Shown: piece after piece, positions 1 through 64,000 of the stretch
Layout: every line of letters starts with the position of its first letter
Numbering within the stretch: position 1 is the stretch's first letter
From: a virus
Strand: one strand, 5' to 3'
Virus record (IMG/VR): IMGVR_UViG_3300013099_000018
Location: 1-64,000 of that record
DNA: 64,000 bases
Made by a program: the position numbers and the translations under genes
The notes under the pieces: model-generated
What the model was told of the DNA's origin: nothing
Seen by the model: only the letters and a program-made list of their open reading frames with translations
Databases searched by the model: none

Positions 1-228
1 GTTTTCTACTATTAGCGTTGTTCCCTTCTCTTCGAATAGCGTTTCAGTGCTACCATCGCCAAAACATAGCTTAGCAGTAGTTTTGTAAACACCTTCGCTA
101 AGCTTAGTAAACTTATTCCATCCGTTATTGACATCTGCTTGATAAATATCTTCAAACGTATACGGTTGACCGTCTTTTGTTCCGACAATCGTAATCGTGT
201 TAGTATCTGGATTATACGTGATTGGCAT
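1..228 (-). CDS. 5' part of a probable virion structural or adhesion protein, truncated at the window edge
   Basis: Not in the ORF track. AGGTGA SD then ATG at 228; frame MPITYNPDTNTITIVGKDGQPYTFEDIYQADVNNGW... stays open to position 1; follows 239..514 in the same operon. Confidence 0.7.
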   Translation of the reverse strand, partial: MPITYNPDTNTITIVGTKDGQPYTFEDIYQADVNNGWNKFTKLSEGVYKTTAKLCFGDGSTETLFEEKGTTLIVEN

Positions 229-238
229 AGCGAATCAC

Positions 239-514
239 CTACAGTGGATATGTTTCTGGTATTTTTTCACATTCATCGAGTTCTATCTCGATGTTTATAT
301 CCGAGATATCGATTGTATCTCTCTCGTATTTTTCCAGATGTTCTGGAATCTCTAAACCTTGTAGTTTAAGCATCGCAACGTATAATATCTTGAATTTCTC
401 TGGAACTCGATTCCAATCGAGTTGATACCACTCTCCATTGTAATCGAAGATTACCTCTAACCCTTCTACGCTTTGATTTACGTGAATCCGATTAAACGGA
501 ATCTTAACCTTCAC
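239..514 (-). CDS. hypothetical protein, structural operon
   Basis: 91 aa ORF whose start overlaps the stop of the upstream ORF (GTGA). Confidence 0.65.
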   Translation of the reverse strand: MKVKIPFNRIHVNQSVEGLEVIFDYNGEWYQLDWNRVPEKFKILYVAMLKLQGLEIPEHLEKYERDTIDISDINIEIELDECEKIPETYPL

Positions 515-1092
515 ACTCTCACCTCATCTACTGATATTAAGTTACCCTTCTCATCGTAACTTAAGTTAATTGTCTTTACATCACCAGTTATCTTATCTGT
601 TACGATTATCTTAACGATATTTCCAGATTCATCGTATTCGAATTCGAATTTTAGAGGGTCTTGATAAATTTCTGGAGCTTTAAGCGTTTTAGCTTCCTCT
701 AACGCTTCTTTAAATTTCTCAACTAACATTTTGAACACCTCTAATCCGAATAATTTTCCAATATCGTATAAGATTTTATCATCGCAACCATATAACCAGT
801 ATTTAACTGCCACAGCTTCAGCTTCCAGTTCTCTTGCCTTTCCAGAGTAAGTTTGACAAATTCTCCATAGTTCTTGTGCATAGGCTTTGTAAGCCAATCT
901 GTATGAGCCAAAGATACCATTCTCATCGAGGATTTTGGCGACATGTTCATATAAACTGTCTAAGCTATCATAAGCTCTTGCGATGAGTTTAGCCATTTTC
1001 TTGTGCTTTCTTGAGAGTTTGGGGAATAGTATTTCATCCCTTGTTGCAAGTTCCCAATTTTGAGAATGTTCACCTACTTGTTTTCTTGGCAT
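511..1092 (-). CDS. minor capsid protein: SIRV2-type MCP-fold N-domain plus C-terminal YD-like beta domain
   Basis: VAKILDENGIFGSYRLAYKAYAQEL matches VRDILDENGIFGNFRIPYLNLARAL of the MCP; C-terminal YDESGNIVKI/YDEKGNLISV. Start moved to ATG 1092 on an AAGGTG SD (track start 1122). Confidence 0.75.
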   Translation of the reverse strand: MPRKQVGEHSQNWELATRDEILFPKLSRKHKKMAKLIARAYDSLDSLYEHVAKILDENGIFGSYRLAYKAYAQELWRICQTYSGKARELEAEAVAVKYWLYGCDDKILYDIGKLFGLEVFKMLVEKFKEALEEAKTLKAPEIYQDPLKFEFEYDESGNIVKIIVTDKITGDVKTINLSYDEKGNLISVDEVRV

Positions 1093-1096
1093 AGTA

Positions 1097-1753
1097 TTAC
1101 ACCTTAAACCAATTTTTACCATCAGACATCAAGTGAACACTCTCATATTGTTCGGTAAGAGCGAGGTAAACTTGGTCTTCCACATGGCTTGGGTCTCTTG
1201 GCAAAATCCATACTACATTATCTGAAGAGTCTATCTTTTTCACATAGATTTCCGCTCCGTTGGAAGCTTCAGGTAGCGTTATCCTTATTTCTTGTTCTGA
1301 TGCATCTGCAAGAATGCAATCCCTATCATCAGCTTCATAGTCTTGGGTAACCGTTTTAACATTGAATTTCGGAGTTGTGAAAGTTAGCATTCCACCTACA
1401 GGGATGTTCATCTTACGTGCCACCTCTACTAATACATCCCAATCGCAACCATATATAGTAAACGCTACCGTGAGAGCGAAAGCTACAACCTCAAGAACTC
1501 TGTCAGAGTAGATTTGCTTGGCTTTGTAGAGTCTTTCAGCATAAGCTCTATAGATAGGTCTGATTGCACCGTGAACCCCGTTTTCGTCGAGAACTTTGGC
1601 TACTTGTTCGTAGAGAGTGTCAAAAGCATCGTAGTGCTTTTTGATTAGTTGAGACATCTTCTTATGCTTGGCTCTGAGCTTGGGGAATAGGATTCCATCG
1701 AGCATCGACAAGCTCCAACGCTCCGACCTTTCTCCGATTTCGAGGCGAGGCAT
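1097..1753 (-). CDS. minor capsid protein: SIRV2-type MCP-fold N-domain plus tail-fibre-like beta domain
   Basis: VAKVLDENGVHGAIRPIYRAYAERL; shares ILFPKLxxKHKKM with 511..1092; C-terminal ILADAS...ITLP...YVKKIDSSDNVV motif seen in phage fibre proteins. Start moved to ATG 1753 on a GGTGA SD. Confidence 0.75.
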   Translation of the reverse strand: MPRLEIGERSERWSLSMLDGILFPKLRAKHKKMSQLIKKHYDAFDTLYEQVAKVLDENGVHGAIRPIYRAYAERLYKAKQIYSDRVLEVVAFALTVAFTIYGCDWDVLVEVARKMNIPVGGMLTFTTPKFNVKTVTQDYEADDRDCILADASEQEIRITLPEASNGAEIYVKKIDSSDNVVWILPRDPSHVEDQVYLALTEQYESVHLMSDGKNWFKV

Positions 1754-1757
1754 AAGT

Positions 1758-3020
1758 TCACCATCCTTTTTTCTCAACCTCTTCGAGTTTTTTCATGTGC
1801 TTGTCTCTCTCTTCTACTAATGTTGAAACCCTCTTTAGCCTTTCTTTCCACATTGCGAGTGTTTTTCTCATTTCCCAATCTGGAACTTTCTTGTATGCGT
1901 TTGGCTTGTAACCTTCGACAATATTACCATGGTATGTATCTGCAACTTGGAATAGGTCAAAGATTTCGTGTCCAAGCGTTTGATATGCCCAATTGTCCTT
2001 TCCAACAACCCAATGTGGAAAGTCTGCTTTTAACCTACGATATTGCTCTATTGCTTCTCTATAATCCTTTGGTGGTTTTAGAACTCTCAAGCCTTTAGCC
2101 TTAGCATGTGCTATTTGCTTCTGGATTGCTCCTTGCTTGTAAGGATTGTCTCCTACCACTGTAATAATGGCAATAGGATACTCTTTACTATGTTCAAAAG
2201 CTCCCCATGTGATTGAAGCTAAATCTACTTGATGTTGAGGAATGTAATCAAACAGTATCATAATTTCCTCATCCGTAAAGCCTTTCTTCCGTAGAATTTC
2301 ATATTTCTTAGCTTCTTTATACATGAAAGGTGGTAATCCTTTGAGCTTGGAAATTTCAACAAGCTCTTGTTTAAAAGATGGTGTAAATATGCCATTATTT
2401 TCTATCATTTCCATTTCCAATATCACTTTTGCAAAAGGTAGTTTTGAGCTTGGTGGTAAGAGTCTTATATCAAGGAATCCAAAGATATCATTTTTTTCAG
2501 AGGTCGCAGAGAAACCGCCAAAACCGCCTGAAGTGAATGTTGTATCGGTAGCACTTATTTGAGGACTGGAGGCATCGTCTCTTGTGCTTTTTATAGTGCT
2601 TCCAGATATTGTTAGTTTTAGTTGATGAGTGTAGTTTGACAAGTCCACAGATTCATAAGCAAGAACTGTTCCAGAACCATCAACTATTTTCTGTATCTTA
2701 TGGTCTTTTGTAGTTTCCGCTTGTTTGATGAAAGACTCATACCAATTATTGGCATCTACATACCTTCCCCATAATCCTTGGTCTGCATAAGCTCTAACAG
2801 AGCTATAAACAGCTTTGTCCGCAAAGCTATCAACCGTTCTAACACCATAAGCACTTGGTCTTCCAGCATTACCTTTGTGATGTTCAATCTTAGAGATTGC
2901 TGACAAATAAGTCAGAAAGACATTCTCAGTAGGGTATTCGAGTTTCTCTCTTGTTATGCTTCGGTCTGGATGGTCTATCGGAATTTTTCTTCTATGAGCT
3001 TCCATCACGATTTCAGTCAT
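1758..3020 (-). CDS. probable virion protein with a beta-sandwich (ConA/lectin-like) region
   Basis: 420 aa; LKLTISGSTIKS...ISATDTTFTSGGFG resembles a ConA-like domain end; GGTGA SD. Confidence 0.55.
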   Translation of the reverse strand: MTEIVMEAHRRKIPIDHPDRSITREKLEYPTENVFLTYLSAISKIEHHKGNAGRPSAYGVRTVDSFADKAVYSSVRAYADQGLWGRYVDANNWYESFIKQAETTKDHKIQKIVDGSGTVLAYESVDLSNYTHQLKLTISGSTIKSTRDDASSPQISATDTTFTSGGFGGFSATSEKNDIFGFLDIRLLPPSSKLPFAKVILEMEMIENNGIFTPSFKQELVEISKLKGLPPFMYKEAKKYEILRKKGFTDEEIMILFDYIPQHQVDLASITWGAFEHSKEYPIAIITVVGDNPYKQGAIQKQIAHAKAKGLRVLKPPKDYREAIEQYRRLKADFPHWVVGKDNWAYQTLGHEIFDLFQVADTYHGNIVEGYKPNAYKKVPDWEMRKTLAMWKERLKRVSTLVEERDKHMKKLEEVEKKGW

Positions 3021-3031
3021 GGCTTTTCACC

Positions 3032-3400
3032 TCACACCACTCCAAAGTTCAATTTCACAAAATAGTAGGGATATTTCCTTAAAGTTCCTTTCGTTTGAGT
3101 TAGCTGAACCTTGTATTTAGCATCTCGTTTGATAGTTTTTGAGTGGAATCTTACGATTGGTTCATCTTGCGTATCAGAGAACGTTACGCTTATGAATGTC
3201 CTTTGGCTTGCTCCATCGACAGCTATTAACTCTTCTATGACTACTTCATCTCCTGTTAGCATCTGTGAGAGGTCGATGTATCCTTCCATGATGTATTCGT
3301 CTGGTTGGTCTGGTATATCAACGACTGCTACTGGGTCTCCTAATGCTGTCGGAGTTGCCGTTCCAGCTAATATGTCTTTGCTTTTTATTACTACTGTCAT
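3032..3400 (-). CDS. small beta-rich putative structural protein
   Basis: 122 aa ORF tightly packed in the operon. Confidence 0.6.
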   Translation of the reverse strand: MTVVIKSKDILAGTATPTALGDPVAVVDIPDQPDEYIMEGYIDLSQMLTGDEVVIEELIAVDGASQRTFISVTFSDTQDEPIVRFHSKTIKRDAKYKVQLTQTKGTLRKYPYYFVKLNFGVV

Positions 3401-3407
3401 ATCTACA

Positions 3408-5699
3408 TTAGATATTACTTACAACTTCAATATCTTTTTGCTCTGGAAAGCCATTCTCTTCGATGTCGTCTAAGAGCTTAAGCCATTTCTCTCCTACGAT
3501 GTCCCATGTTGCGTTTTCGAGAACCCATTTTCTCATGTTTCTCCCGTGCTTCTTGGCTCTTTCTGGATACGAGTAGTAATACCAGAGTGCAAAGGCTATA
3601 TCTTCTACGTTAAGCACAGCTTGTCTTGAGGATGTCCTATTCATCCACATGAACGCTACTGGTTTGATTCCTAAGCCTCTTTCCTTGTAGATTACATTTG
3701 CTGTAATCTCGTAGACTTCTTCGCCAAGCAATTCTCCCGTTGCTCCCCAATCCGTAGCTATTGCTGGAGTTTCGCATAAGCCACTCTCTACCAACACAAT
3801 CTCAAATGAGCCTCCTTTTACAGTGTTTACTAAGCAATTAGCCTTGCAATAGAGCTTTCTCATTATTTCAGACGGTAGATAACCATTCGTAACCTTGAAC
3901 ATGACCTTATCCCTTACCTTTATGTTGTATTTATCTTCAATCGCATCTATGATTTCATAGAGGTTATATCCACCGTATTTTATCGGTTCTGTGTTAATGT
4001 AGAGAAATGCATTTGGCTCAACATCTCTTAGGAAGAGAGCGAAAGCCTCTATGATTTCTGGAACATTCTCTCTTATCCCATTGTTATCTACAACTGCTAC
4101 GACAAAGAAATCTATATCATCTGGTATGAAATCCACTTGAGGGTCTTTCTCTGGATAGTAGATGTTTGGGTCAGCACCGTGAGGTATTGGTTCTGTAATC
4201 TTGTGCTTTGGAACATCTCTACTTTGTTCAAGTATCTTTTTACCCCAATTGGTCATCGGAACGAGGAGTTTTACACCTTCGGAACGCATCATCGGTATGT
4301 AACTCCTTTGGACAGGGTCATGGTCTAAGATGCAATTATGAATCAAGACTTTGTTTGCGAAATAGTTTCCTGTTGTTGTGGTAATATCATATACAATCCC
4401 TTCGATGTTTTTCTCACGATATATTTTGATGACCTTCTTGCAGTTTGTAATTTCTTTACCTCTTCCCAAATTCTCAATTCCTCTTCCGTGTATGCATCTT
4501 TGTATTTTTGTTTCATTCTCGATTCCAAGAATTTCAACACCAACTCTGCACGTTTTCTCTTTGTGATTAGATACTTGCGTAACTCTTTCAGAATTGGGTA
4601 AACTTTGTATCCATGAATTTGAATTCTGTATATTGGTCTCTTCGCTTTTGTCCCTTCCCGTTGTCCTTTCCAATGTTTCACATCCAACCATTTGGCAATT
4701 GTCTCTATGGTTTCTTTGTGCGTGTTCACAAATGCTATGTGAGGATTCAATAAGTATCTCGGTTTCCTTTGCTTGTTGTAATGTTTCACCACAGTTATAG
4801 TTATTGTCCCCTCTCCATCCAGAAATCCCGCAAGATAACCCTTTTGCCACTCTTCTAAATTCTGAATTACTTTCTCCATTTTCGCAATAGATTGCTCTAT
4901 TTTCGTTCCTTTGGTTGTAATTAAATCCGACATGCTCTTTACTAAACCCAATCTTGTTGCTTTGCGGATTACTGCTTTCTCCGACCTGTTCAATGCTTTT
5001 GCTATTTGCTCTACAGTCATTTTCGTATAATTTCTCTTTAAGAATTCCACTTCTTGCTCTGTCCATCTCCTCTTCATCAATAGTTATTTTGGTCGATGGT
5101 CTATAAATATGTAACCCAACAACTCTATCACCTACTCTCAAATCTGAGGCTTGCTTCCAACCATCAATCGTATAGATTTCATGGTCTTCCGTGCATTTCA
5201 ATTTAGAACCATCTTCAAACTCTATAACCACTAAATCTTCATCCGTTGGTATAATATGAATTGCTAAGACTTTTGTCCAAACTACTTTGCCAACCTCAAA
5301 ATCAAATCCCAAAACTCTATCCTCTATAGTTAAATCCCTAATCTTTTTGATGCCATTTGGAGTTATGACTTCCGTATCACCTTCAACACACCAATGTATG
5401 ATGTTGGCATCTTGAAGTTTTGCTATTTGCCTTGAGATTACCCATCCGTCAAAGTGTAATATTTGAACATCGTATTCGTTGTATCTTTCGAAGAATACAG
5501 GATGAACTAATGTTCCATTTCCACCTATGATTTTAACTTGCCTATCTTCAATCATAAACGGGATTTCTGCACCTTCGTAACCAAAGTAAGAATAGATGTC
5601 CACTTCGTGTTTCTTTGCGAGATGATATGCTAAGTAGCGAGTGCAAACTCCGAAACCAGAGCTTACGAATGGTGCTACTGAATAGTATGCGATTTTCAT
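3408..5699 (-). CDS. GT4 (GT-B) glycosyltransferase precursor with one intein (about 411 aa after splicing)
   Basis: MKIAYYS...SGFG N-terminus, IPHGADP, KGGSFEIVLVES...PAIATDWGATGE motifs; intein from Cys104 (CVEGDT) to IHN, followed by Cys. Confidence 0.9.
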   Translation of the reverse strand: MKIAYYSVAPFVSSGFGVCTRYLAYHLAKKHEVDIYSYFGYEGAEIPFMIEDRQVKIIGGNGTLVHPVFFERYNEYDVQILHFDGWVISRQIAKLQDANIIHWCVEGDTEVITPNGIKKIRDLTIEDRVLGFDFEVGKVVWTKVLAIHIIPTDEDLVVIEFEDGSKLKCTEDHEIYTIDGWKQASDLRVGDRVVGLHIYRPSTKITIDEEEMDRARSGILKEKLYENDCRANSKSIEQVGESSNPQSNKIGFSKEHVGFNYNQRNENRAIYCENGESNSEFRRVAKGLSCGISGWRGDNNYNCGETLQQAKETEILIESSHSICEHAQRNHRDNCQMVGCETLERTTGRDKSEETNIQNSNSWIQSLPNSERVTQVSNHKEKTCRVGVEILGIENETKIQRCIHGRGIENLGRGKEITNCKKVIKIYREKNIEGIVYDITTTTGNYFANKVLIHNCILDHDPVQRSYIPMMRSEGVKLLVPMTNWGKKILEQSRDVPKHKITEPIPHGADPNIYYPEKDPQVDFIPDDIDFFVVAVVDNNGIRENVPEIIEAFALFLRDVEPNAFLYINTEPIKYGGYNLYEIIDAIEDKYNIKVRDKVMFKVTNGYLPSEIMRKLYCKANCLVNTVKGGSFEIVLVESGLCETPAIATDWGATGELLGEEVYEITANVIYKERGLGIKPVAFMWMNRTSSRQAVLNVEDIAFALWYYYSYPERAKKHGRNMRKWVLENATWDIVGEKWLKLLDDIEENGFPEQKDIEVVSNI
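4343..5077 (-). CDS. single-motif LAGLIDADG homing endonuclease with an N-terminal Myb/HTH-like domain, overprinted in the +1 frame of the intein
   Basis: GYLAGFLDGEGTITI motif, FVNT, LRKYLITKRKRAELVLKF; N-terminal RRWTEQEVEFLK...IAKALNRSEKAVIRKA; ATG at 5077 (track TTG 5080). Confidence 0.85.
   Translation of the reverse strand: MKRRWTEQEVEFLKRNYTKMTVEQIAKALNRSEKAVIRKATRLGLVKSMSDLITTKGTKIEQSIAKMEKVIQNLEEWQKGYLAGFLDGEGTITITVVKHYNKQRKPRYLLNPHIAFVNTHKETIETIAKWLDVKHWKGQREGTKAKRPIYRIQIHGYKVYPILKELRKYLITKRKRAELVLKFLESRMKQKYKDAYTEEELRIWEEVKKLQTARRSSKYIVRKTSKGLYMILPQQQETISQTKS
5098..5110 (-). promoter_or_regulatory. putative archaeal TATA box for a leaderless transcript of the nested endonuclease
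   Basis: Minus strand reads ATATTTATAG, then 23 nt, then ATG(5077); similar spacing to TTTATATAA-22 nt-ATG at 52952-52983. Confidence 0.6.
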
Positions 5700-5714
5700 T
5701 TACAACACCTTTAT

Positions 5715-5873
5715 TCAGATTGCTTCTCTACCCAAATCTACGAGCTTGCCTATTTTGTATTCATGTCTGTAAGAATGCCTACACTTAAGACAATGGTAGT
5801 ATTCATCCTCATCTGGTCTTACGTGGCTTTTCCCTAAATAAACCATTTCTACACCACATCTAGGACACAACAT
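5715..5873 (-). CDS. small zinc-ribbon protein (52 aa)
   Basis: Below the track cutoff: MLCPRCGVEM...YHCLKCRHS; GAGGTG SD. Confidence 0.65.
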   Translation of the reverse strand: MLCPRCGVEMVYLGKSHVRPDEDEYYHCLKCRHSYRHEYKIGKLVDLGREAI

Positions 5874-5923
5874 AGTTTAGCACCTCTAACTACCAACTTA
5901 AGCTTAATCCAACAGTGTTTAAC

Positions 5924-6070
5924 TTATAAATCTTTCTTTAACCACTTATACAATGGAGCGATATGCCCACATTCTAAACACATTAGCATGGCGTAACTAC
6001 TGTCGACTCTTCTATATATTTCATATTCTTTACCACAATATGGACATTTAAGGTGAAGCTTACGAATCAT
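5924..6070 (-). CDS. small zinc-ribbon protein (48 aa)
   Basis: Below the track cutoff: MIRKLHLKCPYCGKE...MCLECGH; GAGGT SD. Confidence 0.65.
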   Translation of the reverse strand: MIRKLHLKCPYCGKEYEIYRRVDSSYAMLMCLECGHIAPLYKWLKKDL

Positions 6071-6084
6071 TTAAATCTACCTCA

Positions 6085-7662
6085 TCAGCTTAAACTCAAC
6101 TCAACAGTGAATATCCATGTTGTTCCTTCTGCTTTCGTTCCTAAGCTCTCAACCTTACGATTAAGATTTATTGCATCATCTGAAGCACCATTAGCCACTG
6201 TCCATTCATTCCACGAATTTCCACTCCAGACTGCCTTTCCGTGTCTCCTCACGTAGAGAGTATGATATTCTGGGACTGCTATACCAACTAATAGCCCATC
6301 GTATGGTATCTTCTTTAGCTCTCTTCTCCTTTTGTCATCTCTTTTAACGACAACATATGGTGTCTTGTATCTTCTAACGATTGAAATGACATACTTGGTT
6401 CTGTTGCTGAAGCTCTTTGTGTTGTTAATCGCTTTCCAATCAGCACATAGACCTATCTTCAATGCTAATTCTTGTATTCCGTCTCTAATGTATGGTGATG
6501 TCGTGTAGATTATCGGTGTAACACCATCCTTTAAATGTCCATCTCCTTTTATGAAAGCATCAATGAATGTTTCTATAAGCTCAGGCGTTAGCCACTTGAC
6601 GAAATCTGGTATCTTCTTGTTGTATGCTCTTGTTCCATCTACGTAGCAATATTTCTTGATGAATTGAGCGAGTCTTTTATCGTTTATATATATCATTATA
6701 CCATTATACACTTTTGGAGTAAATCCACACTCCTTGATTGTCTCGATGATGTCATTGTAGATTTCAGGATGCTTGTCCTTATTCTGGCAAATTACTACTG
6801 AATTTTGCATTACGTAGCCTTCGCTCAATATGTATCCTAAGAGCTTTACGAATGGTTCTACTGGTAAATATATAGCATCTTCAAGCCAAGGATGGAACTT
6901 GCTGTGGATTCCTTCTATTACGAACTCTCTTGGTTTCAATCCAGACCATAATCCGTCTTTTTTCATTTCCCATGTTCCCTTCTCAAGCCTTTCTATCTCT
7001 ATGAGGTCAAATCCTTCTCCTCTTCTTCTCCACCAATCGTTTCTAACGTAAACCTTGTGTTCTGGTGAAACCGCTAAGCTAACTCTCTCGTTCTCTATCT
7101 CGTAGATATAACCTCTGTGGTGGAAGATTGTCTTATCTACAACTGGTAGATATGTTATCGCTCCGTTTGGCTTTATGACTGCTACTAAGTCTCCTATATT
7201 AACATCTGCAATCGGTTTCCATCCTTCGATTGTTAGAACCTCATGGTCAGGTGTGTAGCAGAAGTTAGCCTCCGTTCCACCAAAAGTGGCACGAAATACG
7301 GCTTTCTGGTCAGTTCCATATTGTGGATAACCTTCATCCATACCTTTGTAGTATTTGTTAGTTCCTTGTAACCCCGTTTGTGTTGCATCTGCTGGTTGAG
7401 TTCCATCTCCTACACCAATGTGAGCATGGTCATGGTCAAATGGTGTATAACTACCACCACAGACTGCTGTCCAGATAAGGTTTATTCCTTCGTTGAGGAA
7501 AATGTTACCATGTATGACTTTCTCTTCAATGAAATACTTGGCGAACATTCGTTTTAAGACATCTAAAGGCTTACCAATCCTTGCGAATCTCTCTACCAAA
7601 CCTTCAGGGTCTTTGAATTTCGTTATGATGAAGGTGGACTTAACCTTCCCCTTCTCGTTCAT
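6085..7662 (-). CDS. tail-fibre-base-like virion protein precursor with one intein (about 177 aa after splicing)
   Basis: Exteins HIGVGDGTQPADATQTGL...FRATFGGTEANF|SWNEWTV...LNRKVESLGTK resemble phage fibre-attachment proteins. Confidence 0.75.
   Translation of the reverse strand: MNEKGKVKSTFIITKFKDPEGLVERFARIGKPLDVLKRMFAKYFIEEKVIHGNIFLNEGINLIWTAVCGGSYTPFDHDHAHIGVGDGTQPADATQTGLQGTNKYYKGMDEGYPQYGTDQKAVFRATFGGTEANFCYTPDHEVLTIEGWKPIADVNIGDLVAVIKPNGAITYLPVVDKTIFHHRGYIYEIENERVSLAVSPEHKVYVRNDWWRRRGEGFDLIEIERLEKGTWEMKKDGLWSGLKPREFVIEGIHSKFHPWLEDAIYLPVEPFVKLLGYILSEGYVMQNSVVICQNKDKHPEIYNDIIETIKECGFTPKVYNGIMIYINDKRLAQFIKKYCYVDGTRAYNKKIPDFVKWLTPELIETFIDAFIKGDGHLKDGVTPIIYTTSPYIRDGIQELALKIGLCADWKAINNTKSFSNRTKYVISIVRRYKTPYVVVKRDDKRRRELKKIPYDGLLVGIAVPEYHTLYVRRHGKAVWSGNSWNEWTVANGASDDAINLNRKVESLGTKAEGTTWIFTVELSLS
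6217..7260 (-). mobile_element. intein (348 aa) with in-frame two-motif LAGLIDADG endonuclease and atypical SGN C-terminus
   Basis: CYTPDHEVLTIEGWK...VSPEHKV...LLGYILSEG...FIDAFIKGDG...VWSGN/S. Confidence 0.9.
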
Positions 7663-7962
7663 ATATTCAATTATGCATAGGATTATAAAAAATGAATGGT
7701 AACTAGTTGTTCAAAGGTCAGTAACAAAATTACAGTTACTTTTAACACTAAATCATATTTATAATATGTGTTATATAGGTAAACCCTAGAGAGTTTATTT
7801 TCATGAGTGTTACTAATAAAAATAAAATCTTTGTTCTGGTAAATTATTTCGTTGAATAATCTTTAAAAAAGCTGTATATGTCCGTCTAAATTTTCTTCAA
7901 AAAACTATGGTTAAAGTTGAAGAATATTCAACATAGTAGTAGTACGTTTAAATAGGTTAATA

Positions 7963-10131
7963 CTATTGCTCTATAACTCTCGCCATAACAGCACCTTGAC
8001 CTTTCTTGAGCTTCCATTTCTTATCTAATGTATCCTTATCGAAGTGGTCAAAGAAATCAAACACTTGTTCTGGGTTCTCTTCGCTTTCAGCTTCGGGATT
8101 GCCATAATACATGTAGATTGTAGTATCCCCTAATGGAAGGTTATCAATCTTAACCCAAATCCAGCTTTCACCGTTTGGATTCCAAAGCTCAATCCAATAT
8201 GGAAGCTTCGTTATGCCATCGTCTTTTGTGAACCTAATATCACTCCCGTCTGGTTTTGCTTTAGAATAGTCGAAGTTTTGTGGAGTTAGAACTATTAAGA
8301 CTTGGTAATCGTTTACTTCTTGAGCGTTGTTGGTTATGGTTATAGCTCTACGGTATTTGTAACCACGTAACCAATATATCATTTCAAACTCGTAAGAGGT
8401 TTGAACTGTCGATGTTTCATCGAGAGATTTGGTAGTTCTATCTATCGACAATGATAAGTCGAGTGGTTTATCGTAGCTTTCTAAGGTTTTCTCGATGACT
8501 GTTTCAGCACCGAGAATCTCCAAGTCTAACGATTCGAGGTATTTGTCGAGGATTAGTTGAGTTATAGTTTTCAAGTCATAGCTATCTAAGGTTTTGTCTA
8601 TCAGAAGTTGTGTAACCGTTTCTAAATCGTAGCTCTCTAGCGTTGAGTATATTTCAAGCAAGGCTTGAATGGTTAAATCGTATGTTGTCGTTGTCAGTTC
8701 TTCAATTGCTGTTATGGGTTGTTCCAAATCGTAAACAGATGGAAAATCGTATGTTGTAGCTAATAATGCGGTTGAATCGTAAATCGAAGGAAAGTCATAT
8801 TCTGTTAGCATTTGGAGTTGTTCAGTAATGTAAGATGGGAAATCGTATGATAGTAATAGTTCGGTGTAACCGCTTATCGTTGGTGGTAGGTCAAATGGAA
8901 TTACAATCTCAAGTTCCTTATCTACCGTTTCTATTGTTTCTGCATGTTCAGAAAATAGCTCTATACTTTTTTCGATAATAATGGGATATACTATTTCACA
9001 TATAGCCTCTGGATGAATCTCTTTCTCAATGAATTCTATTGTGTAGCTGTATTCGGTTTGAGGTTGTAGTTGCTCGGTGATGTAAGAAGGGAAATCGTAT
9101 TCTGTTAGCATTTGTAGTTGTTCTGTGGTGATAGGTGGAAAATCGTATTCTGTTAAGATTGATAATTGCTTAGTAATGATTGATGGGAAATCGTATGATG
9201 CTATTATTTCTGGTAAGAAATCTATTATCTCTGGAAAATCATATGATGATTCTATCGGAGCTAAACCTTCAACAACTTCAATGGTAACTTCACCAATTCC
9301 TTGTATTTCTGCCAATCCTTCGGTTATTGCTGTGGTTAATTCTCCAATGCTTTCTACCAAGTCTAAACTATCAATGGTTTTAGTTGTTGCTTCGCCTAAA
9401 CTATCTATTATACTTGATAAATCCAGTGAAATCGTAGTTAAGTTATAAGAAATTGTAGCTTCGATTAGTGATTCTAAGATTTCAGTTGTCGTTGAGAATT
9501 CTATAAAAGGTTCAATTTCTATATTTAATACTCTCAGAGATATACCATATTCTGTAAATAGTTCTACTATTTGTTCTGTAGTTACAAATACGTATTTGAA
9601 TATGAACTTTAGAATATTCTTAAGTGCATCTATTTTCGCATTGTATTGAAAAGATAAGACAGGGTCTTCTTCTTTGACGTAATTTAACATTCCTATATAC
9701 ATGTCTAATGATACTAAGTCCCATTGTGGTACTACTTGTGCTAAGCAATCTCTTACGCTTTTAATCGCATCTACAACTAAATTATGGTCATCTGGTAAGA
9801 TAAAGTCATCTTTAGTTACATATCTGATTTTGCGTACAATTTCAGAGTATTTAGAACAAGGATAATAAACTTGTAAAACAGTATCAAGAAGTTTAAGAGT
9901 ATCTACAATAAGGTTTTGGTCTTTAACTCTTACAAAATCGCCAAAACCTACGTATCTAAACTCTTTTGTCCTCTGTATTAGAATATTGATGACATTTTCT
10001 ACATTTTCAAGATGTCTTTCTATTAACCTATCTGTTCCTTTGGCTTGGTCTTTTAGATGAATACCTCTATCAGTAGCTCTATCAAGTAAAGTAGCTACAT
10101 CATAACTTTGAATTTCTGCAGTTATAGGCAT
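7963..10131 (-). CDS. large acidic repeat-rich virion or fibre protein ending in the N-terminal half of a DUF2341-type domain
   Basis: Three VxxxDxxxxxxxNxxxDxxK repeats, ~15-aa YDFP repeats, ~18-aa SYDL repeats, then YRRAITITN...DGSDIRFT...LPYWIELW...IYMYYGNP...VFDFFDHF. Confidence 0.75.
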   Translation of the reverse strand: MPITAEIQSYDVATLLDRATDRGIHLKDQAKGTDRLIERHLENVENVINILIQRTKEFRYVGFGDFVRVKDQNLIVDTLKLLDTVLQVYYPCSKYSEIVRKIRYVTKDDFILPDDHNLVVDAIKSVRDCLAQVVPQWDLVSLDMYIGMLNYVKEEDPVLSFQYNAKIDALKNILKFIFKYVFVTTEQIVELFTEYGISLRVLNIEIEPFIEFSTTTEILESLIEATISYNLTTISLDLSSIIDSLGEATTKTIDSLDLVESIGELTTAITEGLAEIQGIGEVTIEVVEGLAPIESSYDFPEIIDFLPEIIASYDFPSIITKQLSILTEYDFPPITTEQLQMLTEYDFPSYITEQLQPQTEYSYTIEFIEKEIHPEAICEIVYPIIIEKSIELFSEHAETIETVDKELEIVIPFDLPPTISGYTELLLSYDFPSYITEQLQMLTEYDFPSIYDSTALLATTYDFPSVYDLEQPITAIEELTTTTYDLTIQALLEIYSTLESYDLETVTQLLIDKTLDSYDLKTITQLILDKYLESLDLEILGAETVIEKTLESYDKPLDLSLSIDRTTKSLDETSTVQTSYEFEMIYWLRGYKYRRAITITNNAQEVNDYQVLIVLTPQNFDYSKAKPDGSDIRFTKDDGITKLPYWIELWNPNGESWIWVKIDNLPLGDTTIYMYYGNPEAESEENPEQVFDFFDHFDKDTLDKKWKLKKGQGAVMARVIEQ

Positions 10132-10149
10132 GAGAAATTAAAGAAGACA

Positions 10150-10851
10150 TTATGCTGTTACTTTGAAGATATATCTTACTGTTAGGGTTGCTCCTGCTGG
10201 GACATCTTGTGCTGTGTCTAAAACATCTCTTGCTATCAATACGTATTTGTCTTGAGCTTTTACGATTAAACCTATTTCGTAAATCGATATTGTCGAAGAG
10301 CCTTCGTTGGTGAATGTTCTTATTATTCTGAAGACCGAGCTTGGTGGGTCTCCGTTCACGTCTTCAACTGTAGTTTTACCGTAAACCATTTGACCATCTG
10401 CGAATCCGTCTGGAACTTGTGATTCTAACTTGTAATCGTCTCTCGTTACTGCTGTTGAGCCTGTTCCGACTACAACACCATATTCATCCACCCTTTCAAG
10501 TGCTGATGCTTCCATTGCTGATGGAGCGTTTTCAGCCTCTGAGTAGCTCGGTAAGTTTGGATAATCAAATGTCGTGCCATCCGTAGCGGTTACCGTTACT
10601 TTAGTGTTCCAAGTAGAGCCAGAAACGACACCTGCTATGTTTCCAGCCATTAATCCTCTTAGCATCAATGCGAAATTCCTCACAAGAGACTTGCTTCTAC
10701 CAGTTCTCTTCGATATTAATTTTCCGTTCTTATCCCTTACTTCAAGTTCATAGAAGAGGTCTAAATTAGCTCCAGAGTCCAATTTTTCTGTAGTTGTATC
10801 TCTTTCTAAGTTTACTTCCTCTCTTCTAATAACCAACTTATCTTTAACCAT
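10150..10851 (-). CDS. tail-fibre-base-like virion protein
   Basis: GVVVGTGSTAVTRDDYKLES...RTFTNEGSSTISIYEIGL...LIARDV...TLTVRYIF, a pattern seen in phage fibre and baseplate proteins. Confidence 0.65.
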   Translation of the reverse strand: MVKDKLVIRREEVNLERDTTTEKLDSGANLDLFYELEVRDKNGKLISKRTGRSKSLVRNFALMLRGLMAGNIAGVVSGSTWNTKVTVTATDGTTFDYPNLPSYSEAENAPSAMEASALERVDEYGVVVGTGSTAVTRDDYKLESQVPDGFADGQMVYGKTTVEDVNGDPPSSVFRIIRTFTNEGSSTISIYEIGLIVKAQDKYVLIARDVLDTAQDVPAGATLTVRYIFKVTA

Positions 10852-10889
10852 GTAGATATTTATACCTTAAATCTTAATAAAAGATTTCC

Positions 10890-12236
10890 TTACCACTCAA
10901 CGGGACTTGTTTCTTCAGAACCTATAGATATTGAAGGTTCTGGTTCGATGTATTTTCTAACGAAAACCCAATCATACCAGACTTCTTGAACAAATCCTTG
11001 ATTATCTTCGTTACAAGCACCGATTACAACTTTCAAATCTACATTATGACCACTCGTATGTTCAGCTTCTGCCAATAAGTCTCTTTTCTCGCCATAAACT
11101 TGGAATTTCGTGTTATCAGTTTGTTGGATTATTCTAAAGATGTACCATCTATTAGCGTAGAATTCCTTATCCATAGATTGGTTTAGTAGAGATTCGGTAT
11201 CAGTTCTGAATCCCCATGCAAATAAGCCTTTGAATGGGTCTCCATCTGAGTCTCCACTTCCCCATGCATGCAAATAAGAACCGTAGGCATCCGCTGGATG
11301 ATAACCAAGTTTGTCTGGGTAATACAAATCCAACCTTGCATCATGACCTTTTGCAGTTCTCGGTGAAAACTTAGCTTCGACAACGAATGGTGGAGTGAAG
11401 TTGTCTATGCTATAGATGTGAATGAAACCGTATGTTCCAAATGCGAAGTAGAGTACTTTAATGCAACTCTCTTCGAATTCTACGATAACTCTGTCGATAC
11501 CTATGCGAGCATCTATGACTTCAAAGTATCTCTCTATTAACCTATCAAATCCAGTTGCTAAATCTACAAGGATGAACTCTCGCATTGGGATTTGTTCTAA
11601 CGATGTTGCAAAGTCTGTGGCTATTAACATTAGTTGTCCAAAGTCTATCGCTTGAGCGTAATCTGAAACTGAGAACAATTTTATAGCTCTTTCAATTGTA
11701 GTTGAGATGTCTATTGATGAGAAAGTTCTATCTCCAAGCTTTTCAACACCAAATGCTCTGTCAATTGCTTCTAAGAACCTTCTGTAAAGTTCTACACCGA
11801 CAGCACTATCATGAGCTAATACATTTGGAACTGCATATATTTCGGTTAGCTGTCCGAAATCGATTGCTTTAGGAGTGAAATATGCTAAGCCTATACCAGT
11901 TGCCGAATCGTATGATGAAAAACCAATAGATGATGCTATATCTATCAGATTACCATATTCATAAGCTATGAAACCTCTCGAACCTAAGATTTCGATTAGT
12001 GTCGCCGAATCTTTTGCTAAAACGTTTAGTGATGATGTCTCAATGACACTTGCTAAATCAAATCCATAAGGTGTTATGAATGCTAAGTCAATACCTACAG
12101 CTTCATCGAATGTCGGTGTAAACTCGATTGATATTGCTTTCTCAACACCTTTCGCCCAATCTGATGATGTTAACTCTGTTGGTTTTACTGGTGCTGTTAT
12201 TACTGGTAATACTGTAGGAAATACGTCAAAGACCAT
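10890..12236 (-). CDS. repeat-containing virion protein ending in the C-terminal, ConA-like half of a DUF2341-associated module
   Basis: DxAxGxD/E repeats of ~16-18 aa; C-terminal YDWVFVRKYIEPEPSISIGSEE motif that normally closes DUF2341 modules. Confidence 0.7.
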   Translation of the reverse strand: MVFDVFPTVLPVITAPVKPTELTSSDWAKGVEKAISIEFTPTFDEAVGIDLAFITPYGFDLASVIETSSLNVLAKDSATLIEILGSRGFIAYEYGNLIDIASSIGFSSYDSATGIGLAYFTPKAIDFGQLTEIYAVPNVLAHDSAVGVELYRRFLEAIDRAFGVEKLGDRTFSSIDISTTIERAIKLFSVSDYAQAIDFGQLMLIATDFATSLEQIPMREFILVDLATGFDRLIERYFEVIDARIGIDRVIVEFEESCIKVLYFAFGTYGFIHIYSIDNFTPPFVVEAKFSPRTAKGHDARLDLYYPDKLGYHPADAYGSYLHAWGSGDSDGDPFKGLFAWGFRTDTESLLNQSMDKEFYANRWYIFRIIQQTDNTKFQVYGEKRDLLAEAEHTSGHNVDLKVVIGACNEDNQGFVQEVWYDWVFVRKYIEPEPSISIGSEETSPVEW

Positions 12237-12242
12237 GATATT

Positions 12243-12446
12243 TTACGATGGTTTATTAACTCGCATTCTACCGTTTAACTCATCGAGCTTTCTCTCAATC
12301 CTATCTAATCTAAACTCTATGAAACCAAGCCTATCATCGTGGTTCTGTAATTTCTTTAAAGTAGTTGTATAAAATTTTAGAGTTGCTGAAGCTATTGCTA
12401 TACCTAACCCTAATATTTCTATTGAGAGTGTTAAGGTGTAATCCAT
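12243..12446 (-). CDS. small membrane protein (TM helix plus coiled coil)
   Basis: Hydrophobic ILGLGIAIASATL followed by heptad-like RLDRIERKLDELNG. Confidence 0.6.
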   Translation of the reverse strand: MDYTLTLSIEILGLGIAIASATLKFYTTTLKKLQNHDDRLGFIEFRLDRIERKLDELNGRMRVNKPS

Positions 12447-12447
12447 G

Positions 12448-13281
12448 TTACCACCTCAAAACATTATTTAAATAGTTTATAGAATCTTTTATCATACTTT
12501 TAAGCCAATCTGGAACTGGATTCTTCTTTGACGAATCTATAAGCTTTAACAGACTTTCATTTATCTTGAAAGGTAGCTTGTTTAAATACTGTTTTGGATT
12601 TGAAATGAATTTGTCAAAGTCTATTACAGTTATACCTTTCTGTCGTTCTATTGCTTTTTTAACGGTAAGTATGTTGAATACAAGTTTGTCAAGGTTGTTC
12701 CTTGCTATGCTTTCGTCTAAACCATAGTATTCTACAAGGTTCTTGAATACTAAATCAGCATAGAAAGGCAATGGTTTATTGTTGCTTGTGAGAAGTTCTT
12801 TAGCTTTAGTAGAGTTTACTAAAGCATAATAAGTGAAATGGTCTGCAATAATGTTTTCTATACATCTATCTAAGTGTAGCACCCAACAATCATACCATTT
12901 CTTTACTTTCTCTAGGTGTAAGTGTAGTTGTGTTGATTTGATTACTACTGGTTGGTTATAATCGTGTAGAGGTTGAAGTAGATACCTTATAGCTCCTTCT
13001 GATGTCATAATACCCCACTGGTTTTCGTTTTCATCGAATACTGTAAAATGTCTTCTTATGAATTCATGCCTAACTTTACGTGGTAATTTACAGTAGTCTT
13101 TGAAGATTTCCCATCCGTGTAGTAGGTTCGTGTTGTTGCAACCGTTAGCCATTATGTGGTCAATGATTTCATGCTGTGTTGGCTCACTTAAGACTATGAA
13201 ATTAGGATTGCTTTTAGAGCATAATCGTTGCATGAATGTTGTACCACTCCTATAATATCCGTTTATTATACCGACTATCAC
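12448..13281 (-). CDS. sulfotransferase-family (P-loop fold) protein
   Basis: 5'-PSB-like IINGYYRSGTTFM, LSEP, VVIKS, VLHLDR motifs. Confidence 0.65.
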   Translation of the reverse strand: MIVGIINGYYRSGTTFMQRLCSKSNPNFIVLSEPTQHEIIDHIMANGCNNTNLLHGWEIFKDYCKLPRKVRHEFIRRHFTVFDENENQWGIMTSEGAIRYLLQPLHDYNQPVVIKSTQLHLHLEKVKKWYDCWVLHLDRCIENIIADHFTYYALVNSTKAKELLTSNNKPLPFYADLVFKNLVEYYGLDESIARNNLDKLVFNILTVKKAIERQKGITVIDFDKFISNPKQYLNKLPFKINESLLKLIDSSKKNPVPDWLKSMIKDSINYLNNVLRW

Positions 13282-13296
13282 GATACCACCTCTGTA

Positions 13297-14190
13297 TCAA
13301 ATTTTAAAACCATAGTTGTTAAATATTGTCTTCTTGTAAAGGTCTAACCACTCCTTTTCATAAGGAGCTTTATGAACTAACACCGAGACAAATTCTAAAA
13401 TACTCACACCATGCCACCATGTGTTAGGCAACCCGTAATACCAAGGTTTACCTTCTTTGATATTCTTAATAATAATTTCGTAGAAGATATGATGGGATAA
13501 CAACCTTCCCTGAGCGTATTCAGAAAGTTGTCCTGCAAAGTTGGATATTTTTTCTTTCGGAACATAAATCCAATGAACATAGTTGTAGTTGAATGGATAA
13601 TAGCCTTTAGCTATGAGCTTTTTCATTATGTCCAGATGGGTTTTGGGTTTATCACCGCTCCAGTATTCGTTATGCTCTACTACAAAGATAGGTTTATGCT
13701 CGTCAATTATCCTTTCAGAACCTTCTATGACTTTTAGTTCAGCACCTTCAACATCAATCTTTATCACATCTGCTTTTTCGATTAAGTTGTCTAAGGTATC
13801 TGTTTCAACTTCTATTGAATCTTTCACATTGTAAGCTTCTATAAAGCTTTGAGAACCTTTTAAAGCTAATTTAGTTTTACCTTTAGTGTTTGATACTGCT
13901 TTATCTATTATTACAATATTATCACATTTGTTAAGTTCTATGTTTTTCCTTAAGAATTCGATGTTTTTAGGGTTGGGTTCTATTGCTATAACCATACCAT
14001 AGTGTTTGCTCATGGGTATGGAGTATTTACCAGTACAAGCTCCTACATCTACGAATACTTTATTTCTATCTGCTATTATTATACAGAATCCAAGAACATG
14101 TGACTCATTTTCTCTAATAGGCTCTCTTGATGCTGGATAGTTTTCATCGACATAATATTTCAAATCAAGATGTTCGACAATCTCACCCAT
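13297..14190 (-). CDS. FkbM-family SAM-dependent methyltransferase
   Basis: VFVDVGACTGKYS, VIAIEPNP, DVIKIDVEGAELKVIEG, PIFVVE. Confidence 0.9.
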   Translation of the reverse strand: MGEIVEHLDLKYYVDENYPASREPIRENESHVLGFCIIIADRNKVFVDVGACTGKYSIPMSKHYGMVIAIEPNPKNIEFLRKNIELNKCDNIVIIDKAVSNTKGKTKLALKGSQSFIEAYNVKDSIEVETDTLDNLIEKADVIKIDVEGAELKVIEGSERIIDEHKPIFVVEHNEYWSGDKPKTHLDIMKKLIAKGYYPFNYNYVHWIYVPKEKISNFAGQLSEYAQGRLLSHHIFYEIIIKNIKEGKPWYYGLPNTWWHGVSILEFVSVLVHKAPYEKEWLDLYKKTIFNNYGFKI

Positions 14191-14204
14191 AACCAACACC
14201 TCTA

Positions 14205-17200
14205 CTAAACTTTAATGAAATCGTATTCAACTAATATTTTGATAATTTTATCTACAATTCTTCTCCAACTGTATTCTTTCCAAATCTTTTTCATGTTCCT
14301 TTTTGCAGTTCTTTTGTATTTGCTCAAGTTATCTGCAACTTTAAGAATTGTCTTTGCAAGCTCATCAACATCGATTTCCCACCCCTTTCCTACGTGGATA
14401 GGGTTATCTGGTAGAACTATTGGTTTGTTTTTCGTAACTTTGACTGGTATAGCGTATTTAATGTAATCTAAGAAACAACCAGCTTTTGGAACTATTGTTG
14501 GTACTCCTCTCGCCAATGATTCTAATGCGTTACAATTGTGAACTGTTACTAAATTAGCAACATAGCTATTGTCTTCTTCGACTTCAAGGTTATAAACATA
14601 GCCATCGTAATCTACGATTTTCATATCTCTGATTATTGAAATCATAAACCCCCTCTTGAAATCAAGATACCTCTTATTGCTATGTAAAATGTAATCCTCT
14701 TTTCTTGGTATTAATGGATTATTAGATGGGTTTTTACCATTGGTTTTGTTAGGTAATGTTACTTCAATTTCCCATATTTTACTCTCAGCGAATTTATGGC
14801 TTGGTCTAATATATGTTCTTTGGACAAGACATTCGATTCTTGGTTTATATCCAAGTTTAACTAACAATGTGTAGATTCCAAAAGCAAGATTATCGCAAAC
14901 CGTAGCATATCTTATGAGATTATCTTTAACGCATCCATCTCCAAGTATCATTGACCATACTAGCCATGATATTGTGTCTAAATCCAACCTGTAACAATCT
15001 AATGGAATTCTTTTACCATGAGCTTTTTTGCCACATAATGTTTCCAAGAATTTGGCAATAACTTTATTTGAAATGATTACTTTTGTTACTTTGCTATCAG
15101 AGTATTGCTTTACCGATGGTATATAATTGAAAGCATGTATTATTGCATTTACTAAATCTAATACAAGTTCTGGTTCTTCACCAAAACTGAACTCCACTGC
15201 ACGTCCTTTTGCTGAAATACTCCCTTCTGCTAAGTAATATCCTATAACCTTTGCCAAGTATTTATCAAATTTAACGAATCTCTTTATTTTTACATATTGA
15301 GGTTCATAGTTTATCTTTCTTAGAAACTCTACAACTTTCTTTACCCTATCAGAATTCGTATTCAATTCACCTTTGTAAGCTTTAACAGCTTTACAAACTA
15401 TTTTCTTTGTTTCATTAGTTAGCTTTTCTATATCTTTGTAGCTGATTTCTGTAAATCTCGGAGAACCTGTCCTATTGTAGTATATCCACTCATCCTCAAC
15501 TACTAAACTACCATCATTAGAGAATTCTGCTAAATCATAGACTATATTCTCACAATTGTTTGATGGTATTGGAAATACGACAAAATCTCCTTTTTTCAAC
15601 TCCTTAGCTTCTACCCATTCTAAGTTAGAGTTAATTGAGTTCCTTGCATTGCCTTTCCTAATTATAGCTAAAACTGGATGCTCTGGTGTTAATTTGATGC
15701 TAACTTTAGAGAAACCATAAGGTATTATCTCTATAATCTTACCTTTGTAATGTCTCTTAAACACTCTTGTAACCTTTCTAAACCTTCCCTTATGTGTTAG
15801 AACTAAATCTCCCTCTTTCACTTCTGAGATTGGCTTGACTCCATCGTAGCATATTATCTTTGTATCTGGTGGAACGCACTCAAACCCTCCCCCTCGTGAT
15901 GCAAGAACTGTAATGTCAGTCAAGTCATAAAGTCGCCTATAAGCATCCAATTCAAGATAACCGCCAACCTCTACGCATTTCAATTGTCTTAATAGAGGTA
16001 AGTATGGGTCTAATCCTTCAAGCCTCTTTGCCAAAATTATGATATTTGGATTCTCCTTTTGAACGATAGACATAGCTTTTGCGAATAAATCGCAACCCTT
16101 ACGGAATCCTGAGTTTCCAGAAACTACGATTTTGCCATTTCTCTCAACTATAACCGCCCCATTTGGAACTTTGACACACCAAACTATTCCTTCGTAATCT
16201 ATGACTTCTGGTTTGTTATTCATACTTGGATTAGCATATCTAACCGAAACTACGACATTATATAGTGGATGATGCCCTTTATTAAGTCTTTTTACACAAT
16301 CATCAACATTTATACTCACAGCATATCCACATTTCAAGCATAGTTCAGCTATATCCTCTGCAAGCTTTTTACTTGTTGTAGAATATTTCAATGGTATGGT
16401 TTTTCCATCCTTTGTTTTATAGAAAGTTCCATCTCCTTTCCATAGTGCCATAAGAAACTCTTTTATAAGCTCTGGAGAAAGTTCCTTTATGAAATCTGGA
16501 ACAAACTTTAGATGAGCTTTCTTACCTTTAACCTCTGGGTGAACTGGTAATCTAAGTGCTTTGATGATTTCGTATAGTTGAACTGAACTAACTATTACGC
16601 ATTTCTTATTGTAATCTATAACTGGATGATAGCCCAACTCCTTTATAGTTTCTGCTATTTCTTTCAAGTATTCACCCTTGTTGTTCCAAATCGCTATAAA
16701 AACTTCATGGTTATGTTCATTGTATCTTGCTTGTCCTTCCGATATGAACCATCCCAAGAACCTTAGAAATGGTTTTATAGGCAATTTATCATGCTTATAT
16801 CTAACATTGCAATGTAGTTTCTCGTTCAATTTCTTATCAATCTCGAAATATTCTTTGTGAACACCTTTCCATTTAACCACTCTTGGAATTTCATATTTAA
16901 CCCAATTGCGATTGATTAGTAATTCGAATGCTTCTTTAATTTTCCATTCTCTAACCTTATTTCTGTTTTGTGGAGCTACATACCGTCTTGACTTTCTAAC
17001 TACCATTCTGTGGTTTGGAGTAACTAAGAGGTCATAGTGTTGTCCTTTGAAATGAATCATCTTACCTTTATATTCGTATATAAATATCTCTTCTGGTTTC
17101 TGATACTCTAATTCACCAGTCTTTAGGTTGAAAGTGGCAATTTCGTCATCTTTGGATATCTCATTCCATTTTTTGAAACCTTCCTTAGTGAGGATTCTCG

Positions 17201-17753
17201 TTTCTTCATCATAGCAATGTGTAACATTGAAATGAACAAGTATGAATTTGTTTTTCTCCTTGAATTCTTTGAGCTTAGCCAAATCTGGATGAGTTATTGT
17301 TTTACCATTAACCATAAACTCATCTGGAATTCCATGAGGTACTACGTGAACTGGTTTATATACGCCACTATCTACAAATGCTTTCTTGGCAAAGTTAGAT
17401 GGAACTATTATTGCTTCAACTTTATTAGCTAAATCTACTGCTTTTTCGGAAATTCTGTCAGAATCTGCCGTATCGAAAGCTATAATCTTGAAACCTTTGT
17501 TGAGGCATTGGTTAAGTTTACTTATTTTGGCATTAGCTTCTTTACTTACTCCTTCGAAGAATGGATAAAAGAGTGGATGGAGTATAAGTTTACGGTTAAA
17601 CCCCCATGCAGAAGGGTCAAAAGTGTCTACATCTGTTTCTATTATTTTTACATTGTTCTTTAACTTTTGCTTTAGATACCTAATGTGTTGCTTAGATATA
17701 AAGGTAAAGCTAACCTTGTTGCGTATTGGATATAAGTAATAGATTGTTTTCAT
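14205..17753 (-). CDS. GT4 glycosyltransferase precursor with two inteins (about 366 aa after splicing)
   Basis: FDTADSD, IIVPSNF, VVPHGI, H|SGFRKGCD, SRGGGFE|CNALESLARGVPTI. Confidence 0.9.
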   Translation of the reverse strand: MKTIYYLYPIRNKVSFTFISKQHIRYLKQKLKNNVKIIETDVDTFDPSAWGFNRKLILHPLFYPFFEGVSKEANAKISKLNQCLNKGFKIIAFDTADSDRISEKAVDLANKVEAIIVPSNFAKKAFVDSGVYKPVHVVPHGIPDEFMVNGKTITHPDLAKLKEFKEKNKFILVHFNVTHCYDEETRILTKEGFKKWNEISKDDEIATFNLKTGELEYQKPEEIFIYEYKGKMIHFKGQHYDLLVTPNHRMVVRKSRRYVAPQNRNKVREWKIKEAFELLINRNWVKYEIPRVVKWKGVHKEYFEIDKKLNEKLHCNVRYKHDKLPIKPFLRFLGWFISEGQARYNEHNHEVFIAIWNNKGEYLKEIAETIKELGYHPVIDYNKKCVIVSSVQLYEIIKALRLPVHPEVKGKKAHLKFVPDFIKELSPELIKEFLMALWKGDGTFYKTKDGKTIPLKYSTTSKKLAEDIAELCLKCGYAVSINVDDCVKRLNKGHHPLYNVVVSVRYANPSMNNKPEVIDYEGIVWCVKVPNGAVIVERNGKIVVSGNSGFRKGCDLFAKAMSIVQKENPNIIILAKRLEGLDPYLPLLRQLKCVEVGGYLELDAYRRLYDLTDITVLASRGGGFECVPPDTKIICYDGVKPISEVKEGDLVLTHKGRFRKVTRVFKRHYKGKIIEIIPYGFSKVSIKLTPEHPVLAIIRKGNARNSINSNLEWVEAKELKKGDFVVFPIPSNNCENIVYDLAEFSNDGSLVVEDEWIYYNRTGSPRFTEISYKDIEKLTNETKKIVCKAVKAYKGELNTNSDRVKKVVEFLRKINYEPQYVKIKRFVKFDKYLAKVIGYYLAEGSISAKGRAVEFSFGEEPELVLDLVNAIIHAFNYIPSVKQYSDSKVTKVIISNKVIAKFLETLCGKKAHGKRIPLDCYRLDLDTISWLVWSMILGDGCVKDNLIRYATVCDNLAFGIYTLLVKLGYKPRIECLVQRTYIRPSHKFAESKIWEIEVTLPNKTNGKNPSNNPLIPRKEDYILHSNKRYLDFKRGFMISIIRDMKIVDYDGYVYNLEVEEDNSYVANLVTVHNCNALESLARGVPTIVPKAGCFLDYIKYAIPVKVTKNKPIVLPDNPIHVGKGWEIDVDELAKTILKVADNLSKYKRTAKRNMKKIWKEYSWRRIVDKIIKILVEYDFIKV
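14535..15878 (-). mobile_element. intein (448 aa) with in-frame LAGLIDADG endonuclease and an HTH insertion
   Basis: CVPPDTKII...LTPEHPV...IGYYLAEGS...MILGDG...VYNLEVEEDNSYVAN...VHN/C. Confidence 0.92.
16113..17216 (-). mobile_element. intein (368 aa) with in-frame LAGLIDADG endonuclease and SGN C-terminus
   Basis: CYDEETRILTKEG...VTPNHRM...FLGWFISEG...LWKGDG...VVSGN/S. Confidence 0.9.
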
Positions 17754-17793
17754 ATTCTTATTTCAAATCAAATGTATATTAAAAAGTTAAGCA

Positions 17794-18684
17794 TCAAGCT
17801 TGAGGTATGTTGTAAATCAAGATTGTTATCTTCGTAGTTGGGACTACTTTTACATTCACCTTATCGTCTTTGTTTACGGTGAAATCCATTTCTTTCCATG
17901 TATTGGCTTTGATTGGTTTACCATCGTTAAGCCATGCTACTATTTCAATCGGAGCTACATTTGGCTTGAACTTCATGTAAGCGTAGAAATCCACATTTCC
18001 AACAACCTTAATTCTAACTCTACCATCGAATTGAACGTTCAAATCTTGCGGGAATATATCTGCCATTGCTGGTGCATAGTAATCTACTTGATAACCAAGT
18101 AGATGAGGTCTAGGTGGTATTCCTAAGTTCAGAAGTACATCTTTGATTGTTTGCTCTATTTGATTCTTAGCATAGTCATAGAATGAATAAACATCAACAA
18201 CCTTCTTTTCTTCAATCTTTGTTGGAATGCTTAAGTTCAGAAGTGCATCCTTAATAGCTTGCTCAACTTGAGACTTAGCATACTCATAGAATGAAGCTAT
18301 GTGTATTGGGTCTTCGTCTTTCAGAACTCTTTTACCTTGTAACCTCAAGTCTTCTGTGAAATTGCCTTTATTTGCGTTTATCTCGTTAGTAGTTATATCG
18401 TCAGATTGTACATTAGTTGCATTCATTGTATCTGCTTTAACGTTGGAGAAATATCCGTAAACGGAGTGAACTTGCTTAAGTTTGGAGTTGTGTACTCCAA
18501 CGTTGTATAAGGCATCTTTATCGGGAATTAAATGTGAATGGATGTAACCTACGTAATCTACAGCACCTTCTTTCTCTATTTTTTCAAGATAGTTTACTAA
18601 ATCTTCATACCAATCTTCCATTATTACGTCTCCAGCTTCCAACTTCAAACTCTCTCTCAACTCATCAAGATACGGCATAGCCAT
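17794..18684 (-). CDS. putative virion or fibre protein
   Basis: 296 aa; AGDVIMEDW motif; internal duplication SFYEYAKSQVEQAIKDALLNL / SFYDYAKNQIEQTIKDVLLNL. Confidence 0.6.
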   Translation of the reverse strand: MAMPYLDELRESLKLEAGDVIMEDWYEDLVNYLEKIEKEGAVDYVGYIHSHLIPDKDALYNVGVHNSKLKQVHSVYGYFSNVKADTMNATNVQSDDITTNEINANKGNFTEDLRLQGKRVLKDEDPIHIASFYEYAKSQVEQAIKDALLNLSIPTKIEEKKVVDVYSFYDYAKNQIEQTIKDVLLNLGIPPRPHLLGYQVDYYAPAMADIFPQDLNVQFDGRVRIKVVGNVDFYAYMKFKPNVAPIEIVAWLNDGKPIKANTWKEMDFTVNKDDKVNVKVVPTTKITILIYNIPQA

Positions 18685-18690
18685 TCACCC

Positions 18691-21600
18691 CTATGTTGAT
18701 TTTCTTTGCTCTCTCATCTTTCTTAATTTAGCTCTTTGTATGATTAACTCTTTCTCCATGTCATCAATAACAATCCAATCTACGCCAAGCTTTTTAACTT
18801 CACCATTTAGAGTTCTAACCTTATCAATCTCTTTTCTCAATGTTTCTTCGTCAATGATGTCGTAAACATAGAGGTATACAAGCTCTGTTATTATTCTTCC
18901 AATTTCTTCATTGAGATTTCTTGCTATGAGGTATGCTGGATATAATTTTACTTCTTCCTCTGGATATCCGAACATCTTTGCTTTATCTACAAGCTTTTGA
19001 ATATCTATAGGTACATATTCTGCCATGCTAACCAATTTGTCTGGTGTCCAAACAGAAGTTCTAACATATTTTTCAATGATAGCATCTATAAGAGCTTTGT
19101 CCACAATGTATTTCGATAGCTCCTTCTTAGCCTCTTCAAGTGTTATTGCTCCTCTTCTTAATCTGTTTAGAATTGCATCTATGGCTAACTTTGCTTCAGC
19201 TTGGGATTTCTCAAAATCTGCAAATTCTGTTAGAATTTGAATTTCCCTTGGTGATTTTCCTAAGTTCTTTAAGTTTTGCTGGAGCAAGTCTTTTGAGATA
19301 TAACCATTGATATATGCATCTATGACACTCCTAATCATCTTAGCTCTTTCATCCTTTAGTGGTCTTATTCTAAACACTTGCAAGATAATTGGAACTTCAT
19401 CCTCTGGAACTCCGAGAATCTCAAGCTTCTTTTTAATGAATTCCTCTGGAATATCTACGTATTCTGCATAGCTAAGTAATTGTGGTATTGACAATGTGTA
19501 AACTCTTACAGTCTTTTCTATCATCGCATCTATTAGACTCTCATCCACGATGTATTTCGACAACTCTTCTTTAGCCTTGTCGATGGTAATTGCTCCTCTC
19601 CTTAGCTGGTTCAAGATTGCATCCACAAAGTATTCAACCTTGTGTCTCCACCTACGAGCCTTTGCAAAAGTTACAAGAATTTGAATCTCCTTATCGCTTT
19701 TACCTAATTCTTTTAGAGTGGACTTAAGTTTCTCCTCATCAATGTATCCTTCCTCGAATTGCTTAAGTGTTTCTGAAATTTGCTTAGCATATTCGTCTCT
19801 TAGAGGTCTTATTCTGAAAACTTGCAAGATAATGGGTATTTCATCTTTTGGAACACCTAATATTTCTAATTTCCTCTTTAACAGTTCTTCTGGAATGTCT
19901 ACGTATTCTGCGTAGCTCAATAGTTGAGCCACTGATAAGGTATAAACTCTGACTGCTTTTTCAATTAGAGCTTCGACTATATCTTTGTCTGTTATATATT
20001 TGCTAAGGACATTCCTAGCCTCTTCGATAGTTAATACTCCTCTTCTTATCTTATTAAGAATAGCATCAATTCTTAGTTTGTAGATTTCCATTTCTTTTTC
20101 TACCTTAGCATATTGAACAATTAGGTCAATTTCCTCTTTAAATTTACCAAGTTTACTTAACTCTTGTCTAAGTGTGTTTTCATCTATGTATCCTTCGATA
20201 AATTTCTCAATCTGTATTCTGATTGCTTTTGCTCTTTCGTCCTTGATTGGTCTTATCTTAAACACTTGTAAGACAATTTCTCGCTCATCTTGTGGAACTC
20301 CAAGAATCTCAAGTTTCTTCATTAGTAACTCCTCTGGAATGTAAACTTCATCAGCATAGCTTAGTAGAGTCGAGATTGATAATGTGTAAGTTTTGGCATG
20401 CTTCTCTATGAGAGCATCTGCTAAATCCTCAGTTAACCCTAATTTAATTAGTTCTTGTTTTGCTTGTTCATGTGTTATTACACCTCTTGCTAATTTTCTA
20501 AGAATTCCATCTGCTTTAGTCTTCTTGTAGAAACCATCATACATTAGTTGTGCAATCTCGACAAAGACCTTCTTTTCTTCATCAGTTAGCTTTGCGTTGT
20601 TTACAATGTCGTTTATTGTTTTGTTGAATTCGTCTTTACTCATGAATCCTTCTGAGAATCTATATAGAATTCTGTAAAGCATGTATCTGTACCAATATCT
20701 TATCCTCTCAATTGTTCTTACCTTTCTGAGAGAGTCTGCTACTGGTTGATATAGTTTGTAATAGTCTTCATCTAATGCAAGATTTGTTAATCCTAACGAT
20801 TTAGCTACTGCATTTATTTCGTCTTTTAAGCTTTTAGTCATTCCATCGAATGGGATTATGTTCTCGGTTACTCCTCTAAGTAAATCTTTGAAATAATCCC
20901 TTAGAATGTCCAATGCTCTGTCATATTTGGCTCTTAATGCAAGTAGCTTAACTTCTCCTTCTAAGAATCTAACAGGGACATCTCTATCAAGAATCTTTAT
21001 CGTTGTGAGGTTTGATAGTGTCTTTGTCAATCCATCCAATGGCATAAATCCTTCCTTGAATGCGTTGATGACACCCGTTCTTGCATATGTTCTCTCTTCT
21101 GCTAATGCGTTCATGCACTCAGCAATTACTATAGATTCTATCCATTTGGGATGCATTCCTCTTGAAGTTACAATTAAGAAGAGTGCTTTCTCATCAAAGT
21201 ATTCATTATTGGTAATATCGTAAATCGCTTTGGGAACAGGGACTTGCCACTTATACATCCATCTTGCATCGATTCTCTGTGGTATGTCAGCCATTAAGTC
21301 TATGTAAATTAAGTTATCTGCTGTCCAATCTTTAATCCATGTGAATGGAGCATAATCATGCCACTTTGCATAGTGTCTCAAAATGTTTTCTGTTGCACTC
21401 TTTAATTTATTCCACACTTCTTCACTCGTAAACTTAGTTAACCCATATGTGCTTTGTAATTGCACAGGAGATTTCGGATTTGGCGCACCTAAGTCCATCT
21501 CTGGTTCAGGAACATACTCAACCCATGTTTGTTTTGCTACCACTCTACAAGTGAATTCCCATAAATCGCTCATGCTTGGATATTTGTAGTGTAGCAAGTA

Positions 21601-24600
21601 ATAGAGCTTAGCGATGTCTTCGTTGTATCCTTTCATAGCCATCAATTTCTTAAAGCTCTCAAACGCAACCTCTTCTTGTTCTGGAAGTGTAAATAGGTCA
21701 TGAATCATCATTCTTGCTATATCTGAAGGTGTCGGTAGCTCATACAGTAAGCTTATCGGGACTTTTCTTTCCTTGCCAAACCTATCTACAATTGTAACAA
21801 ACCAACCTTTCTCTGTTATTGGAGTTGTCAACCATGCCACGACTTCATCGTTGTAACCATATAACGCAAGATACCTTCTCATAGTTTCTAGGTGTTGTTC
21901 GAATTTCTCTTTGATTGGCATGTGTCTCCTTGTTATAGTTCTAAGCTCGGATAATGACGGTAGTTCAATAGGTAACATATTTCTAAACATTGAACTTGCC
22001 AAACGCATCATGGGTTGTGATAGCCAAATTGCATAACCATATAGAACTGCTCTACCCCACTCATCTGCATAGTTTTTCATTTCTTTTGCAATGTGTCTCA
22101 AAGTTCCACCTAAGTTTAATCCAACGTAAATTGGAATTGCTTGTTGAACTAACGTAGAATCTCCTATAGCTTGCCTAACACCAACACCTGCTGGAACGAA
22201 TCTGAATCCATGCTCTCCCTTTACCTTTACTCTCCATCCAATAAACATTTCCCAATTGTATTTGTCAAAAGCTGAAGCTAAAGCATGTAACCCTAACGAT
22301 ATTGCTCTAAACAAATACTGATTGAGAACTATCGAACCATAAAGCAATCCAGTAAGCTGTAGTGATTCTATAACCTCACCCGCAGATTGACCTTTACTAA
22401 GCTTATTAACTAATTTCATAACATGATTTTCCATAGTTTTTGCAACATTGCTAACCAGTGGTGTGAAAAGGTCATAAATAAGCTTGGTTATAGGTTCATC
22501 TGTAGCTTTAGCAATTTTATCTGCTAAACCTTTAACTGCTCCAACCAAAGATATGAATGGTTTGTTTATGAAACTAACTATAGATTTACCTATGTTTTCA
22601 AAACTATCATATATAGGTTTGATAACTTTTGAAAAGATTGCGTTGAATGCTTCAGTAGCTTTACTTGCGAACCACTCTCCAGCAGATGTAATTCCGCCCC
22701 ATATAGCTTCTCCAATTTTCTTTAATCCACTAATCAAGAAATTAAATATCCCACCGATGAAACCTATTGGGTCTTTTAAGAATTCACTTATAGCATTTCT
22801 AATTCTATCAAATGCTGAGCTAAGAGTTTGCCAAACTTTAGCTCCTATATCTCCAAGAGGTTTAACAATATATTCGCTAAATGGCGATATTATTTGTTCA
22901 TCTAACCAATTTTGCAATGGTTTAATTGCGTTATCATAGATATAGTTTCCTAAGTTTTGGATATGCTCTGGTATCTTACTAACCCAATCGACAAAGTCTC
23001 TCCATCCTTTTGTTATCCAATCCTTAGCTCCAGAGAACCAATCTTGTACTGTGGTTATTGCATTCTTGAGCCAATCTGGTAAGTGTTCCCATATCCACTT
23101 ACCTATTGCACTGAAAGCATCTGCTAAAGGCTTTACTACATTATCGTTGAACCAACCCAACGGGTCTTTAGCTATATTGCCAAAGAAATCTGCTATCGAC
23201 TTAATGTAATTTGGAATATTAGTTATGAAATCGATGAATTTCTGCCTAATTTGGTCAAAGAATTGTGCTATACCTACTAATGGGTTGACGAATCCCTGAA
23301 ATGCTTTGCTGATTTCCGCCATTTTTGTTGGTATATCCCTTAATTTGTCAAAGAATGGTTTAATGTGTTTATCCCATAAGTCTTCAAAGAAGGCTTTTAT
23401 AGGCTTTACGACATGTTCTTCAAGGGGTTGAACGATGTTTTGTTGTATGAATTGCCATACTTTTTGTGGCAATTCTGGTAATATTTTAAGTTTTTCAATT
23501 ATATCTCCAAATCCTTCACTTATCTTCTCTGGAATCTTTTTGACTTCCTCGATTACCTTATTTATTGTTTTACTGGCATTTTCAAATCCCTTTGCTATCT
23601 TTTCAGGGATTTTTCTAACCTCTTCGAAAATATCTCCAATAGTTTTTCCAAAATCTTCAAACTTTTTCCTAATTTCTTCAAATAAACTTGAAATCTTTTC
23701 TGGAATCTTTTTGACTTCCTCGATTATTCCGCTAAGGGATTTACCTACATTTTCAAAACCTTCAGCTATTTTCTGTGGTAACTCCTTGACTTTATCCATT
23801 ATCCCTCTTAAATTCTCGATAACGTTTTTGAAACCATCTGATATTTTCTGTGGTAACTCTTTGACTTTGTCGAAGATTTCACGAACCTTATCTAATATGT
23901 TTCTAAATCCATCGGATATCTTTTGAGGTAAATCTTTGACTTTGTCTACAATAAGTCCTAAGTTCTTTAAAACCTCTTCAAATCCTTGAGAGACTTTCTC
24001 TGGTAGCTCTTTTACCTTCTCGAATATGTTGTTAAGAGATTTTCCAACATCTTCAAACCCTTTAGCTATCTTTTGTGGAATTTCTTTGACTTTGTCTACA
24101 ATAGTGCCTAAATTCTTCAAGACATCTTTAAACCCATCAGCTATTTTTTGAGGTATTTCTTTAATCTTATCGTAAATATCTCGTATTTTGTCTAATGCAT
24201 TCTTAAATCCATCAGCTATTTTTTGATAAATACCCTTAATCTTATCAAATATGTCTTTAACCGTAGAACCTATATTACCTAATTTACTTAATATTTCACC
24301 CACCTTGCCTGGAAGTTCTTTAACCCTTTCAAAAATAGAATTTACAACACTACCAACACTACCAATTTTATTTAAAACATCGCTTATTCTGCCTGGAATT
24401 CCTTTAACTGTATTTAATATATCATTAATAACATCTCCTATATTACCCAATTTTGAAAGAACATCACTTATTCTACCAGGTAGTTTACTGACTGTATTAT
24501 ATACATCAGAGATTTTACCCAATATAGCATTCTTTACAGATGACAACCCCCTATCAATAGCATTTAGCACTGTCGATGCTAGTTGTCCTAATGGGTCGGT

Positions 24601-24729
24601 TACACCACCGTATTCAATGTAAAACTCTTCGATATCGCTTAGGCTAAACTCTTCTAAAGTTTTTTCAATATCGAATGCTTGAATGATTATTTGTGGATTG
24701 ATGTTAAATTCCTCAACCTCAGTTGCCAT
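18691..24729 (-). CDS. giant (2012 aa) helical repeat virion protein, probable terminal-structure or fibre protein
   Basis: N-terminal Pro-punctuated 25-28 aa amphipathic repeats, central hydrophobic region, three 148-aa C-terminal repeats; GAGGTGA SD. Confidence 0.75.
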   Translation of the reverse strand: MATEVEEFNINPQIIIQAFDIEKTLEEFSLSDIEEFYIEYGGVTDPLGQLASTVLNAIDRGLSSVKNAILGKISDVYNTVSKLPGRISDVLSKLGNIGDVINDILNTVKGIPGRISDVLNKIGSVGSVVNSIFERVKELPGKVGEILSKLGNIGSTVKDIFDKIKGIYQKIADGFKNALDKIRDIYDKIKEIPQKIADGFKDVLKNLGTIVDKVKEIPQKIAKGFEDVGKSLNNIFEKVKELPEKVSQGFEEVLKNLGLIVDKVKDLPQKISDGFRNILDKVREIFDKVKELPQKISDGFKNVIENLRGIMDKVKELPQKIAEGFENVGKSLSGIIEEVKKIPEKISSLFEEIRKKFEDFGKTIGDIFEEVRKIPEKIAKGFENASKTINKVIEEVKKIPEKISEGFGDIIEKLKILPELPQKVWQFIQQNIVQPLEEHVVKPIKAFFEDLWDKHIKPFFDKLRDIPTKMAEISKAFQGFVNPLVGIAQFFDQIRQKFIDFITNIPNYIKSIADFFGNIAKDPLGWFNDNVVKPLADAFSAIGKWIWEHLPDWLKNAITTVQDWFSGAKDWITKGWRDFVDWVSKIPEHIQNLGNYIYDNAIKPLQNWLDEQIISPFSEYIVKPLGDIGAKVWQTLSSAFDRIRNAISEFLKDPIGFIGGIFNFLISGLKKIGEAIWGGITSAGEWFASKATEAFNAIFSKVIKPIYDSFENIGKSIVSFINKPFISLVGAVKGLADKIAKATDEPITKLIYDLFTPLVSNVAKTMENHVMKLVNKLSKGQSAGEVIESLQLTGLLYGSIVLNQYLFRAISLGLHALASAFDKYNWEMFIGWRVKVKGEHGFRFVPAGVGVRQAIGDSTLVQQAIPIYVGLNLGGTLRHIAKEMKNYADEWGRAVLYGYAIWLSQPMMRLASSMFRNMLPIELPSLSELRTITRRHMPIKEKFEQHLETMRRYLALYGYNDEVVAWLTTPITEKGWFVTIVDRFGKERKVPISLLYELPTPSDIARMMIHDLFTLPEQEEVAFESFKKLMAMKGYNEDIAKLYYLLHYKYPSMSDLWEFTCRVVAKQTWVEYVPEPEMDLGAPNPKSPVQLQSTYGLTKFTSEEVWNKLKSATENILRHYAKWHDYAPFTWIKDWTADNLIYIDLMADIPQRIDARWMYKWQVPVPKAIYDITNNEYFDEKALFLIVTSRGMHPKWIESIVIAECMNALAEERTYARTGVINAFKEGFMPLDGLTKTLSNLTTIKILDRDVPVRFLEGEVKLLALRAKYDRALDILRDYFKDLLRGVTENIIPFDGMTKSLKDEINAVAKSLGLTNLALDEDYYKLYQPVADSLRKVRTIERIRYWYRYMLYRILYRFSEGFMSKDEFNKTINDIVNNAKLTDEEKKVFVEIAQLMYDGFYKKTKADGILRKLARGVITHEQAKQELIKLGLTEDLADALIEKHAKTYTLSISTLLSYADEVYIPEELLMKKLEILGVPQDEREIVLQVFKIRPIKDERAKAIRIQIEKFIEGYIDENTLRQELSKLGKFKEEIDLIVQYAKVEKEMEIYKLRIDAILNKIRRGVLTIEEARNVLSKYITDKDIVEALIEKAVRVYTLSVAQLLSYAEYVDIPEELLKRKLEILGVPKDEIPIILQVFRIRPLRDEYAKQISETLKQFEEGYIDEEKLKSTLKELGKSDKEIQILVTFAKARRWRHKVEYFVDAILNQLRRGAITIDKAKEELSKYIVDESLIDAMIEKTVRVYTLSIPQLLSYAEYVDIPEEFIKKKLEILGVPEDEVPIILQVFRIRPLKDERAKMIRSVIDAYINGYISKDLLQQNLKNLGKSPREIQILTEFADFEKSQAEAKLAIDAILNRLRRGAITLEEAKKELSKYIVDKALIDAIIEKYVRTSVWTPDKLVSMAEYVPIDIQKLVDKAKMFGYPEEEVKLYPAYLIARNLNEEIGRIITELVYLYVYDIIDEETLRKEIDKVRTLNGEVKKLGVDWIVIDDMEKELIIQRAKLRKMREQRKST
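19057..20388 (-). repeat. three tandem 444-bp (148-aa) coding repeats
   Basis: YTLS...LLSYA units begin at 20388, 19944 and 19500; a degenerate fourth follows. Confidence 0.9.
23455..24483 (-). repeat. about 13 tandem coding repeats, mostly 25 aa (range 21-32)
   Basis: (L/I)P(Q/E)KIxxGF...KVKE units; the first three are 28 aa. Confidence 0.85.
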
Positions 24730-24748
24730 TAACTATCACCTCTAGTAT

Positions 24749-25132
24749 TTATGATATACTTGTCGCTTTAAAATAATATCTTAACTCTTGGACTATTCTC
24801 TGTTTGAATTCTTCATCGTTTTTAACCATGATATGGAATACTGGAGTAGCTTTATTACCTTCTACAAAGCGTAAGCCTATAAGATAACTAGGTTCAATAA
24901 CTTCTCCACCTACTCTGTTTACTTCCATTATTTGCACTTTTATAACCTTGTGCGAGACTACTTCGACATTTTCTCTGTTTAGGTATTTTTTATCTGGGTT
25001 AAGAAGTAACTTTGCATCTACCGAGTAGTATTTGTTTACTATACCATCTTTACCAACTACTTCTTTGAGTTGGTATTCTTTCACATAGTAAACATCTAAA
25101 TAAAGCTCATCTCCACCCTTAATCTTAACCAT
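24749..25132 (-). CDS. hypothetical protein
   Basis: 127 aa ORF with an AT-rich promoter-like upstream sequence ending AATTGAATAT-ATG, as at 7662. Confidence 0.65.
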   Translation of the reverse strand: MVKIKGGDELYLDVYYVKEYQLKEVVGKDGIVNKYYSVDAKLLLNPDKKYLNRENVEVVSHKVIKVQIMEVNRVGGEVIEPSYLIGLRFVEGNKATPVFHIMVKNDEEFKQRIVQELRYYFKATSIS

Positions 25133-25258
25133 ATATTCAATTAAACATAAAAAAATAAAAGAATTGTGTTGGTGAAAGAGTTAAGAAACCTTTTTTACTA
25201 CTGTAACTATTTTGGTTAGCACTTTTTTAAGAACTGATGCATGGTCTTGATTCTTCAT

Positions 25259-26602
25259 AAAATAATAGCGGTGCGGAAATTTCGCTTTTCAAAGCGGAGA
25301 GGAGTACCGCAACACTTAAATATCTAAATTTTTCACAACTCAATGAATGGTTACAATATCTGTGAAATTTAAGCTTGAACTTACGAAGGAGCAAAAGCAG
25401 AAGATTTTGGATTTAGCCAAAAAGTATAGAGATGCATTTAACGAAATTAGCGAATACGCTTTTAACAATCGTGTTTTTGACCATATTAGTTTGCATAAGG
25501 CTTTATACTACAAACTCAAAGAGAAGTATGGTTTTCAGTCTCAGATTGCTATTTCAGTTATCAGAGAGGTTGCTCAACATTACGATTCTGTCTTTAACCA
25601 GTTAGCTGAGAAATTTAATATCTCGAAGAGAAATCGTAAGAAGTTAATCGAACTATTCTATAAAGAGATTGGAAAACCAATTAGAAGGAAAAAACTGATT
25701 GTTAAGCTCGTTAAAAGAAGGAGCTATGATTTAAAGCTAAATCCAAGAGTTTGTTCAATCTCGGTTATCGGTGAAAGATTGAAGAAAATACCTTACTATG
25801 GTTGGAACAAACACTACGAATATATTGAGAAATACGGTTACGGAGATGCCATTCTTTATTACGAGAGGAGTAACAAGCTCTGGTATCTTATTGTATCTGT
25901 AGATGTTCCTGATAAGGAACTCAAGCCTAAGAAGGTTGTCGGAGTTGATATAAACGAACCTTCCAATAGTTTTGTAGCTTTGCATGATAGTTTAGGCAAA
26001 TCTAAGCTTATCGAATTCTCTCAACAAGTTTTGAGATTGAAATCCCATTATCAGAAGTTACGCTCACAGCTTCAGGCTAAAGGCACTCGCTCCGCTAAGA
26101 GGCGTTTGTTGTCTCTTAGCGGAGTCGAGAAACGGCTGGTTAGAAATTTCCTCCATGTCGTTGCTAAGAAGATTGTAGTAGAGAACTCACCTTGTGTTTT
26201 CGGTTTGGAGGACTTAGAAGGCATTAGAGAATTCAGAGAAAACAACGCTAAGTTCAAGGGAGAGAAAAGAAGGTTGTTTAGCCAGTGGTGTTTCAGAGAG
26301 CTTCAAACCCTAATCGAGTACAAAGCTAAGCTCTACGGAAGTAAGGTAGTTTATGTGAATCCGCAATGCACATCAATAAGTTGTCCAGTATGCGGTTACA
26401 CTGCTAAAGAAAATAGAAATGGTAAAGAATTCGAATGTAAGAATTGTGGATTCAAAGAACATGCAGATATTGTCGGTGCTAAAAATATTATGTTAAGGGT
26501 TTTGAAATCTCTTCAAAACGGGGCGTTTGTCAGCCGTCCCGATGCTCCCTCTCCGTTAGGAGAGGTCGAGCAAGCTCCGCCCTTTAGGGCGGGGTAGCTG
26601 AC
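25259..26602 (+). mobile_element. IS200/IS605-family solo tnpB element (IS1341-like, no tnpA)
   Basis: Left hairpin CGCTTT-TC-AAAGCG; right hairpin CCGCCC-TTTA-GGGCGG followed by GGTAGCTGAC; candidate TAM TTCAT at 25254-25258; removing the element restores an ORF. Confidence 0.75.
25347..26597 (+). CDS. tnpB: RNA-guided endonuclease TnpB
   Basis: RuvC-I VVGVDIN, RuvC-II GLEDL, zinc finger CPVCG...CKNCG, RuvC-III HADIVGAKNI all intact. Confidence 0.93.
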   Translation: MVTISVKFKLELTKEQKQKILDLAKKYRDAFNEISEYAFNNRVFDHISLHKALYYKLKEKYGFQSQIAISVIREVAQHYDSVFNQLAEKFNISKRNRKKLIELFYKEIGKPIRRKKLIVKLVKRRSYDLKLNPRVCSISVIGERLKKIPYYGWNKHYEYIEKYGYGDAILYYERSNKLWYLIVSVDVPDKELKPKKVVGVDINEPSNSFVALHDSLGKSKLIEFSQQVLRLKSHYQKLRSQLQAKGTRSAKRRLLSLSGVEKRLVRNFLHVVAKKIVVENSPCVFGLEDLEGIREFRENNAKFKGEKRRLFSQWCFRELQTLIEYKAKLYGSKVVYVNPQCTSISCPVCGYTAKENRNGKEFECKNCGFKEHADIVGAKNIMLRVLKSLQNGAFVSRPDAPSPLGEVEQAPPFRAG

Positions 26603-26622
26603 TAGGTAAACAAATCCATCTG
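26480..26622 (+). ncRNA. putative TnpB omegaRNA (reRNA); guide TAGGTAAACAAATCCATCTG; boundaries approximate
   Basis: GC-rich stems GGGGCG...CGTCCC, CTCTCC...GGAGAG and the right-end hairpin overlap the tnpB 3' end, as is known for TnpB loci. Confidence 0.6.
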
Positions 26623-26785
26623 TAAGCTCAGAATCCCCTCTTTTGACTACGTATTCTACACATTGTATATCGTTTGTTATGTTTTCAATGTTTGTAACTT
26701 CAAGAGTGAATTCGCCCTCACTTATCTTAAAACCCTTCGATACCATGTCCAATAAATAGTGTTAAAAATATAAGATAGTTATTCC

Positions 26786-27082
26786 TCACCTTCTACCTCT
26801 TTTACCTACCTTCTTAGAAGTTGAAGTAACTACATCTTGCATCTTTTTGAGGATTTTTGCTACTTCTCTTGCATGCTGGAATATTTCACATTCATCTCTT
26901 TTTTCACATTCACATGTCGCCACTGCAAACACTAACTTAGCGTTTATGTTTATAAGGTCTGATTGTAGTTTTAGGAATTCTTCTGAAACTTGCGGTGGTA
27001 CACTTGCTTGAGGAGTTGTCATGTCGCCACCTACACCCATATCCGATGCCTCCTTAGCCACAACATCTTTAGCCTCTGCCAT
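26786..27082 (-). CDS. hypothetical protein with a CxCxxxxxC motif
   Basis: 98 aa; leaderless TATA (TTTTTATAG) about 23 nt upstream. Confidence 0.65.
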   Translation of the reverse strand: MAEAKDVVAKEASDMGVGGDMTTPQASVPPQVSEEFLKLQSDLININAKLVFAVATCECEKRDECEIFQHAREVAKILKKMQDVVTSTSKKVGKRGRR

Positions 27083-27120
27083 GTTTTACAATATATGCAA
27101 ATGCTATAAAAACGTTGTTC

Positions 27121-28407
27121 TTACTTTTGAGATGCTTCAATATCTACTACTGTCTTGAATTTATTTACAGTAGATATTATTTCTCTGAGTATTTGTTCAT
27201 CACAACCCATTCTTTTGTATTTTAGAATTAAATCGTCATCCGTTAGAAGTCTTTTCCATTGTTTGTGTTTTTTATGAGGCTTATAATGCATATAAACGTA
27301 TTCCTTTGCAAATGCTATATACCCTAATCTGAAATTACCATGAACACCATATTTGTTGAGGATAGGTTTAACATGCTCAATAATATTCTGTAACCTTGCT
27401 TGATGTTTGCCACCTTCCCATTTCATCTTATCTCTCTTCTGCAAGAAGAAGACTCTTTGGTATAGTGTATGCTTTGGTGGTGGAATGTGTTTCGTAATTT
27501 CTCTTATCTCTGGTCTTACTTCTACGTCTAAACCTTTTGTAATTGGGGTCTTTGATGAACGTTGCTTGAAGAATTTAACTTTCCAAGCGAGTGTTTTGGA
27601 TAGAGGTCTCAGATGCTTCTCCTTGTACTCCTTCTCTTTAGGTATTACTCTGGCATAATTCACTCTTGCGTAGTTTACTTGGGTTTCATAAGGGAATTTG
27701 GTGTAGATTGTTCTTTCTGTCTTGAAGTCATCTATATATCTCATTTTACCTAAAGCCATCTTGTAACGTCTTCTTTTGATTGGTTTCATGACTTTGGCAA
27801 CTCCTACTACTGTGAATCCAACATAAGAACAATTCAATATTTTACCTTCTACTTTCATTAGTGTTTCAAGCATTGCATCAATGTAACCACTACTTACACC
27901 TTTCTTTGACAGAATTTCCTTGTGAGCCTCTAAGTAGTTTTTTAGTGCTTGGCTTACTTTCTTATAAGCGGGAATGCTCTTCTCAGTAGTTTGATATCTC
28001 ATGTTCCAAATAAACCTTGCAAGGTCTTTCCAGAGTATTTCTGGAGGGTCATAAACTCCTTGATTGTATTTCGTTTTACCATAGTAAGCTTTGGGTATTG
28101 GTTGCCAATCAACTAAAAAATCAGGCATAGCTAAATCAATCTCAAATTTAGGAAGGTTAAACTCGATTGCTAAATCCAAATCTAACTTGAGATAGTCAAA
28201 AGCATCAAGAGGGAAATGTAAATCTACCGCTAAGTAAAAATCAAGCAAGAAATTAAAACTGAGGTTGAAACCAATAGATAAGTCTATTTTCGGTAGTCTA
28301 AATTCCCATCTAAGCATGTTTAAGCTTATCCAGTCTAAGCTTGTTGTAAAATCAATGTATTTCTCTTTACGGTCAATTATGCTTTCAAAAGGGTCTTTCC
28401 TAATCAT
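27121..28407 (-). CDS. minor structural protein with a C-terminal SIRV2-type MCP-fold domain
   Basis: VKPILNKYGVHGNFRLGYIAFAKE...KYKRMGCDEQILREII aligns with the MCP paralogues. Confidence 0.7.
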   Translation of the reverse strand: MIRKDPFESIIDRKEKYIDFTTSLDWISLNMLRWEFRLPKIDLSIGFNLSFNFLLDFYLAVDLHFPLDAFDYLKLDLDLAIEFNLPKFEIDLAMPDFLVDWQPIPKAYYGKTKYNQGVYDPPEILWKDLARFIWNMRYQTTEKSIPAYKKVSQALKNYLEAHKEILSKKGVSSGYIDAMLETLMKVEGKILNCSYVGFTVVGVAKVMKPIKRRRYKMALGKMRYIDDFKTERTIYTKFPYETQVNYARVNYARVIPKEKEYKEKHLRPLSKTLAWKVKFFKQRSSKTPITKGLDVEVRPEIREITKHIPPPKHTLYQRVFFLQKRDKMKWEGGKHQARLQNIIEHVKPILNKYGVHGNFRLGYIAFAKEYVYMHYKPHKKHKQWKRLLTDDDLILKYKRMGCDEQILREIISTVNKFKTVVDIEASQK

Positions 28408-28413
28408 ATTAAA

Positions 28414-29526
28414 TCACTTTATTTCGATTATCCAATCCAAACCATGCTTTACATAATCTATTAAATCTCTTGGAATTGCCAACTTAAGTTCTCTCATTAG
28501 TTCGGCATATTTAACATGATAATCCCAGTTCTTTGTCCACTCTCTTGCCTTTGTACAATATTCTTGATATTCGTCTTTGTGGTTTTTGTAAATGTCAATT
28601 GCGTAAGCAATCATTTCGGCGAGCATGTCTGGAGTGAAGATATGAAATATCCAATATTGATACATGTTACATTTTACTGCTTGCTTATCGATGTAATTGA
28701 ACATGAAATTGAAATCTGGTGAGGTAAATTCATTCATTGGGGGAGCATCTACGTGTATTACTGGTTTACTCACAGCATTTGCCTCAAGGACTGGAAGTCC
28801 AAAACCTTCACTGAATGCAGGATGAATGAGGAAATCACAGCAAGCCATATAGCCTAAAATGAATTCATGTGCTGAACCGCCAAAACCTTTTATAAACACA
28901 GCATTATTTATACCTTCAAACTTCTGTTTGGCAGAGTCTTCGGTGATTAAAAATACTACATAGTCCTTTTCGTAACCCTTCTTATTTAGAATTCTCATAG
29001 CTTCTGCTAACCCTTTAAGGTTTTTGCGAGGGTCATCTCTCGCAACTACTATGAACTTAACTCTGTCTTTTGCGTATTGTTGGATTTGCCTTCTTTGGAT
29101 TATGTTCTTCTTGTGGATTTCACCACAGAGTTTCCAGTCGATGGCATGATGAACTACATTTCTAACTTTCAACCCTACTGATTGTAAGCATTCTTTAACA
29201 AAGTTGCTTACAGCTACGAATTCGCATCTTTTTAGATTTGAATGTGCTACATTTCCCCTTGTAGGTACTCCCTCGATTGTAACGTATAGTACTTTAGGTT
29301 TTTTGCCAAGTATGTATGGGACTATAGCATCACCTATGAAATTGATAGTAGCTAATTGAAACCATATAGCTCCAGCAATATCATCGTTGTTCAAATCTTC
29401 AACTGTAATAGTAGATTTGAATACTGCATCATAACCGCATTCTTGCAATAGCTTTTTGAATAAGTTAGCTTGGTTTAACATTGATTCTGCTTGCAAAGGT
29501 GAGATATATACTACCCTACCCACCAT
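28414..29526 (-). CDS. GT4 glycosyltransferase, intein-free
   Basis: VAVSNFV, VVHHAID, DPRKNL, SEGFGLPVLEANAVSKPVI; adjacent to the MCP gene. Confidence 0.92.
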   Translation of the reverse strand: MVGRVVYISPLQAESMLNQANLFKKLLQECGYDAVFKSTITVEDLNNDDIAGAIWFQLATINFIGDAIVPYILGKKPKVLYVTIEGVPTRGNVAHSNLKRCEFVAVSNFVKECLQSVGLKVRNVVHHAIDWKLCGEIHKKNIIQRRQIQQYAKDRVKFIVVARDDPRKNLKGLAEAMRILNKKGYEKDYVVFLITEDSAKQKFEGINNAVFIKGFGGSAHEFILGYMACCDFLIHPAFSEGFGLPVLEANAVSKPVIHVDAPPMNEFTSPDFNFMFNYIDKQAVKCNMYQYWIFHIFTPDMLAEMIAYAIDIYKNHKDEYQEYCTKAREWTKNWDYHVKYAELMRELKLAIPRDLIDYVKHGLDWIIEIK

Positions 29527-29639
29527 TAACAACCATATGTTGAAACAGATAAATAAGCGTTATTATGATTAAAAGAAATTGCTTAATTAAAAAAATAAAG
29601 AAATTAAATCTTGAGTAATTAAGTGGAATTATTTAGACT

Positions 29640-30008
29640 TTAGCTGTATGCTGTTGCACCAATGACTACTTCGATAATCTTGTCAACAATGTCTGGGTCT
29701 AAGCCTTCAGCAACTGCCTTCTGCTTCCAACCATTGGCAATCTTCTGTAGAGCAAGACCACTCTGGTGTCCCTTTGCTCTGAATAAGGCTCTTGCCAAGT
29801 TCAAGTAAGGAATTCTGAAGTTTCCGAAGATTCCGTTCTCGTCAAGGATGTCTCTGACCTTCTTTTCCATGTCGGTTAGTGTTGCCTGTCCTCTCTGTTG
29901 CAACTGAACCATCTTGTTCTTTCTAGTCTCGAACTTGGTCTTGACTACGTCTGGTATAACTGCAAGGTTATAGTTCTCTACCCTGTCCGTAAAGTCCCTA
30001 TATGGCAT
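29640..30008 (-). CDS. major capsid protein, SIRV2/Adnaviria four-helix-bundle type
   Basis: VRDILDENGIFGNFRIPYLNLARAL...GLDPDIVDKIIEVV resembles the rudivirus MCP pattern VxxVLxxxGIxGxxRxxY...NPxVLDAVV (from memory); 122 aa; very strong SD. Confidence 0.82.
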   Translation of the reverse strand: MPYRDFTDRVENYNLAVIPDVVKTKFETRKNKMVQLQQRGQATLTDMEKKVRDILDENGIFGNFRIPYLNLARALFRAKGHQSGLALQKIANGWKQKAVAEGLDPDIVDKIIEVVIGATAYS

Positions 30009-30075
30009 ACCTCAACTCACCTCCTCACCTCTCCTCGTATATATTGTTAAAAAACTCAGAAATATAAATCTTTCG
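30009..30075 (-). promoter_or_regulatory. MCP promoter and multi-SD leader
   Basis: Minus strand GATTTATATTT...GAGGAGAGGTGAGGAGGTGAGTTGAGGT-ATG. Confidence 0.7.
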
Positions 30076-30159
30076 TTGAAATTATAGAATTTTTCAGATA
30101 CTAACCTATAACTTTGTAAGGTGTAAGTATTTATATCTTAGTAAGACATAGGTAGGTAT

Positions 30160-30480
30160 ATGAGATTGAGTAAAGAAGACCTTACTTACATTAAGGTATC
30201 TGAAGAAATTGAAGAAATTAAAGAGCAAGAAACAATTGAAGACAAAATAAAAAGAAAAATAAAAGAAGAATTACCACACCTTTCGCAAGAAGAACTTGAA
30301 AAAGTCGTAAAAAACCTCTTAACAGACTTAGCACAAGCAGAAAGCCGTAAGGCATACGCTATAAACATTTTACACAGAACGAAGAAATATGTTCAAGGCT
30401 ATCTTAAGAACTATAGACTTGAAATTGAAGTTGTAGATAATAGATACCCATTAGAGTTGCATGTTAAAGTATATTACTAA
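30160..30480 (+). CDS. hypothetical protein
   Basis: 106 aa; TTTATAT box about 24 nt upstream; divergent from the MCP gene. Confidence 0.65.
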   Translation: MRLSKEDLTYIKVSEEIEEIKEQETIEDKIKRKIKEELPHLSQEELEKVVKNLLTDLAQAESRKAYAINILHRTKKYVQGYLKNYRLEIEVVDNRYPLELHVKVYY

Positions 30481-30512
30481 GGGTTAACAATAAAGAATTA
30501 AAAATAAAAAAG

Positions 30513-30692
30513 TTACTTGTAGGGTTCAAACTTAGAACAAACATAGTTTGGATGTTTGTAGAATGGTCTATCTGAATAGGTGCATAAACCAGTACACTCG
30601 GTTACTGGTTTCCAGTATTTGCAAACCATGCACCTTCTGTCTGGTTTTCCCTTATTTATTACTCTGTCAAGAATTTCTTTTATGGAAGACAT
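30513..30692 (-). CDS. small Cys-rich protein (CxxCxxW...GxC...C)
   Basis: CMVCKYWKP...TGLC...VCSKF; start placed at the inner ATG (track 30707). Confidence 0.55.
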   Translation of the reverse strand: MSSIKEILDRVINKGKPDRRCMVCKYWKPVTECTGLCTYSDRPFYKHPNYVCSKFEPYK

Positions 30693-30852
30693 GTTTAATG
30701 ACTTCATACAGCTTTACAATACCAACCATTATTCCAGTATATACTAAAGCTGTAAATGCTATCATTGCTGATAATAGAGTAAAGATGGCGTAAGTTCCAG
30801 CCATTACTGTTAAGCCTCTTAATAGTAAATCTAAGTCTAAGGGTATCACCAC
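30667..30852 (-). CDS. small membrane protein
   Basis: Long hydrophobic stretch; GAGGTGG SD. Confidence 0.55.
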   Translation of the reverse strand: MVIPLDLDLLLRGLTVMAGTYAIFTLLSAMIAFTALVYTGIMVGIVKLYEVIKHVFHKRNS

Positions 30853-30864
30853 TATGCCACCTCT

Positions 30865-31071
30865 TCAATCTTTATAAACATCGAATTCAAGCTTGATTCT
30901 TTTTCCTGAGCCAACCAAGTAATGTTGCTTTCTTGCGAAATCGCAACACTCCCAGAATCCATAATCAAATAACTTTCTTTTATTATGCTTGCTGTTTGGG
31001 TCTCCTTTAAGATTAATGTGAGGGATGTACTCAATTGTTCCACAAATCCTACATTTAATCCAGATTGCCAT
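30865..31071 (-). CDS. small zinc-binding protein
   Basis: CRICG...ECCD; GGTGGTGA SD before ATG (track 31080). Confidence 0.55.
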   Translation of the reverse strand: MAIWIKCRICGTIEYIPHINLKGDPNSKHNKRKLFDYGFWECCDFARKQHYLVGSGKRIKLEFDVYKD

Positions 31072-31091
31072 TTTCACCACCTTTAAAAATA

Positions 31092-31529
31092 TTAAGGAAA
31101 TAGAATTTTAACCATTGCAAACTTTGTTTCATCGTTTAAGTTTGCTTTGTTTTTTCCTGTTGGATTCTCTATGAATTTCTCTAGTGCTTTCTTTACATTC
31201 CCCATGTCAATTCCTAACCTCTCCTCTATCTGGTCAATTGTTCTCATTGTCATGTTCATGTATTCCCTTATTTTACCTTCATCATCGAATTCATCAACAA
31301 TTGTTTTTAAAGAAGCTATTGAGTTTACCAATTTGAATGCATACCAGATGTTTCTATCTATGTCGTATCCCCAATGGTACTTCTTTTCTTTCTGACCATA
31401 TTTTTGCTCCTTTGCAAATTGCCTTATTGCTAATTCGACTACTTTGTACTTTTTCCAACCTCTTCTTCTTGCTATTTCATCTATTATTTGCTTTACATCT
31501 TCTTTAACACCTACAGTCTTGAACACCAT
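31092..31529 (-). CDS. ribbon-helix-helix (CopG-like) transcription regulator with a C-terminal helical domain
   Basis: KTVGVKEDVKQIIDEIARRRGWKKYKVVELAIRQF. Confidence 0.7.
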   Translation of the reverse strand: MVFKTVGVKEDVKQIIDEIARRRGWKKYKVVELAIRQFAKEQKYGQKEKKYHWGYDIDRNIWYAFKLVNSIASLKTIVDEFDDEGKIREYMNMTMRTIDQIEERLGIDMGNVKKALEKFIENPTGKNKANLNDETKFAMVKILFP

Positions 31530-31773
31530 CTTACACCACCTCTATACAATATTTGTGGCATTAATGGTATATAAAGTTTTCGAAATACTACTACGTAGTA
31601 GGTTTAAAAATTAGGGTGTTAACTGACTCCGAGACCAGTTCAGAAATATTAACACTAAATCACAATATGTTAAGAATGCTATAAGACTAAAACCAATTCT
31701 TGTTGACATCCTTAATATCGTTATTGTCAATAGTATTATTTAGTAAGAACTTGCACGGAGCAAGTTCAGAAAA

Positions 31774-31995
31774 TTAGTTGTGTAATAATAACGAAACGAA
31801 AGAATACCCTATAAAGAATTCGCATAAATCTCCGACAAAATGGGCTGGAGTTTCTTCTTTTCTTCCATACTTGTAGCAGAACTCTATGAGTTCATAGAAT
31901 AGAAAGATTATGAAAAAGGAAATGTGGAAATAAGCTAATATGCCTAATAGAGTATGTCCAATGCTAAATTTGTCATCGTAAATTTCTACTTTCAT
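31774..31995 (-). CDS. small integral membrane protein
   Basis: DKFSIGHTLLG...YELIEF...GDL within hydrophobic helices. Confidence 0.55.
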   Translation of the reverse strand: MKVEIYDDKFSIGHTLLGILAYFHISFFIIFLFYELIEFCYKYGRKEETPAHFVGDLCEFFIGYSFVSLLLHN

Positions 31996-32034
31996 GAGCT
32001 TAGTTTTATTAAGAGGTTTACTTAACCTTTGTCA

Positions 32035-32409
32035 ATGGTTACGTATTACTACAGAAGAGGATATGTTTTGGAAACAGACATAATGAAAGAATTAGAAAAG
32101 CGAGGGTTTTATGTTATAAGAAGTGCTGGCTCACATAGACTTTGCGATTTAATAGCCATTCCAAATAAGAATATGCTTGATAATAAGCCTCTATGTATCC
32201 AATGCAAGAAAACTACAAAGCCAAATCAGTTACCTAAGATTAGTAGAAAGGAGCTTGAAATGCTTAAGAAACTTGAGAAAGAGTACAATGTTAAGGTTCT
32301 GTTAGGATTAAGGTATAGGTTTAAGGGTAGATGGATTACAGTGTTAGTAACTCCAGATGAGTATTTAGCTAAAAAAGCTAAATTAAAGAATAAAAAAGTT
32401 AAGAATTAA
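32035..32409 (+). CDS. hjc: archaeal-type Holliday junction resolvase
   Basis: YRRGYVLETDIMKELEKRGFYVIRSAGS...DLIAI...IQCK: Hjc PD-(D/E)xK signature, with Q at the E position. Confidence 0.85.
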   Translation: MVTYYYRRGYVLETDIMKELEKRGFYVIRSAGSHRLCDLIAIPNKNMLDNKPLCIQCKKTTKPNQLPKISRKELEMLKKLEKEYNVKVLLGLRYRFKGRWITVLVTPDEYLAKKAKLKNKKVKN

Positions 32410-32756
32410 GCAATTCTTTTGATTAGTCTAAAAACGATTTTACCATTATCGTATAACTCCTTTAACTCTTTCTCATTTAATACTTTGCCTTCCTGTATTC
32501 TTATTAAGAACTGTGTGGCTAATGCTTCGTCTCCTACACCCATATCAACTACTATTCTGTTTGGCTTTATCTCAACGCCTAATAGTTCGCTTAGCAATTT
32601 TGCCGTGCTTTCGTGTCCTACAGCACTAATAAAGTCTCCCTTTTTGACCCATTCCTTAGCCTCTTCAAGGCTAATCCTTTTACTGCTTATAGTAAACTCA
32701 TCTGCCGAACATGGCATTACCGATGCACTTAATATATACCTCTTACCATCGCCCAT
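32406..32756 (-). CDS. acrIII-1: anti-CRISPR ring nuclease AcrIII-1 (DUF1874 family)
   Basis: ISAVGHESTAKLLSELLG...NRIVV...RIQEGKVLNEKEL: the GH, NR and RxxEG motifs of DUF1874. Confidence 0.9.
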   Translation of the reverse strand: MGDGKRYILSASVMPCSADEFTISSKRISLEEAKEWVKKGDFISAVGHESTAKLLSELLGVEIKPNRIVVDMGVGDEALATQFLIRIQEGKVLNEKELKELYDNGKIVFRLIKRIA

Positions 32757-33028
32757 ATATATCACCTACACAAGATAGGTGTAAAAGATATATAAAGTTT
32801 ATGGTATAAGAGATGCCACCAACATGTCTATCATCCTTGAGCTTCATTAGATTCGACAATGCATACATTTACATTATTGCGTTGAAATACTCTCAATGCT
32901 CTACAAGTTATCTCTGAATTACGGTGGATTCTGTGATATTTTCTAAACACCTTGTAGTACATATGGGGTAACCGCTTGAGCATACTTGGAATTAGTGTAA
33001 ACAATATATAAAGTTTGCGTTATAATCC

Positions 33029-33526
33029 TTAGATGTCGACATATACATCCACTCCAGCTTTCTTTAACTCATCAAGGATTTCATTAGATGGCTCAATCTC
33101 AAAATAGAGATGGCTAAGATGTTCATAGGCATGGCGTTTGTAGCAATGCAAAACTATTTTCCCGTTTTGAATTATAGCTTCAAGAATATCATATCGTTTA
33201 CCATCCAACACTAATTGTACTCTCTTGCGTTTGCATTTCTCATAGGCTAAATTCTTGCATATCTCTTTGTATTGTCTGTATTTCTTCTTGCTATCTCCCG
33301 TTTTACCTTGTTTTGTTGGAGATAAACCAAAAAGGATTGCATGTTCAATACTTGAAAAGCTCTTTTGGTAGAAATGACCAATTACGTTTTTGTACGTTTT
33401 TTTGCAAATAGGACAATAGCTATGTGCAGACATTCGAAAGTGAGTTACCAAACCATAGAAAGTCGTGAAATACTTTTTGCAAACTGGACATACGAAAATT
33501 TCTTCATCCAGAATTTCAATCTTCAT
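33029..33526 (-). CDS. C2H2 zinc-finger protein
   Basis: CPVCKKYF...HFRMSAH, CPICK...H; the N-terminal part is paralogous to 39017..39292. Confidence 0.75.
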   Translation of the reverse strand: MKIEILDEEIFVCPVCKKYFTTFYGLVTHFRMSAHSYCPICKKTYKNVIGHFYQKSFSSIEHAILFGLSPTKQGKTGDSKKKYRQYKEICKNLAYEKCKRKRVQLVLDGKRYDILEAIIQNGKIVLHCYKRHAYEHLSHLYFEIEPSNEILDELKKAGVDVYVDI

Positions 33527-33544
33527 AATATCACCCTATACCTT

Positions 33545-34198
33545 CTAAACAGATAGTTCCGAATCACTAACACATATGTTTTTGAACGGGCAATCTTTAC
33601 AATATGTTTTTCTTGCCGAGATTGATATGTTACATGGTGGTGGAACATCTTTATCTAAAGCGTATTTCAGAATCTTGGCTTTCTCCATCGTATGGTAAAA
33701 CAAATCCGCATTACCGTAATAATCGAATATTCTAACTCCAAGTTGGGTTCTTGAGATATAAACGATTAAACCCTTGGGAACGTTAAATATGTGTAAGTAT
33801 GCGTTTAATTGTTCAAGATGTGTTTTGTAAGGTGAATATGGTAGTTTATTGCATGTTTTTAGCTCTACAACTACATCGTTAGCTAAGACATCTGGTGTGG
33901 CTTGGATTTCAATTCCTTGATATTTGTAAGTTGTTCGTACCTCTCTTTTGCCATTTAGGTATTCTGCTATTACTGGCGTTAATAGCTCATGAACTATAAC
34001 TCCAAATAATATTCTAAATGCTGTTTTTTCATCCATAGGAAATCCGTATTTTTTAGTGTAGTAGCTCTTTCTAAGGCATGTCGTTAAATCGGTTATATGG
34101 ATAGTGTCTCTTTTGTTTATTTGATACTCTTTTACTGATTCAAGAATTGCTTGCCTTATTAAATCTTCAAGTTCTTTCAATTTTAGCCACCTCTTCAA
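33545..34198 (-). CDS. Cas4-like PD-(D/E)xK nuclease with Fe-S cysteines
   Basis: ITDLTTCLRKSYY, GVIVHE, TPDV...VELKT, QLNAY, CKDCPFKNIC. Confidence 0.85.
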   Translation of the reverse strand: MKRWLKLKELEDLIRQAILESVKEYQINKRDTIHITDLTTCLRKSYYTKKYGFPMDEKTAFRILFGVIVHELLTPVIAEYLNGKREVRTTYKYQGIEIQATPDVLANDVVVELKTCNKLPYSPYKTHLEQLNAYLHIFNVPKGLIVYISRTQLGVRIFDYYGNADLFYHTMEKAKILKYALDKDVPPPCNISISARKTYCKDCPFKNICVSDSELSV

Positions 34199-34742
34199 CT
34201 ATTTCTACCAATTTGTTTTTACTAATTAGCTTCTTTTGAATGTTATAGTTCTTCGTTAGATAGAGTAGTCTTTTAGTTGTTATTAATTCAAAGTCATCTA
34301 TTTCAATTGCAAATTTTGCTTTGTCTTTGTAAGGAGATTGACAAGTGAAAACGTAGAACTCACTATACATTGGTTTTGGTGGATGTATTTCGAAGACTGC
34401 TGGATGAAATATCACTGGATACGTGAAACATTGAAATGGTTTGATGTCGTGGATTGAACATTTACCGTTGTCATAAAATATACAGTAGTGTTTATTATTG
34501 ACTTTCTTCGTTTTGATGGAGACTGATAGTCTATTTTTCTCGATTACGAACACTTCTGAGAATTTCTTTTTGGTGTGTTTTAGAATTCTAATCATTTCTG
34601 GGATTGTTACCAAAATCCTTCTATTGTTGCAACACCAACCACATTGCTGACATGGTTTAATCTCAGTTATTGATTTCTTTGCTTTGTCGTAGATTTGTGA
34701 ATCTTCATCTACCAGAAGCTTAATATCTTCTACGTATTGCAT
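34167..34742 (-). CDS. YkgJ/CxxCxxCC-family cysteine cluster protein
   Basis: CQQCGWCC...CIFY...CSIH..KPFQCFTYP. Confidence 0.85.
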   Translation of the reverse strand: MQYVEDIKLLVDEDSQIYDKAKKSITEIKPCQQCGWCCNNRRILVTIPEMIRILKHTKKKFSEVFVIEKNRLSVSIKTKKVNNKHYCIFYDNGKCSIHDIKPFQCFTYPVIFHPAVFEIHPPKPMYSEFYVFTCQSPYKDKAKFAIEIDDFELITTKRLLYLTKNYNIQKKLISKNKLVEIVEEVAKIERT

Positions 34743-34789
34743 TTAAAACACCTACAAAGATTATTTTAAAAAATAACAGAAATCTAAAG

Positions 34790-35026
34790 CTATAGAGTTC
34801 TTATAACTCCTTGCTGAATCCAGTTATCGATTTCATCCAATGTTGGACACAAGTGTGGTAGTTTATAGTGGTGTAGCCATCTCATGAGGTTCTTTAAGTC
34901 AGATAAGGTTCTATTTATTTTGAGAGCATAGAGCCTAACTAAAAGAGAACATCTGCATGGTTCAGTTATGTTTGCCTTTTCTATCTCTTCCTCAATATAC
35001 TCCAGCCAATCTTCAAATGATTTCAT
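34790..35026 (-). CDS. hypothetical protein
   Basis: 78 aa; GAGGTGA SD. Confidence 0.6.
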   Translation of the reverse strand: MKSFEDWLEYIEEEIEKANITEPCRCSLLVRLYALKINRTLSDLKNLMRWLHHYKLPHLCPTLDEIDNWIQQGVIRTL

Positions 35027-35040
35027 GTCAAATCACCTCG

Positions 35041-35292
35041 CTACTTAACAATCCACTTTCTAACCCTTTTTCTTTCTACAATCTTTGCCTTCTTCAGAAT
35101 GTTCTCTACGATTTCTCTGTTTTCCTCTCTTAGCTCCTTGAAATAGTCTTCTCCGTATTTTTCAAAGACTTTTCGTACTCCTTCCAGAACTATCTGCCTT
35201 AGATTTGGATATTCCTCTTTAGCGACTAGAAGTACCATGTTAATGTAGTCCTCTACTGGTATTTCCACATGCAACTTCACCAACTTCCCCAT
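35041..35292 (-). CDS. RHH-like DNA-binding protein
   Basis: LHVEIPVEDYINMVLLVAKEEYPNLRQIVLEGVR resembles CopG/ParD-type RHH. Confidence 0.6.
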   Translation of the reverse strand: MGKLVKLHVEIPVEDYINMVLLVAKEEYPNLRQIVLEGVRKVFEKYGEDYFKELREENREIVENILKKAKIVERKRVRKWIVK

Positions 35293-35346
35293 GATATAAG
35301 ATAGGTGTAAGAACTATATAATATTTGTGGTAGTATTAGTGTAAAC

Positions 35347-35538
35347 TCAGAGGAGTCTAAAACCGCTACTTTCAGTTTTTGTTGGAGATTCACCAACGTA
35401 TTTCTTCCATTGCGATGGTGTCATTTCGTATTTGACATAGTACCTACATGCTTTCCAGTTGTCATCGCTTAAACAGTACTCTGTGTAGTGCTTATAATCC
35501 ACTTTAGCTGGACAGAACTCAATATTTGGACATGGCAT
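35347..35538 (-). CDS. small Cys-containing protein
   Basis: CPNIEFCP...YCLSDDNWKACRYY. Confidence 0.55.
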   Translation of the reverse strand: MPCPNIEFCPAKVDYKHYTEYCLSDDNWKACRYYVKYEMTPSQWKKYVGESPTKTESSGFRLL

Positions 35539-35610
35539 ACAATTAGTAGTATTGATTAAAGGTATTTTAAAATAGTGGTGTTGTTTAAAAATTATAAAAA
35601 ATAAAAGAAA

Positions 35611-35748
35611 CTAATCAATTGGATATTGCTCAAGCATTTCTAATCTCTTTTTTCTGCAATCTGGACAGATGTAGAACTTGTATTTTCCAACTGGTGTTCT
35701 GAGTTCGATAGTACCTTCGTTTACACCGCAAACATAGCAAATTGGCAT
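35611..35748 (-). CDS. small zinc-finger protein (45 aa)
   Basis: Below the track cutoff: MPICYVCG...YICPDCRKK; AGGTGA SD. Confidence 0.6.
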   Translation of the reverse strand: MPICYVCGVNEGTIELRTPVGKYKFYICPDCRKKRLEMLEQYPID

Positions 35749-35754
35749 AGAATA

Positions 35755-36120
35755 TCACCTTCCATTGTTCCTTAAAGCTTCAATCTGTTTTTTGAATATA
35801 TCTTTTCTAAGCTCTTTAAGCTTGTGGAGTTCATATTCATTTAAAGTTATCTTTGGTAACTTGAGTTTTTCAGCATGTGCTGGAAAGAATTTTCTAAAGA
35901 GGTAAACGTATATTCTAAACCATGTTTCGTCTAATGGTGCTAATTTAGATGCTGAAAATATGGCTATCAATGCTTCAAACTCTGTAGCCATTCTGTTTTT
36001 GAAGCATTCCTCAACTTCTGCAATTCTGTAGAACATTGCAGTTGTTTTGAGGCGTTCTGGAACGTCTATACCTACTATAGGAGCAAACAATACATACTTT
36101 ATAAACCCCTTAACCTTCAT
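35755..36120 (-). CDS. hypothetical protein
   Basis: 121 aa; own promoter and GGTGA SD. Confidence 0.65.
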   Translation of the reverse strand: MKVKGFIKYVLFAPIVGIDVPERLKTTAMFYRIAEVEECFKNRMATEFEALIAIFSASKLAPLDETWFRIYVYLFRKFFPAHAEKLKLPKITLNEYELHKLKELRKDIFKKQIEALRNNGR

Positions 36121-36146
36121 ACTATCACCATATAATATTTGAGGTA

Positions 36147-45829: not shown

Positions 45830-46087
45830 ATGGTAGTGTACATAATAGATGAATGGGATACTTTCTTAGAAGCAGTAGCAACATCAAGGTACAAACTCTA
45901 CAGAGTTAAGAAATTCGACAACAAAGCAATAGTTCAAGCAAAAGCTGGAAGATTAGGCTTTGAGAAAACATTTGACCTTACAAACCCTCGGGAAAAAGAG
46001 GAGTTCGAAAGAATAATGAACGACATCAAAATATGGGATTTCGTAGAAGTAAAAAAAGTAGTAAACGATGACGAATTCTTTTATTGA
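45830..46087 (+). CDS. hypothetical protein
   Basis: 85 aa; AT-rich promoter-like sequence upstream. Confidence 0.6.
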   Translation: MVVYIIDEWDTFLEAVATSRYKLYRVKKFDNKAIVQAKAGRLGFEKTFDLTNPREKEEFERIMNDIKIWDFVEVKKVVNDDEFFY

Positions 46088-46097
46088 ATATTACGTT

Positions 46098-46385
46098 TTA
46101 GCTTTTTTTGCTTTTGTTTAAATAATGTACCAATACTTTCATCACTACTACCCCCTTAATCAACTTATCCAAATCAATCTCACTTTCATCGAATCCCAAC
46201 CACCTCAGTAACTTAACGGAAGCTTCAACAAACTTTCCAGTCTTAACTATTTGCTTAAACTCCTCTGAATATTGCCTAAACAACTCATCATATTGTTCTT
46301 TTGAGATACTGAGTATCTCATAAATCACCTTAGATTTTTTAGCTCTATCCAGTATTTCATCAATAATATTCAAACTATACCACAA
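46098..46385 (-). CDS. hypothetical protein
   Basis: 95 aa ORF; start uncertain. Confidence 0.5.
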   Translation of the reverse strand: MWYSLNIIDEILDRAKKSKVIYEILSISKEQYDELFRQYSEEFKQIVKTGKFVEASVKLLRWLGFDESEIDLDKLIKGVVVMKVLVHYLNKSKKS

Positions 46386-46593
46386 TATCTATATTAGCTT
46401 TACCTCAAATCTCGACAATTAAACGAACCCTATAATTAAACTATTCATCGAATGCAACAACATTTCGAATTATCCGAATCAGAGATAAAAAAGAAATCCC
46501 AAACCACAATTTTAATTGAGTAACACCATGAAAATTATTTCCCCTAGGATTATTTTATAACGGTAGCACTTAATAATACTAAATATAAAAAAA

Positions 46594-47601
46594 TTATGCA
46601 ATGGGATACCTATACTTGGCATGAGTCTCTGGATGTACCACGTCATAGCAATCCCAGTAGACATAGTATACCCAAGGGCTAACGATGCGATTCTCGACAT
46701 CGAGGTACGTTAGTAATTCATCCAACCTTATTAGAGTTAGAGGATTAATCCAATCGTTAGGATTGACGAGCATGATTCTTGAATTGTTTATCAAGTCTCT
46801 TATTCTTAACATTAATGAGTAATTACGCCTATATCTATTGAACCACTCTGGATTGACGTACTTAGCAATGTTGTAAACTGATTCAATTATGCAATATATA
46901 GCACTCTTGTAACCAACGCAATCGAACATTCTTATCTCGATGGTATCAACGCTCTTAATTCTATGCCTTCCCTCTTTACGGTTAGTGTTTATGATTATAT
47001 CATGATACCTATGACTTAAGTTAGCCTCTTCATCATATATCCAGTAATCTTCGTATTCATAGTTGTCATAATGCAACGGTAGAGTTCCGATGTGAGGACT
47101 TTCAAGTTGTCTAAGACTTAACACTTCACCGTATCTTTCGCTCTTAAATGGAGCGGACAATGTAATTCTTGTAATATCGAGAACAAATGGGTACATTGCT
47201 AAAGCATGCTCGACCATTCTGCCAAAGCTCATTTCGGGCTTGTAGCTAACGTGAACATGGAAACCGCAGAACATTCCTCCTTTGATATACGAAACTGGAG
47301 CTATGATACATTCTTTTTCTCTTGCAACTCTCGAAACCTCTTTCATTAGCTCGATTAGCTCATCAGCAACTTCTTTCCAGTCCTCAGAAGGATTAGTTCT
47401 AATCTCAAGCTGGTACTCATAGTAGTCTTTGTAAACCCTTTCATCGAACTCTGAGTAAATGTCCTCGATTACGTCTTTCTCATTTAGTAGTTCATATCTA
47501 TCTTCATAGATGTCGATGAGATAGATTTCCATCTCAGCACCAATTACAACCTCTTTTTCAAACTTAGCCTCTAAAGCTTCTTCCAACCTCGAAAGGAGCA
47601 T
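46594..47601 (-). CDS. carboxylate-amine ligase (glutamate-cysteine ligase/GCS2-like fold)
   Basis: IGAEMEIYL, QLEIRTNP, GFHVHV, TIEIRMFD; GAGGTGA SD before MLLSRL (track start 47625). Confidence 0.8.
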   Translation of the reverse strand: MLLSRLEEALEAKFEKEVVIGAEMEIYLIDIYEDRYELLNEKDVIEDIYSEFDERVYKDYYEYQLEIRTNPSEDWKEVADELIELMKEVSRVAREKECIIAPVSYIKGGMFCGFHVHVSYKPEMSFGRMVEHALAMYPFVLDITRITLSAPFKSERYGEVLSLRQLESPHIGTLPLHYDNYEYEDYWIYDEEANLSHRYHDIIINTNRKEGRHRIKSVDTIEIRMFDCVGYKSAIYCIIESVYNIAKYVNPEWFNRYRRNYSLMLRIRDLINNSRIMLVNPNDWINPLTLIRLDELLTYLDVENRIVSPWVYYVYWDCYDVVHPETHAKYRYPIA

Positions 47602-47628
47602 ACCCATCACCTCACTTAAATCCAAAAA

Positions 47629-48480
47629 TTAGAGGTAAAATCTCCAATCTCTCCAGATATCCCATTCTTCCTCAACATGGCAATCGCAGTTTAGTGATTT
47701 CCCTTTAACCTTGAACTCGATGAAGTCATTGTATTCTTCTCCGTCTCTTGAATAAACGAGGAGTTCACAGTCTCTTAAAGCTTTGATTTTCTTGACCCTG
47801 ATTTCTTCGAGCATCCATCTTTCTGATGCAAACCATAGCTTGCTGTTTTTGAAACCATAGAACAATGGTCTTTCAAATCTGAATAAAGCAAGTAGGTCAT
47901 CTTTCTTTGAATATATCCAGAGTGCCATGTCCCCGAAATATATCAAGTAGCTTAAGGCTCTTTCGAGAGCCTCGATGAAATCATTGTATTTGTTATACTC
48001 TTCTTGAATTGCTACTCCTATTTCGAATGAGTCTGTTTCAGGCAAATCCGTTTCAACTTTACCAAGTATTTCATAGGTATCGATGTATTCGTAATCGTAA
48101 TCGAATTTAGAATTTCCACTCCTTATGTCCTTGAACAATGTATATTCGTAAAGCATGCCATTGTGAGCAAATACTATATCCTTAAGCTCGAAAGGATGGT
48201 TGTTTTTGTTTTTCAATGGGTCTCCAATGGTTGGCTCTCTGGTGTGCATTAGGAACATGTTTCTACCTACAACAAGCTCACTGAATGGTCTTATCCTATC
48301 AATCATCTCGATGACATCTGAAGCACTGGAAGGGAACTTTATCACGTTTTCACCATTGTAAAAGCCAAAGGCTTTATCGCCTCTCGATTGCAGATAGATT
48401 GCTAGCTCGATGAGTCTCTTGGCATCTCTCTTGTCCAGTCTTACATCACCTAATCCCCAAACTCCACCTATACCGCACAT
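47629..48480 (-). CDS. class II (Ntn) glutamine amidotransferase
   Basis: N-terminal MCGIGG, SRG, HTR, NNHPF, AHNG, ETDS. Confidence 0.9.
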   Translation of the reverse strand: MCGIGGVWGLGDVRLDKRDAKRLIELAIYLQSRGDKAFGFYNGENVIKFPSSASDVIEMIDRIRPFSELVVGRNMFLMHTREPTIGDPLKNKNNHPFELKDIVFAHNGMLYEYTLFKDIRSGNSKFDYDYEYIDTYEILGKVETDLPETDSFEIGVAIQEEYNKYNDFIEALERALSYLIYFGDMALWIYSKKDDLLALFRFERPLFYGFKNSKLWFASERWMLEEIRVKKIKALRDCELLVYSRDGEEYNDFIEFKVKGKSLNCDCHVEEEWDIWRDWRFYL

Positions 48481-48609
48481 ACTACCACCTCTACAATAAA
48501 ATAGTCGAACAAACGTTATATAAACCTTGCGGTATTAATGAGATAGGGATTTAGATATAATGGCTTGAGATTCTTTAGAAACGAATAAGGTGGAAAAACA
48601 AAAAAGGAT

Positions 48610-48864
48610 TTAATAGTTTTTATATTCCTGAAGTAGCTGGACTATAGATTCTAATCTCGACATTAATAGCCTTATATCTTCACCATATTTATCAAGTAAC
48701 TCTGTGAATGTCTTTAGTACAGTTTCATCTTTGTATTTCATACTGTGTAAGATTACAGCTATATGTCCAACTTCTGTTTTTATCTCTCTAAGGCTACTTA
48801 GGACTGCTTCCAGCTTACCATAAGTATACCATACTGTTTTTTCCAATTCAACCCTACCCTCCAT
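48610..48864 (-). CDS. small coiled-coil early protein
   Basis: Shared promoter motif and GAGGTGG SD. Confidence 0.6.
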   Translation of the reverse strand: MEGRVELEKTVWYTYGKLEAVLSSLREIKTEVGHIAVILHSMKYKDETVLKTFTELLDKYGEDIRLLMSRLESIVQLLQEYKNY

Positions 48865-49002
48865 CTCAACCACCTCTATACCTAACTATGCCATAATTGT
48901 TATATAAATCTTGTGGTATTACACTATAGAGGATTAGCAGATAGAACCAAGCTAAACAATTTTAGAATTATTACAAAAAAGGAGAAATAATTAAAGAAAT
49001 AA

Positions 49003-49368
49003 TTAGATTGAAAGTTTTATGATTGGCTCTAGAATGTTCCTGAGTTTTTCAATACCATATGCTCCAGTTGCGAATATTGTTAAGTAGTATTCACCAAAAC
49101 TGTAAGCACAAATGCATGAACCAGGAATTATGCTTGAAATTTTGGATTCATCTCCTTTTCTCACGACAATACTCGCCTGCACCTCGTAGATGTTCTCTCC
49201 GATTTCTGCGACCTTTATCGCACTGTGTGCAAGGATTTTTGGTTGTACTGGCTTGTGTATATAGACTGTTTGACCATCTACATGAACTTCTGCCCCGAAT
49301 TTCTTTGCTAACTCTTCTACTATTTTTACCATTTCCAATTCAACCCTATCCACCTTAGCCTTTGCCAT
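49003..49368 (-). CDS. small early protein
   Basis: Shared promoter motif and GAGGTGG SD; 5' end similar to 48610..48864. Confidence 0.65.
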   Translation of the reverse strand: MAKAKVDRVELEMVKIVEELAKKFGAEVHVDGQTVYIHKPVQPKILAHSAIKVAEIGENIYEVQASIVVRKGDESKISSIIPGSCICAYSFGEYYLTIFATGAYGIEKLRNILEPIIKLSI

Positions 49369-49404
49369 CTCAACCACCTCTATCTTATCCTATACCGCAA
49401 TTGC

Positions 49405-49425
49405 TATATAAACTTTGCGGTATTA
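49405..49425 (-). promoter_or_regulatory. conserved promoter TAATACCGCAAAGTTTATATA; variants near 48515-48537, 48900-48922 and 51301-51322
   Basis: The same motif plus TATA precedes four consecutive terminal transcription units. Confidence 0.8.
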
Positions 49426-49910
49426 GCTCGACATAACAATTAAAACCTCTCGACATATTTATAAAAATGGCTCGATGTAAAGGATATCAAGAATATTCCG
49501 ACAGATGAATGAAAACGGCTCGACATGAGCCTCTTTCGCCCCCCATTCTGGGATTTTTATAATTTGATTTTTATAATTTCGCCCCCATGTTAGTCTCCGC
49601 CCCCGCCTCCGCATTCTATTGCGGATTTTTATAATTTGGTTTTTATTGTTTTCACCCTTTGCTAATGTCCATGCCTACCGTGATTTCCTTTTTGGGGTTT
49701 TTATAATGCGATTTTTATAATGACTGCCGTGTCATAATGTCTGATTCCCACATGCTGACATTTATCGAGCATTTTTATTGTTTTTGTTTTATTTCTGCGA
49801 TTTTATTTTTCGCCCATGATTTTAAGTAGCAGTATAGGCATATGTCATCATCATGCTTTGGACTTCCCCCTATAAACCATTCACCGCAAATTCGACACTT
49901 TGGCATGTTT

Positions 49911-51278
49911 TCACCCCCAAGCTTTTATCTGGTTTACAACTTTTCTGTCGATGCCTAAACTTTCAAGCTTACTGATGAATTCATTGAAGTTGTTACTACT
50001 CCATGCTATTTTTGTTAGGATAGTGTTTAGTTTATCATCAGTTTCGACAAAAATAATTTTAGTTTGTAGTTGTGTTGTTTTGCTTTTAGTTCTATATTTG
50101 GTATTTTGCTTAATTGCAAATTTGCTTAAGTCAAATTCAGAATCTGTGGATTCTTCATATTTTGGATATTTAAATCGGTATTCTAGAGCTTTTAGTAAGT
50201 TTACCCCTAGTTCTTTGCTAAGTTTTATAAGTGGTTTTCTTATAAACTTAATAAGTAGTTTAAACTTATTCCTAAGATATAGTTTATCTAATTTGTTTAA
50301 TTCTTTACCATAATAGTTTATCTTTTCATAGATTTCTTTAGTTTTGTTGAAGTTTGGTTCATCGAAAGGAATTTCGTAAGTTTTTAGAGCAATTGCTAAT
50401 AACGTAGCTGTAAGCAAAACATGGTTATCAACGTCTTTAGGTGAATCTGGGAATCTTATTTCTACAGCATAATCCTTAAGATGTACACAACAGTATTTGT
50501 TTATGAAATGGTTTTTGTAGTTGTCATATTCATCTGGGAATTCCTTATATTCATATCTTTCGTAAGTATCAGGAAAACAAAACATATAGCTAAGCAAATC
50601 GCTAAAGAATAGTATATTTGAGGCAATAATTGTATCATAATCGAGCCATGACTTATTGCCATTTTCCCAGGAGATATTAATGTGTCCACCACATTTATCT
50701 TCAATGCTTATGTTTTCTTTTCCAATTTCTGAAACAATAGCCTTAATAGCATGCCAATAGTCTTTTAATGAGCTAAATGGTTTAGTAACAAATTCCATGC
50801 CACAAGATTCATCGTAATAGTAGTTATCTAAGTATGGTTCAATCTTTGAAATATCAATGTCATCTAAGCTATAATAGTCATTATATGGGCAATAATCCCT
50901 ATTGTAAATGTATTCACAATCACTACACCTATCGCAACAATCACACACCAGTTCTTGCCACAAATAGTTTTCTTGACAAACTTCGCAAATATCTCTATCA
51001 TCATTTTCTTCAAGATATCCATGCCTTATTGCGTAATCCCTTATGTCTTCGGGATTACATCTTTCGCAATATAGTTGTTCATTTTGGCAATATTCACAAA
51101 CTGGGCAATTGTCGCAAATTGCACAATAAGAACAGCTTTCACAGTCATAACCGCTTATTACTGTTTCGATTTCTGTTCCTATTTTGTACATGAGTTTTGG
51201 TTTTATTGCTATTTGCTGTTTTTCCGATTCTTTTCCTGATTCTTCTATTATTTTGTCAATAATCTTATCTAACTCCAT
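49911..51278 (-). CDS. amidoligase (COOH-NH2 ligase fold) with a large Cys-rich insertion
   Basis: IGTEIE, GMEFVTKP, CGGHINIS, VEIRFPD; leaderless start MELDK 22 nt after TTTATATAA (track start 51320). Confidence 0.75.
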   Translation of the reverse strand: MELDKIIDKIIEESGKESEKQQIAIKPKLMYKIGTEIETVISGYDCESCSYCAICDNCPVCEYCQNEQLYCERCNPEDIRDYAIRHGYLEENDDRDICEVCQENYLWQELVCDCCDRCSDCEYIYNRDYCPYNDYYSLDDIDISKIEPYLDNYYYDESCGMEFVTKPFSSLKDYWHAIKAIVSEIGKENISIEDKCGGHINISWENGNKSWLDYDTIIASNILFFSDLLSYMFCFPDTYERYEYKEFPDEYDNYKNHFINKYCCVHLKDYAVEIRFPDSPKDVDNHVLLTATLLAIALKTYEIPFDEPNFNKTKEIYEKINYYGKELNKLDKLYLRNKFKLLIKFIRKPLIKLSKELGVNLLKALEYRFKYPKYEESTDSEFDLSKFAIKQNTKYRTKSKTTQLQTKIIFVETDDKLNTILTKIAWSSNNFNEFISKLESLGIDRKVVNQIKAWG

Positions 51279-51348
51279 GTTTAACATTATGGTGTTATTG
51301 TTATATAAACTTTGTGGCATTAATCGTAATTACACTTGTGTAAGTACA

Positions 51349-51530
51349 TATATGAAATTTCATGCATGAATTTTCATATACGAAATTTTGTGTATAAAGT
51401 TTCGTATATGAGATTTCATATAGGAATTTTCATATATGAAATTTTGTGTATAAAATTTCATGCACAAATTTTCATGCATAAAATTTTGTGAACAAAATTT
51501 CATGCACAAAATTTCATGCACAAAAATTCA
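51349..51530. repeat. degenerate 13-14 bp quasi-palindromic tandem repeats (ATGAAATTTCAT-like); mirror 52731-52912
   Basis: About 13 units such as AAAATTTCATGCAC. Confidence 0.85.
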
Positions 51531-51570
51531 CAAGTCGAATTACATAGCCTATATTACAATTCTAAAATAC

Positions 51571-51849
51571 CATTTACTTAATTGCTAATCAAAATTTGCA
51601 TTTTCATATTTGCAAACCTATAATCTCAAGCACGTATTTCCATGCCTTAAATTCCACAAGCGTAAGTACACAATTGTAATTAGTTTGACGAAATTCAATA
51701 GCTGTAATTTGGCGTTCCCAATTAGCTATGTTTAATTGCACTTTTGAACTTACATATTTGTAATTACTCTGTGGTACTTGCATAGCTGTAATTTCGTGCC
51801 TGAAATTGCGTACCTTCAATTTCACAAGACGTATTACACTAATGCAATT
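51571..51849. repeat. degenerate 28-bp-period array; mirror 52412-52690
   Basis: In the mirror arm AATT starts at 52412, 52440, 52468, 52496, 52524, 52552, 52580 and 52608, with GATT at 52636. Confidence 0.75.
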
Positions 51850-52100
51850 TCAGCATGAATCAATGGCTTGTTTTAATATAATCCTAATAATAAAAAGCAA
51901 TTTATACTTGGTTTGCATACACAAGATTTATTCATCTTAAATTATACAAACGGAGCAATGCACAAAGACACAGTCGAGCCATGATGATGAGGCAAATTGA
52001 AATCCACACAGCACTATAAAAATCGAATTATAAAAAACCGCAAACAAAATGGCACAGACGGATTCGCACAAAAATATAAAAACCGAATTATAAAAAACCG

Positions 52101-52160
52101 CTGGCGGAAACCCACATTATATTATTACACGTGTAATAATATAATGTGGGTTTCCGCCAG
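52101..52160. other. putative hairpin telomere or head-to-head junction
   Basis: CTGGCGGAAACCCACATTATATTATTACAC|GTGTAATAATATAATGTGGGTTTCCGCCAG in a non-coding, repeat-rich context. Confidence 0.65.
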
Positions 52161-52982
52161 CGGTTTTTTATAATTCGGTTTTTATATTTTTGTGCGAATC
52201 CGTCTGTGCCATTTTGTTTGCGGTTTTTTATAATTCGATTTTTATAGTGCTGTGTGGATTTCAATTTGCCTCATCATCATGGCTCGACTGTGTCTTTGTG
52301 CATTGCTCCGTTTGTATAATTTAAGATGAATAAATCTTGTGTATGCAAACCAAGTATAAATTGCTTTTTATTATTAGGATTATATTAAAACAAGCCATTG
52401 ATTCATGCTGAAATTGCATTAGTGTAATACGTCTTGTGAAATTGAAGGTACGCAATTTCAGGCACGAAATTACAGCTATGCAAGTACCACAGAGTAATTA
52501 CAAATATGTAAGTTCAAAAGTGCAATTAAACATAGCTAATTGGGAACGCCAAATTACAGCTATTGAATTTCGTCAAACTAATTACAATTGTGTACTTACG
52601 CTTGTGGAATTTAAGGCATGGAAATACGTGCTTGAGATTATAGGTTTGCAAATATGAAAATGCAAATTTTGATTAGCAATTAAGTAAATGGTATTTTAGA
52701 ATTGTAATATAGGCTATGTAATTCGACTTGTGAATTTTTGTGCATGAAATTTTGTGCATGAAATTTTGTTCACAAAATTTTATGCATGAAAATTTGTGCA
52801 TGAAATTTTATACACAAAATTTCATATATGAAAATTCCTATATGAAATCTCATATACGAAACTTTATACACAAAATTTCGTATATGAAAATTCATGCATG
52901 AAATTTCATATATGTACTTACACAAGTGTAATTACGATTAATGCCACAAAGTTTATATAACAATAACACCATAATGTTAAAC

Positions 52983-54350
52983 ATGGAGTTAGATAAGATT
53001 ATTGACAAAATAATAGAAGAATCAGGAAAAGAATCGGAAAAACAGCAAATAGCAATAAAACCAAAACTCATGTACAAAATAGGAACAGAAATCGAAACAG
53101 TAATAAGCGGTTATGACTGTGAAAGCTGTTCTTATTGTGCAATTTGCGACAATTGCCCAGTTTGTGAATATTGCCAAAATGAACAACTATATTGCGAAAG
53201 ATGTAATCCCGAAGACATAAGGGATTACGCAATAAGGCATGGATATCTTGAAGAAAATGATGATAGAGATATTTGCGAAGTTTGTCAAGAAAACTATTTG
53301 TGGCAAGAACTGGTGTGTGATTGTTGCGATAGGTGTAGTGATTGTGAATACATTTACAATAGGGATTATTGCCCATATAATGACTATTATAGCTTAGATG
53401 ACATTGATATTTCAAAGATTGAACCATACTTAGATAACTACTATTACGATGAATCTTGTGGCATGGAATTTGTTACTAAACCATTTAGCTCATTAAAAGA
53501 CTATTGGCATGCTATTAAGGCTATTGTTTCAGAAATTGGAAAAGAAAACATAAGCATTGAAGATAAATGTGGTGGACACATTAATATCTCCTGGGAAAAT
53601 GGCAATAAGTCATGGCTCGATTATGATACAATTATTGCCTCAAATATACTATTCTTTAGCGATTTGCTTAGCTATATGTTTTGTTTTCCTGATACTTACG
53701 AAAGATATGAATATAAGGAATTCCCAGATGAATATGACAACTACAAAAACCATTTCATAAACAAATACTGTTGTGTACATCTTAAGGATTATGCTGTAGA
53801 AATAAGATTCCCAGATTCACCTAAAGACGTTGATAACCATGTTTTGCTTACAGCTACGTTATTAGCAATTGCTCTAAAAACTTACGAAATTCCTTTCGAT
53901 GAACCAAACTTCAACAAAACTAAAGAAATCTATGAAAAGATAAACTATTATGGTAAAGAATTAAACAAATTAGATAAACTATATCTTAGGAATAAGTTTA
54001 AACTACTTATTAAGTTTATAAGAAAACCACTTATAAAACTTAGCAAAGAACTAGGGGTAAACTTACTAAAAGCTCTAGAATACCGATTTAAATATCCAAA
54101 ATATGAAGAATCCACAGATTCTGAATTTGACTTAAGCAAATTTGCAATTAAGCAAAATACCAAATATAGAACTAAAAGCAAAACAACACAACTACAAACT
54201 AAAATTATTTTTGTCGAAACTGATGATAAACTAAACACTATCCTAACAAAAATAGCATGGAGTAGTAACAACTTCAATGAATTCATCAGTAAGCTTGAAA
54301 GTTTAGGCATCGACAGAAAAGTTGTAAACCAGATAAAAGCTTGGGGGTGA
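52983..54350 (+). CDS. amidoligase with Cys-rich insertion (mirror copy)
   Basis: Identical translation to 49911..51278. Confidence 0.7.
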   Translation: MELDKIIDKIIEESGKESEKQQIAIKPKLMYKIGTEIETVISGYDCESCSYCAICDNCPVCEYCQNEQLYCERCNPEDIRDYAIRHGYLEENDDRDICEVCQENYLWQELVCDCCDRCSDCEYIYNRDYCPYNDYYSLDDIDISKIEPYLDNYYYDESCGMEFVTKPFSSLKDYWHAIKAIVSEIGKENISIEDKCGGHINISWENGNKSWLDYDTIIASNILFFSDLLSYMFCFPDTYERYEYKEFPDEYDNYKNHFINKYCCVHLKDYAVEIRFPDSPKDVDNHVLLTATLLAIALKTYEIPFDEPNFNKTKEIYEKINYYGKELNKLDKLYLRNKFKLLIKFIRKPLIKLSKELGVNLLKALEYRFKYPKYEESTDSEFDLSKFAIKQNTKYRTKSKTTQLQTKIIFVETDDKLNTILTKIAWSSNNFNEFISKLESLGIDRKVVNQIKAWG

Positions 54351-54892
54351 AAACATGCCAAAGTGTCGAATTTGCGGTGAATGGTTTATAGGGGGAAGTC
54401 CAAAGCATGATGATGACATATGCCTATACTGCTACTTAAAATCATGGGCGAAAAATAAAATCGCAGAAATAAAACAAAAACAATAAAAATGCTCGATAAA
54501 TGTCAGCATGTGGGAATCAGACATTATGACACGGCAGTCATTATAAAAATCGCATTATAAAAACCCCAAAAAGGAAATCACGGTAGGCATGGACATTAGC
54601 AAAGGGTGAAAACAATAAAAACCAAATTATAAAAATCCGCAATAGAATGCGGAGGCGGGGGCGGAGACTAACATGGGGGCGAAATTATAAAAATCAAATT
54701 ATAAAAATCCCAGAATGGGGGGCGAAAGAGGCTCATGTCGAGCCGTTTTCATTCATCTGTCGGAATATTCTTGATATCCTTTACATCGAGCCATTTTTAT
54801 AAATATGTCGAGAGGTTTTAATTGTTATGTCGAGCTAATACCGCAAAGTTTATATAGCAATTGCGGTATAGGATAAGATAGAGGTGGTTGAG

Positions 54893-55258
54893 ATGGCAAA
54901 GGCTAAGGTGGATAGGGTTGAATTGGAAATGGTAAAAATAGTAGAAGAGTTAGCAAAGAAATTCGGGGCAGAAGTTCATGTAGATGGTCAAACAGTCTAT
55001 ATACACAAGCCAGTACAACCAAAAATCCTTGCACACAGTGCGATAAAGGTCGCAGAAATCGGAGAGAACATCTACGAGGTGCAGGCGAGTATTGTCGTGA
55101 GAAAAGGAGATGAATCCAAAATTTCAAGCATAATTCCTGGTTCATGCATTTGTGCTTACAGTTTTGGTGAATACTACTTAACAATATTCGCAACTGGAGC
55201 ATATGGTATTGAAAAACTCAGGAACATTCTAGAGCCAATCATAAAACTTTCAATCTAA
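54893..55258 (+). CDS. small early protein (mirror copy)
   Basis: Mirror of 49003..49368. Confidence 0.6.
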   Translation: MAKAKVDRVELEMVKIVEELAKKFGAEVHVDGQTVYIHKPVQPKILAHSAIKVAEIGENIYEVQASIVVRKGDESKISSIIPGSCICAYSFGEYYLTIFATGAYGIEKLRNILEPIIKLSI

Positions 55259-55396
55259 TTATTTCTTTAATTATTTCTCCTTTTTTGTAATAATTCTAAA
55301 ATTGTTTAGCTTGGTTCTATCTGCTAATCCTCTATAGTGTAATACCACAAGATTTATATAACAATTATGGCATAGTTAGGTATAGAGGTGGTTGAG

Positions 55397-55651
55397 ATGG
55401 AGGGTAGGGTTGAATTGGAAAAAACAGTATGGTATACTTATGGTAAGCTGGAAGCAGTCCTAAGTAGCCTTAGAGAGATAAAAACAGAAGTTGGACATAT
55501 AGCTGTAATCTTACACAGTATGAAATACAAAGATGAAACTGTACTAAAGACATTCACAGAGTTACTTGATAAATATGGTGAAGATATAAGGCTATTAATG
55601 TCGAGATTAGAATCTATAGTCCAGCTACTTCAGGAATATAAAAACTATTAA
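55397..55651 (+). CDS. small coiled-coil early protein (mirror copy)
   Basis: Mirror of 48610..48864. Confidence 0.55.
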   Translation: MEGRVELEKTVWYTYGKLEAVLSSLREIKTEVGHIAVILHSMKYKDETVLKTFTELLDKYGEDIRLLMSRLESIVQLLQEYKNY

Positions 55652-55780
55652 ATCCTTTTTTGTTTTTCCACCTTATTCGTTTCTAAAGAATCTCAAGCCA
55701 TTATATCTAAATCCCTATCTCATTAATACCGCAAGGTTTATATAACGTTTGTTCGACTATTTTATTGTAGAGGTGGTAGT

Positions 55781-56632
55781 ATGTGCGGTATAGGTGGAGT
55801 TTGGGGATTAGGTGATGTAAGACTGGACAAGAGAGATGCCAAGAGACTCATCGAGCTAGCAATCTATCTGCAATCGAGAGGCGATAAAGCCTTTGGCTTT
55901 TACAATGGTGAAAACGTGATAAAGTTCCCTTCCAGTGCTTCAGATGTCATCGAGATGATTGATAGGATAAGACCATTCAGTGAGCTTGTTGTAGGTAGAA
56001 ACATGTTCCTAATGCACACCAGAGAGCCAACCATTGGAGACCCATTGAAAAACAAAAACAACCATCCTTTCGAGCTTAAGGATATAGTATTTGCTCACAA
56101 TGGCATGCTTTACGAATATACATTGTTCAAGGACATAAGGAGTGGAAATTCTAAATTCGATTACGATTACGAATACATCGATACCTATGAAATACTTGGT
56201 AAAGTTGAAACGGATTTGCCTGAAACAGACTCATTCGAAATAGGAGTAGCAATTCAAGAAGAGTATAACAAATACAATGATTTCATCGAGGCTCTCGAAA
56301 GAGCCTTAAGCTACTTGATATATTTCGGGGACATGGCACTCTGGATATATTCAAAGAAAGATGACCTACTTGCTTTATTCAGATTTGAAAGACCATTGTT
56401 CTATGGTTTCAAAAACAGCAAGCTATGGTTTGCATCAGAAAGATGGATGCTCGAAGAAATCAGGGTCAAGAAAATCAAAGCTTTAAGAGACTGTGAACTC
56501 CTCGTTTATTCAAGAGACGGAGAAGAATACAATGACTTCATCGAGTTCAAGGTTAAAGGGAAATCACTAAACTGCGATTGCCATGTTGAGGAAGAATGGG
56601 ATATCTGGAGAGATTGGAGATTTTACCTCTAA
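55781..56632 (+). CDS. class II glutamine amidotransferase (mirror copy)
   Basis: Mirror of 47629..48480. Confidence 0.85.
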   Translation: MCGIGGVWGLGDVRLDKRDAKRLIELAIYLQSRGDKAFGFYNGENVIKFPSSASDVIEMIDRIRPFSELVVGRNMFLMHTREPTIGDPLKNKNNHPFELKDIVFAHNGMLYEYTLFKDIRSGNSKFDYDYEYIDTYEILGKVETDLPETDSFEIGVAIQEEYNKYNDFIEALERALSYLIYFGDMALWIYSKKDDLLALFRFERPLFYGFKNSKLWFASERWMLEEIRVKKIKALRDCELLVYSRDGEEYNDFIEFKVKGKSLNCDCHVEEEWDIWRDWRFYL

Positions 56633-56659
56633 TTTTTGGATTTAAGTGAGGTGATGGGT

Positions 56660-57667
56660 ATGCTCCTTTCGAGGTTGGAAGAAGCTTTAGAGGCTAAGTT
56701 TGAAAAAGAGGTTGTAATTGGTGCTGAGATGGAAATCTATCTCATCGACATCTATGAAGATAGATATGAACTACTAAATGAGAAAGACGTAATCGAGGAC
56801 ATTTACTCAGAGTTCGATGAAAGGGTTTACAAAGACTACTATGAGTACCAGCTTGAGATTAGAACTAATCCTTCTGAGGACTGGAAAGAAGTTGCTGATG
56901 AGCTAATCGAGCTAATGAAAGAGGTTTCGAGAGTTGCAAGAGAAAAAGAATGTATCATAGCTCCAGTTTCGTATATCAAAGGAGGAATGTTCTGCGGTTT
57001 CCATGTTCACGTTAGCTACAAGCCCGAAATGAGCTTTGGCAGAATGGTCGAGCATGCTTTAGCAATGTACCCATTTGTTCTCGATATTACAAGAATTACA
57101 TTGTCCGCTCCATTTAAGAGCGAAAGATACGGTGAAGTGTTAAGTCTTAGACAACTTGAAAGTCCTCACATCGGAACTCTACCGTTGCATTATGACAACT
57201 ATGAATACGAAGATTACTGGATATATGATGAAGAGGCTAACTTAAGTCATAGGTATCATGATATAATCATAAACACTAACCGTAAAGAGGGAAGGCATAG
57301 AATTAAGAGCGTTGATACCATCGAGATAAGAATGTTCGATTGCGTTGGTTACAAGAGTGCTATATATTGCATAATTGAATCAGTTTACAACATTGCTAAG
57401 TACGTCAATCCAGAGTGGTTCAATAGATATAGGCGTAATTACTCATTAATGTTAAGAATAAGAGACTTGATAAACAATTCAAGAATCATGCTCGTCAATC
57501 CTAACGATTGGATTAATCCTCTAACTCTAATAAGGTTGGATGAATTACTAACGTACCTCGATGTCGAGAATCGCATCGTTAGCCCTTGGGTATACTATGT
57601 CTACTGGGATTGCTATGACGTGGTACATCCAGAGACTCATGCCAAGTATAGGTATCCCATTGCATAA
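56660..57667 (+). CDS. carboxylate-amine ligase, GCS2-like (mirror copy)
   Basis: Mirror of 46594..47601. Confidence 0.75.
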   Translation: MLLSRLEEALEAKFEKEVVIGAEMEIYLIDIYEDRYELLNEKDVIEDIYSEFDERVYKDYYEYQLEIRTNPSEDWKEVADELIELMKEVSRVAREKECIIAPVSYIKGGMFCGFHVHVSYKPEMSFGRMVEHALAMYPFVLDITRITLSAPFKSERYGEVLSLRQLESPHIGTLPLHYDNYEYEDYWIYDEEANLSHRYHDIIINTNRKEGRHRIKSVDTIEIRMFDCVGYKSAIYCIIESVYNIAKYVNPEWFNRYRRNYSLMLRIRDLINNSRIMLVNPNDWINPLTLIRLDELLTYLDVENRIVSPWVYYVYWDCYDVVHPETHAKYRYPIA

Positions 57668-57875
57668 TTTTTTTATATTTAGTATTATTAAGTGCTACCG
57701 TTATAAAATAATCCTAGGGGAAATAATTTTCATGGTGTTACTCAATTAAAATTGTGGTTTGGGATTTCTTTTTTATCTCTGATTCGGATAATTCGAAATG
57801 TTGTTGCATTCGATGAATAGTTTAATTATAGGGTTCGTTTAATTGTCGAGATTTGAGGTAAAGCTAATATAGATA

Positions 57876-58163
57876 TTGTGGTATAGTTTGAATATTATTG
57901 ATGAAATACTGGATAGAGCTAAAAAATCTAAGGTGATTTATGAGATACTCAGTATCTCAAAAGAACAATATGATGAGTTGTTTAGGCAATATTCAGAGGA
58001 GTTTAAGCAAATAGTTAAGACTGGAAAGTTTGTTGAAGCTTCCGTTAAGTTACTGAGGTGGTTGGGATTCGATGAAAGTGAGATTGATTTGGATAAGTTG
58101 ATTAAGGGGGTAGTAGTGATGAAAGTATTGGTACATTATTTAAACAAAAGCAAAAAAAGCTAA
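57876..58163 (+). CDS. hypothetical protein (mirror copy)
   Basis: Mirror of 46098..46385. Confidence 0.45.
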   Translation: MWYSLNIIDEILDRAKKSKVIYEILSISKEQYDELFRQYSEEFKQIVKTGKFVEASVKLLRWLGFDESEIDLDKLIKGVVVMKVLVHYLNKSKKS

Positions 58164-58173
58164 AACGTAATAT

Positions 58174-58431
58174 TCAATAAAAGAATTCGTCATCGTTTAC
58201 TACTTTTTTTACTTCTACGAAATCCCATATTTTGATGTCGTTCATTATTCTTTCGAACTCCTCTTTTTCCCGAGGGTTTGTAAGGTCAAATGTTTTCTCA
58301 AAGCCTAATCTTCCAGCTTTTGCTTGAACTATTGCTTTGTTGTCGAATTTCTTAACTCTGTAGAGTTTGTACCTTGATGTTGCTACTGCTTCTAAGAAAG
58401 TATCCCATTCATCTATTATGTACACTACCAT
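58174..58431 (-). CDS. hypothetical protein (mirror copy)
   Basis: Mirror of 45830..46087. Confidence 0.55.
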   Translation of the reverse strand: MVVYIIDEWDTFLEAVATSRYKLYRVKKFDNKAIVQAKAGRLGFEKTFDLTNPREKEEFERIMNDIKIWDFVEVKKVVNDDEFFY

Positions 58432-58680
58432 ATTAAAGAATAGGTATAGTTTGCATTTTTAATAAACTTTATCAAGTGTAATTGAGAAAACTTTATAAGT
58501 CTGTGTCTTAGATGTCGTTTGAGATGTGCCGTGTGAGGGTGCACGGTGAACGGGGTCAAGGAGATGTAATCCCGAATCCGATGAGACCCAAGGATGAAGG
58601 ATGCGTTGATAGCATCCAGACACACCTTCTGGACATTCTCTTCCACAAATAAAGCATTTGTACTTTTTCATGATATTAAG

Positions 58681-59049
58681 TCAATCTAACTTAGTCATGT
58701 GTTCTATTGACAGAACTAACTGAGGGTCTTTTGTTCCATCTTCAAGTATATACTCGTATTCATAAGCATCCTTAAGCCATTTATACAATGCTGAGATGTA
58801 TAGTTGTTCACCTTCTCCAGTATCATACACGATTATGATTGACTTTACTCCTATATCCCTAAGAATGTTGATAATCCGTTTCGAGATTCCGAAACCTTTG
58901 AACTTTCTGAAGAAATGGTCATAGTGTCTCCTTCTCGTTACATAGACTAAGCCATTCTGAGATTTTTTGATAGTTCCAACTAACTTTTTACCAATGAAGA
59001 CTTCTACATTCTGTTTCAGAATTTTATTTCTTCTTAATTTGACCTTCAT
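58681..59049 (-). CDS. hypothetical protein (mirror copy)
   Basis: Mirror of 45212..45580. Confidence 0.55.
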   Translation of the reverse strand: MKVKLRRNKILKQNVEVFIGKKLVGTIKKSQNGLVYVTRRRHYDHFFRKFKGFGISKRIINILRDIGVKSIIIVYDTGEGEQLYISALYKWLKDAYEYEYILEDGTKDPQLVLSIEHMTKLD

Positions 59050-59279
59050 TCTCCATCTTCCTTCTTAATTCTTATGACAATGCAATCCTTGAGCAATTCG
59101 TATAGTTCTTTAGAGTCTCTTTCAAGTGCTTCTGGTAATACTCTGTAGAACTCCAAGGTATCCCCAAGCTCTATCTTGAAATTGTCAAGTACATTCTTAG
59201 GTATTGTTACAGATAAAGAATACTGTCCCTTTTTGTTCACCTTGCTTTTACCCAACTTAATACCTAAATCCTCTTTCAT
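59046..59279 (-). CDS. AbrB/SpoVT DNA-binding protein (mirror copy)
   Basis: Mirror of 44982..45215. Confidence 0.75.
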   Translation of the reverse strand: MKEDLGIKLGKSKVNKKGQYSLSVTIPKNVLDNFKIELGDTLEFYRVLPEALERDSKELYELLKDCIVIRIKKEDGE

Positions 59280-59556
59280 GCTATCACCACTATCTTATTA
59301 AAAATAGAAGGAATATATAACTTTCGTGCTTAGTGCAAATTAAAGAGTTAGGATTTCTATGAATTCCTCTTTAACAACTATAACATTTTTACCTCTGCAA
59401 TTGTTATACACTCTTCTTACGAGGTTTAGAGCTTGCATTATGTTATCTGCTCTAACCCTTGTAACCTTTGAAGTGTCGTCTACAATTATACAGACGTAAA
59501 CATTCTCTTTAGAGGTCATCATATCCATAAAAAATTTATAAGAAATGTTAAAAAAT

Positions 59557-60405
59557 TTAATCATTTTCTGATATGAGCTTTGCAAGGGTATTACTGTTTG
59601 ACTTAAACTTAGCTTTGTTTTTATGTCTCTTAGATTTTCTTGATTTATATTCTTCCTCTGCCTTTGCTACCATTTCATCGTAGTTGTCTGGAACTACTAT
59701 TACCTTGATACCTCTTTCTTCAAGCTTATCGTATTCTTCCTTTTTAGCTTTGTAATCACTCTCTTTGATTAGTATTTCGAAATGAGTTGGTCTAAATGCC
59801 ATAAAGATTCCTGAATGCTTTTTCATTTCATAACCTACCAAGGTGTTTTTGTTTTCAATGTATAGGTCTACTGCTTTCCTGTGAGCAAGATAGACTAATG
59901 TTTTACCTAACTCAAAATCTCTTGGTATTGATGGTACTGCTTTACTCACTCCAAGTTTTTCTGCCTCTATGGCAAAATCATGCGGTGTTGGATAGAATTT
60001 CTCTCCAACCCATAGCATAAATGCCTTCTCTGGTGGATGGCATACTGGACAATGAATATCACATGAACATGGCTCTGGGTGTCTTTTTATAGCAATTCTG
60101 CAATCTTTACACAACCATATATTTACGAATTTTCTTTCTGCAAATTCATTTGCTTTCTCCATCTGTTCTCCACATTGTGGACATGCTATGACCTCATCTC
60201 CACACTCTCTCAATAGTCTTCTTGGGTTTAGTCTGACCCACCCTCTTGTAAACTTGATTCCTTCACCGCATACTGGACATGCTGTCAGTGGAAATGGTAA
60301 TCTGTGGCATGGTACTGGTATCCCTTCTCCTCTAATGTATAGTTTCCCTACATGTCTATATCCACAACCTCTTCTTGGCTCTAACCCCCTCAAATACTCA
60401 ACCAT
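59557..60405 (-). CDS. Cys-rich multi-zinc-finger protein (mirror copy)
   Basis: Mirror of 43856..44704. Confidence 0.65.
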   Translation of the reverse strand: MVEYLRGLEPRRGCGYRHVGKLYIRGEGIPVPCHRLPFPLTACPVCGEGIKFTRGWVRLNPRRLLRECGDEVIACPQCGEQMEKANEFAERKFVNIWLCKDCRIAIKRHPEPCSCDIHCPVCHPPEKAFMLWVGEKFYPTPHDFAIEAEKLGVSKAVPSIPRDFELGKTLVYLAHRKAVDLYIENKNTLVGYEMKKHSGIFMAFRPTHFEILIKESDYKAKKEEYDKLEERGIKVIVVPDNYDEMVAKAEEEYKSRKSKRHKNKAKFKSNSNTLAKLISEND

Positions 60406-60530
60406 ATGTAATGTTATGTGTTTTATCTATATAAGACTTATGGTTATATTATAGTAAGTAGATAAGTTGTATATTTATAACCTCTTAGATTTAGTTAAGT
60501 TTATATAACAGTTCTTACAGAAATAAGAAC

Positions 60531-60872
60531 ATGTGGAAGGTGGAAAATGCAAAAAAGGCTTTTTTAGGAGAGTTCGAAAAGCCTTTCGTGTTAAAGATGA
60601 GAAACTACGAAGCTACAATAGACTTAGCAAGCGTTAAAGTTGCAGAAGAATACATAGATTCAAGAAAGGCAAGCGAATTAGCTGAAAGGTTTGGATTAAG
60701 CCTTGTAATGCTTAAGAACGGTGATAAGACTTGGTTCATATTTTCTCCAAAAGACATTAAAAGCTTGGGTGAAATTTCAACAAAATGCGATATATCTCTG
60801 AAACAATGGATTCGTAAGAACTTTGTTAAGTTTTTGATAATGCTAAACTACGTTTGTAATTCTTATAGATAA
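60531..60872 (+). CDS. hypothetical protein (mirror copy)
   Basis: Mirror of 43389..43730. Confidence 0.55.
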   Translation: MWKVENAKKAFLGEFEKPFVLKMRNYEATIDLASVKVAEEYIDSRKASELAERFGLSLVMLKNGDKTWFIFSPKDIKSLGEISTKCDISLKQWIRKNFVKFLIMLNYVCNSYR

Positions 60873-60884
60873 AGAGGTGATTGT

Positions 60885-61103
60885 ATGAAAGGATTTAGGC
60901 AAATTGTAAAAAGGGAAAAAGGTAAAGTTGAAAGAGTATTTATACATGAAGGTTGCGGTGGGAGGCTAATTTTAAGTGATGTCAACTATGACATAGCTTT
61001 TGGGGCATTAGGTGCAAGAAAACTAGTATTTACTGGTATAACATGTAAGTGTGAAAAATGCGGTATGGAAATCTACATATCAGCATATGATTTTGAAAGA
61101 TAA
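60885..61103 (+). CDS. zinc-ribbon protein (mirror copy)
   Basis: Mirror of 43158..43376. Confidence 0.55.
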   Translation: MKGFRQIVKREKGKVERVFIHEGCGGRLILSDVNYDIAFGALGARKLVFTGITCKCEKCGMEIYISAYDFER

Positions 61104-61128
61104 ACAATAGATGTACAAAGGTGATATC

Positions 61129-61503
61129 ATGGTTCTGGTTTATCCTTTTTTGAGGATTACGTTTAAACTCAAAGAACCGTTGGATTGCTTACTCAACAAA
61201 GGCAGAGTTTATACAATAAGACCATTTGCAGTAAGAGAAGGGATAAAAAGAGTAATTGATGGAAGAACTAACAAGGTTGTAGCGATAGCAAGCGTAACAA
61301 AAGTTGGTAGAGTTTATTTGAGCAGAATGGCAGTAAAAGTTCAAGACAAGTACATCTCACTGAGCAACTTTGTAGAGTTTAGCGGTTTCAACAGCTTGGA
61401 AGAATGGATTGTAGCGTTATACAAAGTAACTAATAATACGAAAGATGCTAAACTATACTTGTATGAGGTTGAGCTTTTGAAAAAAATAAAGAATAGAGAG
61501 TAG
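61129..61503 (+). CDS. ASCH-like protein (mirror copy)
   Basis: Mirror of 42758..43132. Confidence 0.5.
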   Translation: MVLVYPFLRITFKLKEPLDCLLNKGRVYTIRPFAVREGIKRVIDGRTNKVVAIASVTKVGRVYLSRMAVKVQDKYISLSNFVEFSGFNSLEEWIVALYKVTNNTKDAKLYLYEVELLKKIKNRE

Positions 61504-61505
61504 GT

Positions 61506-61886
61506 ATGGTAGATTTCATACACAAGTTGGCAGAGATTCATGGGATTAACCATATAGATTTCAAAGAAAAGAAAGATAAGTTTATACAAACACACATTAC
61601 TGATTTTATTTTAATTTCAAAAGAGAGGGAAGACTGGAAAAGATATTACGAGTCTAAGTCTAAATTAGCTAAACCACGTAAAATAAAGGTCAAGCGTAGA
61701 AGGTTTAAAATGCCAATTACGCATGGGTTCATTAGGTTGCATTTTGCTGTGCAAGACTACATAACTTCAAAAGCTTACAATGTCAATGTCGGTCTAAAAG
61801 AAATTGCAAATAAAAACAGAGTGAAAGTTATAACTTTAGTAAGTGCTATAAACGTGATTAAAAAAGTGGAAAATACTATAGTTTAA
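61506..61886 (+). CDS. hypothetical protein (mirror copy)
   Basis: Mirror of 42375..42755. Confidence 0.5.
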   Translation: MVDFIHKLAEIHGINHIDFKEKKDKFIQTHITDFILISKEREDWKRYYESKSKLAKPRKIKVKRRRFKMPITHGFIRLHFAVQDYITSKAYNVNVGLKEIANKNRVKVITLVSAINVIKKVENTIV

Positions 61887-62211
61887 ATTTATCAAAAATC
61901 GTTTTAATCCCTCTAGCTCTTGCAATACGCTTAATGTGTCTGTATTCTATTTTACATTCTTTTTTCCACCGCTCTAAATGTTCTTTTAGCAAATCAGGTA
62001 ACGGTTTTTCAGGAACTATTAATTTATCATGTTCTTCGAAACCTCTTTTATAGTTGTGGCAATGAATCCACCCGCAATCACCGTCCCAGCAAGGGTCTTC
62101 TGGAATAGGATATAACCATTGCCCCCATTGTCCCTTCAGTTTAGGACATAAGAGTATTGATGATGTGCTATTCCACATTTCTAAAAATTCTTCAACGCTA
62201 ACAACCTTCAT
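61876..62211 (-). CDS. hypothetical protein (mirror copy)
   Basis: Mirror of 42050..42385. Confidence 0.55.
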   Translation of the reverse strand: MKVVSVEEFLEMWNSTSSILLCPKLKGQWGQWLYPIPEDPCWDGDCGWIHCHNYKRGFEEHDKLIVPEKPLPDLLKEHLERWKKECKIEYRHIKRIARARGIKTIFDKFKL

Positions 62212-62498
62212 TTGGTCTCACCTACACATTTAACAGAGTATTTATTATCTCGAACTCGCAACCGCATAAACATATAAATGTTCGATTAGTCATCAGAATC
62301 AACCTTCTCAAGCTCTAGTACAAAAAACCTTCTACGCTCAAGTGGAGGTTTCTTCTGCTCCTCTTTTAAGTATTGTTTACAACGTTTTATTGCTTCATCT
62401 TTACTTAGAGTAGTATAATGAATTTTCATGAGTCCGAACAAATCCTCCATGATTACTGCATATAGTTTAACCATCAGAATCACCCTCTTCAACAATAA

Positions 62499-62798
62499 TT
62501 ATCCAAACTTTTTTAACAAGTATTCACAAAGTTTATTGCATTCAGTGAATGCTTCCTCTCTAAGAACTATCAAAGTGTGTCCTTTATGCTTAGCTATATC
62601 TTTTTCTACTTTGCTCTTTATTTTTTCCATTAACCTATCGTCATGCTCTGGTGCATTGAATCCAACAGCATATTTGACCAATTTCATGCAATCTAAACAA
62701 ATTGAGTATTCGTACCATCCACCTTCTTCAATCTCTTTATCAACAGCTATGCTAATCAACTCCTTTAACTTTGTTAGAAACTCAAACAGTTCTTTCAT
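62499..62798 (-). CDS. hypothetical protein (mirror copy)
   Basis: Mirror of 41463..41762. Confidence 0.55.
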   Translation of the reverse strand: MKELFEFLTKLKELISIAVDKEIEEGGWYEYSICLDCMKLVKYAVGFNAPEHDDRLMEKIKSKVEKDIAKHKGHTLIVLREEAFTECNKLCEYLLKKFG

Positions 62799-63004
62799 TT
62801 TCCACCCCCTAATAATTTAATTTTAGGCTCAAAATGAACACAGTATGGTTTTAACAAGCACCAGAACTGTTCAAGACAATCTTGACAATCTATAACACTA
62901 TCACATGCTGTTTTAAGTCCTTTCAAGCAACTAAATTTATAGAAATGCTTGCAATTACAGCAAATCTTACGTTCTTCATCTAATTTGGTATAGTCAACCA
63001 TCAT
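62795..63004 (-). CDS. small Cys-rich protein (mirror copy)
   Basis: Mirror of 41257..41466. Confidence 0.5.
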   Translation of the reverse strand: MMVDYTKLDEERKICCNCKHFYKFSCLKGLKTACDSVIDCQDCLEQFWCLLKPYCVHFEPKIKLLGGGK

Positions 63005-63232
63005 CAGAGAACCACCCTTAATTCGTTTCTATCTTTGTAATTTTAACCTCAAACATACTACATATTTTTTTAGATACATCGACCATGCTTTTTTTTATGC
63101 ATGCTTCACTACAATAAACAAAGAATGGTCTCAACTTTTCGCAATTAGTACATCTGTGGTTAATGCCAAATATTTGACATAAATAAAGTAATATTGTATT
63201 TATTTTAATTAACTCTCTTCTTTCGAACATTG

Positions 63233-63652
63233 CTAATCCCATCCTAATTGCTCTGCAATTTCTTTTGGAATATGTGTTAACTTAACAGCTTCGGATACCC
63301 ATAGCAACAACTTTTCAGTAGTGCTTTTATCGAACCCTCTTTCCCATGTACTATCTAAAATCGTGTAACCATCTATGCCAATGCCAGAAGTAACACCAAG
63401 TTGGTTTACAATACAAAGTGTCCACATTGCAAATCCCGCCACAACAGGGATTGTCGCTCTCATTTTTCTAAATTTGCGAATTTCCTTTAAGATGCGTTTC
63501 TTCCATCTGTCATCAATTAAATTAGAGTTTTTGTTAAGCCACTCTGTAAGTGATGCAATTAGTCTATCTTTTATCTCTGCTGGAAGATTCGGTATACTTG
63601 CTTTGTACATTGCTATATCTGTGTTGAAATCGACCAGACGTGCTTGTTTCAT
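63233..63652 (-). CDS. hypothetical protein (mirror copy)
   Basis: Mirror of 40609..41028. Confidence 0.6.
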   Translation of the reverse strand: MKQARLVDFNTDIAMYKASIPNLPAEIKDRLIASLTEWLNKNSNLIDDRWKKRILKEIRKFRKMRATIPVVAGFAMWTLCIVNQLGVTSGIGIDGYTILDSTWERGFDKSTTEKLLLWVSEAVKLTHIPKEIAEQLGWD

Positions 63653-63683
63653 CGTATCACCACTCCAATGATTTCATCTAAAA

Positions 63684-63896
63684 TTACTTTAGTTCTTTTT
63701 CCATTTCTTTTCTGAATTGTGCGATTGCATCCAATACTGCTTCTATCTTCTGCTTTCCCAGTTTGGTTTTTTCTTGGATATACAGAATAAGCATTTGTCT
63801 AATGAAACCTTGTGTTGGTATCCCTTCTAAAGCCCTAGAAATTCTCTCCATTTCCTCAATCAATTTCTCCCCAACTGTCTTACTTTCACCACCCAT
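63684..63896 (-). CDS. hypothetical protein (mirror copy)
   Basis: Mirror of 40365..40577. Confidence 0.5.
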   Translation of the reverse strand: MGGESKTVGEKLIEEMERISRALEGIPTQGFIRQMLILYIQEKTKLGKQKIEAVLDAIAQFRKEMEKELK

Positions 63897-64000
63897 ATAT
63901 AAAACTCTGAGAATTGCATATATAAGACTTGCGATACTACTTAAAAGGTAATTAAACCTAATCTCTATACAAAATTTACTATAAATAATGTTGAATTCAA

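What the first reader, a model, noticed from the sequence alone, without database searches (positions are those of the whole stretch)
4335..5390. Intein whose homing endonuclease is a separate overprinted gene in the +1 frame
Seen: the intein has complete splicing blocks (C104...TEDH...IHN/C), but its ~220-codon in-frame middle has no recognisable domain. The same DNA read in +1 encodes a 244-aa Myb/HTH plus single-motif LAGLIDADG nuclease (YLAGFLDGEG), which stops 8 nt before the intein ends. Both frames are stop-free. A random 220-codon frame stays open with probability about (61/64)^220, roughly 3e-5, and less in AT-rich DNA, so the dual coding looks selected. Known: intein endonucleases are normally in-frame, two-motif domains, as in the other three inteins here; single-motif LAGLIDADGs are homodimers typical of introns and free-standing genes. 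Inference: a free-standing endonuclease gene invaded a mini-intein out of frame, and splicing removes the meaningless peptide. This uncouples homing from host-gene translation and would be missed by standard annotation. I cannot verify how novel it is.
Basis: partly seen in the sequence, partly recalled or inferred. Interest (0 to 1): 0.92.

Follow-up and report, generated by a model that had tools for sequence, protein, structure and literature searches.

The report
Intein with overprinted +1-frame homing endonuclease
A self-splicing protein insert (intein) in a sugar-transferase gene of a deep-sea-vent archaeal virus carries its DNA-cutting "homing" gene one base out of step over its own middle; the layout is real and kept by selection, but the kind was already described in 2025-26 preprints.

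Summary
Window 3408-5699(-) encodes a 763-aa GT1-like glycosyltransferase interrupted by a 352-aa intein (4335-5390). A 245-codon ORF (4343-5080) in the +1 frame encodes an HTH plus single-motif LAGLIDADG endonuclease.

It is not an artefact. Two other assembled variants of the whole protein (90% and 97% identical) and a 1152-nt contig keep both frames open.

The host frame is stop-free far beyond chance: 0 of 20,000 synonymous shuffles reach zero stops, against 9-18 expected.

Selection switches frame at the domain borders. In the middle, 29 of 32 inferred changes are silent in the endonuclease frame (P<=1e-8). In the C-terminal splicing block, most changes are silent in the host frame.

About 20 related vent-metagenome alleles lack the intein precisely, and intein-bearing alleles are scattered in the extein tree.

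Four other IMG/VR contigs (GC 34-60%; GT1 and DUF2201 hosts) carry homologous endonucleases in the same +1 relation inside inteins.

The kind is already described: the 2025 actinophage preprint, which cites 1998 and 2002 papers for antisense LAGLIDADG cases, and the 2026 dnaX preprint. This scan has noted it more than 100 times on other DNA. It is therefore a well-supported new member of a known kind. Expression of the nested gene is inferred, not shown.

The parts
3408..5699 (-). Host gene: 763-codon precursor of a GT1-like glycosyltransferase (411 aa after splicing)
   Evidence: ORF. Weak GT1 Pfam matches. Intein-less homologues are 411 aa.
4335..5390 (-). Intein, 352 codons (C1 ... TEDH ... 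IHN, followed by C+1)
   Evidence: Pfam Intein_splicing 55.6 bits and NCBIfam intein_Nterm. Exactly 1056 nt are skipped in an intein-less contig. Intein-less alleles join ...cattgg|tgt....
5081..5390 (-). N-terminal splicing (Hint) part, read in the host frame and under host-frame constraint
   Evidence: Only 2 of 103 residues differ between P0001 and P0010. Hint and intein_Nterm matches.
4440..5080 (-). Dual-coding middle. In the host frame it is about 214 codons of unconserved, hydrophilic spacer kept free of stops. In the +1 frame it is the functional part of the endonuclease gene.
   Evidence: 37 of 214 host-frame residues differ in P0010, and 29 of 32 inferred changes are ORF2-synonymous. 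Shuffle test.
4335..4439 (-). C-terminal splicing blocks (F/G). The ORF2 tail overlaps them and is unconstrained.
   Evidence: Of 13 listed changes, 8 are silent in the host frame and 10 change the ORF2 tail. The tail has pLDDT below 65. Relatives end near ORF2 residue 213.
4343..5080 (-). Nested +1-frame gene ORF2: HTH (Myb/GcrA-like) plus single-motif LAGLIDADG homing endonuclease. TTG at 5080, ATG at 5077, stop at 4343-4345.
   Evidence: 6566 relatives, many of them 200-300 aa and matched over nearly their whole length. AF2 pLDDT 86.5. Foldseek top hits I-CvuI, I-MsoI, I-CreI.
4808..4837 (-). LAGLIDADG motif YLAGFLDGEG (ORF2 residues 82-91)
   Evidence: D88 and G91 are invariant; Y82, A84 and G85 are nearly invariant among 33 relatives.
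5101..5107 (-). TATA-like TTTATAG, 23 nt upstream of the ORF2 ATG, with no Shine-Dalgarno site: a candidate archaeal promoter for a leaderless mRNA (inferred)
   Evidence: Sequence. TTTATA at -36..-21 occurs at 1.1% of positions in this genome. Several window genes show TATA-only upstream regions.
4326..4334 (-). C-extein side of the homing site (TGCATCTTA...)
   Evidence: Junction alignment of 15 intein-less alleles.
5391..5399 (-). N-extein side of the homing site (...ATACATTGG)
   Evidence: Junction alignment.

Best explanation
This is a mobile intein of the rare 'out-of-frame endonuclease' type, sitting in a glycosyltransferase gene of a filamentous (adnavirus-like) archaeal virus from hydrothermal vents.

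The host frame is translated straight through all 352 intein codons. The N- and C-terminal Hint blocks fold and splice out the whole insert, including a roughly 214-residue hydrophilic spacer. That spacer has no conserved sequence and is only required to contain no stop codon.

The same DNA, read one base later, is a complete gene for an HTH plus single-motif LAGLIDADG endonuclease. The enzyme most likely acts as an I-CreI-like homodimer and cuts intein-less alleles at ...ATACATTGG|TGCATCTTA..., so that repair copies the intein in.

The nested gene is most likely translated from its own ATG (5077). Transcription may come from an internal TATA-like promoter as a leaderless mRNA, which would make its expression independent of glycosyltransferase translation.

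The composite (splicing domain plus +1 endonuclease) is old and moved into this gene as a unit.

Shown: the anatomy, independence from assembly error, stop avoidance, frame-specific purifying selection, presence/absence polymorphism, and recurrence in four other loci. Inferred: splicing, cleavage, dimerisation, own start and promoter, and the direction of transfer.
For: Anatomy and family matches.

Stop avoidance in the host frame: 0 of 20,000 shuffles. The same test gives P<=2e-4 in each of four further loci.

Independent assemblies: P0010 (90% identical) and P0013 (97%) have the same length and open frames. A 1152-nt contig from run X20 spans the whole intein with 82 substitutions. Its only indels are a -1/+1 pair 5 nt apart, and it reproduces P0010. 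The intein DNA is held in 20 runs, listed under 20 study codes.

Selection in the middle: 29 of 32 inferred changes are ORF2-synonymous, against 25-37% expected (P about 1e-12 to 1e-8).

Selection in the C-terminal block: 8 of 13 listed changes are silent in the host frame and 10 of 13 alter the ORF2 tail.

Across the five loci, nucleotide conservation follows HEG codon position 2 > 1 > 3. HEG-frame identity (23-56%) exceeds host-frame identity on the same DNA (9-33%).

The ORF2 family includes many 200-300 aa proteins matched over nearly their whole length, with homology ending at residue ~213. L041 and L053 hold intergenic, free-standing copies.

AF2 model pLDDT is 86.5, and Foldseek hits I-CvuI, I-MsoI and I-CreI at E about 1e-7 to 1e-6.

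Intein-less alleles exist in about 20 loci and in the same runs. Intein-bearing alleles fall in two separately supported extein clades, each with intein-less neighbours.

The TATA-like box is at the spacing used by other leaderless-looking genes of the window.
Against: There are no RNA or protein data.

The DNA of the diverged variant was only partly listed: 40 of 154 differences. Most middle-region changes were therefore inferred from the host-frame protein by parsimony. Changes that are silent in the host frame, which are ORF2 position 2 and always non-synonymous, are invisible to that method. In the fully listed stretch 4441-4591 the count is 6 synonymous to 7 non-synonymous, so the C-terminal third of ORF2 is less constrained.

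The TATA-like motif has about a 1% chance frequency and no conservation test.

The in-frame intein model was poor throughout (pLDDT 36), so a disordered spacer is not shown structurally.

How a spacer with 9-18 expected stops first became open is unexplained.
Confidence: 0.85

Rival explanations
1. Assembly or sequencing artefact. The endonuclease is really an in-frame intein domain, and two compensating indel errors near 5080 and 4440 shifted it.
For: Only the general observation that two frames are open. The record itself is an odd, perfectly palindromic contig.
Against: With two errors the host frame would carry 9-18 stops across the middle, and it has none. Three assemblies from other data sets (P0010, P0013, the X20 contig) show the same frames and length. 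Four distant loci have the same +1 relation.
Confidence: 0.01
2. The +1 ORF is a decaying relic of an endonuclease that is no longer made. Only the host frame is under selection, and the intein is now inherited vertically or lost by recombination.
For: No expression data. The C-terminal third of ORF2 shows 7 non-synonymous to 6 synonymous changes. The divergence between intein copies is of the same order as extein divergence, so vertical descent with losses could explain the tree.
Against: 29 of 32 inferred changes in the middle are ORF2-synonymous. The ORF is intact in every variant and in four loci that are only 21-32% identical to it. Motif residues are conserved. Codon-position conservation follows the HEG frame. 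A relic in 35% GC DNA would gain stops quickly, since the +1 frame elsewhere has a stop about every 30 nt.
Confidence: 0.07
3. The endonuclease is made not from its own start but by +1 ribosomal frameshifting from the host frame. The product would be N-extein plus N-Hint fused to the nuclease.
For: There is no Shine-Dalgarno site before the ORF2 ATG in this window. The same +1 relation is conserved in all five loci.
Against: A +1-frame stop lies immediately before the TTG-ATG. All five loci have an ATG within 1-7 codons of that stop. Homology to free-standing relatives begins at ORF2 residue 3. I read Shine-Dalgarno-like G-rich runs in front of the ATG in the four bacterial-type loci. I did not look for frameshift signals.
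Confidence: 0.06

Closest known systems
Actinobacteriophage 'non-canonical' inteins with the endonuclease in another frame or on the other strand (bioRxiv 10.1101/2025.01.02.630785)
   Same: Intein splicing blocks lie in the host frame. The region between them has no recognisable in-frame fold. A complete endonuclease related to free-standing phage genes is encoded on the same DNA in another frame. The authors propose invasion of an intein by a free-standing gene and note that annotation misses such cases.
   Different: Their same-strand case is an endonuclease VII-like gene in frame 3. Their LAGLIDADG and Vsr-like cases are antisense. Here the gene is a same-strand +1 HTH plus single-motif LAGLIDADG, in an archaeal-type virus, in a glycosyltransferase rather than a polymerase, terminase, capsid or ThyX gene.
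Cyanobacterial dnaX intein with an out-of-frame homing endonuclease (bioRxiv 10.64898/2026.09.14.751524)
   Same: By its title, an intein that encodes an out-of-frame homing endonuclease. The text mentions LAGLIDADG three times and none of HNH, GIY-YIG or endonuclease VII.
   Different: A cellular replication gene in cyanobacteria. I could not read the paper because it is not held, so the frame, the domain make-up and the evidence for selection could not be compared.
Fractured genes: split inteins flanking a free-standing endonuclease gene (Dassa et al. 2009, PMC2677866)
   Same: A free-standing-type endonuclease gene sits between the N- and C-terminal intein halves. The same evolutionary model applies.
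   Different: There the host gene is broken into two ORFs and rejoined by trans-splicing. Here the host frame is continuous and kept stop-free, so splicing would be in cis.
ShiLan insertion with a hidden out-of-frame HNH endonuclease in a phage methylase (PMC11855218)
   Same: An in-frame, stop-free insertion whose other frame encodes an endonuclease. It has its own start near the 5' end and a stop within the last bases of the insert.
   Different: ShiLan has no splicing domain and stays in the protein. Here complete intein blocks are present.
I-CreI / I-MsoI / I-CvuI homodimeric LAGLIDADG endonucleases
   Same: One LAGLIDADG motif per chain and the same core fold (Foldseek E about 1e-7 to 1e-6, TM 0.55-0.70 on the target).
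   Different: Those are encoded in group I introns and lack the N-terminal Myb/GcrA-like HTH. Sequence identity is only 17-23%.

Membership tests
Intein (Hint-fold protein-splicing element) | N-terminal Cys/Ser, block B TxxH, C-terminal His-Asn followed by Cys/Ser/Thr | tested here: met
   C1, TEDH and IHN|C in the translation. Pfam Intein_splicing 55.6 bits against 35.8; TIGR01445 33 bits against 24.5.
Intein (Hint-fold protein-splicing element) | Precise in-frame insertion relative to uninterrupted homologues | tested here: met
   About 20 metagenome alleles join ...IIHW|CILD... directly. A contig skips exactly 1056 nt.
Intein (Hint-fold protein-splicing element) | Protein-splicing activity | not testable with these tools
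   Needs a reporter assay. The AF2 model of the precursor intein was poor (pLDDT 36).
LAGLIDADG homing endonuclease, single-motif (I-CreI-like) | LAGLIDADG helix with a conserved acidic residue, and the family profile match | tested here: met
   YLAGFLDGEG. D88 and G91 are invariant in 33 relatives. PF00961 30 bits against 23.1.
LAGLIDADG homing endonuclease, single-motif (I-CreI-like) | LAGLIDADG-type core fold | tested here: met
   AF2 pLDDT 86.5. Top PDB matches are I-CvuI, I-MsoI and I-CreI.
LAGLIDADG homing endonuclease, single-motif (I-CreI-like) | Homodimer; site-specific cleavage of the empty allele | not tested
Cleavage needs a bench assay.
Out-of-frame (overprinted) intein endonuclease | The endonuclease ORF lies between the splicing blocks in another frame of the same strand, with the host frame uninterrupted | tested here: met
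   Offset 619 nt, which is +1. Host frame open across all 246 codons.
Out-of-frame (overprinted) intein endonuclease | Both frames maintained by selection rather than by chance | tested here: met
   Shuffle tests. Frame-specific substitution pattern.
Out-of-frame (overprinted) intein endonuclease | The nested gene is expressed | not testable with these tools
   No RNA run was listed as a holder. Only a TATA-like motif is present.
Split intein / fractured gene | Host gene divided into two separately translated ORFs | tested here: not met
   A single 763-codon ORF in this window and in P0010 and P0013.

The most novel reading that the evidence does not exclude
The splicing domain plus +1-frame HTH-LAGLIDADG gene is one ancient composite element. 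It has kept a 200-codon 'must only stay open' spacer through divergence to about 21-32% identity. It has hopped between unrelated genes (two glycosyltransferase sites and DUF2201) and between bacterial-type and archaeal viruses. In the archaeal virus it has acquired an internal TATA promoter written inside intein codons, so that the nuclease is made from a leaderless mRNA independently of its host gene.
Probability: 0.3. Interest if true: 0.55.

Novelty: new member of a known kind. Interest (0 to 1): 0.4.

Why it matters
This is a clean natural example of dual coding in which one frame must only stay open and the other must work. The switch of purifying selection from one frame to the other can be read directly from population variants.

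It extends out-of-frame intein endonucleases to a same-strand LAGLIDADG gene in an archaeal filamentous-type virus and to glycosyltransferase targets.

It shows that 'mini-inteins' or 'decayed' inteins in annotations can hide active homing genes.

It supports the view that inteins acquire endonucleases from free-standing genes.

It gives a defined enzyme and target-site pair (ORF2 and the junction ATACATTGG|TGCATCTTA) that can be tested at the bench.

It does not open a new category.

Tried and rejected
I could not fetch the contigs of P0004, P0010 or P0013, so there is no full codon-level dN/dS for the diverged intein allele.
- Scans of viral contigs with ORF2 alone and with P0010 found nothing.
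- The word-index search with the in-frame intein found only the protein's own cluster.
- No RNA holder was listed among the sequencing runs, so nothing can be said about expression.
- Read laying printed only 40 of 154 differences. The rest of the X20 variant was inferred from protein P0010.
- The AF2 model of the in-frame intein from a 5-sequence alignment was poor everywhere (pLDDT 36). It cannot be used to argue that the spacer is disordered.
- The dnaX preprint could not be opened under either DOI form.
- I considered and rejected a sequencing artefact. I considered a pseudogene relic, +1 frameshifting and a split intein; the split intein fails its defining test and the other two are unlikely (see the rival explanations and the membership test).
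- The ORF2 tail staying open over the C-terminal block is not significant. It is about 30 codons, and at the ~9% stop rate of that frame the chance is roughly 0.06. In this window, the CAT-AAT codons of the intein's terminal His-Asn create the TAA seen in the +1 frame just past the ORF2 stop.
Full report
**1. What is in the sequence**

On the minus strand, 3408-5699 is one 763-codon ORF. Residues 104-455 (window 4335-5390) are an intein. It begins with Cys, carries TEDH and ends IHN followed by Cys. It scores above threshold for Pfam Intein_splicing (55.6 bits against 35.8) and for TIGR01445. The flanks are a GT1-like glycosyltransferase with weak Pfam matches; its homologues are 411 aa.

A second ORF, 4343-5080, starts TTG-ATG and lies 619 nt from the host start, which puts it in the +1 frame. 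It scores above threshold for LAGLIDADG_1 at residues 83-176 and has an N-terminal HTH of the Myb/GcrA kind. The +1 frame has a stop about every 30 nt everywhere else in the gene.

**2. Is it more than chance or error?**

I held the ORF2 protein fixed and shuffled synonymous codons. This puts a mean of 9.5 stops into the host frame with ORF2's own codons and 18.3 with window codon usage. Zero stops never occurred in 20,000 trials.

The mechanism is visible. Host-frame stops arise when an ORF2 codon ending in T precedes a codon starting AA, AG or GA. None of the 84 such preceding codons ends in T, against about 29% in other genes. Two compensating sequencing errors would have left those stops in place.

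The arrangement is also seen in other assemblies. The protein's 90% cluster holds P0010 (763 aa, 90% identical) and P0013 (776 aa, 97%) from other data sets, with no length change in the intein. A 1152-nt contig of run X20 covers 4266-5417 with 82 substitutions. Its only indels are a -1/+1 pair 5 nt apart at 5055/5060, and the changes listed for 4335-4600 reproduce P0010's sequence there apart from one residue. The intein DNA is held in 20 runs under 20 study codes, nearly all vent or sediment metagenomes.

**3. Which frame is under selection where**

In the C-terminal splicing block (4335-4439), 8 of the 13 changes listed for X20 are silent in the host frame and 10 change the ORF2 tail.

In the middle, 37 of 214 host-frame residues differ between P0001 and P0010. 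The comparison figures are 2 of 103 in the N-terminal Hint part and 3 of 103 in the N-extein.

I inferred the underlying single-base changes. Of the 32 outside the indel zone, 29 are synonymous in ORF2, and nearly all of them fall on ORF2 codon position 3. Among random mutations that are visible in the host frame, only 25-37% would be ORF2-synonymous. This gives P between about 1e-12 and 1e-8.

One caveat applies. Changes that are silent in the host frame are ORF2 position 2 and always non-synonymous, and they cannot be seen from the protein. In the fully listed stretch 4441-4591 there are 6 synonymous and 7 non-synonymous ORF2 changes, so the C-terminal third of the nuclease is less constrained.

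**4. What ORF2 is**

A full HMMER scan found 6566 relatives. Many are 200-300 aa proteins matched over nearly their whole length, from ORF2 residue ~3 to ~213. In the alignment of 33 sequences, D88, G91 and K174 are invariant. Most relatives end where ORF2 begins to overlap the intein's C-terminal blocks.

In IMG/VR, 75 of the 80 related loci fetched show no second same-strand frame open across the nuclease match. L041 and L053 hold intergenic copies between phage genes. The best match among deposited phages is the annotated LAGLIDADG endonuclease of Halogranum tailed virus 1.

The AF2 model is confident (pLDDT 86.5) except for residues ~215-245. Foldseek ranks the homodimeric enzymes I-CvuI, I-MsoI and I-CreI first.

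**5. The same architecture elsewhere**

Among the 80 loci, four have the nuclease ORF nested in a 629-698 codon ORF in the frame one base earlier, which is the same +1 relation as here. They are L036 (GC 34%), L040 (53%), L043 (59%) and L049 (60%).

The long ORFs are GT1 glycosyltransferases (L036, L043) and DUF2201 metallopeptidase/VWA proteins (L040, L049). L036, L043 and L049 give weak, sub-threshold Pfam Hint/intein matches. L040 gives none, and its intein is read from the C1...TPDH...HN|C motifs.

Each host frame is stop-free against 6-13 expected stops, with P<=2e-4. The five nucleases are 21-55% identical.

On the aligned DNA, conservation follows nuclease codon position 2 > 1 > 3. Nuclease-frame identity (23-56%) always exceeds host-frame identity (9-33%).

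The splicing domains are also related. For example, block F/G reads VY(D/N)(I/L)(T/A)T(T/S)(T/S)G.Y..A....(I/V)HN in this window, L036 and L043.

The composite is therefore old and has occupied several genes.

**6. Mobility**

About 20 related vent-metagenome loci carry the glycosyltransferase gene without this intein, joined as ...cattgg|tgt.... Intein-less forms occur in the same runs as the intein, and one contig skips exactly 1056 nt.

In an extein tree, P0010 groups with intein-less L005 and L006. The window groups with intein-less L016 inside another supported clade. Supported branches force at least two gains or losses. This fits homing, but repeated precise loss is not excluded.

Other alleles (L026, L027, L032) carry an ordinary in-frame two-motif LAGLIDADG intein at a second site of the same gene.

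**7. How the nuclease might be expressed**

Many genes of the window have a GGTG-type Shine-Dalgarno site. Several others have only an AT-rich, TATA-like box about 25-35 nt upstream.

ORF2 has no Shine-Dalgarno site. TTTATAG (5101-5107) ends 23 nt before its ATG, written inside the LHIYR codons of the intein. Such a motif at that distance occurs at 1.1% of positions in this genome. It is therefore a hint of an internal archaeal promoter and a leaderless mRNA, not a demonstration. By my reading, the four bacterial-type loci have G-rich Shine-Dalgarno-like runs before their ATGs.

**8. Context**

The record is an IMG/VR virus of 104,260 bp. Within the window it is a perfect palindrome around 52130|52131, with no mismatch over the 11,870 bp that can be compared. 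ORF2 recurs at the mirror position 99181-99915. The unit genome is therefore probably 52,130 bp.

A weak match to the SFV1 VP4 coat protein, several glycosyltransferases and a TnpB gene agree with earlier notes that this is an adnavirus-like archaeal virus.

**9. Comparison with what is known**

- The 2025 actinophage preprint describes inteins whose endonuclease is antisense (LAGLIDADG, Vsr-like) or in frame 3 (endonuclease VII-like). It cites 1998 and 2002 papers for the antisense LAGLIDADG type, proposes the same origin from free-standing genes, and warns that annotation misses such cases.
- A 2026 preprint is titled as reporting an out-of-frame homing endonuclease in the cyanobacterial dnaX intein. 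I could not open it.
- Related arrangements are the ShiLan hidden HNH and fractured genes with split inteins.
- This scan has logged more than 100 similar notes, several followed up with the same verdict.

**10. Verdict**

The finding is real, well supported and instructive. It is a new member of a known kind: same-strand +1, HTH plus single-motif LAGLIDADG, in an archaeal-type virus, in a glycosyltransferase target.

One thing remains unexplained: how a spacer expected to carry 9-18 stops first became open. Neither an out-of-frame invasion nor a frameshift of an in-frame domain gives a viable intermediate, unless the element passed through a split-intein stage.

Noticed in passing
window 40261-64000 (centre 52130|52131); record G000 1-104260: The window is a perfect palindrome about 52130|52131, with 0 mismatches over 11,870 bp. 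ORF2 recurs at the mirror position 99181-99915, so the whole 104,260-bp record looks like two inverted copies of a 52,130-bp unit. IMG/VR's 'inverted terminal repeats' label reflects this. Either the assembler read through a hairpin end, or the contig is a head-to-head replicative form such as is known for rudivirus-type linear genomes (from my own knowledge).
   Followed up: partly
L026:1144-3552, L027:3-2330, L032:1-1812: Related alleles of the same glycosyltransferase gene carry a different, conventional intein at a second site (KGG|C...VHN|SFEI). It has two LAGLIDADG motifs in frame. The gene is therefore an intein hot spot with two independent sites.
   Followed up: partly
L006:684-704; L008 and L016 junctions: Some intein-less alleles differ exactly at the insertion site. 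L006 has ATG (Met) instead of the +1 Cys codon, and L008 and L016 have Tyr instead of Trp at -1. These may be cleavage-resistant or splicing-incompatible target variants.
   Followed up: no
L036:2302-3192, L040:2224-3135, L043:2281-3171, L049:2221-3129: Four IMG/VR contigs (GC 34-60%) have homologous HTH-LAGLIDADG genes in the +1 frame of inteins. The hosts are GT1 (at the conserved E..A|CG motif) and DUF2201 metallopeptidase/VWA proteins.
   Followed up: yes
window 5055-5060: The diverged X20/P0010 allele has a 1-nt deletion and a 1-nt insertion 5 nt apart inside ORF2 codons 8-9. Both frames are shifted for two codons and then restored. This is a small natural example of a compensated indel tolerated in dual-coding DNA.
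   Followed up: partly
window 25347-26597: A TnpB-like gene (Cas12f1-like TNB plus OrfB_IS605 Pfam matches) lies in the viral genome.
   Followed up: no
window 27121-28407: A 428-aa ORF has a weak C-terminal match to the Sulfolobus filamentous virus 1 coat protein VP4 (E 2.5e-4, below threshold). This fits a filamentous archaeal virus.
   Followed up: no

What the first reader, a model, noticed from the sequence alone, without database searches (positions are those of the whole stretch)
5077..5112. Archaeal promoter apparently hidden inside intein codons, positioned for the nested nuclease
Seen: the intein codons for LHIYR (TTA CAT ATT TAT AGA) contain TTTATAG, ending 23 nt upstream of the nuclease ATG, with no SD site. 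Leaderless genes elsewhere in the window show similar spacing (52952-52983, and upstream of 43730 and 27082). The box lies just after the N-terminal Hint part (GDRVVGL). Inference: the nuclease has its own leaderless mRNA, so no frameshifting is needed and it could be expressed at a different time from the glycosyltransferase.
Basis: partly seen in the sequence, partly recalled or inferred. Interest (0 to 1): 0.75.

Follow-up and report, generated by a model that had tools for sequence, protein, structure and literature searches.

The report
Possible internal promoter for intein-nested nuclease
In an archaeal filamentous virus, a weak TATA-like box inside a glycosyltransferase intein sits at the right distance to start a leaderless mRNA for a homing nuclease encoded out of frame in the same DNA. 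The nested gene is real and under selection, but the promoter remains a plausible inference that the sequence alone does not prove.

Summary
On the minus strand TTTATAG(A) lies at 5107-5100, inside codons LHIYR. It is followed by 22-23 nt without a Shine-Dalgarno site, then the ATG (5077) of a 244-aa HTH + single-motif LAGLIDADG nuclease. That nuclease is read in the +1 frame of a glycosyltransferase intein.

The genome has a clear class of leaderless genes (TTTATATA-like 8-mer, 21-23 nt, ATG), and the nuclease fits this spacing exactly. The box itself is poor:
- It has G at position 7 and no upstream BRE-like ACC..AAAG element.
- It scores 4.1-4.3 bits, against 8-11.5 for good promoters here.
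- 3.7-5.5% of all ATGs score as well, and a similar decoy lies 120 nt upstream.
- Codon choice says nothing: 32% of synonymous recodings recreate the box.

DNA of intein-bearing relatives could not be fetched, so synonymous-site conservation is untested.

The context is strong. Both frames are under selection (P of an open host frame about 5e-12, and most inferred changes are silent in the nuclease frame). All 19 metagenome alleles that span the site lack the intein.

I give about 0.5 that this is a working promoter. The scan has found out-of-frame intein nucleases before on other DNA (bacterial phages), and 2025-26 preprints describe the kind. This is an archaeal-virus member.

The parts
5100..5107 (-). 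TATA-like octamer TTTATAGA (alternative register TATTTATA-G, 5109-5101), inside codons I198-Y199-R200 of the glycosyltransferase precursor
   Evidence: sequence. Matrix score is 4.1 bits at spacer 22 and 4.3 bits at spacer 24, or 1.4 bits with BRE positions included.
5078..5099 (-). 22-nt spacer between the box and the ATG, with no Shine-Dalgarno motif. Contains the TAA stop of the nuclease frame (5086-5084) and a TTG (5080).
   Evidence: The spacing equals that of the leaderless genes of this genome, 21-23 nt.
5077..5079 (-). Predicted transcription start (A of the ATG, or 1-2 nt upstream). Inferred, not mapped.
   Evidence: Inference from the TATA position. The T-G step at 5079/5078 fits a pyrimidine-purine initiator.
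4343..5077 (-). Nested nuclease gene, 244 aa: Myb/GcrA-like HTH plus a single-motif LAGLIDADG_1 core, in the +1 frame of the host gene. The last ~30 codons overlap the C-terminal splicing blocks of the intein.
   Evidence: Pfam PF00961 at 1.1e-6, above its cut-off. Homologues. PDB sequence matches to I-CreI and I-MsoI. Selection statistics.
4335..5390 (-). Intein (C104 to N455 of the precursor; +1 residue is C456), whose ~220-codon middle is the nuclease gene read in another frame
   Evidence: Pfam Intein_splicing 6.8e-15, Hint and PT-HINT. Empty-site alleles DANIIHW|CILD. AF2 single-sequence model: N-terminal Hint part pLDDT about 60-70, middle below 40.
3408..5699 (-). Host gene: GT4-type glycosyltransferase precursor, 763 aa, with its own SD (AAGGTG), in a long minus-strand operon

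Best explanation
A single-motif LAGLIDADG homing-endonuclease gene lies in the +1 frame inside the middle of a glycosyltransferase intein of an archaeal filamentous virus. The most likely expression route is a weak internal archaeal promoter. TBP/TFB would bind the TATA-like octamer TTTATAGA at 5107-5100, at the edge of the N-terminal Hint part. RNA polymerase would then start at or 1-2 nt before the ATG at 5077, and the resulting leaderless mRNA would be translated without a Shine-Dalgarno site. The long operon mRNA is meanwhile translated in the host frame into a precursor that splices out the intein.

Shown: the anatomy, the spacing, the absence of an SD, the dual-frame selection and the existence of intein-free alleles. 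Inferred: that the box binds TBP, that a start site exists there, and any difference in timing.
For: - Spacing. The genome has two promoter layouts. In one, a TTTATATA-like 8-mer is followed by 31-38 nt containing the SD GAGGTG. In the other it is followed by 21-23 nt and then ATG directly (13 genes). The nuclease has 22 nt (24 in the other register) and no SD.
- In this genome every other case where TTTA[AT]A starts 29-32 nt before an ATG that opens 100 or more codons is a gene start. These are 30160, 38457, 43730 and 51278.
- The gene must be expressed. Comparing two 90%-identical variants, 44 inferred nucleotide changes in the nuclease region give only about 7 nuclease-frame amino-acid changes. 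Of the unambiguous changes in the 212-codon linker, 32 of 39 fall on the nuclease wobble position.
- All 19 metagenome alleles that span the insertion site are intein-free, so the element is polymorphic.
- A start independent of the host frame is supported by a stop 7 nt upstream in the nuclease frame and by homologues that begin at the same N-terminus.
- Established knowledge: internal cistrons in crenarchaea normally use an SD, while 5'-terminal AUGs are read on leaderless mRNAs. About 69% of Sulfolobus solfataricus mRNAs are leaderless, and 1153 internal start sites were mapped in Haloferax volcanii (PMC4983044). Promoters inside archaeal coding sequences are common (PMC2710873).
- The 13 codons before the ATG are identical in all four intein-bearing protein variants, while the linker just after differs at 17.5% of codons. 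This is weak evidence: P about 0.08 at the amino-acid level, and about 0.015 if both visible codon positions were neutral.
Against: - The box is a poor match. It has G at octamer position 7, where this genome's promoters have T (77%) or A (20%).
- Its core score is 4.1-4.3 bits, against 8-11.5 for clear leaderless promoters.
- It lacks the ACC..AAAG element seen upstream of most boxes. Its extended score of 1.4 bits is lower than all 22 training sites (range 3.9-22.9), and 5.5% of all ATGs do as well.
- A decoy, GGTTATAGAG at 5229, scores 5.7 bits and has an ATG at spacer 24 that opens only a few codons.
- Given the amino acids, 32% of random synonymous codon choices recreate a box of this quality.
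- The base before the ATG is G, whereas leaderless genes here mostly have C or T.
- About 20 of 63 genes have neither an SD nor a box, so other initiation routes exist in this genome.
- There are no transcript data, and no DNA from relatives.
Confidence: 0.5

Rival explanations
1. The TATA-like hexamer is a chance product of AT-rich codons. The nuclease is translated at a low level from the long late-operon mRNA by SD-independent internal initiation at an unstructured A-rich stretch.
For: - 3.7-5.5% of all ATGs have an equal or better box at this spacing.
- A decoy lies at 5229.
- 32% of synonymous recodings give the box.
- About 20 of 63 genes in this genome have neither an SD nor a leaderless box yet are presumably translated.
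- A homing nuclease needs only a little protein.
Against: Most of the genes with neither signal sit within 20 nt of the preceding gene, where termination-reinitiation coupling is possible. Coupling is not available in the middle of a gene, in another frame. The exact match to the leaderless spacing would then be coincidence (p about 0.01-0.05). From established knowledge of Sulfolobus translation (not tested here), internal AUGs without an SD are poorly used.
Confidence: 0.3
2. The 5' end at the ATG is made by RNA processing of the operon transcript, not by initiation. The processed, leaderless-like mRNA is then translated.
For: Nothing direct. It would explain expression without a strong promoter.
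Against: No recognisable processing signal was found. Matches to the box spacing would be irrelevant to this route.
Confidence: 0.05
3. The nuclease is made by a programmed +1 frameshift from the intein frame, as a fusion to the N-extein and the N-terminal Hint part.
For: Both frames are on the same strand, and the shift would be +1.
Against: - The TAA at 5086-5084 in the nuclease frame leaves only 2-3 codons in which to shift, and no slippery or stop-hungry site is there.
- Homologues start at the same Met as free-standing proteins.
- A fusion would lose the C-terminal splicing blocks.
Confidence: 0.03
4. The nuclease gene is no longer expressed and is a recently silenced relic, so no promoter is needed.
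For: Homing endonucleases decay after fixation. The promoter-like signal is weak.
Against: There is strong purifying selection in the nuclease frame between 90%-identical variants. The LAGLIDADG motif GFLDGEG is intact. The intein is far from fixed: all 19 metagenome alleles that span the site lack it.
Confidence: 0.05

Closest known systems
Non-canonical inteins with the homing endonuclease outside the intein frame (actinobacteriophage survey, bioRxiv 10.1101/2025.01.02.630785; cyanobacterial dnaX intein, bioRxiv 10.64898/2026.09.14.751524, title and abstract start only)
   Same: The splicing blocks are intact. The in-frame middle has no recognisable fold. A complete nuclease ORF sits in another frame between the splicing blocks. 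The nuclease is related to free-standing HEGs, and the element is still mobile in the population. The LAGLIDADG core here even matches, at 25.9% identity, the minus strand of Gordonia phage minor-capsid genes. These look like the antisense LAGLIDADG cases of that survey, but I did not check the gene strand in those records.
   Different: This one is in an archaeal virus with a glycosyltransferase host gene. The LAGLIDADG is on the same strand in +1 (the survey reports LAGLIDADG only antisense, and endonuclease VII out of frame on the same strand). It has an N-terminal Myb/GcrA-like HTH. That paper does not mention promoters at all (0 occurrences).
ShiLan insertion in phage methylases with a hidden out-of-frame HNH (PMC11855218)
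   Same: The host frame is open through an out-of-frame homing nuclease, no RBS is detectable, and the authors speculate about leaderless translation.
   Different: ShiLan has no splicing domains and no promoter was proposed. Here the splicing blocks are present, and a positioned TATA-like box gives a concrete start-site prediction.
Archaeal leaderless promoters of this same genome (e.g. upstream of 27082, 38457, 43730, 44704-side 43856, 51278)
   Same: An A/T octamer is followed by 21-23 nt and then ATG, with no SD.
   Different: Those have TTTATATA-type boxes of 8-11.5 bits, usually with an upstream ACC..AAAG element, and lie between genes. The nuclease's box scores 4 bits, lacks that element and lies in translated codons.
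Intragenic promoters / internal TSS in archaea (PMC2710873; PMC4983044)
   Same: Transcription initiates inside a coding sequence in the sense direction.
   Different: Here the internal transcript would encode a different protein in another frame.

Membership tests
Archaeal TBP/TFB promoter | A/T-rich TATA octamer centred about 26-27 nt upstream of the start site | tested here: inconclusive
   The position fits: the octamer runs from -30 to -23 if the start is the A of the ATG. The sequence matches the consensus TTTATATA at 7 of 8 positions, with G at position 7. The matrix score is 4.1-4.3 bits, against 8-11.5 for clear promoters here.
Archaeal TBP/TFB promoter | Purine-rich BRE directly upstream of the TATA box (in this genome ACC..AAAG) | tested here: not met
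   The upstream sequence is GGGTTACA(TA). The extended matrix score is 1.4 bits, below all 22 training promoters.
Archaeal TBP/TFB promoter | Mapped primary 5' end; TBP/TFB-dependent transcription | not testable with these tools
   No transcript data are available.
Leaderless gene | No Shine-Dalgarno motif within about 16 nt, and an AUG start | tested here: met
   no GGTG/GAGG/AGGT. ATG at 5077.
Leaderless gene | Same box-to-ATG spacing as the genome's other leaderless genes | tested here: met
   Spacing is 22 nt (register 1) or 24 nt (register 2), against 21-23 nt in 13 genes.
Leaderless gene | Pyrimidine at -1 relative to the start | tested here: inconclusive
   The base before the ATG is G, while other leaderless genes mostly have C or T. 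A start at G5078 after T5079 would fit.
Intein with out-of-frame homing endonuclease | Intact splicing blocks: Cys1, TxxH, terminal HN, +1 Cys | tested here: met
   C104, TEDH and IHN/C456 are present. Pfam Intein_splicing 6.8e-15.
Intein with out-of-frame homing endonuclease | Complete nuclease ORF in another frame between the splicing blocks, with the host frame kept open by selection | tested here: met
   In other genes the -1 frame has a 10.1% stop rate and a longest open run of 71 codons, so P(244 codons open) is about 5e-12. Synonymous resampling gives a mean of 18.4 stops, with a minimum of 5 in 20000 draws. Of 84 risk codons, 0 are preceded by NNT, against 38 of 159 elsewhere.
Intein with out-of-frame homing endonuclease | Intein-free alleles of the host gene exist (mobility) | tested here: met
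   All 21 JGI loci lack the intein by BLAST, and 19 of them show the junction DANIIHW|CILD.
LAGLIDADG_1 (I-CreI-like, single-motif) endonuclease | Profile match above the curated cut-off, and one LAGLIDADG motif with an acidic residue | tested here: met
   PF00961 scores 29.9 bits against a cut-off of 23.1. The motif is YLAGFLDGEG. PDB matches to engineered I-CreI/I-MsoI constructs reach 6.6e-7 to 1.5e-6; wild-type I-CreI chains match at about 3e-3 to 1e-2.
LAGLIDADG_1 (I-CreI-like, single-motif) endonuclease | Cleaves the intein-free target site | not testable with these tools
   Needs an enzyme assay.

The most novel reading that the evidence does not exclude
A free-standing homing-endonuclease cassette, promoter included, invaded a mini-intein of an archaeal virus. 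Its promoter and coding DNA are now also translated as the intein's linker. The embedded TATA box gives the nuclease its own leaderless transcript, uncoupled from the late structural operon. This would be the first concrete answer to how out-of-frame intein nucleases are expressed, and a snapshot of how intein-nuclease unions arise.
Probability: 0.3. Interest if true: 0.65.

Novelty: new member of a known kind. Interest (0 to 1): 0.4.

Why it matters
Recent papers on inteins and insertions with hidden out-of-frame nucleases leave open how the nuclease is made. One paper only speculates about leaderless translation (PMC11855218). Archaeal promoters have a rigid box-to-start distance, so this element gives a sharp, cheap test: a primary 5' end at 5077-5080. 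If confirmed, it would show that regulatory DNA can be carried inside translated, later spliced-out protein sequence. It would also show that the selfish nuclease can be expressed independently of its host gene. If not confirmed, the box is an ordinary AT-rich coincidence.

Tried and rejected
The single metagenome scan returned only intein-free alleles. Protein-pattern and degenerate-DNA scans of viral contigs found nothing.
- Looking for parallel archaeal cases among distant nuclease relatives gave no archaeal nested analogue. They are mostly free-standing genes in phage contigs and Nitrososphaerota MAGs. One is in frame in an intein (L036), and one sits inside a long ORF in a high-GC contig (L026).
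- Codon-choice evidence for the box was rejected as uninformative (32% by default).
- Frameshift expression was rejected on anatomy.
- The single-sequence AF2 model of the intein was of low confidence (mean pLDDT 38.5). It suggests only weakly that VVGLHIYRP forms the last strand of the N-terminal Hint part, so I cannot say whether the box belongs to the old intein or came with the invading cassette.
- The cyanobacterial dnaX preprint could not be opened.
Full report
**What is there**

The window is the first 64 kb of a 104,260-b IMG/VR record that is a perfect palindrome of 2 x 52,130 b. The real genome is therefore about 52 kb. Its coat protein matches Pfam Sulf_coat_C (2e-8), and a neighbouring protein weakly matches SFV1 VP4. 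This is an archaeal filamentous virus with 35% G+C.

On the minus strand, ORF 3408-5699 (763 aa) is a GT4-type glycosyltransferase interrupted by an intein running from C104 to N455, with +1 residue C456. Pfam gives Intein_splicing 6.8e-15, plus Hint and PT-HINT over residues 101-194.

In the +1 frame, 4343-5077 encodes a 244-aa protein. It has a Myb/GcrA-like HTH and a single-motif LAGLIDADG_1 core (PF00961, 29.9 bits against a cut-off of 23.1; motif YLAGFLDGEG). It has sequence matches to I-CreI and I-MsoI structures.

**The observation**

The minus strand reads TTA CAT ATT TAT AGA (L H I Y R). TTTATAG occupies 5107-5101. Then come 23 nt, then the ATG at 5077. The nuclease frame has a TAA at 5086-5084, so the only possible starts are the TTG at 5080 and the ATG at 5077.

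The homologues P0001 and P0002 begin at the same Met-Lys...Trp-Thr N-terminus. No SD motif is present in the 25 nt upstream.

**Promoter grammar of this genome**

I called 63 genes and trained a matrix on the upstream regions of those with a gap of at least 35 nt. Two layouts are obvious:
- Leadered: a TTTATATA-like octamer, then 31-38 nt containing a strong SD (GAGGTG), then ATG.
- Leaderless: the octamer, then 21-23 nt, then ATG, with no SD. This class has 12 genes, plus the corrected start at 51278.

Most good boxes are preceded by an ACC..AAAG element that looks like a BRE. The nuclease fits the leaderless spacing: 22 nt in the register TTTATAGA, or 24 nt in the register TATTTATA-G.

Among the 14 ATGs in the genome with TTTA[AT]A starting 29-32 nt upstream, five open ORFs of 100 or more codons. 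Four of these are ordinary gene starts and the fifth is the nuclease.

**How good is the box?**

It is not good.
- Position 7 of the octamer is G, where the training promoters have T (77%) or A (20%).
- The core score is 4.1-4.3 bits, against 8-11.5 for clear leaderless promoters. 3.7% of all 2052 ATGs score as well at spacers of 20-25 nt.
- With the BRE-like positions included, the score is 1.4 bits. That is below every one of the 22 training sites (3.9-22.9), and 5.5% of ATGs do as well.
- A decoy lies 120 nt upstream: GGTTATAGAG at 5229 scores 5.7 bits and has an ATG at spacer 24, but it opens only a few codons.
- Given the amino-acid sequence and the genome's codon usage, 32% of synonymous recodings give a box of this quality. 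The codons therefore carry no sign of selection for it.
- TATA-like words are mildly depleted on the sense strand of genes: 131 observed against 152 +/- 11 expected for weak matches, and 18 against 30 +/- 5 for strong ones. This makes a chance box slightly less likely, but only slightly.

**Why the nuclease still needs a start signal**

The dual coding is real.
- In all other genes the -1 frame has a stop every 10 codons, and its longest open run is 71 codons. P(244 codons open) is about 5e-12.
- Synonymous resampling of the nuclease gives a mean of 18.4 host-frame stops, and never fewer than 5 in 20,000 draws.
- None of the 84 nuclease codons that begin AA, AG or GA is preceded by a codon ending in T, against 38 of 159 elsewhere.

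The 90%-identity cluster of the precursor holds three further intein-bearing variants. Against P0012, the linker differs at 17.5% of host-frame codons. By contrast, the N-extein differs at 2.9% and the N-terminal splicing part at 2.2%.
- 32 of the 39 unambiguous inferred changes in the linker fall on host-codon position 1, which is the nuclease wobble position.
- Applying the 44 most parsimonious changes alters only about 7 of 244 nuclease residues. One of these is an artefact of an ambiguous two-base choice.

The nuclease frame is therefore under purifying selection.

A scan of JGI metagenomes found 21 alleles of the glycosyltransferase, and none carries this intein. Nineteen of them show the intact junction DANIIHW|CILD. 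Two carry a different, canonical in-frame intein at another site. The element is a polymorphic, presumably homing, insertion, so the nuclease must be made.

**Routes to expression**

- Frameshifting is unlikely. The stop in the nuclease frame leaves 2-3 codons in which to shift, there is no slippery site, and free-standing homologues start at the same Met.
- Termination-reinitiation coupling probably serves the many SD-less genes that abut their neighbours. It cannot work in mid-gene in another frame.
- That leaves two routes: a 5'-terminal AUG on its own transcript, or inefficient SD-independent internal initiation.

Leaderless translation and internal start sites are common in archaea. About 69% of Sulfolobus solfataricus mRNAs and 72% of Haloferax volcanii mRNAs are leaderless, and 1153 internal start sites were mapped in the latter (PMC4983044). 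Promoters within coding sequences are also well documented (PMC2710873).

Weighing the exact spacing and the need for expression against the weak box, I put the internal leaderless promoter at about 0.5. Chance plus internal initiation gets about 0.3, and the remainder goes to processing, silence or frameshifting.

**Where the box sits in the protein**

The Pfam Hint matches end at residues 185-194. A low-confidence single-sequence AF2 model (mean pLDDT 38.5) puts VVGLHIYRP in the last strand of the N-terminal part, with everything after residue ~203 unstructured.

The box is therefore at the canonical nuclease-insertion point, on the border between fold and linker. I cannot tell whether it arrived with an invading nuclease cassette or arose in place.

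The 13 codons before the ATG are identical in all four protein variants. This is weak evidence of constraint (P about 0.08 to 0.015), and it could equally reflect the fold.

**What is known**

Inteins whose nuclease lies in another frame or on the other strand were described in 2025-26. The actinobacteriophage survey is bioRxiv 10.1101/2025.01.02.630785. For the cyanobacterial dnaX intein I could see only the title and the start of the abstract. The ShiLan HNH insertion is PMC11855218.

This scan has also recorded several bacterial-phage cases with promoter-like start signals. The nuclease core here matches the minus strand of Gordonia phage minor-capsid genes, which look like the antisense LAGLIDADG cases of the survey, and it also matches a free-standing gene of Halogranum tailed virus 1.

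New here are the archaeal-virus setting, the glycosyltransferase host gene, a same-strand +1 LAGLIDADG with an HTH, and a start-site prediction that archaeal promoter geometry makes sharp. None of the readable papers analyses promoters.

**Verdict**

The arrangement is a new member of a known kind. The promoter is a reasonable hypothesis that 5'-end mapping could easily test, but the sequence evidence for it is marginal.

- The metagenome records behind the loci are not held.

Noticed in passing
window 1-64000; centre at 52130/52131: The whole 104,260-b record is a perfect palindrome (x + x' = 104261). The centre reads ...ATTATTACAC|GTGTAATAAT... Tandem repeats of 14/28/42/56 nt flank it at 51347-51530 and 52731-52914. 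This is either a hairpin-ended linear genome (rudivirus-like terminus) read through its hairpin, or a fold-back assembly artefact. The true genome is about 52 kb.
   Followed up: partly
L020:1144-3555 and L021 (JGI metagenome contigs): Other alleles of the same glycosyltransferase lack this intein. They carry a different, canonical intein with an in-frame two-motif LAGLIDADG domain at VKGG|C...HN|SFEI, so the gene is a homing target at two or more sites.
   Followed up: partly
window 5229-5220 (minus strand): A decoy: GGTTATAGAG scores 5.7 bits on the promoter matrix and has an ATG 24 nt after the octamer, but that ATG opens only a few codons. It is a useful internal control for any start-site mapping.
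   Followed up: yes
window 49911-51320 (minus) and mirror 52941-54350: The 469-aa ORF probably starts at its 15th codon (ATG 51278; mirror 52983). That ATG has a perfect TTTATATA + 23 nt leaderless promoter; the upstream ATG has none.
   Followed up: partly
Gordonia phage records H3-H11 (e.g. NC_055856.1 9700-10023): The LAGLIDADG core of this archaeal-virus nuclease matches (25.9% identity, 1e-4) the minus strand of the record across actinophage MuF-like minor capsid genes. These look like the antisense intein nucleases of the 2025 survey (gene strand not checked). If so, the same free-standing nuclease family would have entered inteins in both domains.
   Followed up: no
L036:2339-4135 (IMG/VR contig): A relative of the same single-motif LAGLIDADG family sits in frame inside an intein (…TPDHPF…PGDIV…GWLAGFLDGEG). 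This is the 'contiguous' end state proposed for such invasions.
   Followed up: no
L038-L045 (Nitrososphaerota MAGs): The closest cellular relatives of the nuclease are free-standing genes with an N-terminal C2H2 zinc finger in place of the Myb-like HTH.
   Followed up: no
window 5715-5873 and 5924-6070 (minus): Two small four-cysteine zinc-ribbon-like ORFs (52 and 48 aa) lie between the two intein-bearing genes, directly upstream of the glycosyltransferase.
   Followed up: no

What the first reader, a model, noticed from the sequence alone, without database searches (positions are those of the whole stretch)
46594..51278. Terminal module of two carboxylate-amine ligases plus a class II glutamine amidotransferase
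Seen: a GATase and GCS2-like ligase operon and a second amidoligase, both units behind the same conserved promoter at the putative genome end. Known: amidoligase plus GATase neighbourhoods occur in bacteriophages such as phiEco32 and are predicted, not shown, to modify cell-surface or peptide substrates. Inference: in an archaeal virus whose host probably lacks peptidoglycan, this points to an uncharacterised early amidation or glutamylation system acting on host proteins, cofactors, glycans or nucleotides, for takeover, superinfection exclusion or anti-defence.
Basis: partly seen in the sequence, partly recalled or inferred. Interest (0 to 1): 0.72.

Follow-up and report, generated by a model that had tools for sequence, protein, structure and literature searches.

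The report
Amidoligase–glutaminase module of archaeal filamentous virus
The last genes before the end of a rod-shaped archaeal virus genome do encode two ATP-dependent amide-bond ligases and a glutamine-splitting enzyme, a very divergent form of a gene set long known from bacterial viruses whose product has never been measured.

Summary
Observation confirmed, with corrections. On the minus strand at 46.1-51.3 kb lie LIG2, a glutamine-synthetase-fold amidoligase (no Pfam hit; AF2 pLDDT 82; Z 17.3 to YbdK-type ligase, top 19 hits all GS-fold); a 43-aa Zn-ribbon; two small cassettes; a class II Ntn glutamine amidotransferase with all catalytic and Gln-binding residues invariant; LIG1, a GCS2/YbdK-like ligase; and orf95. 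Four copies of CCRCAARRTTTATATA head four transcription units. The first 14 codons of the 469-aa ORF are that promoter, and its last ~52 residues are a separate gene in relatives. The record is a perfect fold-back (2 x 52,130 bp), so the module recurs mirrored at 52.9-58.2 kb.

In 43 metagenomic loci the order LIG2-Zn43-variable-GATase-LIG1-orf95 is conserved. LIG2 starts 0.3-1.3 kb from a contig end in 13 of 14 loci, and the compact trio also sits in an integrase/primase-helicase element.

This is a divergent variant of the phage Amidoligase_2/GCS2 plus GAT-II module (phiEco32 type). This scan noted that class in at least 10 other genomes, always with product unknown. New here are the Adnaviria setting, a 16-Cys zinc insert in LIG2, and a C-terminal PIP-box-like tail in LIG2 relatives (lost in this copy), which hints at action at the replisome. 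Substrate unproven.

The parts
51302..51317 (-). Promoter box P1 (CCACAAAGTTTATATA) for LIG2. The ATG at 51278 lies 24 nt after the box, so the mRNA is probably leaderless.
   Evidence: 4 unique copies vs 0.03 expected. The same 24-nt spacing occurs in relatives. 'Leaderless' is inference.
49911..51278 (-). LIG2::S55 fusion gene. The ligase core is 50067-51278, a very divergent Amidoligase_2-type GS-fold carboxylate-amine ligase.
   Evidence: (invariant GxExE, DGSxGxE..T, GGHxNxS, K..K..ExRxPD).
50889..51143 (-). Cys-rich insert in LIG2 between strand 1 and the DGS motif. It has 17 Cys, of which 16 positions are conserved, enough for about four Zn(Cys)4 sites.
   Evidence: 16 positions are Cys in 17-23 of 23 insert-bearing members. 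Absent in L025 and in P0037/42/45/48. Low pLDDT. Only weak CXXC/LIM-like leads.
49911..50069 (-). S55 portion. It is a separate 51-66-aa gene in relatives and is fused in frame here, with loss of the linker, the PIP-like tail, the stop codon, the SD site and the start codon.
   Evidence: (P0043/44/50/51).
49775..49906 (-). Zn43, a 43-aa CxxC...CxxC zinc-ribbon protein with a GGGGTGA SD site directly after LIG2.
   Evidence: family F5 in 17 loci, always after LIG2/S55.
49554..49722 (-). Non-coding cluster of AATTATAAAAA units, an inverted copy of the units beside the fold-back axis.
   Evidence: Also noted by first readers.
49405..49420 (-). Promoter box P2 for the sm124 cassette.
49003..49368 (-). 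sm124, a variable small-gene cassette of unknown function.
   Evidence: also present in L025; no family.
48901..48916 (-). Promoter box P3 for the sm87 cassette.
48610..48864 (-). sm87, a variable small-gene cassette of unknown function.
   Evidence: (family F12, 5 loci).
48517..48532 (-). Promoter box P4 for the GATase-LIG1 operon. The box starts 52 nt upstream of the ATG, and a GAGGTGGT SD site lies between them.
   Evidence: same offset in relatives.
47629..48480 (-). Stand-alone class II (Ntn) glutamine amidotransferase, 283 aa, with a Trp/Tyr/Arg/acidic-rich C-terminal tail.
46594..47601 (-). LIG1, a GCS2/YbdK-like GS-fold carboxylate-amine ligase of about 335 aa. It always follows the GATase directly.
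46098..46385 (-). orf95, a conserved syntenic small protein downstream of LIG1. Function unknown.
   Evidence: (family F4, at least 18 loci, including the most distant L034/L035/L042/L043).
52944..58163 (+). Mirror-image copy of the whole module, the other arm of the fold-back.

Best explanation
This is a co-regulated three-enzyme amide-bond module that the filamentous-virus lineage inherited from the phage Amidoligase_2/GCS2 + GAT-II gene pool.

Shown:
- LIG1 and LIG2 are glutamine-synthetase-fold ligases with complete metal/phosphoryl-transfer signatures. They should each activate a carboxylate with ATP (acyl-phosphate) and join it to an amine.
- The GATase has an intact Ntn-Cys glutaminase site with the residues that hold the alpha-amino and alpha-carboxylate of a glutamine or gamma-glutamyl group.

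Inferred:
- The GATase and LIG1 are always adjacent or overlapping. They act as a two-subunit glutamine-dependent amidotransferase that turns a carboxylate into a carboxamide.
- LIG2 makes a second, different amide bond on the same substrate. It carries a four-zinc insert, is linked to S55 and Zn43, and in relatives ends in a PIP-box-like tail.
- That tail and the zinc module suggest the substrate is macromolecular and met at the replisome: viral or host DNA, or a clamp-bound protein. It would not be a cell-wall component.

Purpose (DNA protection, replisome takeover or exclusion) is not shown.
For: - Enzyme identities.
- Functional linkage: the order LIG2-Zn43-variable-GATase-LIG1-orf95 holds in 43 loci down to 37-45% identity. 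The compact trio LIG2-GATase-LIG1 sits in an unrelated integrase + primase-polymerase/D5 helicase element, with overlapping GATase and LIG1 genes. The GATase-LIG1 overlap is also seen in L045.
- Shared promoter box.
- Successive ligations by operon-linked ligases are the general reading in the literature (PMC4431377).
- Replisome hint: 19 of 31 LIG2-family ORFs end in Q-x-x-[LIMV]-x-x-[FYW] within the last 12 residues, against 2 of 264 unclassified ORFs and 0 in other families. FEN1 of archaeal MAGs that share the virus's TnpB ends QLTLDRWF or QATLERWF, while LIG2 relatives end QLTLTAFA or QLTLFDFV.
- 16 conserved Cys in the insert.
- Amidoligase and GATase genes co-occur with thymidine-hypermodification clusters in viral contigs (PMC8989533), and the virus has a thymidylate-synthase-family gene.
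Against: - No substrate evidence of any kind.
- The window's own LIG2 has lost the PIP-like tail. The tail's last residue is A, C or V rather than aromatic. Clamp binding is untested.
- The tail could instead dock S55, which would explain why it is dispensable once S55 is fused.
- No 5-HMUDK or aGPT-Pplase family appeared among the listed Pfam families of the genome (only 25 of 40 families were shown).
- The zinc insert is dispensable in some members (L025 and four distant representatives).
- CXXC/LIM resemblance is not significant.
- Whether the GATase supplies ammonia or hydrolyses a gamma-glutamyl amide cannot be told from sequence.
Confidence: 0.4

Rival explanations
1. Soluble small-molecule pathway. 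The three enzymes assemble or amidate a peptide-like metabolite, such as a gamma-glutamyl compound or a modified cofactor or polyamine, that alters host physiology or excludes competing viruses, as originally proposed for the phage cassettes.
For: This is the standard reading of the phiEco32-type neighbourhoods (own knowledge of Iyer et al. 2009; restated in PMC11706807, and PMC4431377). All characterised GS-fold ligases except PafA act on small molecules (titles). The trio moves as a self-contained unit between unrelated mobile elements.
Against: It does not explain the conserved C-terminal linear motif, the four-zinc insert, or the fixed linkage to the small proteins S55 and Zn43. No transporter or further tailoring enzyme is present in the module.
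Confidence: 0.3
2. Gamma-glutamyl add-and-remove logic. A ligase gamma-glutamylates an amine, and the GATase-fold protein acts not as an ammonia donor but as an Ntn amidohydrolase that later removes the glutamate. EgtA/EgtC in ergothioneine synthesis works this way, and PuuA/PuuD follows the same logic.
For: The GATase is a stand-alone domain with no fused synthase. It gives a weak NCBIfam match to EgtC (3.1e-5) and a sub-threshold match to YafJ-type GATase_4. LIG1 is GCS2-like, as is EgtA. The related phage cassettes seen in this scan carry extra gamma-glutamyl-cleaving enzymes.
Against: Its best matches are the true amidotransferases GlmS and PurF. With only ligases and one hydrolase, the cycle would be futile unless LIG2 acts in between. 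No gamma-glutamyl cyclotransferase or C26 peptidase is present in the module.
Confidence: 0.2
3. Pup-like protein tagging. LIG2, which is structurally similar to Dop and PafA, ligates one of the small module proteins (S55, Zn43, sm87 or sm124) to target proteins.
For: Dop scores Z 15.6 and PafA Z 14.0 among the top structural matches. Small proteins are interleaved in the module, and S55 is fused to LIG2 here.
Against: YbdK-type and GCL structures score higher. None of the small proteins has a conserved C-terminal Gln/Glu or GG(Q/E); the ends are KAWG, KLWTF, KQKQ or KAKLKA. The cassettes between Zn43 and the GATase vary from locus to locus. An earlier follow-up on a related pair also rejected a tag (e1-5147283).
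Confidence: 0.06
4. Ordinary auxiliary metabolism. The enzymes simply boost glutamine or gamma-glutamylcysteine supply.
For: LIG1 hits GCS2/YbdK models.
Against: Scores are far below the equivalog cut-offs, at 32.5 bits against 371. Neither family was found in about 186,000 species genomes by the pattern scan. Two different ligases plus a glutaminase would be redundant or counter-productive for making glutamine.
Confidence: 0.04

Closest known systems
phiEco32 / LUZ24-type phage amidoligase cassette (Iyer, Abhiman, Burroughs and Aravind 2009; Pfam PF14395, PF12224)
   Same: It combines two different GS-fold COOH-NH2 ligases with a stand-alone class II GATase on a virus, and the product is unknown. 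A bridging locus, L045, has RimK ATP-grasp + COOH-NH2_lig + GATase + a LIG1 homologue + GATase.
   Different: The module here has no ATP-grasp ligase and no gamma-glutamyl cyclotransferase or C26 hydrolase. LIG2 is below detection by every Pfam model. The host is archaeal and the virion filamentous. The position is terminal, with four dedicated promoter boxes. Extra parts are S55, Zn43 and orf95.
Amidoligase_2 (PF12224) + GATase gene pairs of tailed phages and mobile elements, including zinc-finger-bearing amidoligases
   Same: The LIG2 profile matches a bona fide Amidoligase_2 next to a GATase in L003 at 90.7%, E 1.3e-6. 27 of the 30 nearest atlas clusters are viral Amidoligase_2. Zinc modules on amidoligases are seen elsewhere (lead, e1-5147283).
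   Different: Here the GATase is coupled to the other ligase (LIG1), not to the Amidoligase_2-type one. The 16-Cys insert and the PIP-like tail are particular to this clade.
YbdK / GCS2 carboxylate-amine ligases (PF04107; PDB 1R8G, 1TT4)
   Same: This is the best structural match for LIG2 (Z 17.3). LIG1 shares the E-x-E, E, H-x-H motif register with E. coli YbdK and hits GCS2 in 21 of 24 members.
   Different: Scores are far below the equivalog cut-offs. The genes are viral only. They are paired with a GATase.
EgtA/EgtC of ergothioneine synthesis, and PafA/Dop of pupylation
   Same: A GS-fold ligase is combined with a class II GATase-fold amidohydrolase (Egt), or two paralogous GS-fold enzymes sit in one system (Paf/Dop). 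This rests on own knowledge.
   Different: There are no EgtB/D/E partners and no Pup-like tag.
Amidoligase + GATase genes reported in archaeal tailed viruses
   Same: The host is archaeal, peptidoglycan cannot be the target, and the function is only guessed.
   Different: The viral realm differs (Adnaviria versus Duplodnaviria). No sequence relatives were found in IMG/VR or the phage collection.

Membership tests
GS-fold carboxylate-amine ligase superfamily (LIG2) | Glutamine-synthetase-like catalytic fold | tested here: met
   AF2 on alignment A2 gives pLDDT 82 and pTM 0.73. With VIA-align the top 19 chains are all GS-fold ligases: Z 17.3 (rmsd 3.7, 243 aligned) down to 10.0, and the next fold scores 6.1. 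The top Foldseek hits are the same class.
GS-fold carboxylate-amine ligase superfamily (LIG2 and LIG1) | Metal/phosphate-binding signature E-x-E ... E ... H ... E-x-R on the core strands | tested here: met
   LIG2 has invariant E36, E38, E162, H199, E273 and R275 in core numbering. LIG1 has invariant E31, E33, E74, H123/H125, E230 and R232. hhalign aligns the E and H motifs of the two families (72%, E 3.4e-5).
Amidoligase_2 (PF12224), for LIG2 | Match to the Pfam model at its gathering score | tested here: not met
   0 of 28 family members match even at E <= 1. LIG2 therefore lies outside the family as currently modelled.
Amidoligase_2 (PF12224), for LIG2 | Profile-level homology to a bona fide member, covering the DxS..GxE, GxHxH and ExR motifs | tested here: met
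   hhalign of A2 against the L003 protein (PF12224 at E 1.7e-10) gives 90.7%, E 1.3e-6, over 117 columns. The atlas places 27 of 30 nearest named clusters in the PF12224 set.
GCS2 / YbdK (PF04107), for LIG1 | Match to the Pfam or NCBIfam model at its curated cut-off | tested here: inconclusive
   The window copy scores 18 bits against a cut-off of 21. 21 of 24 relatives match at E <= 0.01, the best at 4.2e-6. The NCBIfam YbdK equivalog gives 32.5 bits against 371, so LIG1 is not an orthologue.
Class II (Ntn) glutamine amidotransferase | N-terminal catalytic Cys directly after the initiator Met | tested here: met
   MCGIGG is present, and Cys2 is invariant in 12 of 12 aligned members, some of which have short N-terminal extensions in the raw ORFs.
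Class II (Ntn) glutamine amidotransferase | Glutamine-binding Arg, oxyanion-hole Asn-Gly and Asp (GlmS R73, N98-G99, D123; numbering from own knowledge) | tested here: met
   The profile alignment to GlmS 1xff (E 7e-10) pairs HTR, HNG and ETD with the invariant H79-T80-R81, H106-N107-G108 and D150. GATase_6 scores 33.8 bits, above the cut-off of 27.
Class II (Ntn) glutamine amidotransferase | Coupling to a synthase through an ammonia channel | not testable with these tools
   There is no fused synthase domain. Only gene adjacency or overlap with LIG1 was observed.
phiEco32-type amidoligase cassette | ATP-grasp ligase and a gamma-glutamyl-cleaving enzyme alongside the GS-fold ligases and GAT-II | tested here: not met
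   No such domain was found in any ORF of 46.1-51.3 kb. They are present in the distant locus L045 (RimK).
Pupylation-like tagging | A small disordered tag ending in GG-Q/E beside the ligase | tested here: not met
   The C-termini of S55, Zn43, sm87 and sm124 are not Q/E-terminal and are not conserved in that sense.
PCNA-interacting (PIP-box) proteins, for LIG2 relatives | C-terminal Q-x-x-[LIMV]-x-x-[FYW]-[FYWL] after a flexible linker (consensus from own knowledge) | tested here: inconclusive
   Positions 1, 4 and 7 are met in 19 of 31 family ORFs, against 2 of 264 background ORFs. Position 8 is A, C, V or T. The motif is absent from the window copy. FEN1 tails are given for comparison. Binding was not tested.

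The most novel reading that the evidence does not exclude
In this clade of filamentous archaeal viruses, the zinc-rich amidoligase LIG2 is tethered to the sliding clamp by its C-terminal PIP-like tail. Together with the GATase-LIG1 amidotransferase it installs an amide-linked group on replicating DNA (a new kind of nucleobase hypermodification) or on the clamp or replisome itself. If so, this would give the long-orphan phage amidoligase/GATase modules their first defined macromolecular target.
Probability: 0.15. Interest if true: 0.85.

Novelty: new variant of a known kind. Interest (0 to 1): 0.52.

Why it matters
Amidoligase plus GAT-II modules are present in hundreds of phages. They were predicted in 2009 and still have no measured product.

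This variant is stripped to three enzymes. It is conserved at the terminus of a whole clade of vent-associated Adnaviria, and it also travels in an unrelated integrative element, so it is a compact, self-sufficient unit suitable for reconstitution.

Because the host is an archaeon, the usual 'peptidoglycan modification' label cannot apply, which narrows the possible substrates for the whole module class.

The PIP-like tail and the four-zinc insert give a concrete, cheap hypothesis to test: clamp binding, and a DNA or replisome target.

It also shows that LIG2-type proteins are invisible to current Pfam models.

Tried and rejected
- A single-sequence AF2 fold of the 469-aa ORF failed (pLDDT 38.7). 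Only the alignment-based model was used.
- PDB sequence and profile searches gave nothing meaningful for LIG1 or LIG2, and nothing for the single GATase sequence.
- tblastn of LIG1 and LIG2 against 50,697 phage records found no match.
- IMG/VR scans found no LIG2 relative and only one distant LIG1 relative, L003.
- The pattern scan of species genomes found no LIG1 relative.
- PADLOC gave no hits for seven module proteins.
- The small proteins have no significant Pfam family.
- hhalign of the LIG2 profile against the L045 COOH-NH2_lig is weak (17.6%), and against E. coli YbdK by sequence it gives nothing. The relation to YbdK is structural only.
- The canonical thymidine-hypermodification partners were not seen among the 25 listed families of the genome. 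The list was truncated at 25 of 40 families, so this is not proof of absence.
- Host identification failed. The window's TnpB is 91-92% identical to copies in two 'uncultured archaeon' MAGs. The tool gives no taxonomy for them, and no McrA was found. An Archaeoglobus-like look of their FEN1 is only my recollection.
- Pup-like tagging and plain Gln or gamma-Glu-Cys synthesis were considered and ranked low (see rival explanations).

Full report
**1. What is in the sequence**

ORF listing of 44-54 kb showed a mirror-symmetric gene pattern. The repeat search found one perfect, spacerless inverted repeat: 40261-52130 against 52131-64000, 100% complementary. The record that holds the window is an IMG/VR virus record of 104,260 bases, exactly 2 x 52,130. 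Everything described below recurs mirrored at 52944-58163 (+).

The rest of the unit is a rudivirus/lipothrixvirus-like archaeal virus. It has two Sulf_coat_C coat proteins, an Hjc resolvase, a weak SFV1_VP4 hit, intein-bearing glycosyltransferases, FkbM and TRM5/TYW2 methyltransferases, a thymidylate-synthase-family protein and a TnpB. From my own knowledge, rudiviruses have hairpin ends and head-to-head replicative intermediates, so the fold-back may be real biology or an assembly read-through. I did not resolve this.

**2. The three enzymes**

*GATase (47629-48480, minus strand).*
- It starts MCGIGG.
- Pfam GATase_6 scores above its cut-off (33.8 vs 27). NCBIfam and PHROGs point to the GlmS, PurF and EgtC glutaminase domains.
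- In a 12-member family alignment the invariant positions are Cys2, R33-G34, H79-T80-R81, N94-H95-P96, H106-N107-G108, D150-S151 and FASE.
- The profile aligns to the E. coli GlmS glutaminase domain (1xff, E 7e-10). HTR, HNG and ETD fall on the GlmS residues that hold glutamine and form the oxyanion hole (GlmS residue roles from my own knowledge).
- It is a stand-alone domain with a peculiar Trp/Tyr/Arg/acidic C-terminal tail in every member.

*LIG1 (46594-47601).*
- It has 23 homologue clusters, all about 335 aa and all from metagenomes.
- The window copy is just under the Pfam cut-offs. However, 21 of 24 members hit GCS2, 9 hit phiEco32-type COOH-NH2_lig and 7 hit Amidoligase_2.
- The E-x-E, E-x-R, H-x-H, E-x-R signature is invariant. 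Its register matches E. coli YbdK.
- NCBIfam equivalog scores are an order of magnitude below cut-off, so it is not an orthologue of a cellular glutamate-cysteine ligase.

*LIG2 (49911-51278).*
- It has no hit in Pfam, NCBIfam or PHROGs.
- An exhaustive HMMER pass over 1.84 billion representatives found only 27 relatives, and none of the 28 aligned members hits any amidoligase model.
- The alignment nevertheless has invariant G-x-E-x-E, D-G-S-x-G-x-E-x-x-T, G-G-H-x-N-x-S and K...K...E-x-R-x-P-D.
- The alignment-based AF2 model is good (pLDDT 82, pTM 0.73, core above 90).
- An all-against-representatives structural search gives 19 glutamine-synthetase-fold ligases at the top: YbdK-type 1tt4 Z 17.3, plant GCL 16.2, Dop 15.6, GS 14.6 and PafA 14.0. 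It then drops to Z 6.1. Foldseek agrees.
- Profile-profile comparison links LIG2 to LIG1 over the catalytic E and H motifs (72%). The link to a bona fide Amidoligase_2 protein in locus L003 is stronger (90.7%, E 1.3e-6).
- The language-model atlas places 27 of 30 nearest named clusters in viral Amidoligase_2.
- LIG2 is therefore a very divergent Amidoligase_2-type enzyme that current models miss.

**3. Corrections to the gene models**

- The ORF's 'MPQSLYNN' start is the promoter box translated, and in relatives it is interrupted by stops.
- Relatives of LIG2 are 390-420 aa. The last ~52 residues of the window ORF correspond to a separate 51-66-aa gene (S55) in relatives.
- A DNA alignment shows that about 65 nt are missing in the window. 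These encode the linker, the C-terminal tail, the stop codon, the SD site and the start codon. Their loss gives an in-frame LIG2::S55 fusion.
- A 43-aa zinc-ribbon gene (Zn43) follows directly, here and in 17 loci.

**4. Promoters and anatomy**

- CCRCAARRTTTATATA occurs four times in the unique sequence, against 0.03 expected, and nowhere else in the window. The copies lie upstream of LIG2, sm124, sm87 and the GATase-LIG1 operon.
- The box is kept at the same offsets in close relatives, where it also heads other small cassettes. It has diverged in distant ones.
- Co-regulation is therefore supported. 'Early' expression is not testable here.

**5. Comparative evidence**

- The metagenome scan returned 43 loci. 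tblastn and clustering show a conserved order: LIG2 - S55/Zn43 - variable small cassettes - GATase - LIG1 - orf95.
- Family counts are GATase 35 loci, LIG1 33, LIG2 24, orf95 at least 18 and Zn43 17. This holds down to 37-45% identity.
- In 13 of 14 loci with a full LIG2, the gene starts 286-1276 nt from a contig end. In the window it starts 853 nt from the axis. The terminal position is therefore a clade feature.
- In L039 the compact trio, with overlapping GATase and LIG1, sits between a tyrosine integrase and a primase-polymerase/D5 helicase. That is a different kind of mobile element.
- L045 shows the bridge to phages: RimK-like ATP-grasp, COOH-NH2_lig (E 1.6e-11), GATase, a LIG1 homologue and a second GATase.
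- Neither ligase family was found in the phage collection, in IMG/VR (apart from this record and the distant L003), or in about 186,000 species genomes.

**6. Features that bear on mechanism**

(a) GATase-LIG1 adjacency or overlap is universal. This fits a two-subunit enzyme.

(b) LIG2 carries an insert between its first strand and the DGS motif. The window copy has 17 Cys, and 16 of those positions are Cys in 17-23 of the 23 insert-bearing members, which is enough for four Zn(Cys)4 sites. The insert is missing in L025 and in four distant members. Its resemblance to CXXC or LIM fingers is not significant.

(c) After a poorly conserved linker, most LIG2 relatives end in QLTLTAFA, QLPLTAFA, QKPLMAFC, QLTLFDFV or similar.
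- The pattern Q-x-x-[LIMV]-x-x-[FYW] in the last 12 residues occurs in 19 of 31 LIG2-family ORFs, 2 of 264 unclassified ORFs, and none of the other families.
- This is the shape of an archaeal PCNA-interacting peptide (my own knowledge).
- FEN1 of two archaeal MAGs that share a 91-92% identical TnpB with the virus ends QLTLDRWF or QATLERWF.
- The last position of the LIG2 tail is not aromatic, and the window copy has lost the tail. An equally simple reading is that the tail docks S55 and became redundant on fusion.

(d) The literature has no experimental product for these modules.
- Operon-linked ligases are read as successive ligations (PMC4431377).
- Amidoligase and GATase genes co-occur with thymidine-hypermodification clusters in viral contigs (PMC8989533).
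- An archaeal tailed virus with the same pair has been reported, with the same guesses about function (PMC11706807).
- The 2026 preprint on vent Thermococcales viruses describes new Adnaviria families but does not mention these enzymes in its main text (PMC12934983).

**7. Most likely mechanism**

Shown: there are two competent GS-fold ATP-dependent carboxylate-amine ligases and one competent Ntn glutaminase. They are co-regulated and inherited together.

Inferred:
- The GATase feeds glutamine-derived ammonia to LIG1, which amidates an ATP-activated carboxylate.
- LIG2 makes a second amide bond on the same substrate.
- The zinc insert, the small partner proteins and the PIP-like tail point to a macromolecular target at the replisome rather than a soluble metabolite.

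My confidence in the enzymology is about 0.9. My confidence in the full statement is about 0.4. The rivals are a soluble metabolite (0.3), gamma-glutamyl add-and-remove with the GATase as a hydrolase (0.2; this overlaps the others as to target), Pup-like tagging (0.06) and plain Gln or gamma-Glu-Cys synthesis (0.04).

**8. Novelty and verdict**

The module class is known. It was predicted in 2009, is widespread in phages, and has been seen in archaeal tailed viruses. This scan recorded it in at least 10 other genomes, always with product unknown. By sequence, no other genome of the scan holds relatives of these particular proteins.

What is new is the variant:
- a minimal trio fixed at the terminus of a clade of filamentous archaeal viruses;
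- an Amidoligase_2-type enzyme beyond the reach of current models;
- a four-zinc insert;
- a conserved PIP-like tail in relatives.

I rate it a new variant of a known kind and of moderate interest. It offers a specific, cheap test (clamp binding, DNA or replisome adducts) that could finally assign a target to this orphan module class.

Noticed in passing
window 40261-64000 (axis 52130/52131); whole record 104,260 bp: The record is a perfect spacerless fold-back of a 52,130-bp unit, which IMG/VR labels 'inverted terminal repeats'. With an Hjc resolvase in the genome, this fits a hairpin telomere or a head-to-head replicative intermediate, but an assembly artefact is not excluded.
   Followed up: partly
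window 49554-49722 (-) and 52026-52096 (+): AATTATAAAAA units cluster beside the fold-back axis and, inverted, about 2.4 kb inside. They bracket the LIG2-S55-Zn43 cassette (31 hits vs 12.1 expected in the window). None lies near window position 1. They could be iteron-like sites or a relic terminus.
   Followed up: partly
window 51330-51545 (-): A gene-free stretch of degenerate short tandem and palindromic repeats (...TGCATGAAATTTT...) lies between the LIG2 promoter and the terminus. It was picked up as inverted repeats I2-I11.
   Followed up: no
window 37082-37720 (-): A short (213 aa) thymidylate-synthase-family protein (PF00303, E 2.3e-15) matches only the C-terminal 60% of the model. Whether it is a hydroxymethylase, and hence a DNA-modification entry point, was not examined.
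   Followed up: no
window 3408-5699, 6085-7662, 14205-17753 (-): Glycosyltransferase-like genes are interrupted by inteins (Intein_splicing, Hint, LAGLIDADG_3). One protein carries two Hint regions.
   Followed up: no
window 25347-26597 (+); L047, L048: The TnpB/Cas12f-like gene in the virus has copies at 91-92% protein identity in two 'uncultured archaeon' MAGs (1.5-1.6 Mb, local GC about 42%, no McrA found). This is a possible host link, but no taxonomy is available.
   Followed up: partly
L039:2780-13221: The trio LIG2-GATase-LIG1 is embedded in a different element that has a tyrosine integrase, a PAPS-reductase-family protein, a MazE-like protein and a primase-polymerase/D5 helicase.
   Followed up: partly
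L045:5615-11921 and L003:8073-11680: L045 is a phiEco32-like array: RimK ATP-grasp, COOH-NH2_lig, a 462-aa GATase with a long C-terminal extension, a LIG1 homologue and a second GATase. L003 has a polynucleotide kinase-phosphatase directly upstream of Amidoligase_2 + GATase.
   Followed up: partly
window 47629-47670 (-) and homologues: The C-terminal tail of the GATase is Trp/Tyr/Arg/acidic-rich in every member (for example EEEWDIWRDWRFYL, WWREYRDYDWEYWRYRY). The composition is conserved but the sequence is not. Its role is unknown.
   Followed up: no
L025:985-1935: One close relative has a LIG2 in which the whole Cys-rich insert is cleanly deleted (316 aa), so the catalytic core can exist without it.
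   Followed up: no
L008:2828-3352 and 14 other loci: A 174-aa coiled-coil-like protein (family F6) occupies the variable slot between Zn43 and the GATase in 15 loci. It is absent from the window, which has sm124 and sm87 instead.
   Followed up: no
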